NCBI GenBank assembly: GCA_000708835.1
Contig: DF237484.1
Location: 1-62,141, forward strand
Reading direction: 5' to 3'
DNA: 62,141 nucleotides
DNA from: Klebsormidium nitens
Taxonomy: Eukaryota > Plantae > Klebsormidiophyceae
Of the stretch, positions 1-62,141 are shown piece after piece. The position numbers and the translations under genes are program-made. A model generated the notes under the pieces. That model did no database searches. It was not told where the DNA came from and was given only the letters and a program-made list of their open reading frames with translations. Within the stretch, counting starts at the first letter, position 1. The number at the start of each line of letters is the position of its first letter.

Positions 1-903
1 AGTCAGTCTTTGGGGAGAAGGCAAGAAGACGCAATTTTTCTGAGAGGCGCTCTTGCACGAGGTGATCCCAAGGCGTGCTGAGAAGCTTCGCATGGTTTCC
101 GCACATGTGAAGTAGACAGGCAGCGTGTGACCCTGTCCAACCGTCACAATGCAGCTCTTTCTGTGTTGCAGCTGGGGAAGGGCAGATGAGGCAAGAAGTC
201 ATCAGATGCTGCAATTACCATGGTTTTGGATCGCTTCTTATGGTTGAAGTTAAGTGCAGCGCCCTTCCCTGTCAAAAAAAGCTTGCAGCTTTCACGCATG
301 CTGTCAAACTAAAGGTCTTCGTTGAGACGTTCAGGCCGGAGAGGCAGCCAGATACACTAGCTGATTTGATCTTGTTGCTGACTTCCATTAGTAGCTGACT
401 TCCATCAGTTAGGCATGATGCAGTTGAATACCATCTGACGCTTGGCTTCAGAATAGTCTCAGATGCGAGCTAAAAGCACGCTACCATGGCTCATTCCCCA
501 GTGATGTCTTCTCAACAATTGAAGCCAGAAGGCATTAGCCCTTCATAAGTCGGAGTGCCTCACAAATCTGTCTAGCATGCAAACAGGAACAATTGGATAC
601 TTGAAGCTGTATCAGCAGCCTGTATTGGTACTCGTCCGTGCAAGCACAACTGGGTAATAGACGCAGTTGAAGCAGCAGCAAGTTGACGCTCAATTTCTAC
701 AAGAAAAGGAAGGTTGGTGGAACAGCTTACGTCACGAATTTTTGACTAGTCAGTGATCGGCCGCTACCTTGAGCTTCAGCCCTGTTCTTGCCCACTTTGT
801 GGTGCTTGCTCTGGGAGATCACAACAATCGCATGTTGCTAGTGGGAGCATAACCATTCGGCGGATCAGGTTGCAGTCGTCCTTCTACCATTGCCATCGTG
901 CTC

Positions 904-1149
904 CTATGAACTTGCTCTATCCTGGCATCCTGCCAGGCCTGCACCTTCCTGAGCTTTTGAGATCAAAAAGTCTGCACTTCTAGGGCCCCTCAAGCTTTCC
1001 ATGTCATTTCTATCCATTCTTTTGGCCGTCCATACTGGGCAGTACAGCCATGCCGCTAGCTCCCTGCCAGCAGCCATTGAAGCGCCATCACTGTCATCTT
1101 GCTCTTCCGGTAGAAGAGCCAGCACTACCGTAGTGACTTGGGAATTCAC
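904..1149 (-). CDS. possible downstream exon of the orphan gene at 1328-3716 (VNSQVTTVVLALLPEEQDD...)
   Basis: Open frame preceded by AG at 1151-1150 and phase-compatible (phase 0) with the exon ending at 1328. A stronger acceptor near 1202 would instead end the gene (GPI*), so this exon is uncertain. Confidence 0.3.
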   Translation of the reverse strand: MNSQVTTVVLALLPEEQDDSDGASMAAGRELAAWLYCPVWTAKRMDRNDMESLRGPRSADFLISKAQEGAGLAGCQDRASS

Positions 1150-1327
1150 CTTTTAATAATTATTTTGGCCCAAAACGAAAATTCAGAAACTAAATTGGAC
1201 CCTGGGGGAGAAAAGGAGAAATATTAAAATTATTCAAAATCAGCCCAGATTGCTGACAAACGAGGCAAAAAAAGCAGAATCTCAAATTTGGAGAAATGTA
1301 AAATAATATCTCTCATCGGAGGGGGAC

Positions 1328-3716
1328 CTGCCATCTGGGGAGTTTGTCAAGAGAGTTTGGAGAAATCTTGGAGAGTTTGACGAATCTGAAAAGTTTCGCG
1401 GAACTCCAATCGTTCGGTACAGACGTAATTTGCTGACGTCAGTAAGTTGACATAAATCGAACACAAAAAATATAAGCGATACGTGCGGACGACTGCTGCC
1501 GGAATTTGAGCAAATATTTAAGTGAAAATATAATTTATCGACGGACCTCGTAAGAACGTTTGTAGAGCCGCGGGCGGTCGGGAACGCATTAACAGGACCG
1601 GTACTAATGCCTAAGGTCGACCTTAGGCCTTGACTTGTCATGCTACCCTCAAAACTCTTAATTTGATGTGTCAATACATCAGCGTGACTAAACTTGCTAT
1701 AGATCTCAATACTCTATCTATCATATTTTTTTGCAGAGACCATGCTACCTCTCTCGGTGTGACAACTCGTCTGTTGGATTCATTGCTACACACTGCAATG
1801 CACGTTCATGAAGAAATTTCGAAGCATGTTTCTTGCTAACCACATTACTGCAAAGCCATACCAGGGAAGTTGTTTAACCGACCCATTAGTTCGCTTTGAA
1901 GTACTATACTTGCTCTCTAAATATTATAGCTTGAAGCATTTTCGTTGCTGACGTTATACAAAGCTGGTATATTTCTGGTAAGTGTTAATGTGCGCGTTTT
2001 TCATGTAGTTCATGATTGTTGTTACTGGTTCTCAGATACTTATATTAACCCGTTGTTCAGTATTTACGCATGGTGCATTTATTGACATGTGAAAAAGCAT
2101 AACACTAATGGCATACATGTTGTAACATGTATGATTCGATTAGGGAATACTTGACAGTACCTCCAACCGTTTCTCATTACGTTCATAAGCGAACTACGCA
2201 GTCGAACCGTTTCAGAATTCGAAAGGGTTGAAAACAGTCATTGCTATACAATTGAATACAATTGGTGTTTTACCATGCAATCCTAGCTATCGCACAAGGC
2301 ACTGGTTCAACTTCAACCATCGACTTACTTTCGTTTTCTACTTGGCTTGTTTTTCAACCACCACGAATCATCTGAGTCCTGCAAAGTATGTCTCAAGAGG
2401 GTTAGATGTGTGTCATGCATCGATGGACTCATTGTGGGATGATGCAACCCAATATCATCGACGACTAATGATTTGTTGTCAAGTGCTGGTCATTAAGATT
2501 GTGCACGTGTTTTGTACAATCACTGACTCACCTCTGTATTTACCATTTTTTCCACGAACCATTGCTTTTCGCTTTCCTCCCAACGCGAGGCCGCTCCTGT
2601 GAAGCCGTACGTCTTGTACAAATACCTGTTGCACATGGTCGACGTTCGTTTAAATTGAAGCCCAAAAATCGTCTTTGATGCATTTGAAACTATCATCGGT
2701 TTTGATGCCTGCTACAAGTCGAAGTTAAGAGGCCAATGATTCTCGATGATTCGTGATGATACACAAGGTGCTTACTTACCGATATCCCGCTGCCTCTCCG
2801 TACACTGCCTCCATTGCGGCATCGAGATCGGTCAAAGCATCGAACCGACGTCTCGATGTCCCCGGTAGCCGCGACAAGAGGGGTTCTAGCAGGTCCACCG
2901 AGTCCAACGCGCTTCCTGCAACGTCATCAACTATGCAAACTAGGACGTTGATTCGAGCTTGCCTCGACAATTTTGGATCTACGCAACTTGCATACGCGTC
3001 ACGGTATCCTAGTCATTTGACGATGATCATTGGATATAGCATACGTCTTGGATCTCTCACCTAAATCTGATGATCTCAACCGATGCTCGAATTCCTGGAA
3101 TGTTTCGTCGTCGAGCGAGTGCGAATGCCCTAACAAGAGCGCTTCCCAGCATTCCCCAACCCTGCAAAGAATGATTTATTTTGACATGTATGCGCAGTCA
3201 TGATGTTCCATATGTAGATCAGCTTAGTATAAGTTCAAAGAACTTTGTGGTGCTGGACTTGTACAAGTTTAAATTGAGGAGAACTTACCCGATTCCCCCG
3301 TTCTTGATACGTGTCGACAAGTTTGACTGAAGTCTCGGTTGGGAAGCGTTGTCTGCATGAAATAGAGTAGATTGTTAGTCTACCATTTGTGTTTTCTATC
3401 TATCCGCCCTATAAATAGGCTGTCAAGAGGTTTCGGTACAATTTGCAAATTGGTATACATATTGAAGCTGCGCATAGGCATTTTTTGTCGTGGGGCCTCA
3501 CATTAACGTGTTTATCATACGAGAGTTTGCGGGCTTACTGAACGCCTCCGCAAGTCTCCTCAGCGCTTCGGATGATCCATGGGGAGAGGACGATGTATCG
3601 TCGGAACTGGATGATTGGTCTTGCTTGTCTTTTGCAACTACGGCATCCTCCTTCTCTTGCAACATATCGAGTGCGGCCCGCATGGTCTTCAATTTTGCAA
3701 AACCATCCGCCATTTC
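1328..3716 (-). CDS. orphan multi-exon gene, hypothetical protein; 5' and 3' ends not resolved
   Basis: Hand-spliced exons 3716-3521, 3352-3289, 3161-3061, 2978-2780, 2625-2532, 2378-2329, and tentatively 2193-2161, 1847-1749, 1385-1328. All are GT-AG, phases match at every junction and there are no stops: EMADGFAKLKTMRAALDMLQEKED...VGECWEALLLGHSHSLDDETFQEFEHRLRSSDLDPKLSRQARINVLVCIVDDV...GYRYLYKTYGFTGAASRWEESEKQWFVEKMVNTEDSDDSWWLKNKPSRKR. Confidence 0.7.
1609..1628. repeat. perfect 20-bp palindrome gcctaaggtcgaccttaggc
   Basis: The sequence equals its own reverse complement, with no spacer. Confidence 0.9.
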
Positions 3717-4298
3717 CTGAAATAGACACACATTGTTGTGCTTTAAAGTCAACCCGGCTGTACGTGTCTGCAGGCGGATTGCAGATTTCTCGAAGCTGCC
3801 GGCCCACAATCGTGTGCGTTACAGCCGTACATCGTCACACTCGTACAAACCCAATTGGAGCTTAATACTGGGCAGCCCAATTGCCTGAGGACAGGACTCC
3901 GCAAAGGGTTTGCGGCAAACAGGGCAAAAGCTCTCAGTGACAACGGAGCTGCGCGGTTGAAGCGTCTACTTCGACATGGTTCCAATCTGTCCCCCAGCGA
4001 TTTCAAATTTGCATGCGCTCCGGCTGTAGCTAGATGAGCATGAGCCGGTCTGCTCAGGCTGTCCGAGTCAACAAAAAACGATGTATAAACGCGAAAGGCT
4101 GTTGTGTGTATACAAATCATGCGCCCATGTGCGTAGAGCGCGTCAGCCACAAAGAATTGTTGGGACAATTGTGTAACAATTGTTGCTGATTGTCCCTGTG
4201 CTGAGAGGTCTTTTTGATACACTAAACCATTTTCTCGACCTGTCAGACTGATTAAGTATGTTAAACGTCAGCCGGAGCTACTTTCTCCCTTTCCAAAC

Positions 4299-6060
4299 GT
4301 GCTTTTGTTCCCCCTTGACTTGTCTTCTTGTGGGGATTCTGGTGACGACACCCACCTCCTCTTAGGCCCCCCCGCAGCGCAGCCCACCCGTCTGACCCCC
4401 GCTCGAAGGCCGCCACGTGGCCAGCTATTGGGTCCTCCGCCACTTGGCCAGCTTATGCGTCCTCCGACGATGACACAGTTCCAAGCAGCACCAAATTGGG
4501 AGGATATCGTCTTCCCGGCAGGGTTTCCCACGGACTTTTGTCCCGGCCGGCCAGCTGCCGGCGCCCCCCCGGTTCTGCCGGCTCGGTAGCCAGCATTTGG
4601 TTTACCGGCCGGCTGAGCCCACTAAGCGCCTGCATTTTCTGCCGGCTGACCAGCCGGCAGGGTGCCTTCGGCACCGGCCGGGGTCTCTTCTCGGCCGGCC
4701 AGGTCCAAGTGTAGCTGCCGGCTGTGGGAAACCCTGCTTCCCGGAAAGGGGGGGTCCGCCGCTTCCGCTCCAAGGGGAGATCATCGGAAGGGCCGGCTGC
4801 CCCACCCCCCCGCTTGCGGCGCCGGAGGAACGCCTCCGAGGGCGCCTTGACGGGGGATCCCTTCCCGGCCTTCCCCGCCACCGACTTGGGAGAGATCTGC
4901 AGCGTTCGGCGATTTGCCGGTGTCCCGCTGCCGCTCTCGGGCCGCTCATGCCAGCCGTCACTCCGGCCCCGCTGACGTCACTCGCTGCGCGTAAGCTTGT
5001 TTCGGAGAGCAGCAGCTTCTCATGCCGTCCTTCGCGTTGACGTCGAAATCAGCGGGCCCTGTTTCGGCAACCGGCGCTTCTATTCCGCCGCTGTGGTGGG
5101 TCCGAGGGGTCTCAGGGGCCTTGGATTCGTCGAGGGACATGGAGGCCATTTTCACGAGAGGGTGAAGAGGGTGGAAAATGACCGGAAGGAGGAAGCGCCA
5201 CTCAGGAGGGGTCGTTGACGCCTCCTCGACGGAGGTCCGCCTTGCTGCCAATAGTTCCGTCAGGTCCGCGACTTGGTGAAGAGCTACTAGCAAGCAAGGG
5301 GGGCATCAGGTCAGGATATGCATCCGCTCGAGACCGCCCCAACTCCGTTGTACTATTCCTTTGTCCCGTTGTCATAAGGATGTGTAAAGGAGCAAACGAA
5401 AGAAGAATGCAACCACAAGCCACGTTAACCCAGGGGAAAGGCGATGCCAACAAACGGTCGAACCGTACCTGCTTGCCGGTGCGAGAATCCAACTTTGAAT
5501 GGTTATGAAAGATTTCATTACAGAATTGAAAAGCCACCTGTGGCACGAGATTTGTATCGGCCCAGAGAGCGATGTGCTGGCCACCTGGACTACCATTTCC
5601 GATAAAAGACATTACAAACGGATGGAAGGAGACGTATAAGAGGAAAGATAATCCACGAATAAACGATTGCAGAAGCGTCACCCAGCGCTTGTCGAGAATA
5701 AGGGTGTCCAAGAAACCAGGACCGTACCCGCTTGCCGACACCAGACTCGGTCTGGTCGACAAATAAAGGCCCTGAAGATCCCAGGCAAGGATGAAATGTT
5801 AAACGCACAGGGGAGCCTAAGACACAAAGAACACCAGAACCTCATCAACCAGTTGCACAATGAAGTCACTCCAATGGATTGGGGGGTAACCTGCTTGCCG
5901 GCGCGGGTGTCGATCGTGACCCCCTGCGTAAGTCCTGAGTGGCCCACCCTGTTGTCCTTAGTGGAGTCGTCACAGCGTATTTGCCATCATCTTGTAGGCC
6001 GTCAAAGCACAGGTACAGCTCCGAGCACCTGAGGTCGCCCGGCTTGTACTGAACCGGACT
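4299..6060. other. degenerate GC-rich coding-like tract, possibly transposon-derived; strand unresolved
   Basis: Pro/Ala/Gly-rich frames interrupted by stops on both strands, many gccggc motifs, a 27-bp tandem duplication and a triplicated donor-like motif. No recognisable domain. Confidence 0.3.
4410..4463. repeat. two tandem copies of a 27-bp unit
   Basis: ccgccacgtggccagctattgggtcct followed by ccgccacttggccagcttatgcgtcct. Confidence 0.85.
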
Positions 6061-7007
6061 CTACCCCGAATTTTGCACCATGCAAGTCCAATTCAACGGT
6101 TCATTGGTTTTGGGCGTTTGAGTTTGAGATGTATCGAAGCTCTGAGGATGCGTATGTCCTTTCGACGCGGGTGCAAAGAGTGGAGCGCAGCGTCAGCATG
6201 TGCCTCGAAAGGGAGGACCGGTACCAAAACGTAAAGGTGAGCCTCGGAACGAGCAAGCTGCCTGCAACCAAATCAGAAGTGCAAGCGGGACGCGCAAATA
6301 AATATGCTCTTAGTTCTCGTAATCAGAGCGGAACGGGATCGCATAACGTTCTTAAATATATGAAAAGGCCACCGAAGCTTGACTAGGCAATTGCCCACCT
6401 GTCGGCAAACTCCTTCGATGTCTGCAGCAACCGCGGGAGCTCGAGCAGTGTCGAGCCCCCGCAACCGCGCCAAGGCGCGTACCGCCATCTTTCGCGCTAC
6501 TCGATGCTCTCTGACGACGCTGCCAGATGTTTTTCCTCATGCCGGGCGTCCGAAAGTGCCCCTTGCACTTGCGTCCACTTTGCCCGCTACGTCTTCTTTT
6601 CCCCGCTCTGATTCCCACCAATTCTGGAGTGCTCCCACCCGGTCTCGCGTGCTGCCACACGTCAAAGTTTCTGGCCGTTCAAACTCCCCTAGAGTAGCAC
6701 GGGAGCACGAAAGTCTTCTTCTCGTTGCCTTTCTCTTTCATGAACTTGAAGTTCGTCATAAGACAGCTCGCGTCATAAGGTCCCAACAAACAACGGGCTG
6801 GCTCGCGTCAAGCATTGGCTGGCCGTACACTGTTTTACCAACCGTAGCGCCTCCCCAATGACAATGTCCGTAACCCGGGGGGAATGCAGAACTGTTTTGT
6901 ATGCAGCTTTGGTTTGCCGCCTGCCCGCACCGAACCTGGGCCTGAACGTTGGAGGAGTGCGCGCTTCGTTGCGAAGTGGTCCTGCGTCTGCTAAGTTTCC
7001 TCCCCAC

Positions 7008-8210
7008 ATGTGCCGCCCGGAACTCGTGTATGGACCATCGCAGGACGTCGGTCGTGAACTCGGCGCTTTCCGCTAAGCTGCCTAAGTCCGCTAAATCCTC
7101 GACGTCAATCTGCCGGACCCGCACCATCCGGTCCACGTGCAGACACTGCACTCCGTTTCGCAGCTCGTTTTTGAACGGCTCTGATTCCGGTGTTTCCGGC
7201 AAACCAATTAAGGGGGCAAACTCCGGAAAGTTGATGGCGCACTCGACGAGCGCCCTCTTCAAGATGACGTCGTTCCCGATCACCTTGGCAGGTTGCCACG
7301 TCAGCCTCAAATTGACCAGCGTCTGTTTCGTTTCCTGACTGCCCTGCTCCACCAACCATTCGAGGCACATGTGGGGGCCAATTTCCTGCACAAGGTACTC
7401 AAAAGTGTTATGGGCTGATCGAAAGTGACCGACAATTTGGGGTGATGTGAATCGGGCCCACTGGCTGCGCTCGCGTCTGATTATATGCAACCGGGCCACG
7501 ACAAAGCACCGAGCTCGTGCTGGCGCTCTAAGAAGATGCCTCCAGCAAGTGCATCGTGCCCAACTTGTAAAGCTTGTCGAGACATTCGGAAAGGTCCTGC
7601 ACAGTGGAGAAGTTGGCTGGGGTAATAAGCCAAAAACAGAGTCGGCCGTGGTGTCTAAGAATTAGGAGACGCCAGGTTGTTTCGAGCCGGGCGCTGCTCC
7701 TGGCACTGGCAATACCGGAAGGGCGCTGCAAATCGTAAAAATATGGCAGTAGAGTCTGACGTCATCGTGATCAGTAGGACGGACAGTAGAGAACGTGACG
7801 TGTAGTCTCGACTGAGTCAATGGGAAGCGCTTCCGTTTCGGCCAGTTCCAAGCAAGCCTCGGTCGCTTCCAAGTGGTTCCGAAATTCAGTACAGGGCGGC
7901 ACAGCGGATTGTTTGAGCGAGACACGCTGCAATTTTCAGCTCGGTCCGCAAAAGGAAGGCGTCGAACAAGCAGGCCTTTCCAAAAAAAAAGCCAGAAGCA
8001 AAAGCGGACGATAACATATAGACGTTTTGGAAGAGCGGAGCCGGTCTTGCGGTACTTGACAATCCTAGGTTCATTATAATTAGTAGGAAACTTAAATTTG
8101 ATAGGCGCCGGCCTGAGTATACAAGTACAAGATGCTCAACTTCATACTCTTCTTGTTCACCTCTCCATGATCTGGAGCACTGACGTCTCGGCGCTAGCAA
8201 TTGCGTCCAT
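7008..8210 (-). CDS. second orphan multi-exon gene, hypothetical protein; probably continues below 7008
   Basis: ATG at 8210. Exons 8210-8161, 8064-8016, 7926-7800, 7725-7671 join in phase through GT-AG introns (MDAIASAETSVLQIMERIVKYRKTGSALPKRLYRVSLKQSAVPPCTEFRNHLEATEACLELAE...). A later acceptor near 7389 opens EIGPHMCLEWLVEQ...WSIHEFRAAH, ending at a GT at 7007. Confidence 0.5.
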
Positions 8211-9165
8211 CAATGCAATATTAGCGCATAAGCTACGAAATCCCTTCCTAGCTAGGACGATTGTAGAATCCCAACAGCAGACTCTATGCGAATAGACCTG
8301 GGGGCATGGGCTGCCCGCAGCTACGTACATGAATATTGTGTGATTACGCAGACAGCTATTTCGAACCTACCTCACCTGCTTTACAAATTTGTGCCGTGTT
8401 TCTAAAGACATGCATCATCAATGATCATGCAAACGCCTCACGAATCACGAGTAGCATGAATCTAAATGAAGCTTTGAGGCTCTGGAATCATCCGACGGCA
8501 GAAGCTAGTAGAATTCGTCCTTCCAAACTTCCAAGTTCTTTCGACCGTCGATATTCGTGTGCGCGTTATTCGTATTATCTCAACCGTCACCCTTGCCTCG
8601 AGAATATTTGGGCAAGAAGGCTAGTGCGTTTCATTGTGAGGGATCCCTCTGCGTTACTCGAGTCGTGTTCAGCCGCTCAGTCGACGCGCACATGTCTTTC
8701 GAGCACGCCAAGTGGCGGCGACAAAATTCTTGCAGGCATGCATGGCCATTGCTGGCATTGGCATTGTTGGCTATAGGCTTAGGACTAGGTCCGATAGGGA
8801 AGTTTAACCGTACTGTACTGTAGGTAGCTGTGCCTACCTGCTATCGGTGGTCCTGCCAACACTCAGTGGAACAGAAGGCCGCACTCAAATACTCATGCCA
8901 CATTGCAAGCCGACCAGTGTATTGGGATTTGAAACCACCACCACTACTTTAAACTTCAGTCTGACGGCAGTCAGAAGCCTTCAAGTGTCTCTTCCACATG
9001 GTCACATCATTTACAATCAATCTGCTCAAAAGCAGAGCTGCCGTTGCAACTGCCAGCGGCTACCAGATTGCCGTTAGCCTTCCCAGTTGTTCCTTGCGAG
9101 AGGTTTCTACTTTCTTTCCTTTGCCAAATCATATTTCAAGTCGGTTTCTAGTGCAAGCCCGTGCA

Positions 9166-10014
9166 ATGTCGCAGCAGTCGCAGCCAGAGCTCCAAGAGGG
9201 CGAGAAAGTGGCCTGGAAGTTTGGCGCCGGCAAAGCAGTGGGCCACGTGGACCACAAGCTGACGGAACCGACCAAGGTTGGCCTGCTCGAGCAACATTTT
9301 TGAGATGCTGCGAGCGTTGGAAGCTCATTATCAACCTCCGTATATTGTCTCCGCTGGAATGGTGGCTTCTGGTACACATATGAGCTGCATGCAATGAAAT
9401 TGTGTTGCTTCTGCCCACTAAAGGCCACATTCTGCGAAGGCAAACCTTCTGAAAGGCTTGCCAGGACAGCCTTGTGCGAAGCAAGGTCAGCGGTCTGGTT
9501 AGGGTCCCCTCCTTCTACCCCAAACATCGTTCTGGCAGCTACCTGAAGGACGAAAACCCTGACTTGTTGAGACACTGCTGAAAACAACCAGTAAGCGAGA
9601 CTCGCACAAAATGTGACCAACCGGTCGCTGAGTATCCCTCCCTTCGTGGTTCACTTGCATTGACATTGTGAGCGAGATCGAGAACCTAGTCAATGAGTAT
9701 CCTCAGAAGGGTACAAATGCAACTTTCTACTGCCACATGTGGAGACAAAGCTGGAGGCTTTCCTTGTTATTCGGCAAGTACTTCCTCATGTCATCTCTGG
9801 CTAGTTCAGGTATGAAGGCCGCCACACATAATGGTAGTGACTCACTCAGCCAAACGCTCTGAGGTGGGTTCAGTGCTGATGTTCAATCTCCCTGCAGGTC
9901 GGTAGCAGGACATACAAAGCCTCTGAGGAGAATCCCAAGTACCTGGTCCAGTCCGATAAGAGCGGGGGCAAGGCAGCCCACAATCCAGACAAGCTCGAGA
10001 AGCTGGAAGACTAG
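9166..10014 (+). CDS. DUF2945 / HVA1 Tudor-like small protein, 75 aa, two exons
   Basis: Exon 9166-9276 (MSQQSQPELQEGEKVAWKFGAGKAVGHVDHKLTEPTK|gt) joins exon 9898-10014 (cctgcag|VGSRTYKASEENPKYLVQSDKSGGKAAHNPDKLEKLED*) in phase 0. It matches the family pattern GDxVxW..G.G.V...LT....KAS.E.P.Y.V.SDK.G..A.H.P..L as I recall it. Confidence 0.88.
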
Positions 10015-11338
10015 AAGAATGAATCTCCTCGGAAGCTATAGTTGTACATATGTTGCTGAGTGTCATTGTCGACGTCTGAGTATAACGTGTCGACAATAAG
10101 GACCGCTGATTGTATCATGGAACCAACATCAGCTTATTCAAGTGGAAGTTGGAAAAGTAAACCATTTTTTGAAAGTGTAAAGACAAGCATTGGGGTACAG
10201 CTGTTGGGTAATTGTTTTACTGGGTTTTGAGATTGAAGAAACTGATTCAATGTTGTTTCGAAGGAATGTTGCCTGCCACTCAATCGACTTCAAGAGAGTA
10301 GCTTAGAACATGCCGCGGTGGCATGCCTATCGCCGTGCAATTATCTGTCACTTTGATCGTGACATATGTCACAACGACCGCGCAACACGCTTCATCCGCA
10401 CACGCCGGCTTCAGACTTCACTGAGCAAACACGAGATTCTATGCGTTTGAACGCATGTTGTCGGAAAGGAATCTTTGAATATCTAGGCTCATGTAATGCC
10501 TAAAGTTTGTAAGTGAAGTACGGGCCACGACAATTTCTGCCTCCAATTATATGGGATTGGACTGGGCCTGAGTAAATAATGGCCGCCCGCTCAAATTATG
10601 CATGTGTGTAAAGTATGATCCTTACTTTGAGAACAGTCATAGAAAACGGATTGAAGCTGTACTGAGACAATCTTAATTTTGATCATCTGGTGTGCAATCA
10701 AGGGCAGCTCACTCTTCGCGGTGGCAAACGCGATGATATGTGCTCATCTAGCCAGCCGCCGTATGTCGATCATTGCGAATATGCAAATTTGTCATACTGA
10801 TACATAATTGTGGCAGATCGCTGCACATGACATGAACGGCCGCGGATGGCGCATGCACGTGATCGCTCATGACCTCAGACGGCATAACGAGCACACTCAT
10901 GCTGTACCCGCTACATTTGTGTTCGGCCGCATGCATCATATGCGCTTTTCTCAGACAAGGCCTGCATGAGAGCATACCGACATGTGGCTGGTATGAAGCC
11001 GCTGCCACAGACGGTGCCGGGCATGGCCTGATACAATGAATGGGTCGGCCACCTACCCGTTGCGTTCAATTCATAAAATGGCCAGCGTTGCAAAATGTTG
11101 CCCTGTACAAATTGTCGAATGCACCTTCCCGAATGATTTCATTTCGAAGGAGTGTTGCTCCTGTCGAAATGCAATCTTTGAACACCGTTTCGCGGGTTCA
11201 ACATCAATGCTGGACTTCGACACTGAAACCAACAAAGTCAACAATTTATGCTTTCAACCGGACCACTTACCTGCCAAATCATAATCAAAGCGCTATGTGA
11301 AACTTCACGGGAGCCCCTTCGACACATACCGACCGTAT

Positions 11339-14300
11339 CTACAGCATGCCGAGCTTCTGAAGCCGTTCTTCGTGTGTTGCTGCAAGCACGAGGAGACGGA
11401 AATCAGGAGAGCGACGCAACTTTCGCTGGCTTAGCGAACCCTAGCATTGGCCTGAGCTGTACCCGCGCACGGACTGTCACCTTGCGCCACAGGCATCCTG
11501 GACCATGTCTCCTCAGCAGACCCTGTTCTCCGTCACCGAGCCAACAAGCTTCATCTTCGCGTAGAGACATTTCAACCAAGCGAATTGGGGACCAAGCTCT
11601 CCCTTGTCCGAACGGGCAGCAACGGCAAAACGCGGAAACGGTGCAAATGTGCGAGGGCAGTTGCAGGTGCTCACGCTCGGCACCCCTGAGCTTGAGCGGC
11701 ACGTGCGAGTGTCCCCGGGGTGCGGGCTTGGCCTGGCCCGCTGCTGCAGGGGCAAGCTCGAGCAGGGCCTCGCGCAGGATGCCCGCAGGGAACAGCGTGC
11801 CGTGGAGCAGCCGCTCCAGGTGCAGGCCCACCTGGCGCGCAGACTCTGCGAGAGAGCGGGCAGAAGTGTGCGCTTTAGCCACCAGGAAAATGCGAGCCCC
11901 TCGAGCGGAGCAAGCAGAAAAAGAAGACCCAAGGCGATTGGGTGGTACGAGACTTCACGTGCTGAAAACGCAGCGATGATGGAACACGCAAAAGTGGCCT
12001 TTGACATTCTTTTAGTACTCTCTGCAATGACAAACACTTTGGCATTGATCGCCAGCCTTCCCAAGACGAAGATTGGGTGTCCTTCGACTGCCTTAGGGAC
12101 GTAGCTTTCGATCCTGAGCGTAGGCTTCGAGAACAGGTAAGGTCTCAGTCACCCTTTGCCTTGATCAGATTCCGACGGGAGGAGTCGCTGATCAACGGTC
12201 GGGGTAGAACGGCCTGACCCTGAAAGCAATTCTCTCTGGAGCATAACATCGTCTGGCCAGCTCGTTGCGTACTCCAAACCGCGAGACCCCTACTTTCTAG
12301 TGCAGTGAAACCATGTCAATGTGCACGAAGGGGTCCCCAGGCCCGACTGGGTATGATGTGGCTGGCGACGGTCGGCGCGCCGTACCTGGCGTGGCCCGGA
12401 AGTCGAGGTCCTCGAAGCCGCAGGTGTGCAGCAAGAGCGGCAGCTCGGAGGCCATCTGGTACTGCGGCTTGCGTGGGAACACCCGCAGGTCCAGCAACTC
12501 ACTCACAATCTGGATCGGACGGGAAAGACAAGAGAAAAGGAGGTCAGAGTGCGACCGAAAGAGCAAAGGGCCACACAGCTTGGCACGGGGAAAACGGAGG
12601 GCCGCCCGTGGACTGAGCCGCCAGTGTTGGCAGTTTTGGGATGTTTTCGATTGCGATTGTTGGCCAGGAACGATTCGTGTAGCCGAAGTAAGCCTTTTAG
12701 TATGTGGACTCGATTGTTCAAGCGCACTTTCAGCAGCTTTGAACACTGCCGGCCCAGGTTGCAAGGAAGAGGAAGCCTTGCGAGGAGGTGATCCGACGGA
12801 GTAGCCTTTCCGGTGTCCCGCCGGCCGGCTCACCTGGGGGCTCTCTTGGCCGTGACCCACCATGAACAGGATGGCCGCCATGCACCGCACCTGGTGCCAC
12901 AGGAAGGCCCGCCCGCGCACGCGCATGTAGTACAGCTCGCACCCCGCCCACCTGCAGCCGCAACCAGAGTTTTCAGCCACTCCGGTCATAACCATAATAG
13001 AATCAATAAACGGATCTCCACCCAACCGACTCCATCAAATCCTGCTGCGATGAAACAACAATCTCCCTGCGGAGCTGCTGGCATTCCTCCACCTTTCCCG
13101 GCTGCATCATGTTCCAAAAAAAAAAGCTGGGAGCGGCCTCCCGCTAAGCTTAGGGCTGGTGCAGAATCCAAAGGACGTACCCTTCAGATGACGAGGCGCG
13201 CTCGATGCGGCAGTCCATGATGGTCCTTTCGAAGGATTTGACGTTCCTGGTGTCCATGCGGCAAAGGTTGCGAAAATCATACGTGCCAACGAAGCGGGCG
13301 GCAGCCTTCTCCATCGCCTGCAGACGAAGTATAGATTTGAGGAGAATTAGAGAAGTGGCTTGCTGACGGTTCCTTTTTTTACTGCACAAGATGTGGCCGA
13401 ACCTATGAGCCTGGTCAATCGTAGATGGCCAATCCCCAAATCCAACGAGAGGGAGCGCTGAAGTCGAAGTGCGACGGAGTTACGACCAGACCCACCTTTG
13501 TTACTAAAATCCCCAACAAGTTTTCCGTTCAAAGCACACACACAACAAGACAACGCCGCTTTCAGACGCTGGAATCAAGTCAGTTTTGCCAAACGGACGG
13601 CTGACCTCGATGTCGAGTTGTCCCCGTACGAAAAAGTACTTGTACTCGCGGAACTTGCAGCTGAAGCGCGCGTCAAAGTCGGGCCGCACGGGCGACCATC
13701 CCGTAACCCGGATGTCCTCTGGGAGTGCGCGGTTCAGTGCTGCCACGTAGTCAATCTCCTCATCGTCGCCATCCGACCACTCCCCGTCATCCGCACGCTC
13801 GCGGCTGATGGGGAACTCCTGCCCCACGTCTTCATCGGGCTCTGTCTCGAGCAGCACCCAATCAGTGGCTTCGCCGCTGCCCCTCTCTTCCGCTACATGT
13901 CCGCCCAGATCAGAGTGGGGGCTGTGCGCCGACTTGAGGCCCGCTGGGCTCCAATCCGACAGCTCTACCTCGCCTCGGTTCCCCTCAATCTCGATCACAG
14001 AGCGGGACAACTCCGGATGCACCAACACGGACGCAGTCACGTCCCACTTGCGAGGGGGCAACCCAGGCGGCATTTCCGGAGCACCCCTCTCAGCATGGGG
14101 CACAGCTTCTGCAATGCTCTCCCTCAAGGCTTCCGCTGAATCTCCGCCCGCACAACGCCTCTGGGGCTCTGCCGGAGTGGCTGAGTGGGGGTCTTCGGGC
14201 GGACAGCTGGTGGACAAGGGGGGTTCCACAGCGGGGGCGGCAGGTGGCCGCCGGCAGGAGCGCAGCCAAAGGGCCACCACCTGGCCCAGGGCACTCACGC

Positions 14301-15405
14301 CTTTGTCGGTGCGGCCACACCTGGGGGAGGAGGGGGGGGGAGTCAGGAGGCAGCACCTACAGATCAAAGAATTGTGGGAAGCCACCATGAAGCGGACTTG
14401 CAATCCTCTTCTCAGATTGACAAGAAATCTCTCGCAGACATCAACATTTTGATCAACTTGTCACTGCAAGAATTTGACTCCAAGAAACGAGGCACAAGCA
14501 TCCCAGCATGGGCAGACTGGTTGGGCTGACTGCAAGCCAATCGACTGGGATGATTGAGCACTCGGGAGAAGGGCACGAGGATACCGCCGCTTCAGAGCAA
14601 TTCAAAGTCCACAGGGGGGATCACGATGACTGGAGAACTGTCCAGGCAAAGAGTTCCGCAAAGCTATCAAACCATTGTGATGCAACATGACAGGCAGTTC
14701 AACATACAGGGAAGTTCGAAACATGGGAATGATCGGTTCCAGAAAATGCTTTACCAGCAACGAAGAAGATCAAAGCCAGTACCTGGAGTATTGAGCTTGT
14801 GTACGCCCCCCTGGCGGCAGCAGCCTCGTCTTCTCCAGGGCGGCAAAGAGCTTTGACTCGATAGTCATGTCCAGAACGTTGCCCGGCTGCGACGCAAAGC
14901 CATGGTAGCGAGCCCCCATGTACATGATCCGCAGTGCGACAAAGCGGCGCGGGTAATGGGAGAGATCCACCTCCGCCGCAGCTGCCTTCTTCTTGGCCTT
15001 GCCCCCTCGCCCTCCGTTTAGGGCCGCCGCGACCGAGGCTCGGGCGGCGAGTGCAGCCGCGGACGCCGTGGCAGCAATCATTTCAGGGGATGCCACATAC
15101 GTGACCGAGGTGCCTGTCATTGCCGACGATATCTCAGCCCCGGGTTGCTCGTTGTCCCCTGTCAACTCATCGTTAGAGTCCAGAGAGAAGGATAGACCGT
15201 CGAGAGGAAGCTGGGTTGCAGACAGCCCGGCCGCATGGAGGGCCTCCTGGACGTTGCGGGCGACCAGGGACTTGCGCACGAGCTCCAGCTCCTTCTTCAG
15301 GCGCGCGTTCTCCGCATCCAGGAGCTTTACCCGCGCCTCCAAGCTCAGCTCATCGTCTGAGGCAGACCGCTCAGAAACCACTGGGGTAATCAGCAAAGTC
15401 GCCAT
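11339..15405 (-). CDS. PUS3: tRNA pseudouridine(38/39) synthase, TruA family, PUS3/DEG1-like; about 7 exons
   Basis: Motifs RFVALRIMYMGARYHGFASQ, YSRCGRTDKGVSALGQ (catalytic Asp), LNRALPEDIRV, FDARFSCKFREYKYFF, HDF-like YDFRNLCRMD, GRAFLWHQVRCM and PRKPQYQMASELPL. Last exon 11379-11339 (PTHEERLQKLGML*). Confidence 0.93.
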
Positions 15406-15721
15406 TTCTCTGCTTTAATCTCGCTAGGCCGTGTAGATTGTGAATCAGACAACCTACGTCATTGAGCGGCCTGGTAATCGGTACTGACAACCAACACAGA
15501 GAGGCGCGCTTTCATGCAATCTTAGCCGCTATTTCGAGAGCCAGAGTACCCTCCCATGCTGAAAAGCTATCCTAGAAGCGCCTCTAGTGCCTCTCAATGC
15601 CAAGCCCAGCACAATGGTGACTCTAGCGCACCACCGTGCCAGGGGCTGACGCCCGGATGCCAATGCCAAAGACGCATGCTCAGCTGGTCATGGAGCCTGA
15701 GGACCCGTGGGGCAAAAAGGT

Positions 15722-16236
15722 CAAAGAACTCAGTTGTAAAAGTGTGAACATCAAGTGTTCCAACCCCCTGGAATTATCTGTGTCTGAGCATACTGACCGG
15801 AAAAAATGCTCGGTACCTCAGCTATTGAAACTCCAGGTCATTACAGTCCAGGTCACCGAGCCACTTATTTGAACCGGATGGATACTAGGAGTGCCTGGAT
15901 GAGATGACCGGGCTTGGTTGGAAACGATTCAGGCGTCTAGCCCCTTTACCCAGGCCTAAACTTCTAAAGCCTTCCCTTAGCTTGCCTACATTGCCCGGTG
16001 GTTTTGACCGGAGGGATGGACGTCATAGCCCGGGACTGCGCAGCCTAGCTAGGTTAGGGGTAGGTACTAGTACCACGATGAGGATGTTTGGCTCTCCCGG
16101 TACCGGTATTCATACACATGGTTTTGGAGATGCAATCACGGTCGAGTGTGTGGTACGGGCGAACACAAATCGTGCGGCTAATTATATCGGCCTAGGTAAC
16201 ACCTGCGTGTTAACACTTTTACAACTGAGTTCTTTG
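15722..16236. mobile_element. putative non-autonomous TIR element (MITE-like), 515 bp
   Basis: Perfect 24-bp inverted repeat: caaagaactcagttgtaaaagtgt (15722-15745) and acacttttacaactgagttctttg (16213-16236), extending imperfectly inward. No clear target-site duplication. Confidence 0.55.
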
Positions 16237-16597
16237 TACTACCTACTTACAACTTGCACCAGTGAGGTTGGAAGCTGTTCGATCTGAAAAGGGGGGCCAA
16301 CCCGAAACCTCCCACGTGGCCAACTTCGCCGTTGCAATCTCGCGGCCGGGCTGCTCAGTTCTCGGGTTCTGAAGTGATGGGGTTAAGACTTAACACGGGA
16401 CCATAACCAAGGGGTCAGCTGCCACGCTGGCGTTTTCTATGTTTTACCCCCGGAGCGAGCACTGTGTGCAATGCGCGGGCGCCGGCTGATCGCGCTTGTC
16501 TGAGTCTCGGTTGAGGCAGTGCATGGTGGTCTTGCGAAGGTAGTTGATTGGTGGGGCCCAGGGCCGGGTGGTTCACTGGCACGCCTGGCTGCCCGCC

Positions 16598-19500
16598 ATG
16601 GCTTCCTCGGCGGCTTCCCGAGCCCAGGAGGCTGCGGCTGATGCGCTGGATCGGCGCGTGCGGCCAATTCTGGACCAGGTGGACTTGCGCAATTACAAGC
16701 AGGCGGTGAAGCTGGCGGACGCTGCTATCAAGAAGTACGGCGACCACCCGCTGTACCGCACCGTCAAGGCCATGGCATTGGAGCGCATGGGGCGCAAGCA
16801 GGAGGCGCTCGACCTGGTTACAGACGTCCGGTCGGGCCCGCTTAACGAGCATGTGAGGCAGCAATGGGACAATGCTGCGGTCCGATCGGTAGAATGGAGA
16901 GGTTTTACACTGCTGTTTGCACGGGAGTGGTGGTGCAATATTGTGTGGCCCTTGTGATCCTGTCTAGCACAATGCTGTTACTCTCTGAGACTGCGCTGAA
17001 AGTTTGGGTGCGCTGTGATGCATGGCATGTGGTGGCATTGTGCAGCTGCTGGGGATGATGCAGCCCATCTATCGGAACTTGGGTCGCTATGACGAAGCCA
17101 CGAAAGGGTACGAGAAATTTGCAGCTGAAGATCCTCAAAACCCAGAGCGCCAGATCCAGCTTTTCAATGCGTACGCTCGGGAGTACGACTACCTTAAGCA
17201 ACAGCAGGTGAGGCCTTATTAAGCCAGCAGTCCTGTTGCATAGTTTGAACGTGAAGGCAAAAGCTTGAAGCTGCTCGGCAGTGATCTTCCTGTAAACGCG
17301 GCCAATCCTGTCACGGTTCACATGCTTAGTCTCTTCCGTGCTGCCTGAAGTGGGACTTAATACCACCACCTTTTCATCAACCAATGGGCCACCTCTTACG
17401 TCCTAACTTGTATCCAAATCTGGTCCCCACTTGTGTCCTCCAGGTTGCGATGAAGCTGTTCAAGCAGCTGGGCCGCGAGCAGTTCCTGATGTGGGCCGTG
17501 TGCACTCTGGAGCTCCAGGCGCTGGCGGAGCAGGGGGGGCCCACTGGCGGTGGTGCCCGCATGTTGCAGCTGGCAGAGGCCCTGCTGCGCAAGAAGATGG
17601 GCCTCGCACGCCTGGAGGGGCTCGAATGTGAGGCAGACCACCCCCCAGACACCCACTCACCACAATACCTGCAGTCCTGTTGACAATTGCATTCCCCCTA
17701 CAACGGCACTTGTCCTGGCGAAGGTGATGCGAGGCTGCTGGGTGTGCCCTCCTTGCAACCTGGAGCCAAAAGTGGGGCCGGTTCCAGTTGAGAATTCGAA
17801 CCTAGCAGTCATTGCCGGCCTGGCCTTTCCATCCTGAGGCCTCGCCATGTGCATTGCGCAGCTCTGCTGGTGTTTCTGAGCATCCTGGAGCTGCAGCACA
17901 AGCACGCGGCTGCCCTGGAACTGATCCAGGGGCCCGCTGGGGCGCTGTTCACCCTGCCAGCAGACAAGGCTCGTGTCGAGGTGAGATTCCACATCAGGGG
18001 TCTGCAAGTGATGGCTCGCGAAAGTATTGGTGTTCAAACCTCTCGAAGCATGGCCACCCTGTCTGAGGAGGGCCTTCCAGTCGATTTGTGCGGGTTGCGC
18101 TTTGCCCTTAAACCGATGGGATCTTTCTTATTTTCACAGGGAGAGCTGCAGCACAAGCTGGGCCACTACAAAGAATCCGCCGCTGCCTTTGCGTCCGTCC
18201 TTCGCATCAGCCCCGACGACTGGGCAGCCTTCCAAGCTTACGTGGATGCGCTTCTAGAGTACAGGGAGGTTCCAGCCCAGACAGTAGAGGCAGCCGTGGC
18301 CTCTGATGCACCGGAAACCGTTACGGCTCTCGAAGCGGATAACAGCTGGATGGGTCCAGGGAAGCGGACGCGGCTGAGCTTTGATGAGGTCGAACGGCGC
18401 CTGGGGGAGGCGCACGACTTGGTTGCAGAGCTGCAGGCAGTGGTGGTGCAGTCTGGGGAGTTGCTGAGGGGGCTGTTCCTGGCGAAGGTCGAGCTGGAGA
18501 AGCGGCGCGCGGAGAGCGGGGAGCAGGCGGGCGGGGCCACGCAGGGGCAGCGCCGGGTGGCAGAGGCGATTGTCAAGTATTTCGACAGGTGGGCACTGCG
18601 ACCAAAACTCTTCTTAAAGACAATCACAGCTTATAGTGGATATGTTCTGATAATTTCGAAGGTGACTCTTGGTCTTTCAGTGGCATCCGGAGTCAGAATG
18701 TTGAGTCAGGTAAGTCGCAAGTCAGACCAAGGAGCCGGCCAAACACAAAGGAGTCGGCGGCAAACATCGACACCGTTCTCGTATCTGTTTCTCATCTTTC
18801 GCTGCGGTAACAGCGTGAAGATGGAGTCCGCATGGGCGGAACAACTCTATAAGCCCACATTATTTTCAGCAACTTCGGCCTGTTCCGCGCCAGCATCGAG
18901 CGCCTCCCCTGAGTCGCCTGCGGCGTCCTTCGCAGGCACGGCACCATGGTGAGCTTCGCCCCGGACGTCCGGCAGCACGTGCTGTTCATCACGGACCCCG
19001 GCGTGGCGGGCTGGCTGGCCGCCCAGCTGCAGCAGGCTGCGGAGCGCAGCGCGGCGGCGCCAGATTGCAAGCCCGTCCACGCATTACGCAGGAGGATTGC
19101 TGCTGCGCAGGTGGAGGAGCAGCTGGGCCTCGTGCAGCAGCTGCCAGACGCAGGTCAGCGCGCACTACCCAACAATGGCACAAGCTTGTCAAATGAAAAC
19201 AGTCCCCTCGACACAGTGATCCCTTTATGCCTTTGTGTTCCTTAGGTGTATTTAAGTATCTTCTTCTTGTTGAGGTCCGGGTGTATTTAAGTGTCTTCTT
19301 TTGGAAATGGTGGATGCCGTGAAAACGTTTCCTAATATCCGATGTCATATTTGACAGTTTAGACGATGCTTAGATTCTTCGTCGAGATAGTCAGGCTCTT
19401 CTTCTGGTGCGCACTGTTGCTGACCCGTGCCCTGTGTTATCTCTCAGAGCTGTACGCGCGCGCGGAGCGCCTGGCGGAGGTGTACCAGGCGAGCGTGCCG

Positions 19501-22500
19501 CTGCTGCACGGAGTGGCGCCGCGCGAGAGAGGCCCCGCGGAGGAGCTGCTGGTCATGGCGGCCACGTGCCTGGTGGAGGGCTACGTCAGGACGGGCGAGC
19601 GGGCACGCCTGCTGGAGGCGATCCTGGTGCTGGAGCAGGGGCTCTTCGACCGCAGGTGAGGGGCGCCGCTCCGCAGCGATCGGGCAGGCACGTAGTCGGA
19701 TACCCTCTCTGTATCATGTATGAAGACGACGGCGATGGGTGTGCGTGCTTGGTGATAACCAATCTTCCGCCAGTGACCGGTTGAAATTGCAGGACAAGAC
19801 GCATAGGCTCCCTGTGTTTGTTAGAATTCGTTTTGTGGTAAGGCTGCTCTGAGGGGGCTCGCCTGGTTGCGATGATTCATGACTCATGTTTATCCGCACG
19901 CTTTCCCCCTCGTGCCAGGTGGCAGTCGGAGTACAAGCTGATGCTGGTGAGCCTGTATCTGCACGCGGGCGCGGTGGGCCCCGCGCTGGGCTGGTACCGC
20001 CTGCTGGACATCAAGCACATCCAGGCGGAGACCATGGCCCACCACGTGCTGCCCGCCCTGCTGGCCTCCGCGCAGCGCGACGCCGCCGCGGGGCTGCTGC
20101 GCGAGCTGGCCGCCTTCCACGACGGCCACCTGCGCGACGGCGCCGACATGACGCTCACCGCGTACCGCAACGGCACCTTCTCCAAGGTGCGCGAGTTTGT
20201 GCGCTTCAAGGAGCGGCTGGAGCGGTCGCACCAGCGCCTGGCCGCGCGCACGGAGAGCCTGCTGCTGCGGCTGGCGGAGGCAGCGGACAACCCCACAGAA
20301 GCGCAGGTGAGGGAAGAGAAAGAGTGACGGGCTGCTCAATCGAAGTAGCCGCCGCAGCCCGGCGTTGTGATTAGGGCATTAGCGTGCTCCTGTGCAGCAC
20401 TAGGATTGGGCGTCGGCCTTGACTGAGGAGTTTGATGGCCAGGCTTTTTGTGGTTCGAAGTCGGCAGAGCGTTCGTACAATGCCGGCCAACCTGACGATC
20501 GAGAGTTGTTTAGAAGTAAGTTGTGCACAGAGAAGCAAGCTTAGCATTGAGGAAATTCCTGCCTGAGTGCAGGTTTCTCCGTAGGGCATGGAGGGTTTCC
20601 TCTCCCGCGTTTGCCGCAATACCTTGACCTGGCCCTTTGTGTCTCCCGCCTGGCAGGCCCTGCTCGCGGACGTTGGCTTTGGGCGCGAGCCTCTTGCGTG
20701 GTCCACGTCGGACCGGCTGGCGGCGTTGTCGTTTAATGAGGACCTGGCCACCCGCCCCTGGTGGACGCCCACACCGGAGCAGTCCCTGCTCGACGCAGCG
20801 CCGCTCGCTGGGGGAGCAGCAAGGCAACCGTGGCACGCCCAAGAAGCGCAGGTCGGTAGGGAACGCCTTCGCAACCCAGTCACCGCCTATCGCTTCCTCG
20901 AGTAGGTTCGATGTCTTCTTAAAGCCTCTTGCCGCTTCCGCAAAGTTGAGCACGCTTATCTCGGTCGTTACAGACATCTGAAGAAAGGCTCTCGACCAGC
21001 CGCTTGTCTACTCCCGCGCTTGTCGCAGAGCCTTTGTCACAAACACAGAGTCCGAATGGAAGGCAAGTAGGCTATGACGTCTTTTTTTGGCCAACGCTAG
21101 TGGAAGTCGTGTCCATGTGCAGAGCGCGCGAGTTGCCCGGGATGCCCGGTGGCGGCGGTCGGTGCGGCGGCGGTGCCTCCTCCCGCGGCTGCTCGCGCTG
21201 ACCCTCGACCTGGGGCCCGTCAGTGCCGCCCAGGCTGGCCCGCCAGCAGCGGAGCAGGCCACGCACAGCGAGCGCGGGCCAGCGGCCAAAGCCAGCGACA
21301 AAAGCGGGAGGGGCAAGGGAAAGAAGAAGAGCGGGAACAAGAGCGGTGACGTGGAAACCGCAGCCGGAGAGAAGCGCGAACCGGCGCCTACAAGCAACGG
21401 GGCTGCCGGACAAAAGAGGGAAACTGCGCCACGGGAACACGGTGGGGAGAACGGGTGTACCGCTGCACATGGGTCTCCACAGTCGCCGGTGGACGAGATG
21501 CGGCAGCTGGTGGACGAGTATGCGCGCACGCTGCGGCCAGACACGCACGCCGGGAACGCCCCCGACGCAGGCCCCAGCAGCCCTGGGGGGGCGCAGCCGC
21601 TGGATGAGCTGAGTCTGGCCGTGTTCACGACGAGCTTGCGGATCATGGAGGCCAGGGACGTGTTGGCGGGGAGCGGCACGAGCACGGAGGGGGCAGCGCA
21701 AGCAGCGGGTGGGTCACGAAAGGATTTCGCTCAGAGAACGCGTTGGCCTTATTTGGAGGCAAGATTTGTGCAGGCTTCCGGGCTTCCGAAAAGACCAATA
21801 TCGGAGAGACGCCTGTGTGCAGTGCTTGTCAAACGTGAGGGCCATGCCGAAGACGCCGCTGACGTCTGCGTGTGGTTGACTTGTTTGTGCAGCATGTGTC
21901 AGGGACGGCCCTTTGTGCCTCTCCTGTTTGCCCCGCGTACTCCACAGGCAGGTGATGATGCAATTGTCACGTGTGTCTGTGCAGCCGCTCTCCCCGCACA
22001 TTTTCAGTCCATTCTTGCTCGACTGCACGGCCTGGACGAGACCCTCGCGGGGCAGCTCTTCTCCGACCTGCCCACAGGTGAGGCCCGCCTCCAAGAAGTG
22101 ATCACAGTGACGGTCTCTTTTTGGATCGGGTCTTGAAGGACCCATACATGGTATAATCAAATGGCGCTCGTTCGAAGCAACCGGCCCCTCTTCACACCAC
22201 CCTCTTCGACAGCATCCCGCTGTGTTCAGGCTGGGGCCTCCAGTGGGTCGAAGGTCACCGGTCGCATCGCCGAGGTAGCGCTGCCTTTCACGTCTGTGCG
22301 TCACCGCATACGTGGCCAGTCTGGTTTCATAAGGACGCTCTTCGATGAACTCCTGACCCTCTTGTTCGCTCCTTGCAGCCGGGGCCAGCCTGCGGCTACT
22401 GTCTCCGGGGCGCGCGCTGCCGCAGCTGGCCACGCTGGTGCACGAGGCGGCCGCGTGGCTGCTCCTGGCGCTGCACAGCTGGGCCAGGTACGGGGCCGGA

Positions 22501-23311
22501 GGGTGGGCGGGGTACGCCGTGTCTCGACGGAAGACCCGTCTTAGAAGCACAATGGCATGCGCTCTTTCTTGCGGGGCCGTCTCAAGCTGTTCGCCTCGTA
22601 TGTGCAGGGTGTTCCCCGCCTCTCTGAAACGCAAGAAGAAGACCGGCACGGAGGACGACGGGAGTGCGGGTAAGGCTCCCAGGATGAGCGGGGTGGGCGG
22701 GTGCCCTTCGAACTGTGCGGAATGCGTGGCCCTGAGGTGGACCTCTCCTTTGCTGGTGCCGACCCACAGGCACGGCATCACGCCTCTGGCAGGGTCGCCT
22801 GTGTAAGCATGTGCTGCACCGGCGCACAAATTCTTACTATCGTCACTTTGTCCAACCGTGGGACAGGCTTGTGGACCTTTGTGCATTCCCTTTCTGCGCA
22901 GATGCTCGCACTTTGGCGGTGCACGCTCTCCAGTCGCTGGTGAGCGGGGTGGAGGCCGTCTTCAGGAGCTGGGCGGACCGGCTGACGCAGTACCTTGCGC
23001 AAGCTGACGTGCACGCCCTGGCGGCCGCGCTCAAGGCCGAGCTCTCGCCCACAGAAACGGGCGGGCCCTCTAGCCAAGCGGGCCGGGTCCTGACTGCACT
23101 CCAGTCCTGGTCGCGCGAGAGGCAAGTAGCAATTATGCAAACGAGGGAGCAGAGCAGGGGCGGCGGAGAGGAAGAAAACGACGAAGCGGTGCTAGTCTTG
23201 GACTTGGAGGCCGTACTGAGGGCGTCCTTGGAAAGCTCCAGCGAGGTGCTCGAACAGATTCGGACAGCGTCGTTGTTGAAGGCAAATCTCTTCAAGAAGC
23301 TTAACGTCTGA
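16598..23311 (+). CDS. NAA25: N-terminal acetyltransferase B auxiliary subunit (NAA25/MDM20), about 14 exons
   Basis: N-terminus ALDRRVRPILDQVDLRNYKQAVKLADAAIKKY, TPR-like helices, LFNAYAREYDYLKQQQVAMKLFK, PDDWAAF, YKLMLVSLY, LDIKHIQAETMAH and ERLERSHQ. Phases are consistent across GT-AG introns; ends FKKLNV*. Confidence 0.92.
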
Positions 23312-25174
23312 GATGTCCTGAACGGTTTATGTTGAACCGACTCCTATTATAAGTCCATGAAGGCGTGATTAAGGCAGAATAATAGCTGCGGAATCTGGAT
23401 GCAAGCATCTCAATGGTGACGCAGGTATTACGTCTGAGTGCTTCATTGCAATGTGTGACCTGTTGCTTAGATTGTTTCCGTCTGTACTCGAGTCCGAGCT
23501 CACGCTCGGTGTAATCGAAGTGGAGCTAGCTCCTGTCGATCAAGTTCTGAAGTGTGGGCTTCCGAGTAATGTTTCGTTTGCAATGTACCTAGGTATGCAA
23601 CATTCATTCAAACGCTTTAGGTCGATTTGGTGGCTTAATGGCATGGAGGAATTGCATGATTAGCCTAATAATATTTGACGCGCGGCTTGAAACCATCAAT
23701 ACATGAAAGTGCTTCTTTTACCAGCATCAGTGTTCTCATGCAAGCTTGATACATGCAGAAATGCACAGCAAGAATTGGCTGTTAGGCTGCCTCTGAACAG
23801 AAGCCCCACAGAAAGGCTTGCTACGCTTGTAGTGCTAACTATAGCCCCGGGCCGTACTTATCATGGCACAGATTGGCCCATGAGAATTGGATGCCTGGAG
23901 TAACTTACGTGTTGCTTCTGCAGATCAAGACGCATCAGCAATCGATTGCCATTGCGTCCACCTCAGACAGCAGCCGAATAAACAACCCAGTCTAGCTCCC
24001 GGAACCCCAATTAAGGGCAGAGGGAGCATACGTGTACTGGCAACTTCACGCTTATCGGTAGTTCTATCGCAATCAGTGATAACGGGTCGTTATTGCAAAA
24101 GCAGTATGTTGGCCAAGCCTTTGAACTCAAGGTCAAGCGATGAGAGCCACAGCACCTCAAATGTCAATCACACGACCGGAAGCAACAGTCGGAAACAGAG
24201 ACAGAGATAGTCTACAAAAGGTGTACGAAACCTGACATCGCTAGCGGCCTGGTGACAGGTGCGTTTTTGCTACATGGTGTGTGTGTGCGGGCTGTAGCCT
24301 GTGTGTGCCGACTACATGTTTGGTGTGTATTCACGAGGGTATCCAGACTGACATGCCCGAAGACAAGGCAGAACTGCTATATACGCGCTAGGTGCGAATG
24401 CAGGGCAACTCGAGCAAGTGTACCTAACCGCATATAGCTGGCCTAACTTATTCACGCCGGCCAGGCACGTTCCAATGCTGCCATCCAAATGTGGTGTCCC
24501 AAAACGTGATGTATATCAAGATGGTATTGAAAAGGATGTGGTGCATAGATGTTTGTAAAAAGCTTCCGGGCGGAGCTAGCTAAACCAAAAAGTGCACGAC
24601 AGTAAAGTGCATACTACTGACAGATTCAGACGTTCGGCGTAGTGCTCCCTGAGAATATTTCTCTGGCTTGGTTGAGGCAAGAGTTGCCAGACTAAGTCAG
24701 AGAATGGCAAAGAATTGCCTTCCGAAGATATCTCAAAGGTCGATCGTCGATTTGAAGATCTTCCATGACCACGTGTTCTACCACGTGTTAGCAAAGTTGC
24801 AACTTGCTGGTGTTTCAGCCAGGTCACAAGGTCGGGAGCCACGTCAGCATGGAGGGTCTCCTAGGAGCACGCCACCTGGAAATTTTGGCGCGCCATTCTG
24901 GTGGCCATGGCCGAGTCCAGACCATCATGTCACGGTGGTACGGTGGGCCAAATCATGGCTGCAATGGTTGAGGCGGCGTTTCCGCACGCACCCGGCTGAG
25001 CTGCTTTTTGGAAAGCAAGACGGGTGCTCTTCCATTTCCTCACTGCGGGGCAGCTGATCTGGTCGAAAGTGGGTGGGGCCGGCTGCCAGGAAGGTCAACA
25101 ACCTCCGGGAGGGGTGCTCGACGTTCCTGAAGGGGCAGAATTGACACCGGCAAGCCTGGTCTATATGGGCAAAT

Positions 25175-28100
25175 ATGATCCGCGTGACGAGCAACAGCGT
25201 CCTGGTGGTCCCCCCTTTCGAATGCGCGTGGCTGTGCGAGGAGCTGCGGTTCAAGCAGCCGGGGGAGGGGTGCGTCACATTTGAGGCGCGGGCCGACAAC
25301 GACGTGACGGTGGTGTTCAAGGAGGAGAGCGGGTCGCGGCACTACCGCACGGACAGCGGGCGGCACTACACGGTGGTGCTGGGCAGCCACCGCAACAAGC
25401 GGATGCGCATTGAGGTGGATGGGCAGCCTGTGGTGGATGTGCCAGGGACGGCGGTCAGCAGCACGCAGTTTGAGCGCTACTGGATCGACATTCGGCAGGG
25501 GGTGATCACGGTGGGCAAGGGGGACCCTGGGCAGGCCGTGGTGTACCAGTGGACGGATGCGCAGCCCAACTGCGGGGTGCAGTATGTAGGGCTGAGCTCT
25601 TGGGACAAGTTTGTGGGCTACAGAAACATCCGAGTTTTGCCCACGCTGCATTCAGTGAGCGCACCTTCCGCCGATCAATCTATCCGCTTCCCCCTAGCCC
25701 AGTCCGGATTTGGGCAGTTCCTCAACAACAATGATCTCGCGGACGTGCATTTTACCGTGGGTTCCGCCGGCACCATCGTGCATGCCCACAGAGTAATCCT
25801 TGCCGGCTGCTGCCCCGCATATGCTCAACAGTTGGAGGCAGTGGGGCCAGAGGGAGCGATCGCCCTCCCAGCTGCCAAGGCTGAGGACCTGATCCATCTC
25901 CTCAAGTATGTCTACCTGGGAGCCGTCACGGTAAGCACGGGACCAGAGGTTATGCTGATATAAAGGTGGTACCTAGTGAAGGCCATCACTGCTCATAACA
26001 TCTCCTGCTTGAAATTGGAATCGATGAAGGTCGTGCAACTGTCCGCTTGACGTCTGCACGCCTGTGATGCCGCCCTTGCCGTTGCCCTTGCCTGCCTTGG
26101 TTAATTGTGCCCTATGATTTTGGCCCACTCTCGGCGAGCCATCTCGGAAAGCCGTCCCTTGTGCCCCTCCAGGTCCAGAAGGGCCAGCTCAGCCGACTGG
26201 AGGACCTGGGAGCCACCTTCGGGCTGACTGCCCTGCAGGAGCGCATTGCCACTGCGCAAGAGGCCCCCGAAAGTGACAAGGTGGAGCTGCGGCACGGAGA
26301 GCGTGCAGGATGCCATGCTGCAGAGGATGCCATGCTGGCGCCCCTCCCGCTGATGACGGACCGCCTGCTCTCATTTCTGGACACCGGGCAGTGGGCGGAC
26401 GTGGCGCTGTGCGTGGCCGGGCAAGGGGAGGTGGTGCGCGCACACCGGGTCGTCCTGAGCGCCTGGAGTGCACCAATGTGCCGGGTGAGAATGCGCCCGA
26501 GCAGCCGCGACGTTGTGTGAAGGTGACGTCTTCCGAGCGCCCGAAAGTTGGCGTGGTACGGGGCCACCAGGGTCCAATAATTTCAAGCGGTGTTGTTTTC
26601 TCCACATCAGCTGCCATGAGTAAGACGTGTGGGAAGTAAGAATGTGGGACAAATATAAACAAGAGAGGGACTTCCCATGTTGGTTTCTGATGTCGATAGG
26701 CGCAGCTAAGGCCGTCTTTTCTGGCTGTTGTGTGCAGATGTTCACCAATGGGATGCAGGAGAGTCGCACGCTGGCGGTCACCATCCACGACACGTCCGCA
26801 GCGGCGCTGCAGGCGCTGGTGCGCTTCATGTACTGCGGCCGCCTGGCACTGCCGGGGGAGGACAGCGAGGGCAGCCTGCTGCTGCCGTTGCTCGTCCTGG
26901 CAGACCGCTACCAGGTGCGCGCCCTGCGGGGCGCGGCCGCCGCGCGCATCCTCGAGCTGGCCAACCAGGTGAGCGCGGAAACCCCCTCAGTGAGCGGTGC
27001 ACTCGACTGGTGTACCTTATCGTTCTGGATTGCGTCTGAAAGGGCATTGTACAAGTCGTCTTTCTGATGCTTCGGGGTCTCCTCCTGTGTCTACAACCAT
27101 ATGTGTGAAGCACAATTTTCCCCTGCTGGATGTTCGTTGAGCCACCGGCCATGTTGTTGGTGTGCAGGACTCGGCGTGCGCCATCCTGCAGGTGGCTGCG
27201 GCCCTGCCTGGGTGCGAGGCGCTGCAGCGCGCGTGCGAGGAGACGTGCGCCACCTGCCTGGAGTACCTCATCAGCCCGCCCTCGCCCGAGTTCCTCGAGC
27301 TGGACTACGCCAGTGTAGCCGCCATCCTGCAGGTGCCCGCTGAACAGCCCTCAATCGCGCCACTTAATCTGGTTATCAACTCGATGTTCCATCGCAATAA
27401 TAAGACTTGAAATCCAGTCAGCTTTGAAGCACCATCACATGCTCCGTTGTTTGTAAATTGTCCCTCACGTTGCAGCATCTTGCTGTGGCACTCACCTTAT
27501 GTTTGTTAAGGGTTACATATGTAGCGTTGTCTCTCCTCGTGCAGCACCCCCAGCTGAGCTTGACCTCGGAGGAGCGTGTCTTGGACGCGGTGCTGCTGTG
27601 GGGTGCTCGTGGCAGCGGCCTTGCCACCTGGCAGGCCGTGGCCGCCGCGGTGCGGGACAGCGGGGCCGGCGCCGTGTTCCGCGAGCGCTTTGACGCCGTG
27701 GAGCAGCTGCTGCCCCTGGTGCACTTCCCCATCATGGCGCCCGCCGTGCTGCAGCAGGTGCGCTGGGCCGCGGGCAGCCGAAGCGCCCGCGCTCGGCCGT
27801 GGCAGAGCCGCCCTTGACACACGTTCCGAGGCTTTTTGTTGAGTCTTGGTGCTTGCGTGTTGGCATCATCTCGAGTTTCGAGCGGATTCCATCGTCACCA
27901 CACTCCAGCCATCTTCTGGGTCGCCGTCTTTATGAATTTCCTTGTTTTGTCCATCCTGCCGTAAGCAATGACCGGCGGGGGCTGTGTTGCGGTGTGGTGC
28001 GTGCAGCTGTGGCCCGCCTCCCTGGTGGCGGCGCTGCCGTGCCTACAGGAGCTGGTCCGGGAGGCGCTGCAGTACCAGGGCCTCGACCAGGACGTCTCCG

Positions 28101-29935
28101 CACAACACAGGTGAGCTACCGGCCTCCGTACCACTGCCACACCGCACTGCCGCTGACAGAACCGGTGGAAGGAGAACGCGGACTACAGTTTGCAGTCCCA
28201 GACACCCACACCGCCTGGTACACAGGGCGCGCGCGGGCCGGTACGTACTCCGTCAAGGATCGAACATCAGTGCGGCCGACGTTGCGGCCAATAGACCCCT
28301 ATGTGGGTCGCCAGCGATCCGGCATGTCAAACCTCGAGGCTAGGCTCGCCGGCGGTGACGTTCCCAGACCCGGTGCTCGCGCACGGAGTACCAAGCGGTG
28401 TGGGGGTCTGGGACTGCAAACTGCAGTCCACGTTCTCCTTCCCTCCGTTCTGACAAGACCCAAGCGGCGTGCTTATCTGGTTGCGTATTCATCACGAGCA
28501 CACGCTGACATCACTGGCAAGCAGCTGATCGACGAGGAACCTTGGTCGACGCCTCATGTACTCTTGGAGAAGGGTTTCCTTGCACTTCTCCAGGATCTTG
28601 ATCTCAAGATTGGGATTCGCAGTAGCGCCTCCGCTATTGACATAGACTTCCCACGATGCTCTAGTGGCTGCTTCCGAGATTCGGACTTCGATCACTTGAT
28701 CCTCTCGTGGCGCAGGCGGAGTTACCAGGCGCTGGACGTGGACATGGCGTCCCGTGCGGTGAAGCCGCAGCACGGCAACCTGCGCTTCCAGCGGCGCCTC
28801 TACTCGTACAAGGAGCTGCTGTACATCTGCGACGGCGACACGCACGGCGTGTGCCACTTCGCGGGCACCTCGTACGGGCAGCACCCCTGGATGAACCCCG
28901 TCGTCGCGCGCCGCCTCACCGTCACCCCCTCCAGCCCGCCCTCCCGCTACACCGACGGCAAGCTCATCGTCAGCCGCAACTACACGGTGAGGGCCCGCCG
29001 GCTTGGCGACCGCGGGACGTTGACAAAGCAGGGGGACGATGCTTGGTGCACGGCACTCTCATCTCCGAAGTTGAGGCCCCCCTTTTGTTTTGTGGCGCCG
29101 CTCCATAGCGAGATTGCACGGTGATGCGTCCGCGACTTCCCAGCATGTATCCTGAAGCAGTCCGGCATCTTGCAGTGCACGTCGTACGCGGGTCCGTGCT
29201 ACGAGGACGGCCACCTCACCGCCTGGTGGAAGATCGATCTGGGGGAGGAGCATCAGGTGCGCCGCCGCTTGTGTACCCAGCAGGGCGTGCGCGGGCGGGG
29301 GGGTGCCGGCCAATGATTCGCACAGCTTTGCCGGAAGAAGTCTCTGGCGCCAGCTTGATGCCGCCCCTTCCCCGCGCCCGTCTTGAGATTGTGCTTAATC
29401 TAACATGGGATCGGTCTGTGGCTGCAGCTCATGTGCAATTACTACACGCTGCGGCAAGACGGGTCGGCAAACTTTCTGCGAACGTGGAAACTCCAGGTAA
29501 CAGATACCTCTGTGTCGGCGAGTTATTGAAGATAGGAACAGACAAGCCCGCTTCGTGAGATGCCGGCCTCTTTGCGGACGCGTTTTGCATGTTGCGGGAG
29601 ATCGGTTCGCTGGTCGATATACAAACGAGGACGGGCTTTGGTTGGGCCTGCTCTTTTGTTGCTTGTGGTCGCCACTCCCGTGCCCCGGCTGATGGGCGGC
29701 GGGGCGTGCGTGGCAGGGGTCCCTGGACGGCGGCACCTGGACGGACCTGCGTGTGCACAGCGACGAGGCGACCCTGTCCAGCCCGGGGCAGTACGGGTCG
29801 TGGCCCATCTCGGGGCCCACCGCCGCGCTGCCCTTCCGCATGTTCCGGGTCCTGCTCACGGGCCCTTCCACGAGCAAGTCGAAGCCGTGGAACCTGTGCT
29901 TATGCTACGTTGAACTCTATGGGTACTTCCGCTAG
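25175..29935 (+). CDS. BTB/POZ protein: farnesoic-acid-O-methyltransferase-like N-domain, 2x BTB, BACK, discoidin/F5-8 type C (Arabidopsis At2g30600-like)
   Basis: VPPFECAW...GCVTFEARADNDVTVVF...YVGLSSWDKFVGYRNI; two BTB starts (DVHFTVG...HAHRVIL, DVALCVAG...RAHRVVLSAWS); BACK (SEERVLDAVLLW); C-terminal YICDGDTHGVCHFAGTSYGQHPWMNP...LCYVELYGYFR*. Confidence 0.93.
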
Positions 29936-32523
29936 CACTGGCTCGAGATTGAGACAGGTGGAGCCTGAAGCGTTAGTTTCTTTTCTTGCGCGCTCTCGGG
30001 AACGGGCCTGCTGTTCTGGAAGAAGCAAGTCTCTCGCAAGCTGACATGTACGGTGATTAATCAGGTTTCGGTCATTGAGAAATGATTCTTTTGGGAGTCT
30101 GGGATGAAAACCAAATGAAGGCGTTAAGAGAACTGGTATATGTATAATTGGATAGAACATGCTGGATCACATGTCAAATGTTGAAATATGTTAAGGTAGT
30201 CGGAGTTCTTAAACTTAGGAGCTTTTGTAGTTGCGGTTTGTGCAGGACGAGCTATATGTCGAAATTGAATTGCGAGGGGGTGACAAATGGAATGACACTT
30301 GATTTACTTATTAGCCATTTTCGCGATGTGCATTCTAAATCTGCAGAAATCAGTGCCGCATGCACCCCGGACCATGCACCATGATGGAAAATCTGCCAAG
30401 TTGCAGACATGGTTTCCAGGCATGCTCGGCCTAGGCAGATCGCACAGTAAGGTCATGAAGCACATGCATGTATCTCCGGCAGGACGTGAAGGTTCCATTT
30501 TTAGGTCACCGACCACAGGTTTTCAGACCCAGCGTGGTTGCAAGTCACGCGTCCAAAATAAAGATGTAGCAAATATGCGGCGCGGCATATTCAGTGCATG
30601 ACCGAGCTTTGCATTTGCTCCAGATCACACTTAAATTCTAATAACATTTATAGTATGCGGAAAGCTAGACTTATAGCTAGCTGGTATATTGTTGGGTGTA
30701 AAATTTCCGGATCAGATATTATGCCTAACATATGGTGCGCAATTCGAATTTGGACATCGGATTCCCCTTCATGGTGATATGTGGACTGTACCAACTCGAT
30801 CGTCATCATGCAAGCGCGGCGGGAGTTCAACACATCAGGAAGCTATGTGATGTGCATGAGTAATGATTGATACAGTAGTTACGCCACATGAAATGTGAGG
30901 TAGCACATGTCATGTTAGTCATTTTGCTTTAAGTTGTTAGTAACCGCTTGGTAATAAGAATAGTAACATTCTTTGATGAAGCCCGAACTCCGAGATTGCT
31001 TGTTTCTGAGCCAAGGGCCCGTGCCTACGCGTGTATTAAAAGAAGTGACCATGCAAAAATAGAAATAGATACAAACACTCTCAGACTAGCCTCGCAGCAA
31101 CTGCATCACAATGACGCAGGCTATGCAGATTTGGCCCTGTACTCCCATGCGAGTATGTGCATACTTGCAAACTTTTTTCATATTGAGCCCAACAGATCCA
31201 GCTTTGGTTGTGATGATCCATAAGCAATCAAACAAAGAACAACCTACCAACCCAACTAAAGAGATAACAAATCATTATATCAATGTTACTGCCTTGTTAA
31301 CGTGTGCTTTTGCTTAATTACCAAAAAGCGTGCGATAGTGAGCAAAGTCTCCAGATGAATGAGCTAGATGCTCACTCGTCATTGCTGAAAATAGCAGCTT
31401 TTGGAAGGGGCATGAACATGCTTGGTTGTTCATTGACGAAACCATATTGGGGTCGCCTGAAAACCAAGCTCCAAATCCCCTGTAAGCAATCTCAAAAACC
31501 ACGAATTTTGCATACCTCAATGCACTTTACCAGAAGGATGAACATAGAAGCATTTGAAAGTTCCAAACAAGAAGCAAAAGAGACCCTGGAAGTGAACTTG
31601 GTAACCCAATCGGCAGCCAAGGTTTTAGAAGTGGGGGGGCCAATCTCTAGATAAGAGTGTCTTTATGTGTACGTGTTTGAGCAGGCACCTTATCCTTCGA
31701 AGCAGGCGGACATCTTTCCAGCATCAGTGAGAAGGGAATTGAATCTCAACGTCTATGACACTCGGCAGAAAATTGCACGAGCTGTAGTTTTGTCTTAGAT
31801 GCTTCCCACGATGGCCAGAATGCAAGCAATGCAAGAAGCTACCCCAGAAAAAATGCAAAACCTCCGCCGGCCACCAGCAAATCGTCTGCGCATGAAGCTT
31901 AACGGTGCAGAATGTGCTTGGAGAATAAAAAAGCAGATTTGCAAGGCACGAACTGCGCCCAAAGGACTGCTAAGGGATGCCTTTTCGCGCTGTTAGAAAG
32001 CTCGAACGCGGGTGCTCTGAGGGTCAACAGGGGCAGCACACATCATCGCGTGCTCTACTCACCACCTATAGAGACTCATGTGAAGTCCTCCAAACTGTCC
32101 CCGCACGAATATCACACAGCTAATTAAAAAAGCGAGAACAGATACCAGAATGCACCAAAATAGAACGCGTGGTTTGCCAGGCAGACGGTCATGAGTACAA
32201 ATACCTGCAGGTGTGTGGTGAGGTGACAACTGCGCACCCCTTTGTGAAAAGAAGGCCCGGACTCTCCGTTCTGACTGCACCATTACCATTCCAGCAATCT
32301 GCCAAACCGTGCGGAGCAGAGGCTCTAGCAAGCTTGAGACAAGCAATGCTAGGTCACTGGGTTCAACACAGGTACAACATTCAAATGCAGGTTCATGAGC
32401 AGATATTGTCTTGCTTGCTGTAGCAACACTTTGCAAACCTACTAGGAACTTCCTTTAACTCTAGAGCCACTTGTATGGAACAGAGCATAGCAGCCTCCCT
32501 TATCTAGGATCAAAGTCTGTGTC

Positions 32524-33081
32524 TTAGATAGACTGGTTCAATTCGTCCAGATACTGTACATCCAACAGCCCTGCATTTGCTTCCGTGATCGGCTCGTTGT
32601 AGTTCGTGTCAAATGATGGCATGCTGCCCCTGTCCTCTCTCCTGGCCCGTGGCTTGAACACCTTGGGCTCTTCCCCGATCAGCGGCATCGTGTTTCCATA
32701 GAAGTCGTCATTTCTCTTCCTGGCAACCCGTCTGTCCCTAGCGTCCCGTTTCAACTTTTGCATCAGTCTCCGCTTCCTTTTCTCCTGATTGTCCTCATGG
32801 AAACGCTTCCGTCGAACTTCGAAGAGAACTCCCGACGACTTGACCTCACGGATGAAACGCTGAATGCCCCTCTCTAGGTCATCCCCCTCCATGAACTCCA
32901 CCTCCGCATTCACAGGGTGCTGCGACATGGCCACCCTGGCACTGCAAACCTGCCGGGGGAGAAGCAGAGGCGTGGGTCGCGAGCAGGTAACCCCATCTAT
33001 GCAGTTCTTTTGCCGCATCCCGCTAAACTGGCCCACGGGAGCAACAGCCCCCATGCGGCACAAACTAATGCTACCCGCCAT
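32524..33081 (-). CDS. rps21: organellar (probably plastid) ribosomal protein bS21-like, intronless, with transit-peptide-like N-terminus
   Basis: VEFMEGDDLERGIQRFIREVKSSGVLFEVRRKRFHEDNQEKRKRR fits the bS21 pattern (V...E..E.AL.RF.R.....G...E...R.F.E...EKRKRK). The N-terminus from ATG 33081 has few acidic residues and is Ser/Arg/Ala-rich. Confidence 0.75.
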   Translation of the reverse strand: MAGSISLCRMGAVAPVGQFSGMRQKNCIDGVTCSRPTPLLLPRQVCSARVAMSQHPVNAEVEFMEGDDLERGIQRFIREVKSSGVLFEVRRKRFHEDNQEKRKRRLMQKLKRDARDRRVARKRNDDFYGNTMPLIGEEPKVFKPRARREDRGSMPSFDTNYNEPITEANAGLLDVQYLDELNQSI

Positions 33082-33254
33082 CCTGCTGCAGGTCGACCAC
33101 CCCACACAATCACAAAAGAGGTGATCCTACTCTGCACTGAAGAGTCGCCCTCCAAGGCTGCACGACGACCCTGGTCGGCAATGCAGAGCCCCTCAATCCC
33201 GAAAAGCGCGTCCTGTCAACTCTTCCTCCTTGACAATGGTAGGCCTACCTACTC

Positions 33255-33464
33255 TAGGGTTTGATCTAGGGAGGGGGAAGGGTTTCGTGGCTTGGATAGG
33301 TTTCCTCCAAACCCGAAACGTTAATGCAAGTGAACCAATTTTAAAGTGGAAGCTCCTGCAAAATTCAAAACCAGATTACCGTATCCTGGGTTTCAGATGT
33401 CAAGAAACCGACCCGGTATTTAAACCCCGGTTTTCGTCGTCCGGGTTTCTGTTGCCAATGGGCC
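33255..33464. promoter_or_regulatory. telo-box (TAGGGTTT, 33255-33262) and site II motif (TGGGCC, 33459-33464) in the rps21/USP divergent promoter
   Basis: Exact motif matches about 175 and 380 bp upstream of the rps21 ATG. This motif pair is established for plant translation-machinery promoters, but short motifs also occur by chance. Confidence 0.35.
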
Positions 33465-33686
33465 ATGGCCATGCTGCTTTGATTTTGTTCAGAAAGCTGT
33501 TCACTCTCAATCATAATGCATTGTGCAACTAGGAGTAGGAGGATGGGCAGCCAATGCCAATGGTGGCACATAGGAACATGGCATCGCCCCATTGAATCAT
33601 GCAATTGAGGGAGTCGCAGCTTGGTGCTGAAGCAAAAACCGTCAAAATTATGCTCGTTGAAGGCTGACACTCCACGCCGGCGCACC

Positions 33687-36600
33687 ATGTCGCGTTTGAT
33701 TGGTGACCTGACAGGGAACATCTTTGAGGAGGCGGACTCGGGTTTTGGCCTGGTGAGCCAGCCGAAGTCATACAAACGGCCTCTCCTGTCTGCTGAAGCG
33801 CAGCCGCGGGGGGCCAGTGGCTTTGTGGGCCTGCAGAACCAGGGCATGACGTGCTACCTCAACAGCCTGCTGCAGACCATGTTCCTGACGCCCGAGCTGC
33901 GCGCCGGCCTGTACCAGGTGCCACTGCAAGAGCTGGGCTTGAACGCGGACGAGATGCAATCGGAGGCAGCAGCAGGGGAACCACTGGGGGCCACCCCCAA
34001 GGAACACGAGGAGGCAAAGCAAGGCCAGATAGATGCGGGAGCAGCTGCGATGGAGTCGCTGATGGGCATGGGTTTCCCAGTTGATGAAGTGGAACGTGCG
34101 CTGAAGAAGTTTCACAATGACGTGCAGCGAGCAGCGGATTGGCTGCTTGCCCGGGCATGCTCAGGAGACAAGGCGGAGCTGCCAGACGAGGATACAGACA
34201 CGTACGAGGACCTGCCGCCCTTGGAAGCGCCGGGGGCTGACGACAGCAGTCCACTGATGGGGTCAGAGGGGTTGATAGTCAGCATGGAGATGGACAAAGA
34301 ACCAGTGGAGGGCCCTTTGACAGCAGTGGCGCAGGATGCGGTGGACGCTTTCAACAAGCGCTTGTATGACATGGATGAAAGTGGTATGGAGGCAGAAGGG
34401 CTGTCGTCATCTCAGAAGAGCGTGAATGGGGCCAACGGCAGTCAGGAGCATGGCAGAGGAACCCAGGGTGGGAAGCACAGAGAGACAGAGGACGCTGAAG
34501 GGGAGGAGGGGGAGGAGGCAGCGGCAGCCATTGGTGGTGACAACACCGCAAATACACCCGCGATTGCTGTTCCGCCAAAGCCAAAACGAAGAAGACGGGG
34601 CCTCATTATTGAGTTGCAGAAGGCGTTCGCATGGTTGCAGGTGCGTCTTAGCCCTGGCGGTCAAACACAGGGTTGATGACAAGTCTCTGAACTGTTTTTC
34701 GTTCATATGTGTAGAGTCTGATGCCCACTCTCTTGCAGATTATCTTGAGATTTAATGCACAGCTTCAAAGGTCCCTGCAATTCTTCGTCCTAACGGAATG
34801 CTTTGGTCTCCATGGAACGTAGAAATTTTGGTGGAGCAGGTCTGCAGAGCCATCTGGACAGGGCCTTCACAGTAACAGTCCAAGTCAATGACCTCACAAA
34901 TGGTGTCCCTGTCGGTTGGCCAGCCAGTACAATCGGAATGCAGGTTTCTGTTTAGCCCCTTCTCAAGCTCGAGTTGCTGCCTTCTGACCTTTGTTGCGAC
35001 ATTTCTGGGCAGGCCGTTGACCAGAAGGCCATCTCTACGGAGGACCTGACGCGGGTGTTTGGGTGGGACGGCAGCGAGGCGCGCGTGCAGCACGACGTGC
35101 ACGAGCTGAACCGCATCCTGTTTGAGAGCGTCGAGTTCTACCTCAAGGGCACCCAGCAGGAGAGCCTCGTCAAGGACCTGTACCATGGCACACTCGTCAA
35201 CCAGGTGCGCCACAACTGAGCCACGCTACACCCGTACGCCAGATCTTCCAGCTTGATTATGCCAGTGCCTTCTCTACGGGTTGATACGGTAGGACTGTCA
35301 TGGGCTCTATGGACGCATCGTTCACATCAAAATCGTCTGTGGGTTGGGTCTCTTGTTGACGAACTTTGCATGTTGCTGGCACAAGACGTCTTTCTCAAAC
35401 TTGCGGAAGATGTTCATTGTGTGTGTGGTGCATCTATTGCGCGCAGGTGGAGTGTTTGCGGTGCGGTGCTGTGAGTGAGCGCCACGAGGAGTTCAGCGAC
35501 ATCCCGGTGGTGGTCAAGGGCTTCTCCAGCCTGGAGGAGAGCCTGGCTGCCGCCGCCAAGGCCGAGATGCTGGACGGGGACAACCAGTACTTTTGCGAGC
35601 GCTGCCAAGCCAAGGTACGCCCTCAACACACCCCCTTCTCTGGCCGCCCTTGCCCGCATTGCTTGCATTTTGCTTCTGGCAGGGAAGCCCCGCCCAAGTC
35701 GAGCTCCTTCCTGAGGTACCCTTGTGACGTCTCGCAGGCCCAGCCCTCAACCGAGCCTGCTCTCTGTGTGCAGGTAGATGCGCAGCGGTCCCAACGCTTC
35801 CGGTCGCTGCCGCCCCTGCTCACGCTGCCGCTGTGTCGCTTTGAGTATGACTGGGACCGCGACGAGCGACGCAAGATCACGACCCCCTTCTCCTTCCCCC
35901 TCACCCTCAACCTGGCCCCCTACATGGCACCCCCCTCCTCGGACGGCCAGCCCGCCAACCACGACGCGGCAGCTAACGGGAGCGCAGGGGCGCCGGGCGG
36001 CCCTGGTGGCGCGGCGCTGTTTGACCTGCTGTCGGTCGTGATCCACAGCGGGAGCGCACACAGCGGGCACTACCACGCCTACATCCGCGACATGCTCAAC
36101 GAGGGCAAAGGACGCCCCGAGGGTCCGACAGCGGGCCAAGACATTTCGTGCGGCTTTGACGTGGCGGCGGGGCTGGAGGGGCAGGTGCGAGGGGGCATGC
36201 TGTATGAGGGCGCCGGCTTCAACGAAGGGCTGGAGCAGGCAGGGTCCGCCATGCATGCACTAGTGGAGGCAGCGGTGCAGGAGAGCGGGCGGGATGCTGC
36301 GGCAGGCACCCCGCACCAGGACGGCCAGGGGGTGACGGACCAGCCAGGGGAACCGAGCGCGGGCAGCAGTCCGGCCGACGCGGCGGAGGGCATGGATGAG
36401 CCAGACTACGGAAACTGGTACGACTTCAATGACAGCAACGTGAGTGTGGTGCACTGGTCCGCCATCACGAGCCAGTTTGGCGGCGGCAACGAGTGCGCCT
36501 ACATGCTCACCTACCGCGCGCGCCTGCCCCCTGGCCAGCTCCTTGCACCCCCTGCCCTGGCAGCAATCGCACACGAGGCACACGAATGCGGAGAAGCAGG

Positions 36601-39600
36601 GCCCCTGGCGGCCAACGGCACTTCTCATGCTGGGGGCGTTGTGGCGACTGTTGGGGGACCTTCTGGAGAGGCCAGCTTACCGGATGTGGCCCACAGAGCC
36701 CTGGCTGTTCCTGGCCACCTGGCGCCTCTGGTGCACAAGAAGAATGAGCAGCTCCGCGAGGAGAGGAGGATCGCGGAAGAGACGGCCGCCAAAGAGGTGA
36801 GCAGCGGCGTCGACACTGTATCTTGGTACCAGGGGTGGCGGCCGCTACAAGAGTGCACACAGGCTGCAGCCGTGGACGGGGCTTCCCTGCATGCGAGCAG
36901 GGATTCGAGCAGCTTGCGCACTGTGACACACTGCGATATGGGGTCGGAATTCCTTCTGTATGTTGTTCCGACACTCTCCTGATCGTGCTATTCATATGTA
37001 GTGAGGTCTCTCTCCTGGTTTGCCTTCTTGCAGGCTGCAGAAGCGGAGGCCGCTCGGGCGGCCAACCAGGTGCGCTTGTTTGTGCATGTGCCGGATGACG
37101 GGTATGTGCGCAGCGGGTACCTGTACAGCCGGCACGAGGACCTGTCGGACGTGGGCCGCTTTCTGGTGCTGGAGCGCAGCAGCACCGTGGGCCAGCTCAG
37201 CGTCATGGTGCGCAACTGGTGCTCCCTGCCCGCACCCGAACTGGCGCTCTACATCGTGTCGCCCAAGATCGATACGCAGGAGTTCGACGAGCCGGCCGAC
37301 GAGCAGGTGCCGGCAGCGGCGGGGTTCGGGGGCCTGGTGGACTGGCGGGAGGAGAGGGGCGGGCCCGGGAAGGAGGCGGAGTCGGTGACGGAGGACATTG
37401 TGTTGGACGAGGACGGGGAGGGCGTGGACAAGCAGGCCAACGGCGCCGCGGACGGGGGGACGCTGGAAGAGGACATGGGAGTGGATGGTGCAACCCCGGA
37501 GGTGAGCATCGTAGCCAAGGGGGAGAGTGAGCCCCTGGCAGGCACGCCCATACGAGATGGTGAGGGGCTCAACGGTCGCGGGCTGGAGGGGGCGCAGGGG
37601 GCGTACCCGCCACAGCGCAGGCTGACTGACGTGTTTGAGGGAGTGGCGCAGAATGGGGACGAGCGAGCGGGGGCGAGAGACGGCGCGAGGGGCGTGGACC
37701 GGGTGGGCACGTCCAGCAGCGGGTCGAGCGCGGACAGCCGCTCCCGGGGCGTCAAGCGCGCCGCGGAAGGGGGCGAGCTGCAGAGCCGGGGCAAGTTCCA
37801 GCCGGAGATCATCCGCGGGCCGCAGCTGCTGGAGTTTCGTGAGCCGACGGAGCCCCAGACCAGCTCCGAGAGCGAGAGGCGGTCCGCGGGGGCCGGGGAG
37901 GGGCCCGCCGCAGCCGAGGGCAGCGGGGTCAGCCTGTCGGGCAGCGGAGGAGCAGGCCTGGCAGAGGGGCTGAGCGGAGTGAACCTGGCCAGGCAGGCGG
38001 ACGGGGACGGAGGCAGCATGCAGGTGAGCCGCGAAAGCAAAGGGAGGGACTGAGATGCAGGAGGGCACGTTGAGTTGCACGTTGGTTCTCAGTCAGTGTT
38101 CTTTGCGGTTTATTATTCGTCAAGCAGACCGACGGATTGCCGACTTGCGTCACCGAATTCTTGCTTCCGTCATGAAAGGCGACAGGCCGTACCTCCTCTT
38201 TGACCGTCGTACTGAAGTCGCAGAGCCCGGTGTTGTTGTCAGGAGGCACCCTGCTTGTTGGTGGAGCAGCCACGCACGAAGAAGGTGCGGCGCACGATCT
38301 ACGAGATCCAGGGGAGGCTTACCATGCGAGACTCTGCACAGAAGCTGGGGGAGCAGATCCAGAACGGCGGGGGCGTGCTGGCCTGGAGTAATGTGAACCT
38401 GCCCCCTCATGGTGAGGGGACGCCCCCTCTCCTGAGCACGACGAAGTAGCAACGTGCTCGAAGCGCCCCAACAAAGCTATCGACAATACTTTGCTAGGGT
38501 TCCTTTGCAAGTGGAAACAGCGAAAGGGCACGCGCTCAGGAGGAGAAGGAGGTAGACCCCGGGTGAGGCTTCTTCGTCAAGCCGGTCGTTTGTGATGACC
38601 GCTCTGTTACCCTGCGCAGGCCTAGACTTTCTGGAGGCCGAAGACACGACTCCCATGGAGGACGGTGGCGGTGAGGCAGCTGCACTCATCTCGTCGTCGT
38701 GCTTCGCAGTCCACCAAGAGCTCAGGAACCGCATGCTGCCCGAGTAGCGAGAGCCATGGATCCGGCTGGCTGCCGGGCATGAGCCCGCTGCAGCCCCAGC
38801 ACGCGGGCATCAATGGAGCCGCATGGTCATGACCAGCTTTGCTGCAAGGCTGCCCACTTTCTTGCTCTAGCACGCCTGGCGTGTTGCCTGCCCTTCTCCA
38901 TGACTCTCAGGCCGCTGTCCTCTCGTCTCCGGTCCAGGTGTGGGCCAGGGGTGGACCTCCTCCGTGGACAACGGGTGGGACGTGCAGCCCTCCGGGTGGG
39001 GCAGCCCGCCGCGCAGCACGCCGCTCTTCACCGTCAAGGTCTACATCCATCTGGACCCCGAGTGAGCGCCGCCACTCGCGGGGCACCCCTTGAGGCAGCC
39101 CTGTCCTGAGACAAGACTGCTGCTCAGCGAAGCTCCTAAAAGACAAGCGCTCGAGGTACTCGTCGGCCGAGCTCGCTCTTGCGTGCGGATTGGAGACACT
39201 TGCATCTTCTGGAACTCTTTTTGACGGTGCGTGGCTCGGTTGGATGCAGTGCAAGCGTGTGCCTGGAGTCGTTCCCGGTGGAGGCGAACACCAGTGTGTG
39301 GATGCTCAAGAGCGAGGCGCTGAAGCGGTACCGCGCGCATGCACACGAGGCGCTCGGCGAGGACGACGTCGTGCTCTGCTGCCAGGCCGCCGCAGGGGGC
39401 CCCGGGGAGACCTTCGACGACAGTGCACTGGTGGTGCAGGCCGGCATCACCGACCAGCAGGTGCGCAACGCCGCTGTGCCGCTTCCTTGACGGCGCGCCC
39501 AGTCTCCTGTCCAGGCCTGCCAGATGCTCGGACGAGAACATGTGCGTGCTTTGTAGTCTTGTTGCGGCGGTGTGTGACGGCGTGCGTGGTGTTCCCGCAG

Positions 39601-42600
39601 GAGGTGTGGGTGCAGCGGCGCTCTGCGGCCCCCTCGTCGTCGTCGGTGCTGCGGCTGAGCATGACCGTGTACGGCAAGGACGGCATGGCGGCTGCGCAGC
39701 TGCCCATCGAGATGCCGCGCGCTGCGCTGCTCGTGGAGCTGGTGGTGAACGCTAGCGAGAGGGGGGCCGCCGCCATCCGCGACCACGCCGCAGCCATCGG
39801 GGCGGAGGCCCCGCAGGAGCCGCAGCTGGTGGTGTGGCGGGACCAGGCGTTCGGGGGCAAGAAGGCGCTCAACGTGGACCAGGACGCGCTGCGCACGCTG
39901 GAGGCCCTCGGCTTCGAGGATGGTGAGCACGCAGCGCCCACATGGGCCGACACGCAAGGCTGGCCACTCAGCACGCGGTGCTTCCTTCGTGCGCCATCTG
40001 CGTGCCACGTGGCAAGAAGCGTCTTCATGTACGACATGCTGACGCCCTTGGGAGGCCCCGCCTGTTGCCCTCTGCTGCTCCCTTGTTCGTGCGCATGAGC
40101 TTGTAGCCTGTCCTGTGGTGCAGGTGACCAGCTGCTGGTGGAAGATCAGGACGCAGTGTCCCCCGAAACAGTGACGGTGCGCGTGCAGCGGTACGTGCTG
40201 CCGCACGATCGTGACGCCGACGAGCCGTGCGCCAAGTTCCTGGCAGCCACCATGGCCGCCACCAGCAACCTGCACGGGCCACCCGAGGCACCGCCCGCGG
40301 CCGGGGACGCTGCGCACGACCAGCAGGTGGGGCCACCTGCACGAGCATGATCGGATGAGGGCTGCGCTGCAGAGACCCTGCTGGCAAGCTCTGGCTGCGT
40401 GGAAGCAGGCCCTCCCGTGACGTGCCACTCGACACCATCACATTGCCGTTGTTCGCCTCTAACGGTGCTGTCTCCTGCTGTTCAGGCGATTGCTGCTCAG
40501 GCTAACAGCCTGGCCGCAATTTTCACTGCTGAGCTGGCGAAACGGAAGTCTGCCGGGGCAAAAGCAGCCCGCGGTGGGGTTCNNNNNNNNNNNNNNNNNN
40601 NNNNNNNNNNNNNNNNNNNNNNNNNNNNNNNNNNNNNNNNNNNNNNNNNNNNNNNNNNNNNNNNNNNNNNNNNNNNNNNNNNNNNNNNNNNNNNNNNNNN
40701 NNNNNNNNNNNNNNNNNNNNNNNNNNNNNNNNNNNNNNNNNNNNNNNNNGCTGAGCTGGCGAACGGAGCTGCCGGGCAAAAGCAGGCCCGCGGNGGGTTC
40801 CGCAGCGCGGGCGGGCGTGCCCCCNCCGCGCCTCGGGGCGGGGCTGGGCCGAGGCCTCGGGGCGGGGCTGAGCCGCTCTCGGGCCCGGCTCAAGGAGCTG
40901 GCACCCGGGGTCCACGCGGCTGCGCCCCCGGGCAGGACTGCACCGCAGGCTGGCGGCGAGCAGGACGGGGGAGGCCGAGGGCCGGCCCCGCTGCAGAGCC
41001 CCTACTCGGCCGTGGCCTCGACAGACGTGGACGGCTCGCCCCCGTCGCGGTTGCCCAAGCGGTTGCAGCGGACGGGGTCGTCTACGGCGGAGCGGGAGCA
41101 GGACGCAGCGGCCCTGCGAGCCGACGCCGGGGGTGCCGCGGCCAGGAGCGCGGTGTCGTCTCCGATGCGCTTCCAGCAGGCGGGGGTGCCGGAGTGGTGC
41201 TTCTGGCCCGTGGACGAGGTGGTGCTGCCCAAGAGTGCCACGCTGGCCGACCTCAAGCGCAGGATCCTGGCCCTGCCGGCCTTCAAGCGCGCCAGGGGGG
41301 CGGGGGCGCTGCCGGCCCTGACCGGGCTGCGCGTGCGCGAGGTGCGCGGGGCGCCCGAGGCGCCGCAGTTGGGCAGAGAGTACCGCGACCTGGACACCGA
41401 CCTCGCGCAGATGGGCGTCGCGGAGGGGCAGCACCTCGCAGCGCGGTGAGTGGCAGGCGCAAGGCGAGGAGGCACGGCCAGCAGGGCAGCGGGCATGGGC
41501 TGCAGATCGAATTGCGCCACCCTGGGCAATGACTGCGCAACCAGACGTGGCATCAAGGCGTGTCGTCTGATGGTGCTCGAAGGCTCGTGGCATTCAAGAA
41601 ACGGTCATCCTGACGGGTATGAATGCAGCATCATCCCCATAATCTGATTGTGTCCAACGTGACGTCGCTTCTTGCCTGTCCAGTGTCTGGCTGCCCCGTC
41701 ATGATAGTGCTCGCTTCGCATGCGCAGGATCCTGCCTCCCAACGAGGAGGCCCCGCTGTCGGACTGCGACAGCCTGCCGGAGCTTGTGGACTACACAGAG
41801 GACGACGGCAGCGGAGGAAGCGGCGCCGCCACTCACGCACACCAGGCCCCCGAAACGGCAATGGCCGAGGCGTCGGCCGACCTCGACCTCGGAGAGGCGG
41901 CTGCTGGCTTTGGAGCGGGGGGTGCGGGGCTGGAGCTGCCCACGTCGAGCGGGTCGGGTACGAGCGGGGGGGCACGCGGGCGGGCCGGGCCGCGGCTGGA
42001 GCGGGGCAGCACGAGCATGGAGGTGGCGGTGGGGGACGNNNNNNNNNNNNNNNNNNNNNNNNNNNNNNNNNNNNNNNNNNNNNNNNNNNNNNNNNNNNNN
42101 NNNNNNNNNNNNNNNNNNNNNNNNNNNNNNNNNNNNNNNNNNNNNNNNNNNNNNNNNNNNNNNNNNNNNNNNNNNNNNNNNNNNNNNNNNNNNNNNNNNN
42201 NNNNNNNNNNNNNNNNNNNNNNNNNNNNNNNNNNNNNNNNNNNNNNNNNNNNNNNNNNNNNNNNNNNNNNNNNNNNNNNNNNNNNNNNNNNNNNNNNNNN
42301 NNNNNNNNNNNNNNNNNNNNNNNNNNNNNNNNNNNNNNNNNNNNNNNNNNNNNNNNNNNNNNNNNNNNNNNNNNNNNNNNNNNNNNNNNNNNNNNNNNNN
42401 NNNNNNNNNNNNNNNNNNNNNNNNNNNNNNNNNNNNNNNNNNNNNNNNNNNNNNNNNNNNNNNNNNNNNNNNNNNNNNNNNNNNNNNNNNNNNNNNNNNN
42501 NNNNNNNNNNNNNNNNNNNNNNNNNNNNNNNNNNNNNNNNNNNNNNNNNNNNNNNNNNNNNNNNNNNNNNNNNNNNNNNNNNNNNNNNNNNNNNNNNNNN

Positions 42601-43546
42601 NNNNNNNNNNNNNNNNNNNNNNNNNNNNNNNNNNNNNNNNNNNNNNNNNNNNNNCTTCTCCCCCACCTCTCCGAACGGCCTCGCCTCCCCGCCCCTTGTG
42701 AAGCGCCAGTTTGTGTTCACGTCCCCGGAGGAGGTTGCGCTGGACACGGGGCGGGCCGTGCTGACAGCGGCGGAGCTGAAGGCCGTGCTGGCGGCGCATT
42801 TCGGCATTTCGGCGGGGGCGCTGCGGGTCATCAAGGTGGACGCCGCCAAGCTCAAGGTGCTGCCCGAGGACGACACCCCAGGTACGGCCACTGCACCGCT
42901 GCGGGCTGAGAGAGCATGCTGACGGAGTGTGCGATGAGAGCCGAGGGGAAGAGACGCCTCGACTTTTGAAAAGTAGAGGCTCGGTTTTCAAAGACGCGCA
43001 CTGTTGGGCTTGCATCATACGATAGCTGAGACTCTGCTCATCGTGTCCCGCTCTGGAGGCTGCGTTGCTTGGGTCCAGGTGCCCGCCGCTGCCGTGCCTG
43101 GCTAACCGGAGTGCGCCCGTGCTGCAGGGACCAAGGCCGGTCAGGGTGCGCATGACCGCCTCAATGGCGACGCCGCCCCATCTCTGGACGGAGGCCCGGG
43201 GCTGGGCAAGACGGGCAAGGGGAAAGGCGCGACGGGCAAGCCGGGCTTCCGGCCGAGCAATGCGAGCCTGGGTGCATCGGTGAACCTCAAGGGACGGCCT
43301 TTTCAACTGAGAGACGGAGACACGATTGTGGTAATGGACGCGGCAGAGGACCCGGAGCAGGAGGACCCCTGGTGTGCGGACTCGCTAGGGCCCGGCGTGG
43401 GGAGCCGGGTCAAGCTGGGGCCGGCACCGCTGAACACGACGTGGGAAGGCAGCGGCTATCACAAGGGGCCGTCCATCGGGCCTACCGAAAAGAAACAGCG
43501 AAGACCAGAAGCAACCCTTCGGATTCGCATGGACGAGTACGACTGA
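33687..43546 (+). CDS. USP40: ubiquitin-specific protease, USP40-like, with UBA insert and C-terminal ubiquitin-like repeats; interrupted by two assembly gaps
   Basis: Cys box GLQNQGMTCYLNSLLQ; STEDLTRVFGW...QHDVHELNRILF...LYHGTLVNQ; CLRC and CERC zinc pairs; His box VIHSGSAHSGHYHAYIRD; WYDFNDS. N-terminus (GNIFEE) and C-terminus (PEATLRIRM) resemble animal USP40 as I recall it. Confidence 0.88.
40583..40749. other. assembly gap (N run) with duplicated flanks
   Basis: 40528-40582 and about 40750-40801 are near-identical copies (gctgagctggcgaa...gccgggcaaaagcag...cgcgg...ggttc) differing by small indels. Confidence 0.9.
42039..42654. other. assembly gap (616 N) inside the USP gene
   Basis: N run flanked on both sides by GC-rich coding sequence. 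Confidence 0.98.
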
Positions 43547-44678
43547 ACGAGTACGAGTCTGGTCGAGGTTCTCGGCACGTCGAATTGACAGAGTTCTTGT
43601 GAATTCCTTATGTCGATGGTACCACCCTCACCTTACAAATCTGCCACCGTGACGAAACTGCTTATGCGACTCCCGGCTCAGGTGTCAGCCTGGGATGGAA
43701 ACCTTGAGGTGCATGCAGTGTTCTGCTTAATTGCAATGTCATCCGACCTTGGTACGAGACAAGCCTGCTACATGTCGACTAGCGCCATTGCGCGTCTGAT
43801 TATGTGCGTAGGTTATTTGCCGAACTGACACCGCGGCCTGCAGTGCAATAGCTGGTTGTCCAAAGCTGCAATACATGTGTGCATGCGGTGCCAGACATAC
43901 CGCGGATCCCCATATGCATGCCAGGGCAATCCTGAAAACGTACACAGTATAGACATCCTTGTGATTTAATGCATGAATGTGGCAAGACCAAAGCCATGGC
44001 GGCATGCCCGCTTGCAAAAATCGAAGCTCAATGAGATGTATGTTGCCCTCATTAAAATGTCCTCGATCTCTGAGTCCTACATACATCACATCAAGACGAC
44101 AGCTCCGCGGAATCCATGCCCGTATCGGTTGAAACGAGAAAATGCAGCTGCCCGCATGCCATTCCAACACGTTCGGAGCTCCTTCATGAGCACATAAGTC
44201 CAACTGATCGATGCTCTTGACCTGCGTCGAGGTGACCGTGCTCTTAACAGTGTTACCTCAGTGCCTGCAAATCAAAGGAACCAATTAGCCAACAAAGGGA
44301 CATCCGGAACTGCATGCAGACTCCTATGCAAGCATCTCTAGCTTTCAAAACGTGAGATCGAACATGGTGAGAAGACAAACGTGAACCCTTAGCCTAGGCC
44401 GCAAGTCCTGTAGATTCAGGGAGTCAATAAGCTGGCCTGTAAGCCATGATGCAAGAGGTGTGCACTTGCTGGCGCTTAAGACCAGATCCGCACTCTGAAG
44501 ACTCTGAGATCTTCTTACTTTGTCCTGAGGGCAGGAAACAGAGCAAGAGGTGACCCTAACCGAATATAGGGACCAGCCTCACCTTAACAGGGACACAAGC
44601 GTTGGTTGACCAGCCCTGTGCAACTGTGCTGTGTCGCATTCGCATGAGCGTTTTGCGGTCCGCGGCCCATCTGCATGA

Positions 44679-46560
44679 CTACATGGTCATGTCCGCAGAC
44701 TCGGCGCGCAGCTTCTCTTTAAACACGAGATCTTTTTTGATGTGGCGCAGGTACGCCCCAAACATGTCCTCCGGCATGCTCACGTTCTGCTGGTGGTAGA
44801 TGCGCATCGCCGCAACAGTGTGCTGCTCGCGCCACACGCTGCACACGGAAGGGGTGCGCATCTCAGCTGCAGCAGACGCAAGGCAGTTCGCATATGGAGT
44901 CTCTGCAGCCTGTAACGGACGTCACACACCCTCAGACCGCCAAAATTTTGCCGGCCTACCCTCGGGTAGCCCTATCCTCGTGCACGTGTCTGGAGCCCCT
45001 CCGAGCCTGCCTGCGCGGCTGCTCGCTAGTGGGCCTGCCTGCTCCGGGGTGCGCTCACCTGTCGGGGTCCATGAGGACGGGGTCGGTGAGCGGGTACGCA
45101 TCCACGAGCGAAGTGTCCTGCAGCGGGACGTGCCACTCCAGGTACTTGGCCCCCTGCAGGTCTGCCAGGTTGCGGTACTCGCGCCCCACCAGCCGCCCCT
45201 TGCCCCATTCCCCGTACGGCAGAATCTGCATCACCACCGCCCCCGGCCGCAGGAGGGCCAGGTTGGCCAGCCCCGCCCCGTGCACCGCCACCAGCACGTC
45301 CAGCTGTCGCAGCGCGCGCACCGCCTCCTGCGGCCGCAGCTCCTCCAGGACCAGGGCCACCGCACGGTACCCAGCCGCCTCCGCAGACGCGAGCATCGCC
45401 TCAAAGTTGGCCAGCACGCGGGTGCCGCGCCGCTGCACAATGCCCACCACGGGGGTGCTGCCCTCCGCGACCTGCACCCGCGCAGGGGAGGGCACCTCCG
45501 CGCGCAGCCCCGCGGCAACAAAGGGGCCAAAGTCACTGAGGCGCGCCCCCGCCAGGCTCTCGCTGCGGGTCTCCAGGCCGCCGAACTCGTCGTACATGCA
45601 CAGGTGGTGTCGCAGCCCGATCGTGACGCGCTCAAAGCACTGCACGCCCTGCGCCTCGCCCTGCGTGTCATTGCGCTGCCCGAGGAGGCGGATGCGGTGC
45701 TTGGTCATGGCCCCCACCAGCGTGTCCGCCGCGGGCGCCCCCCGCCACCACCATGGCCCCTTGAGGTCGGCCACAAAGAGCACCACGTCGCGCGCAAGCT
45801 GGCGGACCGTCTGGAACAGGGGCAGGAAGACCTCGTTGAAGTCATGAAATGCACCCCCGCAGTAGCCGCCAGCAGAGAACACGGCAGCAGGCGCGCGGTG
45901 ATGGGAAGTGCACTCCCAGTGAGGGAATTCCTGGCTTGCCGCAGCATCCATGGCGCGGATCCTCAGCTCTGTCACATCTCTCATTGCATTGTAGTCCCAC
46001 TTGCGAGGATGAGGGCGGACCGAGAGCGGCCCGCGGAGTATGGCGGGATCTCTTGCAAACAGCACAATCTCTCCCGTCTCCACATTGATTCTTACGTCGC
46101 CCTGCAGTGTGCAGACATCGGTCAGAGGGGAGTGCCTGTCACATTCAAAAGCCTCTTTATGTGTCTGCCGCTCCGCCATGGACAATTCCTGCACCTCTTC
46201 CTGCACAAGCCGCGGCACCTGCTGCTCCCCCAGCATCTTCTGGTTCGAAGCCTTCTTGGCCCGCTTCTCCTCCTTGCCTACCTCACCCTCGCTCCTCGCA
46301 CCCTCCGGACTCTGTTCGCCCACCAATTTCCTAGACCCTGCTCGGAGCGGGTTGCCCCCCAGTTGCACCTGTGGCCCTGTCATTTCCAGACGCTCGCGCC
46401 CTGCATATGCTGTCCATACCAGCAGACAAATGAGTGCGCACGCACAGGCTACAACAGCATACCTGCTTGCGGTCCCCATTCCGCCAACCTTGGCAGCCCT
46501 CAGCTTGCGGTATTGAGCATAGCGGTGATCCAGCAGGCCATACCAGGCACTGGAGGTCAT
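44679..46560 (-). CDS. glycosyltransferase family 61 (DUF563), type II membrane protein, two exons
   Basis: Transmembrane YAVVACACALICLLVWTAY; CDRHSPLTDVCTLQGDVRI; VRPHPRKWDYNAMRDVTE; AVFSAGGYCGGAFHDFNEVFLPLF; LVAVHGAGLANLALLRPGAVVMQILPYG. Intron 45058-44839; last exon IYHQQNV. The start could be 46560 or 46479. Confidence 0.9.
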
Positions 46561-47254
46561 GCCGGCACAGGATTGGAGGATTGCACTCTCGCTTGCACGG
46601 GCAGAGCTGTCGCCTCTTCGAAAAGACGACTGCTTCACGGCTCTGCTCTGCTCGCGCTGTCCTGTTGATTTCAAATACCGTAGTGCCTTCCTCAGTTCCT
46701 GCCCCAGGCTCCTGCCTCCAGCCTTGCAACTTCCCTAGATCTGGAGTCTGGGAATTGAAGCAGATCGTAACCCGCTGTTTAAACCCTGATCAGTTATACC
46801 TACAATATTGTCAGCTCGAAACAAACGGCACCGTGTCTCCTGGTTTGACGATCTTGAAGCCCGGACGACGTGTGTACCGGTACCCAAACGTCGGATCACG
46901 TCACGGGAGGCGTCATTGCGGATGCCCATGAACCTCTACGGTACCGGTCAGCTAACCCCTGTGTGAACTCCGCATTGACGGCAACTCCAACGTACAATCA
47001 GCTTTCAATTGGAGATCCACACAATGCAGCTTGTTCATCTTTCAGCTGGTTTTGTTGGCTTCCTCCTTCCCTTTCCACTTGGCACTTCAAGGTTCTGGGT
47101 CGAGCTACAGCTTCCCTCACTGCCATGTGCATTGCGGAGCGGCAGCTGCTGAAGTGCATGTGGTGCGCTGTGAGAATACAGCAGGAGTTGCCGTCCTCGC
47201 TTGGGTTGAAATGAGCTGAGGAGGGCTGCCCCGCTTGCCTTGTTCCTGACGGTC

Positions 47255-50200
47255 ATGGGCAGCTGGACATTCACAGGCCCGCAGGGGCACCTGCTCACAT
47301 GCACGTACATCCACCCCGCATTTGACGACCGCAGGCACACCGCCGCAGCGTCCACCTGCACGCCCCTTGCGCACCAGACGCCTGGGGGCAGAGATCTGGG
47401 CCGAACTGCGGGTGCAGCAGCCCCTGATGCTGCGCTGATTGTCTCCTCAAAGGACAGCGATGGGGTACGAGTTGCTGACAGGCAGGCCAGCAATGCTGCC
47501 GCCTCCGCGGCCCACACACTGGAGAGGCCGCTCCAAAAGGACCTCGCGGCCCTCAGTTCCTGCGTGGCCCTCCGCACTGGCTGGGCGTCAAGCGCTCCGC
47601 GCCCGGTGCGATGCCCCCCCAGCATGAGCGCAGCAGCGCACCCAGAGGAGGGCGCACGCCGCTGGTCGATCGGGCATGTGCTGAGGACGGCCGCCCTGGC
47701 CCTCTTCTTTGGTGGTGCCGCCTCCTTCACGCGGCGCATCCTCGCGACGCTGCCCCCCGACTTCATTGCGCGGTGGCGCAAGCTGCTGGCGGACCAGCCG
47801 GAGGACAGTGCGGCCCTGCTGGACAACCCGCAGCCGACGATAATCTACGACCGGCATGGCACCGTGATTGCCACCATCGTGTCGGGGGGCATCGGCACCA
47901 CCAAGGAGGGCGGCGACGCGGACGCGCTGCTGCAGCCCATCGAGATCCCTACCGCCATGTGGCAGGCCATCGTGGCGCACGAGGACCGCCGCTTCTTTGA
48001 CCACGAGGGCGTGGACATCCGCGGCCTCTCGCGCGCCATCATCTCCCTGGGCCAGTCCGGCGGGGGGAGCACCATCACGCAGCAGGTGCGCCGCTGCCTG
48101 CCCCCATCTCCTCGTCTGCACAGACATGCGTGGGGCATCCTGTGGGGCAGGGCGCCCTTGCGTGCGTACCCTCGCTGACCCCTGCTCTGTGATGCGCCTG
48201 ACCCTGCTCCGCGTGTGTGCTTGTGGCCGCAGCTGGTGAAGAACGTGTTCTTGACCAACGAGCGCACGTGGTCGCGCAAGCTGGTGGAGATCCTGCTGTC
48301 GCTCGTGATTGAGAAGCAGATGTCCAAGCTGGACATCCTGCACCTCTACATCAACAAGGTGAAGAATGCCTGCCCCCACCGAACCAACACGCCCCCAGCA
48401 GCCTCTTGACTGGCTGCTTGCATACAATGTCATTGCACTCCCAAAGTGGGGGCTTTGGCTAATGTCACCCATTAAGTCTTCCTACCTTGGGGCTTGCCGT
48501 TCTTGCCTCGGCCGTCGGCCGTCCCATAGCCGTGCTGGTGCGCTGGTGCAGATCTACTGGGGCCACGGTGTGTACGGCATCAAGGCTGCGGCTGCGCTCT
48601 ACTTTGGGAAGCACCCGTCCATGCTCACCGTTGGCGAGTGCGCCATGCTGGCCGGCATTGTCCCCGCCCCAGAGCTCTACTCACCGCTGCGAGACCCCAG
48701 CCGGTGAGCAACGGGCTACCGTATCTCAGAAAGGGCGTCTTGTCCATGAAAAGGCTGCCATGCTCTGGGGGGCGCGTAAGAGTTTGTCAGCACGCTGGCC
48801 AGGCGCGGCGCCAGCCAGCGCTTGCTCAGATGTGGGGGCCTGCCTGCTTTGTCGCTGAGGGGATGGGCGGCTGTGTGCGCAGGGGCAAGAAGTCGCAGGC
48901 GCGCGTGCTCAAGGCCATGGTGGACGCGGGCTACCTGGACCTGCACACCTGCCAGCAGGAGGCGCGGGCGCCCATCCACCTCTCCTCCGGCAAGGCAGCC
49001 GGGGCCGGGCCCTGGCGGGCGCCCTTCTTCATCAGCGAGGTCAGTCCCCCGGACTCTAGCTGGTTTGGGCCTCATCCGGCCGGCTATGCTAACCAGGACC
49101 CTACTCCGCAGGATCCATGTGCAGCCATCAGCGATTTCCCCCTGGGCTGCGGCGCTGAGGCGTGTGTGTGCGTGTGTGCGTGCGGCAGGTGCTGCACCAG
49201 CTGAAGCAGCAGTATGGCGAGGCAGTGCTGCACGGGCGCGGGCTGCAGGTGACGACCACGCTGGACCTGCCGTGGCAGGAGGTCGCGGAGGCCGTCCTCA
49301 AGGAGGGCTGCGCCGAGTACGACGAGGAGCGCCTCGAGTTCGGCGAGCGCGACGTGGCGCGCATCCGCGAGAAGCTCAAGCGAGCGGAGAACGAGCGCAT
49401 GCGCGGGCTGTACGAGACGGTCCTGGGCGACGCTGTGGCGGAGGTCAAGGCCGCGGGGCAGGCCAGGTGGGGCTGCGGGACAGCATAGCCACCGGTCTCA
49501 TGGGCAACGGAAGGAGCCCACAAGGCTTACAGCCTCGAATTGGCAATGCACTTGATTACAACTCAAGCGAACTGCCGACGGCTCCAATTGATTGCCCGCC
49601 GTGTGGTACTGGATGCGCTCTGGTGCTCGGCACGGCGCTATCACTCTGGCTGTGCGGCACAGCGTGGCGGTGGGCTCTGACCGCGCGTGCGTGCGTGCAG
49701 GATGGAGGGCGCCATGGTGGTGATGGACCAGCAGGACGGCGCAGTGCGCGTCCTCGTGGGCGGCCGCGACTACTACGAGAGCTCCTACAACAGGGCCACC
49801 GAGGTGAGCCCCTCCGCCGCGCACGCCACGCTGGCCATTGGAGCAAGGCGGGATGTCCTCAGGGCAGGCGCAGTCGCGTGGAGTAGGAGCTGACACTGCA
49901 AAACTTGGGACGCCTTTTTGATTCCTGGGTGTTCTCATTGTCTGCTGTATGTGCAGGCGGAGCGGCCGTCAGGGTCGACCTTCAAGCCCGTGGTCTACCT
50001 CACAGCTCTCGCCGAGGGATAGTGAGCAGCCGTGACCCTCGTATACAATGGACTAAAGCGCGTCTCGATGCAGAGAACGGCTCCTGCGTAGCTCCATGCT
50101 GCACCGGTCGCTTGCGCTCTTGAGACCGCTCCTCGTACTCCCACGGTCTGCCCGTCCTGCTTGTGCTGCGCGCGCGGTGCGTCCGCCGGCTGAGCGTGTG

Positions 50201-53200
50201 CGTGGCTGCGGTGGTGCAGCAAGGCGCGGCACCCGCTGGTGGACGAGCCGTACACCATCGGCGGCTTCACCCCCGAGAACTTCGACCGCAAGTTCCGCGG
50301 CAAGGTCACGCTCGAGCAGGCGCTCGTCAAGTCCATGAACGTGCCCACCGTCAAGCTCTGCGCCGAGGTCGGCATCGACAAAGTCGTGCGCCTCGCCCGC
50401 GCGCTCGGCATCGAGCGCCGCCTCCCGCACGAGCTCGCCGTCTCCCTCGGCATGTGCGAGGTCAGCGCCGCCGCCACCAACTCTGCCCCATGCATCCCCC
50501 TCCTCGTACCCTGACGCTGTTGGGACTTACAAGGCGCGTTGAGCTCCCCTGGCTGACCTTCGTCCTGACGAGCTGTGCGTGTGTGCGCCGCAGGTGACGC
50601 CCCTTCAGTTGGCCAACCTGTATGCGACGATTGCCAACGGCGGCACCGTCTTCCCGTCGTACCTCATCACCAAGATCATCAACGCCAAGGGCCAGATCGA
50701 CTGGGAGCACAAGGTCAGCACGCCACGCCTCCCCCACTCCCGACCTGTCCCCTCCTCTCGGCCCCGGCTCGTATGCTCACTGCGCCGGCGCTCTCTGGCC
50801 GTCTGCCGTGCGCGCTGTCGTCTCGCTGCTGACGCACACTGGGGGGGGGTGCAGGTGGAGGCGTGCGGGCAGGCCGAGGTGGGCGAGAAGGCGATGCCGG
50901 AGCTGCGCCGGCTGCTGCAGGCCGTCATTGAGCGCGGCACCGGGCGGGCCGCCAAGATTGGGCGCCCCGCGTGCGGCAAGACCGGCACCTCCGACGGCTT
51001 TCGCGACGTCTGGTTTGCCGGCTTCACCCCGCAGATGACCGCCGTGGTGAGCCCTGGCGCACGCGCAGTGTTACCAACGGGAATTTCTGTAGTGTAGCTC
51101 GGGTACCTCCTGCCCAGGCCGTCGGGCTGCTGCGTCTGCTGGCGCACTCTGCTGTCTCCTACCCCAAGCGTGGCTCTCGGCTGTGCGTCCTGGCTGACCC
51201 CCCGCTGCGGTGTGCCTGCCAGGTGTGGCTGGGCTACGACAACAACTTCACCGTGGGGGGCACCCATCCAGGTAACCGCGCCCCCCCTCCCACCAGCACC
51301 GCCCCCCTGCATTTGCCCCTCTGCCTTGATTACCCGCGTCCTGCTTCCTGCCATTGCCGTCTCCCGGCCTGCGTGCGCATATCTCGTTGCTGCTGCACCT
51401 TACTCGCAGCTTCCCTGTGCCTCTGCAGCCACGGGTGCCTCTCACGCGGCCCCGCTCTGGAAGCGCTTCATGATGAAGGTCCACGAGGTGAGCCCCCATG
51501 CGCTGCAACCCCCCTCGCCGCTTGATGCACACTGCCTTCGCTCTGTGCTGCACCCGCATGGCCAGGCTGCTCCCCTGCCGGGCCTTCCCTCAGCTGCCTG
51601 GTCGCCAACCCGCGCTTGCCCCCTGTGTGCGTGCAGCGGATGCCGGTGATCCGCTTCGAGGACCACTTCAAGCACCAGCGCAGCTTTGCGGTAATGGAGG
51701 CGGCCCCCCGCCTGCTGCGCGCCGCAGACGACGACGAGGAGGATGAGCAGCCCGCACGGGCGGACCAGGTCAGCCAGCGCCCCTGCTAGTCTGCCTGCTG
51801 CCTGCCGGGGCGCGCCCTCGTTTTCAAGCACGGGCCAGAGGCCCCTGTACGCCCTTCTGGCCCCTTGCAGCGTGCTTAGAGATGCTCGCAGTTTGTCGAT
51901 GCGCTCAGCGGCTGACTCGCTGCTCCTCCGTGCAGGCTGCGGTGTATGCGCCGTTCGACCCGCGCGAGCCGGTGCCGTGGCGGCACGTGTGGGACTGGGA
52001 GGTGGCGAGCAGCCTGTGGTCGGAGCGCGAGCGCATGGGGAGCTACGTGGCGCAGCGCGCGGCCAGCATGAAAAGCCGCGGCCTAGCCGTGCCGCGCCTC
52101 GACGAGGAGCGCCCCTGGGACTTCTACGGCGAGACCGAGGCCGCCGACCAGGACGACGCCACCACCGCGCTGTGCGTCATCGACCCCATCGAGGCCCACG
52201 CGCAGCCCCCGCCTCCCGCCAGCTTCCCGGGCCTGGCGTGGCACGGCCGGCGACGGGGCCGGGGCAGCAGCGCGCGGCGCATGAAGGAGGGGGAGCGCAG
52301 CCCGCTGAGCCCGCTGTTTGGGCGGCTGTACGAGAAGTGGGTGTGGGCGGAGCAGAACGTGCGCAGCAACGGGCGCGTGCCCAAGGACATCCGCACCGTC
52401 GCCGAGTTCGAGGAGTGGCACGGCGCCATGCTCGCGCAGCAGCCCGCCCACGCTGCGCACGAGCTCACCTTCAACTCCTGCGTCGACACGAGGCCGCTCC
52501 GCCTCGAGGCCCCCAACCCCCTCCTCAGCAGGCCCCCCGCCCTGCCGAGGTTCCCCGGCATGGGTGCAGGGAGCGTGGCGCGCGGGGCAGGGCGGCCGCC
52601 GGTGCTGTCGTCGGGGTGGGCGCAGGACCCGTGGGAAGCGGAGCCCAGCAGCCCGCGGCGGCTGAGCATCAGCCACAGCCGCAAGAAGATCCGCGGCTGG
52701 GAGCCAGGGTCGCCGCGGCGCGGGGTCAGCCCGGCCGCCTCGCCGAGGGGCAGCCCGGGGAGGTCGCCCCCGGGCACACCCGCCCCGCACGAGGCGGCAG
52801 CGCAGCCCCCGAGCGGGCAGCTCATTGCGGAAGCGGTGAAGCAGGTGAAGAGCCGGGAAGCGGCGGAGAAGCAGCGGGAGGAGGAGGAGCGGCGAGGCCG
52901 GCTGCCTCTGCTGCAGTTTGGGAGGCGGAGCAAGGCGCGCGCGCAGGAGGAGCCGGAGGAGGAGGGGGACGACTGGCGGGCCGTGATGGAGGACAGCTTC
53001 GCGTCCAAGGTGGCCAACCGGTGGGGCACCGGCGAGGACGAGCCGGAGCCGTCGCCGGCGCACATGTTCAGGCTGCCCAACGTGGGGCAGTCGTTCAACC
53101 TGGGGAGCCTGAACAACTGGAAAGAGCAGCTGCAAAGAGACAAAGAAGCGACCGAGACAACATCCGAAGCCCAGGCACCTTCCAGGTTGCCTCCAAAGTT

Positions 53201-53363
53201 AGTCCAACAAAGCCCGGACTCTGAGGCAACTACTGCTTCCAAACTGCCCCATCCGCCAACCTCATTGACTCTGCCGTCACCTACCGATAACGAAGCCCCC
53301 ACTACCCAACTATCTCCAAGAAGGTCGCGGAGGAGGTCGAGACGAAGGGTCAAAGTTGTATAG
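47255..53363 (+). CDS. PBP: class A bifunctional penicillin-binding protein (transglycosylase plus transpeptidase), plastid peptidoglycan type, about 13 exons
   Basis: Transglycosylase motifs EDRRFFDHEGVD (47981), GGSTITQQLVKN, RKLVE, LYINKIYWGHGVYGI. Transpeptidase SxxK STFK (49975-49986), SxN SMN (50332-50340), KTG (50978-50986), DVWFAGFTP. Long uncharacterised N-terminal leader; start codon tentative. Confidence 0.95.
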
Positions 53364-56300
53364 GAAGCAAATGCACCGTGTTTGGATTGAGTGGGCCGGA
53401 AGTGGGTTGGCAACTTAATAACATGCAATCATGGTTGGAAGGAAATTAAGTAACTTTGCAACGTGCTCTAAGGATGGATGCTTACCATGTCATAAATCGC
53501 CGCACCCTAATGAAACAAACCAACAAAATGCTTTGTTCCTTTCTAAGGAGAAGAATCTTCGGACATTGCAGCATCGGTTTCAAGCTTGGTTATTGTACAT
53601 GGGTCGTGGTAAATAATCCTCAACATGCACTTTCATTCTGAAACCCTCTATTGAACAATTTGCAGGTTACTCAAATGGTCGTTTGCGAAGCACATTATTG
53701 TACAAATGGTGGCATAATTACCGCATTAAATGCATGTGCGTCACAAATCATCGTCGACGAATGTTTGTGTGCAGCATGCTAGCACAAAAATTTGTACATG
53801 TCTTAGTCTCGACTTTTATATTTGTACAAGTAGTCGGGGCTTGATTGACACTACGTAGCGAAGCTTAAAGAATTGGCTGAAGATACATATGCATATCGTC
53901 AATGAAGAATGTACAATGACCACGTACCTCAGCATGGCTGGTTTTTCCAACTTTTAGCCTGGTGCAGCAAGGCTTCAAACATCCGCGCTGGCAAGTCCCA
54001 TACGAACTTAAAATACGTGATAATATAGATTGAAGGGCGATCGTGCATGTAACTTAGTAATGCATGTGCTCATCTACCGATCACAATGCCATGCACTGTG
54101 GCGATCAACATTAGAAATTCGATACTTGTCAGCTGATGCATGATCGAGATATGCGATAATGCATGGGATTTCCGAAGCACGGCGCTACTCATCAATCTTA
54201 ATAAAAGATGAAAAAGATGTTGAAACATATCCGGCCAACAAGATAATCAACGCTTCAAACTGGAAAGTAAAGTTGTGCTTCAGCATTGCTTATAACACAA
54301 TCGTGCATTGCAACACAAGCGAAATGCACACAAAAACCGACGCAATTCATTTGAAAACAGCAATTAACCAATTCATTCAACAACTTAAAATGACTAAGTT
54401 TGAGATTAGTTATGCAACATTTCAACTTCGTGATGAACCCCTTGCCGTGACGTCGACATGATGAAGTACAACAAGGCTTTCTAAAGTTGCAATCTTATTG
54501 GCCAAATCTAAAGATGAATTGTCCAGACGGTAATCAAAAAGTGTTGTCATTAAAAGCAAAAATGTGTCATACCATGTCACGCTTAGTACTCATCCAAAAA
54601 ATGGTTTTGCACCGACCGGTCGATCATGGCCATGTGCACATGCAAGAGAGGCTTGCAAGGGTCTCGTGGGGCGCAGAGCTTAATCGAAGAAATATTTCGA
54701 CGAATACAATTGGTGCTGACAACTTGGTTTGTCACCCCACGCCGGGTGTAGTACGCAATGATGAACACAATTGTGTATAATTCAGAGATGCGATTGAATA
54801 TATACATCCAAATGGCATAGTACCTAGATCACCACACCCAACCAATGGACTCACATTAAAAGCTAGACCAAGCATATGCATGCAGCAAACGAACACAATC
54901 TTTGAGTGCGCATAAATTCAGCCGCATGTTTCCGTGACTCAACCTTGAAGAAAATAGACTCACTCAAGAACCTTTAGTGGATGAGGTGTGTTACCTCTCA
55001 GCAGCGTTTCCATCGTCCCTCTTACCATCTTGCTACCGTGAGGCTTAGGTCCCGCCGCGGTGCACCGGACCAACTATTGCAAGTAGTCATCCATGAACGA
55101 CTCGCACATGCGAAGAATTCCTTCTACTCGACGAAGTTATCATGGGAACTGGAACAATCCTAAGCAACCAAGTTTGGGCATGTGCTTACGGTATTTTCAA
55201 ATCTAGAAGTATATTTACAATCCCCCATTCTAGAGGGCCACCCGTTGATTTGGCTACTAAAGCCTGTCCGTGGATCGATTGCACGCCACCATCATAATTA
55301 AGAAGATGGCAACAAATCAGATTCATCGATGGAGGAAGCAGATGAACACTTCAAGCAGATCATGGTAAATTGATGGTAAATCTTATTTGTACGCCACTTT
55401 TCCGACGCATTCTTTTGCAGAAAGAAGGAACACAGTCAACGGCCAGTCCCGCAAGAACTCTATGCAACAAAGGTTTTGGCGCACAAGCAATCTATGGTGG
55501 GTACCGGGAGTATCAATCCCGTACCATTGCAATCACAATTTTGTTTCACTGGTGTCGCGACTCGCGACAAGTCTTGTACGCAGTACTGACGACCCTATTC
55601 GACGGTAATCGTGAATCCGGTCCAATTTCATGAATTTGAGATTTTCTGACATCTTAATCAACGCCGAAGTTCTGTAGAACTCGGCAGTACGGGTACGTAC
55701 CCACAGTCGATACTTTGGTCTGCGCGTCCATAAAAATTGACTTCTATGGTCTCGATCGCGGAAGTTCCGACTCGACCACTCTAGAGTACCGCGGTACACA
55801 CGCTGAAAGAAGTTGAAGGAATAGTGTTAGAAAAGGCGCATTTCAAGAAGCAACAATGGTGGTCAACTTTGCGCCTTATATGTCGCTTCCTGGGATTTAA
55901 CCGCATCAAAGCGCTAGGTTAGAGCTTTCAAGGACCCATAATGACGCCCTTCTGAGGTGTTGCTATGCTTGTCAGCGCTTTCTACATGCTGCATAAGCCT
56001 CTTCAATTGAGCACCATTTTGATGCTTCTGTCAGAGTGTAAAGCATAACACTATTTTACAATTTTAGCACACACACTCACGGCCAAGCGGAATTCTGCGA
56101 GTACTTGTAACGTACACGTGTAACATAAACCTGTGTCGACGTTACACGAACCGCCGGTAATACTAACGGTATTCTATGTACGTACCGGGACTGGCAAATT
56201 TGCGACGGTCGAAGTCGAAAGTGACTCGGCGGCGTAACACCCCCCTTAGGTAGCTTGTGTGTTGGCGCTAGCCAAGGGAAACATAATTGGGATATTTACT

Positions 56301-56456
56301 TTTTGGTCTGAACAACATCATCTTCGCAGAAACAATTATCAATATTAGCCAGGATCCTATGAACGAATAAATCTTGGCTGGCGGCAGGTAAAACCCCCAA
56401 CTAAAGCTTCAAATTGCGAAAAGCTTACCCTTCGTGCAATCGCCTACAAGAAAGTA

Positions 56457-56518
56457 GTTCCATTCGAGTTCGATCGAATGGAACTCGATCGAATGGAGGA
56501 TCGAGTTCCATTCGATCG
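56457..56518. repeat. nested inverted-repeat cluster
   Basis: Perfect 20-bp arms cgatcgaatggaactcgatc (56471-56490) and gatcgagttccattcgatcg (56499-56518) with an 8-nt loop, plus an overlapping 11-bp inverted repeat at 56457-56467/56474-56484. Confidence 0.9.
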
Positions 56519-56773
56519 CAGGATTTAGACGTGCCTAAAGAACTCATCGGCAAGTGATAACGTTACAAAATTCGGTTCACTATGGCATGCAATTCCAGCT
56601 TGCAGCTCGGTCTTTGCCAAAGCAAAAGGGGAGCAAAAGACTCCGTATATTAACTGTTAGATTCAAACGTGCTGCCACTCGGGCTATATATTGGCGCCAC
56701 TGTAGCTCTAATTGGCAGGCCGTTCGAAAATCGCAAAATGCGGAACGCGATGACGTCACGATGACATTACCGG

Positions 56774-56822
56774 GCGGCCGAGTGCCGCAAGTGACCTGCT
56801 GGGTTCGAGTCTCAGTGGAGAC
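56774..56822 (+). other. tRNA-like fragment (T-arm/B-box only), not a complete tRNA
   Basis: CTGGG-TTCGAGT-CTCAG stem-loop at 56799-56815 and an A-box-like ggccgagtg about 25 nt upstream. No anticodon arm or acceptor-stem partner found. Confidence 0.2.
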
Positions 56823-57327
56823 GATCGACGGTTGATCGCGCAAAAGGTTGCCTGTGTGATGTGAAACGGGTCTTGATGGCTGGGGGCGCCGAACATTTAA
56901 GGGTTGTTGAGATTAAGGAGTCACTGCTATCTTGATTATGCCCAAAACTCATATGCCATACCGGAGCAGTGTTGTCGTTGTGCAACGCATAGATTCGTCT
57001 TAATAATGCCGAGATCAAGCCTCTCTTAACGTGGCCGGATCAACGCCTTTTTGAGTCTATTAAGATTTAACGTGAGCGAGATCGGTTCGATCCACGCTTG
57101 TTGCTGGTTTTAGTTTTGTCCTTCCCGGATGCCATGACCTTACGTTTTCCAAGGCTCACGCGCGGCCTCTTTTTTGCTCGTCTTCCGGCGTTCTTTGCAA
57201 GGTTAAAGAACATGGGGGAGGCCAGTCTTGCCGTAGATGCAAAAGACGCCGTTCTAATTTGCCATCTGTCCTACAGCTCCACTATCCAGGTTTGAATACC
57301 CCGTGCAGCGCATGGAGAGGCAAAGGA

Positions 57328-57760
57328 TTAAAGATCGTTTGAGTGTTTGAAGTCCTCAAACCAGTGATAGCTGTGCGTTCGTTTGGCGAACTCCTTCATG
57401 GGCGCCTTGAGAAAGGTGGCCAGCGTGCGGTCAAACCAAGGAATGTACTCCGGGTGATTGTGCATCTAGGGAGCCACGGTTGCCAAGTTGGTCTATTTTC
57501 TAGCCGCGCGGTAGAACCTGGGGGTGAGGAGCATCTTGGCGGGGGACTCACTGGACGGGAGCTCGTCGTAGAGCTAGCGCTCTCGCCCCTTCTGCACCAA
57601 AACAAGGGCGCCCACGCTCTAGCCTCCTTATGTGGTAACACATCGACCAAATTGTGACATGCGGATGAATCGCAAGGTCCGGTCCCCCCCCACGTTTCCG
57701 CCCATAAACCGACAGTACACAAAGCGGGTTGTCGAGGAGCACAACCTCGCTATAATAGGA
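57328..57760 (-). pseudogene. stop-interrupted coding relic, family unknown
   Basis: One frame with C-ending codon bias reads SVGALVLVQKGRER*LYDELPSSESPAKMLLTPRFYRAARK*TNLATVAP*MHNHPEYIPWFDRTLATFLKAPMKEFAKRTHSYHWFEDFKHSNDL*. Confidence 0.45.
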
Positions 57761-58439
57761 CATCGCACGAGCATGAATGATAACACTTCTATTGCCGTCA
57801 ATCGATTGCGGCCAATCAAAAGTTTAAAATCCACCGCCACTTCGGCACAAGGATCAAACTCTCCATAAATGTCAAGGCTTCACGCCAACGCATACATCAT
57901 GATGTGCATGATACCCGCCCTAAAAAGGGAACTCACTTGCTAGCGCCTCGTCATCAGAAGTGAAAGCATAGCACTTACAACAATCATGGTCAATCTCCTA
58001 CATAACAAACAATACACATGTGCGATTACCCGGCCTGCACCATGCGAAAGTTCTAATATGGCACTATCAGACTAGACGAGAGAGGATGGAACGAATCGAA
58101 AGAGGTAAAAACACGCTTGGATAAGAGGCGAATCGGTGCGCCTTAGTACGAGTTCACTTGGCAAATCAAGCAATTACACAACGCAAGTAGTTCACACAGT
58201 TTGACTACTCAATGCTGCCGCTATCGTTGTCGGTGCTGCCGTCTCCTCGTAAATTCTTGCTCTTCTAGTCCCTCAAAGTCGCTTTCGTCCTTGGAAATCG
58301 AACACTTGAATTTCACTGCCCTTCGTTCTGGGAACAGGTTCCGCTTGGCTCTCTCTAGGTCTAACTTCTTACTAGTAGAAAGGTGAAAGAAGGCTTATCA
58401 AGCTTGTAGCAAGCTTATAGCAATATATAGAAAGGTGGG

Positions 58440-58729
58440 TCACACGCCAAATTTCGCCCGAGTTTTGTATGGTCGCAAGTTTGGAGTTTGTTGTGGGCCA
58501 ATTTGATCCGTTTTCCGGTGGAGTGCCAAATCCCGGCCAACGATTATATATATCAAAAGTTCAAATCGTACTCCTTGACTGCAACTCAATCCCAGCCGTC
58601 GAAACTCCCAACACCGGTATAGTTTCGATGATTACAGGATTTGCCGCAATTCCAATGATGATCATTGTTGAGATTTGGGCACCAAGTGTGCGCGATCTTG
58701 TGGGTGATGTCGACGGTAAGCTCGACGAT
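58440..58729 (-). pseudogene. second stop-interrupted coding relic, family unknown
   Basis: IVELTVDITHKIAHTWCPNLNNDHHWNCGKSCNHRNYTGVGSFDGWD*VAVKEYDLNF*YI*SLAGIWHSTGKRIKL, with coding-like codon usage. The + ORF 58469-58738 looks like its antisense shadow. Confidence 0.4.
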
Positions 58730-59203
58730 CACCGATAGTTAGCGATGTGCGGGTAAATGCGCGCGGGTAACAGCATTACATCCAAATGACTTATTCAGAT
58801 AACCGCACCGTTATGAGTATGTTCGATAATAGCCGTAAATATTCAGATCTGCGCGAAACTCTTGGGCTTGCTTATCCGCGGTCAACTGAGCCCATAAGGC
58901 TATCAGTAAAGACCATGGCTAGGAGGTGTGCCTCTACTTGAGTGAGTTTAGCATAGCACACGGACTACATATGTGACGTGTAAGTTGATCATTCGATCAT
59001 TCAATCCCAGCAACGCCGTGTTTCAACAGGTTATGGGCCCAAGGAGTTATGGGCGCACCACGGCGCCTAGGGAGTGAGGGCGCAGGCATTCAATCGTAGG
59101 CCTCCAAAGGTTGATAATTGAATTTGTGCGCCAAGGTCGGCCAATGGTTCTCTCTTATCAATGACGGCATCAACGGGGGCGGTCTGCTTTATAGTGATGC
59201 TCT

Positions 59204-59570
59204 TGTTGAAAGCAAGCGCCTTTCAAGTGCACAACAACTAGGAATGACTGGGGTTCATTTCATACATGTGTCCAAGTCTTATAGCCTAGCTCAAGCCTAG
59301 CTATTCCCCTAGATGATTCAATCGACGAATCGACTGTCCCCAATCGACATTGTCTACAAAAGAACCCATCAACGGCTACATTGAAATACACATCACAAAA
59401 GAACCCATGCACAATGGACTCAATCCTACGGCTTACTTTTCGCACATCCTACGGTGGATGTTCAATCATGCAAGCTCACAATGATGGTACGGCCAACCCG
59501 ATGCATCGAACCTACGACTCTGTGGACGATATATCATAGGACATTAAGGCGTACTCAAGGCCAGCTAACA
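59204..59570 (-). mobile_element. putative 3' LTR of the copia fragment
   Basis: Starts TGTTAG at 59570 directly after a purine-rich tract. The TCAACA end at 59204 is only the best TG...CA candidate. Confidence 0.4.
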
Positions 59571-60036
59571 GTCTCCCACGCACTCTCCTATGCAATTCCT
59601 AGCTTCCTCTTGCACTTCAAAAAATTTCCGGGTGCCAACGCCTTGGTCAAGGTGTTCGCCTTCATGTCCTCCGTCTTGCAATACGCGATCTCGACCTCCT
59701 TTTGCGCCATCCGCTTCTGCGCAAAGTGATGAATCACGTCGATGTGCTTCGATTGCTGCGAAGCAATTGGATGCTTGAGGAGCCGCATTGCCCTTTGGTT
59801 GTTGCAGTAAATCAGGACCGTTTCGAGGTCCAACCCGAGATCGCCCCCAAGTTTGCGGAACCACAACGCCTCCTTCACGGCCTTCCCCACGCTCATATAC
59901 CCGCCTCTACCGTCGACGCCGCCACCGTCGGTTGAAGACGGCTTGACCAACTCACCGCTCCCCCGTACAGTGGGAAGACGTACCCCGTTGTAGAAGCTTT
60001 TTGTCGACGTGAGCCTGCATAGTCGGCGTCGCAGAA
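59571..60036 (-). mobile_element. Ty1/copia retrotransposon RNase H remnant with polypurine tract, 5'-truncated and frameshifted
   Basis: FCDADYAG...STTGYVFPLYGGAVSWSSRLQPTVAASTVEA, then a 1-nt frameshift, then YMSVGKAVKEALWFRKL...IYCNNQRA...SKHIDVIHHF...YCKTEDMKANTLTKAL. PPT gagagtgcgtgggagac at 59587-59571. Confidence 0.92.
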
Positions 60037-62141
60037 TGGCGTCTGCAAGAGGGTCTAGTGCAAAAGCGCGACTTAGCCTTCGCAAAGAAAGCAAAACAGT
60101 AAACGAAGGCGACTGTCAGGCCATTACAGAGTAGTAAAGTCTGTCGATCAATCTATGATGAGACATTTTGTTACGACCTTTGTAAATATTTGTAATCGCT
60201 TCGAGGTCCTTCTAATCTCCTCGAGATTTCAAAGTGGCTTCTCATGGCCAATGCTCCCGAACGTCGACATCAATGCAGGCGACCAGCGGGAATCCGCAAC
60301 AAATTCTTTGTTTTCGCGTCGCCGGCGTCAACCAACTTCAAGAGGCTTGGTGCGCATGCTTTTGAACTGTGTGCTGTCCTTGATGATTGTGCATGTGCGT
60401 ATGTAGCTTGGCCGTCCGCACAAAGTTGCCGACGCCATTAAAAGTACACCCGACGAAATAAATCCATTCATGCATGGCGTTAGTGGTTTGTACGGCCTAG
60501 CGGTAGGCACCAGTAACCAGTGTATGTGCTTACCCTAATGAAGTGATGTCCAAAGCGCAATACATTCATCTATTCTTCATATTGGGCGCTCGTCACGATC
60601 GAAACATCCTATATATATTGCAAAAACGACATCAGAGGGCGTTTTAAAGGTATGTAGGGTTGAGCAAGCCTCTACTATTCATGGCAGTTATTCTAGAGTA
60701 TATCGACGCTAATCGAAACAAAAGTTGGTCGTACTCCGTAGCATTTTACAATGCCAATGCTGCCCATGAATCTAATAAAAAAGTCGAAGAGAGCTTGAAA
60801 ATTCAACTCAAAACCTGACCTGTTTGAAATCCACCTTCTTAAATGGGGTTGTGGAATCTATGGAACCCGCCAATATTGTGCAACCTTAAGTTAACGACAA
60901 GGATGTGTGAGACCGAATTGGCGGGCCGGCCACAAAGAGCTTTTCCGCTACAGCACACTCTTTCCAACAGAATTGGTAGCGGATCATACGCTCAGGGACC
61001 TACAAAAAAGGTCCCCGAATGAGTAGAATAAAACCCAATTCTCACAACAAACACGTTCTCTTGGACGTCAATCATACTCTTTGTACAACCAGATCAATGC
61101 AAGTTTTTTGTCAATTGACGATCCAATATACTAAAAGTAGGTCGACCTGCTAAAATCCGAGTTGAGGGAAGATGCTGGCCAATTTCCAGAGCTGTGCATC
61201 TGTCATCAAAAGAAGAAAAGTGTTTGCTCCTTGTCAATTCGAGGAGTCAGATGATTGACGCATCTTCAAGAAAAACAATAGTGACTTCCCTCTTTTTTGC
61301 GACCAGTTTCAGGCAACACGATTATGTACACGACCCTCGTAACGAAACCAAATTTTATATCCATTAAAGAATCATATGATCGGCCAAAGTGCCGAGCTTC
61401 TTAGCTTCTTGTCTTGCGTCTCTCTGAAGCACGTACCGATACTAAGGGAGCACATCTGGGCCCTTACACATATGAGTTGCGTGCCATCACAGCCGTTGAA
61501 AAAAGATGAATCTGCTTCGGAAACTAATTTTATGCTAACCAGACTTCGCATACCACTCATCCACTTGTGCAAGACTGTCTTTCACGTTCCATTCGAGAGG
61601 CACTCCTATTGCCATTGAATAAGCCGGCACTGTGCCCCCGGAACCAAATGGATGGCGACAGAAGGACAGTCACGTCCCTCTCCACCGTCGCATGGGCCTT
61701 TTTCGTTCCTATGCACTGCGCCGTTGCTTGTGAGCTGGGCGCTTGCCCAGTATGAGCTTGTTCGGACATGGCGTCATGGAGTATGGACACAATCAAACCA
61801 AGCTATTACCTGCACGCCTCAAAATACTCGCCAATGGTTATTGGGCACCTCAACCTCTGCTTATGCTAGAGGGTAGCGTCTTTCCTCCGATGATTATCGA
61901 CAACAATCTTCTCATGTACATTTTTACCTCGAGGCAAAGAAAATAAAGGCAACTTCGGATAAGGGAAGATAAGCAGTGGAAATAACATGGGTTAAACAGG
62001 TGTAAAATGCACCTTGAGAAATTGTTGTGGATGCTTTTTCAAAAACAAAGGGAGCTAAACCAAACTATCCAGGAATACCCAGTGCAGTTTGTTGAAACTC
62101 ATGGTAGGGACCCGTATTGTAGTTGAGGTACTTGTCATCGG

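Follow-up and report, generated by a model that had tools for sequence, protein, structure and literature searches.

A transcribed and selected C-terminal tail on a class A PBP of Klebsormidium nitens

The PBP gene and its transcripts

The window analysed here, a stretch of 62,141 nucleotides from Klebsormidium nitens, carries on its forward (+) strand, to which all positions below refer, a nuclear class A PBP gene of 14 exons and 1310 residues, the last 519 of which form a C-terminal tail. Exons 1–12 (47255..51487) contribute 791 codons, comprising a presequence, a predicted hydrophobic anchor and the transglycosylase and transpeptidase domains, and end in ...KVHE. The transglycosylase (GT51) domain was recognised by Pfam (Transgly, PF00912, 5.6e-15), and the exon translations contained its motifs, EDRRFFDHEG and GGSTITQQ in exon 1 and RK..E...SK in exon 2. 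The transpeptidase domain was likewise recognised (Transpeptidase, PF00905, 4.8e-11), with the motifs STFK, SMN and KTG in exons 7, 8 and 10; the best match of exon 10 was PBP1a 3udf (4e-08). By both Pfam and motifs the gene product is a bifunctional class A PBP. Its most hydrophobic window (KD19 1.28) lies in exon 1, is modest, contains Arg and is equalled by a stretch of exon 3 that belongs to the transglycosylase domain. For exons 13 and 14 the maximum KD19 was 0.30, with no membrane segment.

Exon 12 carries APLWKRFMMKVHE and stops at 51487 at a GT donor. Beyond intron 12 (51488..51636, GT..AG) lies exon 13 (51637..51768; 44 codons, phase 0 to 0), and beyond intron 13 (51769..51935, GT..AG), the splice sites of which are conserved, lies exon 14 (51936..53363), with 475 codons and a TAG stop at 53361–53363. 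In the 3' UTR (53364..53665) conservation is down to 0.46–0.57, and the transcript contigs end between 53520 and 53665. Exons from 48900 onward were set by spliced contigs, and exons 1–4 were placed from GT..AG sites, frame and conservation.

Four transcript contigs of ~4.35–4.48 kb, from four runs and four studies, lacked all introns, with GT..AG joints, and ran with zero mismatches from the PBP exons through exons 13 and 14 to ~53520–53665. The joints across intron 12 (51485>51635, cut +2) and intron 13 (51765>51933, cut +3) were each present in four runs. Since intron-free contigs span the PBP exons plus both extra exons, a single mRNA is concerned and not two genes. The fusion of the extra exons to the PBP, which had been proposed in the original prediction, is borne out by these contigs, with junctions in frame, and all motifs quoted there were found in the exon 13–14 frame. 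Transcripts ending before 51936, or a last exon belonging to a separate gene, had been named as the outcomes that would speak against the fusion; the contigs continue well past that position, to 53520–53665.

Selection on the tail and its segments

The region has a GC content of 75%, which leaves other frames and the opposite strand open as well, so that an open frame alone is weak evidence. Codon analyses were carried out per exon, and split codons were skipped. Third codon positions collected most of the substitutions (30/28/66 and 101/75/170), and dN/dS was 0.29–0.31 for exon 14, versus 0.12–0.16 for the catalytic exons; exon 13 gave 0.25 against the relative L001 and 0.66 against L002. Exon identity was 0.89–0.98 with L001 and 0.73–0.94 with L002, intron identity 0.65–0.80 and about 0.5, respectively, and the splice sites of intron 12 are conserved in both. 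Splice sites and reading frame have persisted in three relatives: two preserve the tail frame at full length, and the third retains the first 257 residues, up to the point where its contig stops. Because of the excess of third-position changes, a dN/dS of ~0.3 and the retention of the frame in relatives, the frame of exon 14 is taken as the coding frame. The tail is a transcribed, selected extension on the PBP, real, as had been predicted, and under purifying selection.

Judged by sequence comparison, the tail is a mosaic of conserved modules spaced by neutrally evolving linkers, with dN/dS per block ranging from 0.04 to about 1 in the linkers. Its composition favours P, R, A, S and E. Trp accounts for 3.2% of the residues, and 15/15 Trp are invariant. 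Only short and low-scoring tandem repeats occur in its DNA. In exon 13 (51637..51768) the first 16 residues are conserved (RMPVIRFEDHFK.QRS) and are followed by a variable acidic linker. Exon 14, the residues of which are numbered here from its start, opens with a block designated B1 (residues 1–85, 51936..52190; pN 0.127, pS 0.28 versus L002); alignments with relatives delimit in it a Trp-rich core, PWRHVWDWE.ASSLW.ERERM (residues 14–34, 51975–52037), and a helix at 21–47 was predicted by AF2 with low confidence. A near-neutral Pro-rich linker (residues 86–100, 52191..52235; pN 0.387, pS 0.355 versus L002) leads to B2 (residues 101–184, 52236..52487; pN 0.081, pS 0.27), where an Arg-rich run precedes a second Trp block (LFGRLYEKWVWAEQNV ... 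EFEEWHGAM). B2 is invariant in the window and in the full-length relatives P0001 and P0003, and two helices were predicted in it (128–142 and 155–167), with a pLDDT of about 58 at most. A comparison of B1 with B2 for an internal repeat gave no detectable similarity.

After a variable linker (residues 185–221, 52488..52598; pN 0.442, pS 0.574 versus L002) comes a Trp/Ser-Pro/Arg block (residues 222–282, 52599..52781), which reads ...GWA.DPWEAEP.SPRRLSISHSRKKIRGWEPGSPRR... and continues with six S/T-P sites. These 61 residues differ from L002 by 3 non-synonymous and 21 synonymous changes (pN 0.022, pS 0.429), and the resulting dN/dS of about 0.04 is lower than in any other part of the gene that was measured; the SP/Arg tract that had been noted earlier is thus present and is the most constrained piece measured. 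The next segment (residues 283–346, 52782..52973; pN 0.227, pS 0.446) is charged and contains a predicted 27-residue helix (294–320, 52815–52895) with the tail's highest AF2 pLDDT, 54–66. A further conserved block (residues 347–404, 52974..53147; pN 0.125, pS 0.457) has invariant W347, W363 and W395 and a predicted helix at 389–408. A near-neutral, variable Pro/Ser/Thr-rich segment (residues 405–459, 53148..53312; pN 0.437, pS 0.884) separates it from the conserved Arg/Ser C-terminus, SPRRSRRRSRRR.K.V, with the TAG (53313..53363; pN 0.088, pS 0.651). GC3 was 0.57 across the last 276 nt versus 0.95 upstream of them.

AlphaFold, run on exon 14 and on residues 1–184 with an alignment of three sequences, gave pLDDT values of 41.5 and 37.1 and a pTM of 0.16–0.23. 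The models consisted of isolated helices only, which recurred in both runs. The tail would thus appear to be mostly unstructured and disorder-like, with a small folded domain possible given the three-sequence alignment. The Trp-rich blocks of the original prediction are present, but their description as probably folded is not upheld by these models. Helix 294–320 is highly charged, with a hydrophobic moment of 0.16 and a mean hydrophobicity of -0.55, and a single charged helix would fit it at least as well as a coiled coil. Membrane-binding helices were also considered and rejected, since just residues 128–142 reach a hydrophobic moment of 0.46 and none is strongly amphipathic.

Relatives of the tail and known domains

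Domain searches were done per exon. No Pfam family was found for exon 13, exon 14 or the three orthologous tails at E values up to 10, and under these settings the tail had no profile match to PASTA, FN3, OB/ODD, LysM, SPOR, PG_binding or SH3b. PDB sequences yielded no match to the tail profile and exon 13 (E up to 10), and a search of the ESM Atlas by features no usable match, so the domain does not appear as an already described one in these three resources. The further claim of an undescribed system went too far, the tail being an appendage on a known enzyme.

A HMMER search of 1.84 billion representative proteins returned one true close relative and one spurious match, P0002, a cell-surface-type tandem-repeat protein of 2459 residues which was matched via 12 short W-H-G-like repeats. 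P0001 and P0003 were the only relatives found by word-index searches, the last of which used B1 only and covered proteins of 285–908 residues. Two metagenome scans, one with B1/B2 patterns and one with SP-block patterns, gave no relative. Among the further contigs, L006 is of bacterial origin and was set aside. B1 patterns were absent from 185,579 scanned bacterial and archaeal genomes. Within the searched data (1.84 billion proteins and 185,579 genomes) the tail is, as proposed, non-bacterial.

Beyond close relatives, B1 was met in one contig (n=1), the distant, low-GC Logan contig SRR22405887_1084715 (L003). In the PBP of L003 the exon following ...KHVHE encodes a 67-residue end which contains the B1 motif; the tail would comprise ~103 residues if a weak additional exon resembling exon 13 (L003:3287-3394, E 0.058) is real. 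An alignment profile detected the motif in the six-frame translation of L003 (hmmsearch, 32.6 bits, E 7.7e-10), as did tblastn, and the pattern common to the window and L003 is PWR.VWDWE.AS..W.ERE.M. It was the sole tail block found there; the Trp/Ser-Pro/Arg block (residues 222–282) was looked for in L003 and was absent, and neither the second Trp block nor the SP tract nor the charged helix was found outside close relatives. Conservation in a distant relative therefore holds for the first Trp-rich block, whereas the second was found in close relatives only. Since B1 also ends the PBP of this distant relative, it is the older, shared part. As far as the sequences compared indicate, the remaining ~430 tail residues, from the second Trp block through the Trp/SP/Arg block, the charged helix and the third Trp block to the Arg/Ser end, are an expansion confined to the window's own clade.

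Possible roles of the tail

As regards the control that the host exerts over the relic peptidoglycan wall when chloroplasts divide, the only link reported to date, to our knowledge, is the binding of moss PBP to PDV2. The enzyme described here would build the wall of bacterial type that surrounds the chloroplast; that it is targeted to the plastid and oriented N-in/C-out is an assumption, based on the class A PBPs of bacteria and on moss and spruce work. Lacking any hydrophobic segment and coming after the transpeptidase domain, the tail is expected to share the plastid intermembrane space with the catalytic domains, where it would most likely be a long, flexible, multivalent interaction arm. 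Envelope or division partners, the anionic wall or both would be bound by the short conserved Trp/Arg motifs of this arm, and such binding would position or regulate wall synthesis. Since the tail is predicted as mostly unstructured and yet holds near-unchanged short stretches, it probably serves the host in positioning or controlling the enzyme. We hold with about even confidence that the selected mosaic is such a flexible arm, placing or regulating plastid wall synthesis. The tail would then be a host-evolved counterpart of three known arrangements, i.e., the Lpo–PBP contact of Gram-negative bacteria, the Bacillus PBP1 tail and the moss PBP–PDV2 contact.

In B. subtilis, PBP1 has a C-terminal, extracytoplasmic IDR of 121 residues after the transpeptidase part, which is required for full function in vivo, although the purified enzyme without it has normal glycosyltransferase activity, and which was proposed to steer the synthase to sites needing wall (Brunet et al. 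2022, PMC9732909). The likeness lies in an unstructured (in the alga, predicted) extension after the transpeptidase of a class A PBP. The Bacillus IDR is, however, poorly conserved, aromatic-poor and functional when scrambled (PMC9732909), whereas the algal tail is longer (519 residues), with 15 invariant Trp and strongly constrained blocks (dN/dS 0.04–0.3), and the two have no sequence similarity. LpoA and LpoB are outer-membrane lipoproteins which activate E. coli PBP1A and PBP1B (PMC9732909). There a long flexible element spans the wall between membranes, and from its length the algal tail could do likewise; the Lpo proteins, however, are separate lipoproteins reaching inward, the putative binding arm of the alga is part of the PBP, and no homology exists.

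According to the account of Chang et al. (2024, New Phytol 241:1115) given in PMC12681378, the Physcomitrium PBP binds the C-terminus of PDV2 in the intermembrane space. A plastid class A PBP thus meets a host-invented division protein, and the algal tail, or B1, could serve such a partner. Streptophyte MurE, too, has gained extensions which are specific to eukaryotes and partly unfolded, and to which a role in new interactions is attributed; the C-terminal one is reported to be highly conserved across streptophytes and the N-terminal one to be widespread (Dowson et al. 2022, PMC9434261). It resembles the algal PBP as a plastid peptidoglycan enzyme with added eukaryote-specific extensions, but it is another enzyme, in the stroma, with another sequence, and the tail of the algal PBP is mostly clade-specific. 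The tail is an example of a host-specific appendage acquired by an enzyme of endosymbiont origin.

A more specific, rather unlikely version would make B1 a docking motif invented by eukaryotes on the streptophyte PBP and held by the host division machinery, e.g., by those portions of PDV/ARC6-type proteins that lie in the intermembrane space; in Klebsormidium-type algae it would have expanded into a multivalent control arm of 519 residues. If so, the extremely conserved Trp/SP/Arg block would provide another docking site, perhaps under phospho-regulation, and a concrete molecular link from host control to the relic bacterial wall would be at hand. Since the tail is in places under stronger selection than the catalytic core and has one motif in common with a distant relative, it would offer concrete handles on host control of the wall, and its short, defined motifs could be used for deletion, swap or bait experiments. 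Should the tail prove dispensable, it would be no more than a disordered addition to a known enzyme, peculiar to this lineage.

Sugar-binding sites typically contain aromatic residues. The 15 invariant Trp, the persistence of B1 in a distant relative and the helices predicted in both AF2 runs could perhaps mean that the Trp-rich blocks (B1 and B2, possibly together with residues 347–404) are a new small glycan- or peptidoglycan-binding fold which AlphaFold missed. This appears improbable in view of the low scores (pLDDT 37–41, pTM 0.16–0.23), the neutrally evolving linkers between the blocks, the lack of any Pfam or PDB similarity and the situation in L003, where B1 stands alone in a last exon of 67 residues, too little for a multi-block domain.

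Equally doubtful, on present sequence evidence, is a tie between wall synthesis and the host cell cycle through phosphorylation of the conserved S/T-P and RRLS sites, be it by proline-directed or by basophilic kinases. The tail has 13 S/T-P sites versus 7.5 +/- 2.3 in shuffles, a modest enrichment (37/2000 shuffles reached 13), and four sites have the full [ST]Px[KR] consensus, versus 1.1 expected. Eleven of the 13 do not vary among the three full-length sequences. The sites thus cluster, in line with the original prediction, as in substrates of proline-directed kinases (CDK/MAPK), and a dN/dS of ~0.04 in the block which bears them is the constraint that a phospho-switch would show. Arg and Trp between the sites are equally invariant, however, and this points to a surface for binding more than to phospho-acceptors alone; L003 lacks the block, and the predicted topology fits the CDK/cell-cycle idea poorly. 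We know of no CDK- or MAPK-type kinases in the plastid intermembrane space. Phosphorylation would be compatible with the interaction arm, as a regulatory layer of it.

The tail might also be a pro-region that is cleaved off once imported, or it might have a cytosolic or nuclear use, earlier than import or in place of it, through its Arg/Ser-rich end and DPW/W-acidic-like motifs. Both SPRRSRRRSRRR at the C-terminus and the runs of SP/Arg do resemble nuclear or RS-type sequences, and the location given above is a predicted one. We consider this very unlikely, as the tail is translated behind what appear to be a presequence and a membrane anchor of the kind that plastid PBPs have at the N-terminus, and as the PBPs of moss and spruce have been located at the chloroplast envelope (PMC12681378).

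Functionless read-on, i.e., GC-rich 3' sequence turned exonic and tolerated, would accord with the many frames left open at 75% GC, the three neutral segments, the drop of GC3 near the end and the lack of homologues of most of the tail beyond the clade. It is highly improbable and, by the selection analysis, largely refuted: the conserved blocks have dN/dS of 0.04–0.3 with third-position changes in excess, relatives that have diverged to a dS of up to 0.6 preserve the frame, the stop and the splice sites, and a distant relative has B1. That exon 14 is a separate downstream gene, wrongly joined, for which its length (1428 nt) beside the other 13, short PBP exons might be cited, hardly merits consideration and is already refuted at contig level, both junctions being crossed in frame by spliced contigs from four studies and the identical exon arrangement recurring in L001, L002 and L004.

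As read from the sequence, retention of intron 12 would bring an in-frame stop at 51647–51649, and the product would be the enzyme without its tail.

The PBP gene and its transcripts

A single intron-rich nuclear gene occupies 47255–53363 (+). Its CDS comprises 14 exons (3933 nt) and encodes 1310 residues, of which 1–791 make up the PBP part and the last 519 the C-terminal tail. Exons from 48900 onward were defined by transcript contigs, and exons 1–4 were inferred from GT..AG sites, reading frame and conservation. In the upstream ORF pieces, transglycosylase (5.6e-15) and transpeptidase (4.8e-11) domains were detected with Pfam, and the exon translations contained the class A PBP catalytic motifs EDRRFFDHEG, GGSTITQQ, STFK, SMN and KTG; exon 10 was closest to solved PBP1a structures (3udf, 4e-08). 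Both catalytic-domain features tested for class A membership were found, and nothing sets the enzyme apart from others of this class; its putative single N-terminal membrane anchor, in exon 1, is only modestly hydrophobic (KD19 1.28, equalled by a stretch of the transglycosylase domain in exon 3) and includes an Arg. Exon 5 (49190–49466) separates the transglycosylase part from the transpeptidase part; the highly charged stretch that it encodes (EYDEERLEFGERDVARIREKLKRAENERMRG...) may represent another insertion when compared with bacterial PBPs.

The last ...KVHE codon (51485–51487, +) is followed by a GT donor. Since KTG lies about 60 residues upstream of it, the transpeptidase fold ends approximately where the original prediction had placed its end. 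The tail is encoded by exon 13 (51637–51768, +; 44 codons, phase 0 junctions) and exon 14 (51936–53363, +; 475 codons plus TAG, phase 0 junction).

Contigs from four public runs, from four different studies, were aligned to 48900–54600. One contig of 4.35–4.48 kb was obtained per run (4/4), with zero mismatches to the window; every intron, including 51488–51636 and 51769–51935, was spliced out at GT..AG borders in all four contigs, and their 3' ends were located at 53520–53665. The RNA origin of the runs was only guessed, but such intron-less contigs with canonical borders are spliced mRNA. Since the contigs cross PBP and tail exons, the predicted fusion is borne out, and a separate gene in exon 14 is ruled out. 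This evidence is blind to rare isoforms; judging from the sequence, retention of intron 12 would end the frame at 51647–51649 and yield a tail-less enzyme.

Intron presence in the PBP gene differs between close relatives. L001, the contig of the full-length relative P0001, is precisely devoid of intron 50714–50854, with the flanking exons fused in frame. L002, the contig of the second full-length relative, P0003, contains two extra insertions in the counterpart of exon 50220–50460, one of 148 nt following window position 50302 and one of 197 nt following 50396, which look like additional introns.

Relatives, selection and anatomy of the tail

An open frame is little evidence here, since exon 14 has 75% GC and two other frames as well as the opposite strand are also open (350–490 codons). 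The other-frame and antisense ORFs over this exon (51743–53224, +; 52083–53135, −; 52124–53428, −) were rejected as by-products of the GC content; codon-position statistics pick the annotated frame as coding. The sole true match to the last exon among 1.84 billion representative proteins (HMMER) was P0001, with 88% identity; a second match was a spurious repeat protein. P0003 (66–70% identity) was obtained by a word-index search, and a search with the transpeptidase exons yielded a fourth close relative, L004/L005, with 81% identity up to the contig end after tail residue 257 (counted, as below, from the start of exon 14). The PBP exons upstream of the tail recur in both L001 and L002.

Nucleotide identity to the window was 0.89–0.98 in exons (exon 13: 0.84) and 0.65–0.80 in introns for L001, and 0.73–0.94 and about 0.5, respectively, for L002. 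Values of dN/dS were 0.12 (L001) and 0.16 (L002) for the catalytic exons, and 0.29 and 0.31 for the last exon, where changes by codon position numbered 30/28/66 and 101/75/170; the GT..AG sites flanking exons 13 and 14 were all preserved. Thus, the tail is translated and under purifying selection, the average strength of which is roughly half of that acting on the enzyme.

Block-wise comparison of the window with L002 (pN/pS) resolved several segments, which differ greatly in constraint. The first Trp block, B1 (residues 1–85; pN 0.127, pS 0.28; AF2 helix 21–47), is followed by a nearly neutral linker (86–100; ratio about 1), by B2, an Arg run with the second Trp block (101–184; pN 0.081, pS 0.27; AF2 helices 128–142 and 155–167), and by another nearly neutral linker (185–221; ratio about 0.8). 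The subsequent Trp/SP/Arg block (222–282; pN 0.022, pS 0.429; 3 non-synonymous and 21 synonymous changes) had a dN/dS of about 0.04, the lowest measured in the gene. Then come a charged segment (283–346; pN 0.227, pS 0.446) with AF2 helix 294–320, which has the best pLDDT of the tail (54–66), a third Trp block (347–404; pN 0.125, pS 0.457; AF2 helix 389–408), a weakly constrained, variable Pro/Ser/Thr segment (405–459; pN 0.437, pS 0.884, ratio about 0.5) and the conserved SPRRSRRRSRRR.K.V end (460–475; pN 0.088, pS 0.651). Over the final 92 CDS codons (53085–53360) GC3 drops to 0.57, compared with 0.95 before, coinciding with the variable segment; this end may be a younger part derived from a former 3' UTR.

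The tail is rich in P, R, A, S and E, and its Trp residues are invariant across the three full-length sequences (15/15). The highest 19-residue Kyte-Doolittle mean was ≤ 0.30, so no second membrane segment is apparent in the tail. Comparison of B1 with B2 for a repeat relationship gave no detectable similarity. No match to the tail was found in Pfam, PDB sequences or the Atlas; it is outside every described domain family.

The transpeptidase-exon search also produced L003, a distant low-GC relative (Logan contig from SRR22405887; 7 kb, 40–45% GC, introns up to 1.2 kb) with a genome of another type, whose PBP exons correspond exon by exon (identities: exon 10 77%, exon 12 74%, exon 8 61%, exon 9 43%). 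Its ...KHVHE exon (2672–2728) has a GT donor, and an AG acceptor lies at 3900; the final exon (3901–4104) is in frame, with 67 codons containing KIPWRDVWDWEKASIAWEEREKMEEW, and then a stop. The tail profile matched this exon with 32.6 bits (E 7.7e-10, 372 six-frame pieces) and had no further match in the 2.9 kb downstream; the L003 tail carries the first Trp motif only. A piece of equal phase at L003:3287–3394, in which LPIQKFHD resembles MPVIRFED (weak match, E 0.058), is a possible counterpart of exon 13. The B1 core P-W-R-x-V-W-D-W-E-x-A-S-x-x-W-x-E-R-E-x-M was invariant in a five-sequence alignment. B1 is thus common to the window's clade and to a distant relative, and this eukaryotic PBP probably ended in B1 ancestrally; the remaining ~430 tail residues were seen in the window's own clade only.

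When 185,579 genomes of bacteria and archaea were scanned for two B1 words as patterns, no relative was revealed, in agreement with the predicted non-bacterial nature of the extension. Two metagenome scans gave no tail relative, and a B1-restricted word-index search, which reaches proteins of 0.55–1.75 times the query length (here 285–908 residues), gave no new one.

Proposed role of the tail

The tail is a transcribed, selected, non-bacterial appendage of short conserved modules and neutral linkers, with no apparent membrane segment. That it is real, selected and mosaic is nearly certain; its action as an interaction arm, suggested by analogy, is tentative, and for the statement as a whole the balance is even. 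Class A PBPs have an N-terminal anchor, and their catalytic domains face away from the cytoplasm or stroma. Moss and spruce PBPs are located at the chloroplast envelope (PMC12681378); from this location and the class A topology, the tail would share the intermembrane space with the catalytic domains. By a general polymer estimate, ~500 largely unfolded residues would be long enough to span this space and the thin wall.

An arm for positioning or regulation is the best guess in view of three precedents. In E. coli, Lpo lipoproteins extend through the wall and activate PBP1A/1B (PMC9732909). B. subtilis PBP1 has a 121-residue C-terminal IDR, which is required for full in vivo function and was proposed to guide the enzyme to wall gaps; the purified enzyme without it showed normal glycosyltransferase activity (PMC9732909). 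For moss PBP, binding to the PDV2 C-terminus within the intermembrane space has been reported (Chang et al. 2024, as cited in PMC12681378); PDV2 is a division protein invented by the host. The Bacillus IDR is scrambling-tolerant and aromatic-poor, whereas the algal tail is sequence-specific and does not fit the description of bacterial PBP tails as composition-only IDRs. This suggests that the tail would act through defined partners, or through Trp and Arg that contact the wall or lipids, rather than through disorder as such.

A phospho-switch at the S/T-P run would fit the extreme conservation of these sites: 13 are present versus 7.5 +/- 2.3 in shuffles, 11 of them invariant, and four match [ST]Px[KR] (1.1 expected). 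The compartment is a problem for this reading, which is unlikely, and it could operate together with the arm, both at once. Similarly low is the probability of a small novel folded Trp domain binding wall sugars. AlphaFold gave isolated helices only, both for whole exon 14 (pLDDT 41.5, pTM 0.16) and for residues 1–184 (pLDDT 37.1, pTM 0.23), and thus lent no support to the folded blocks of the original prediction, although an alignment of three sequences is no proof of disorder and leaves room for such a domain. That the tail is cleaved or located elsewhere seems improbable, and neutral read-on, contradicted by the selection analysis, very improbable. A separate gene in the last exon can practically be dismissed in view of the transcript contigs.

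In the literature searched, no plastid PBP was described as having a C-terminal extension; the acquired extensions of plastid MurE are a comparable case (PMC9434261). The protein combines a known enzyme with a new appendage, which was added by the host, expanded in the lineage and contains one older conserved motif. With its putative function, the tail offers a clear and testable way into the question of how the host controls the plastid wall.

Neighbouring genes

The upstream neighbour of the PBP gene, on the opposite strand (45055–46674, −), contains a Glyco_transf_61 domain (5.2e-09) and also precedes the PBP gene in L001, so the order of genes is conserved locally. The run of N at 42040–42654 is an assembly gap, which accounts for an apparent 26% GC bin and for false long ORFs across it. 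At 33621–36982 (+), UCH and UBA domains in ORF pieces mark a ubiquitin carboxyl-terminal hydrolase gene. At 17849–18952 (+), a weak NatB_MDM20 match (3e-06, just below the Pfam cut-off) was obtained, possibly indicating a NatB auxiliary subunit.
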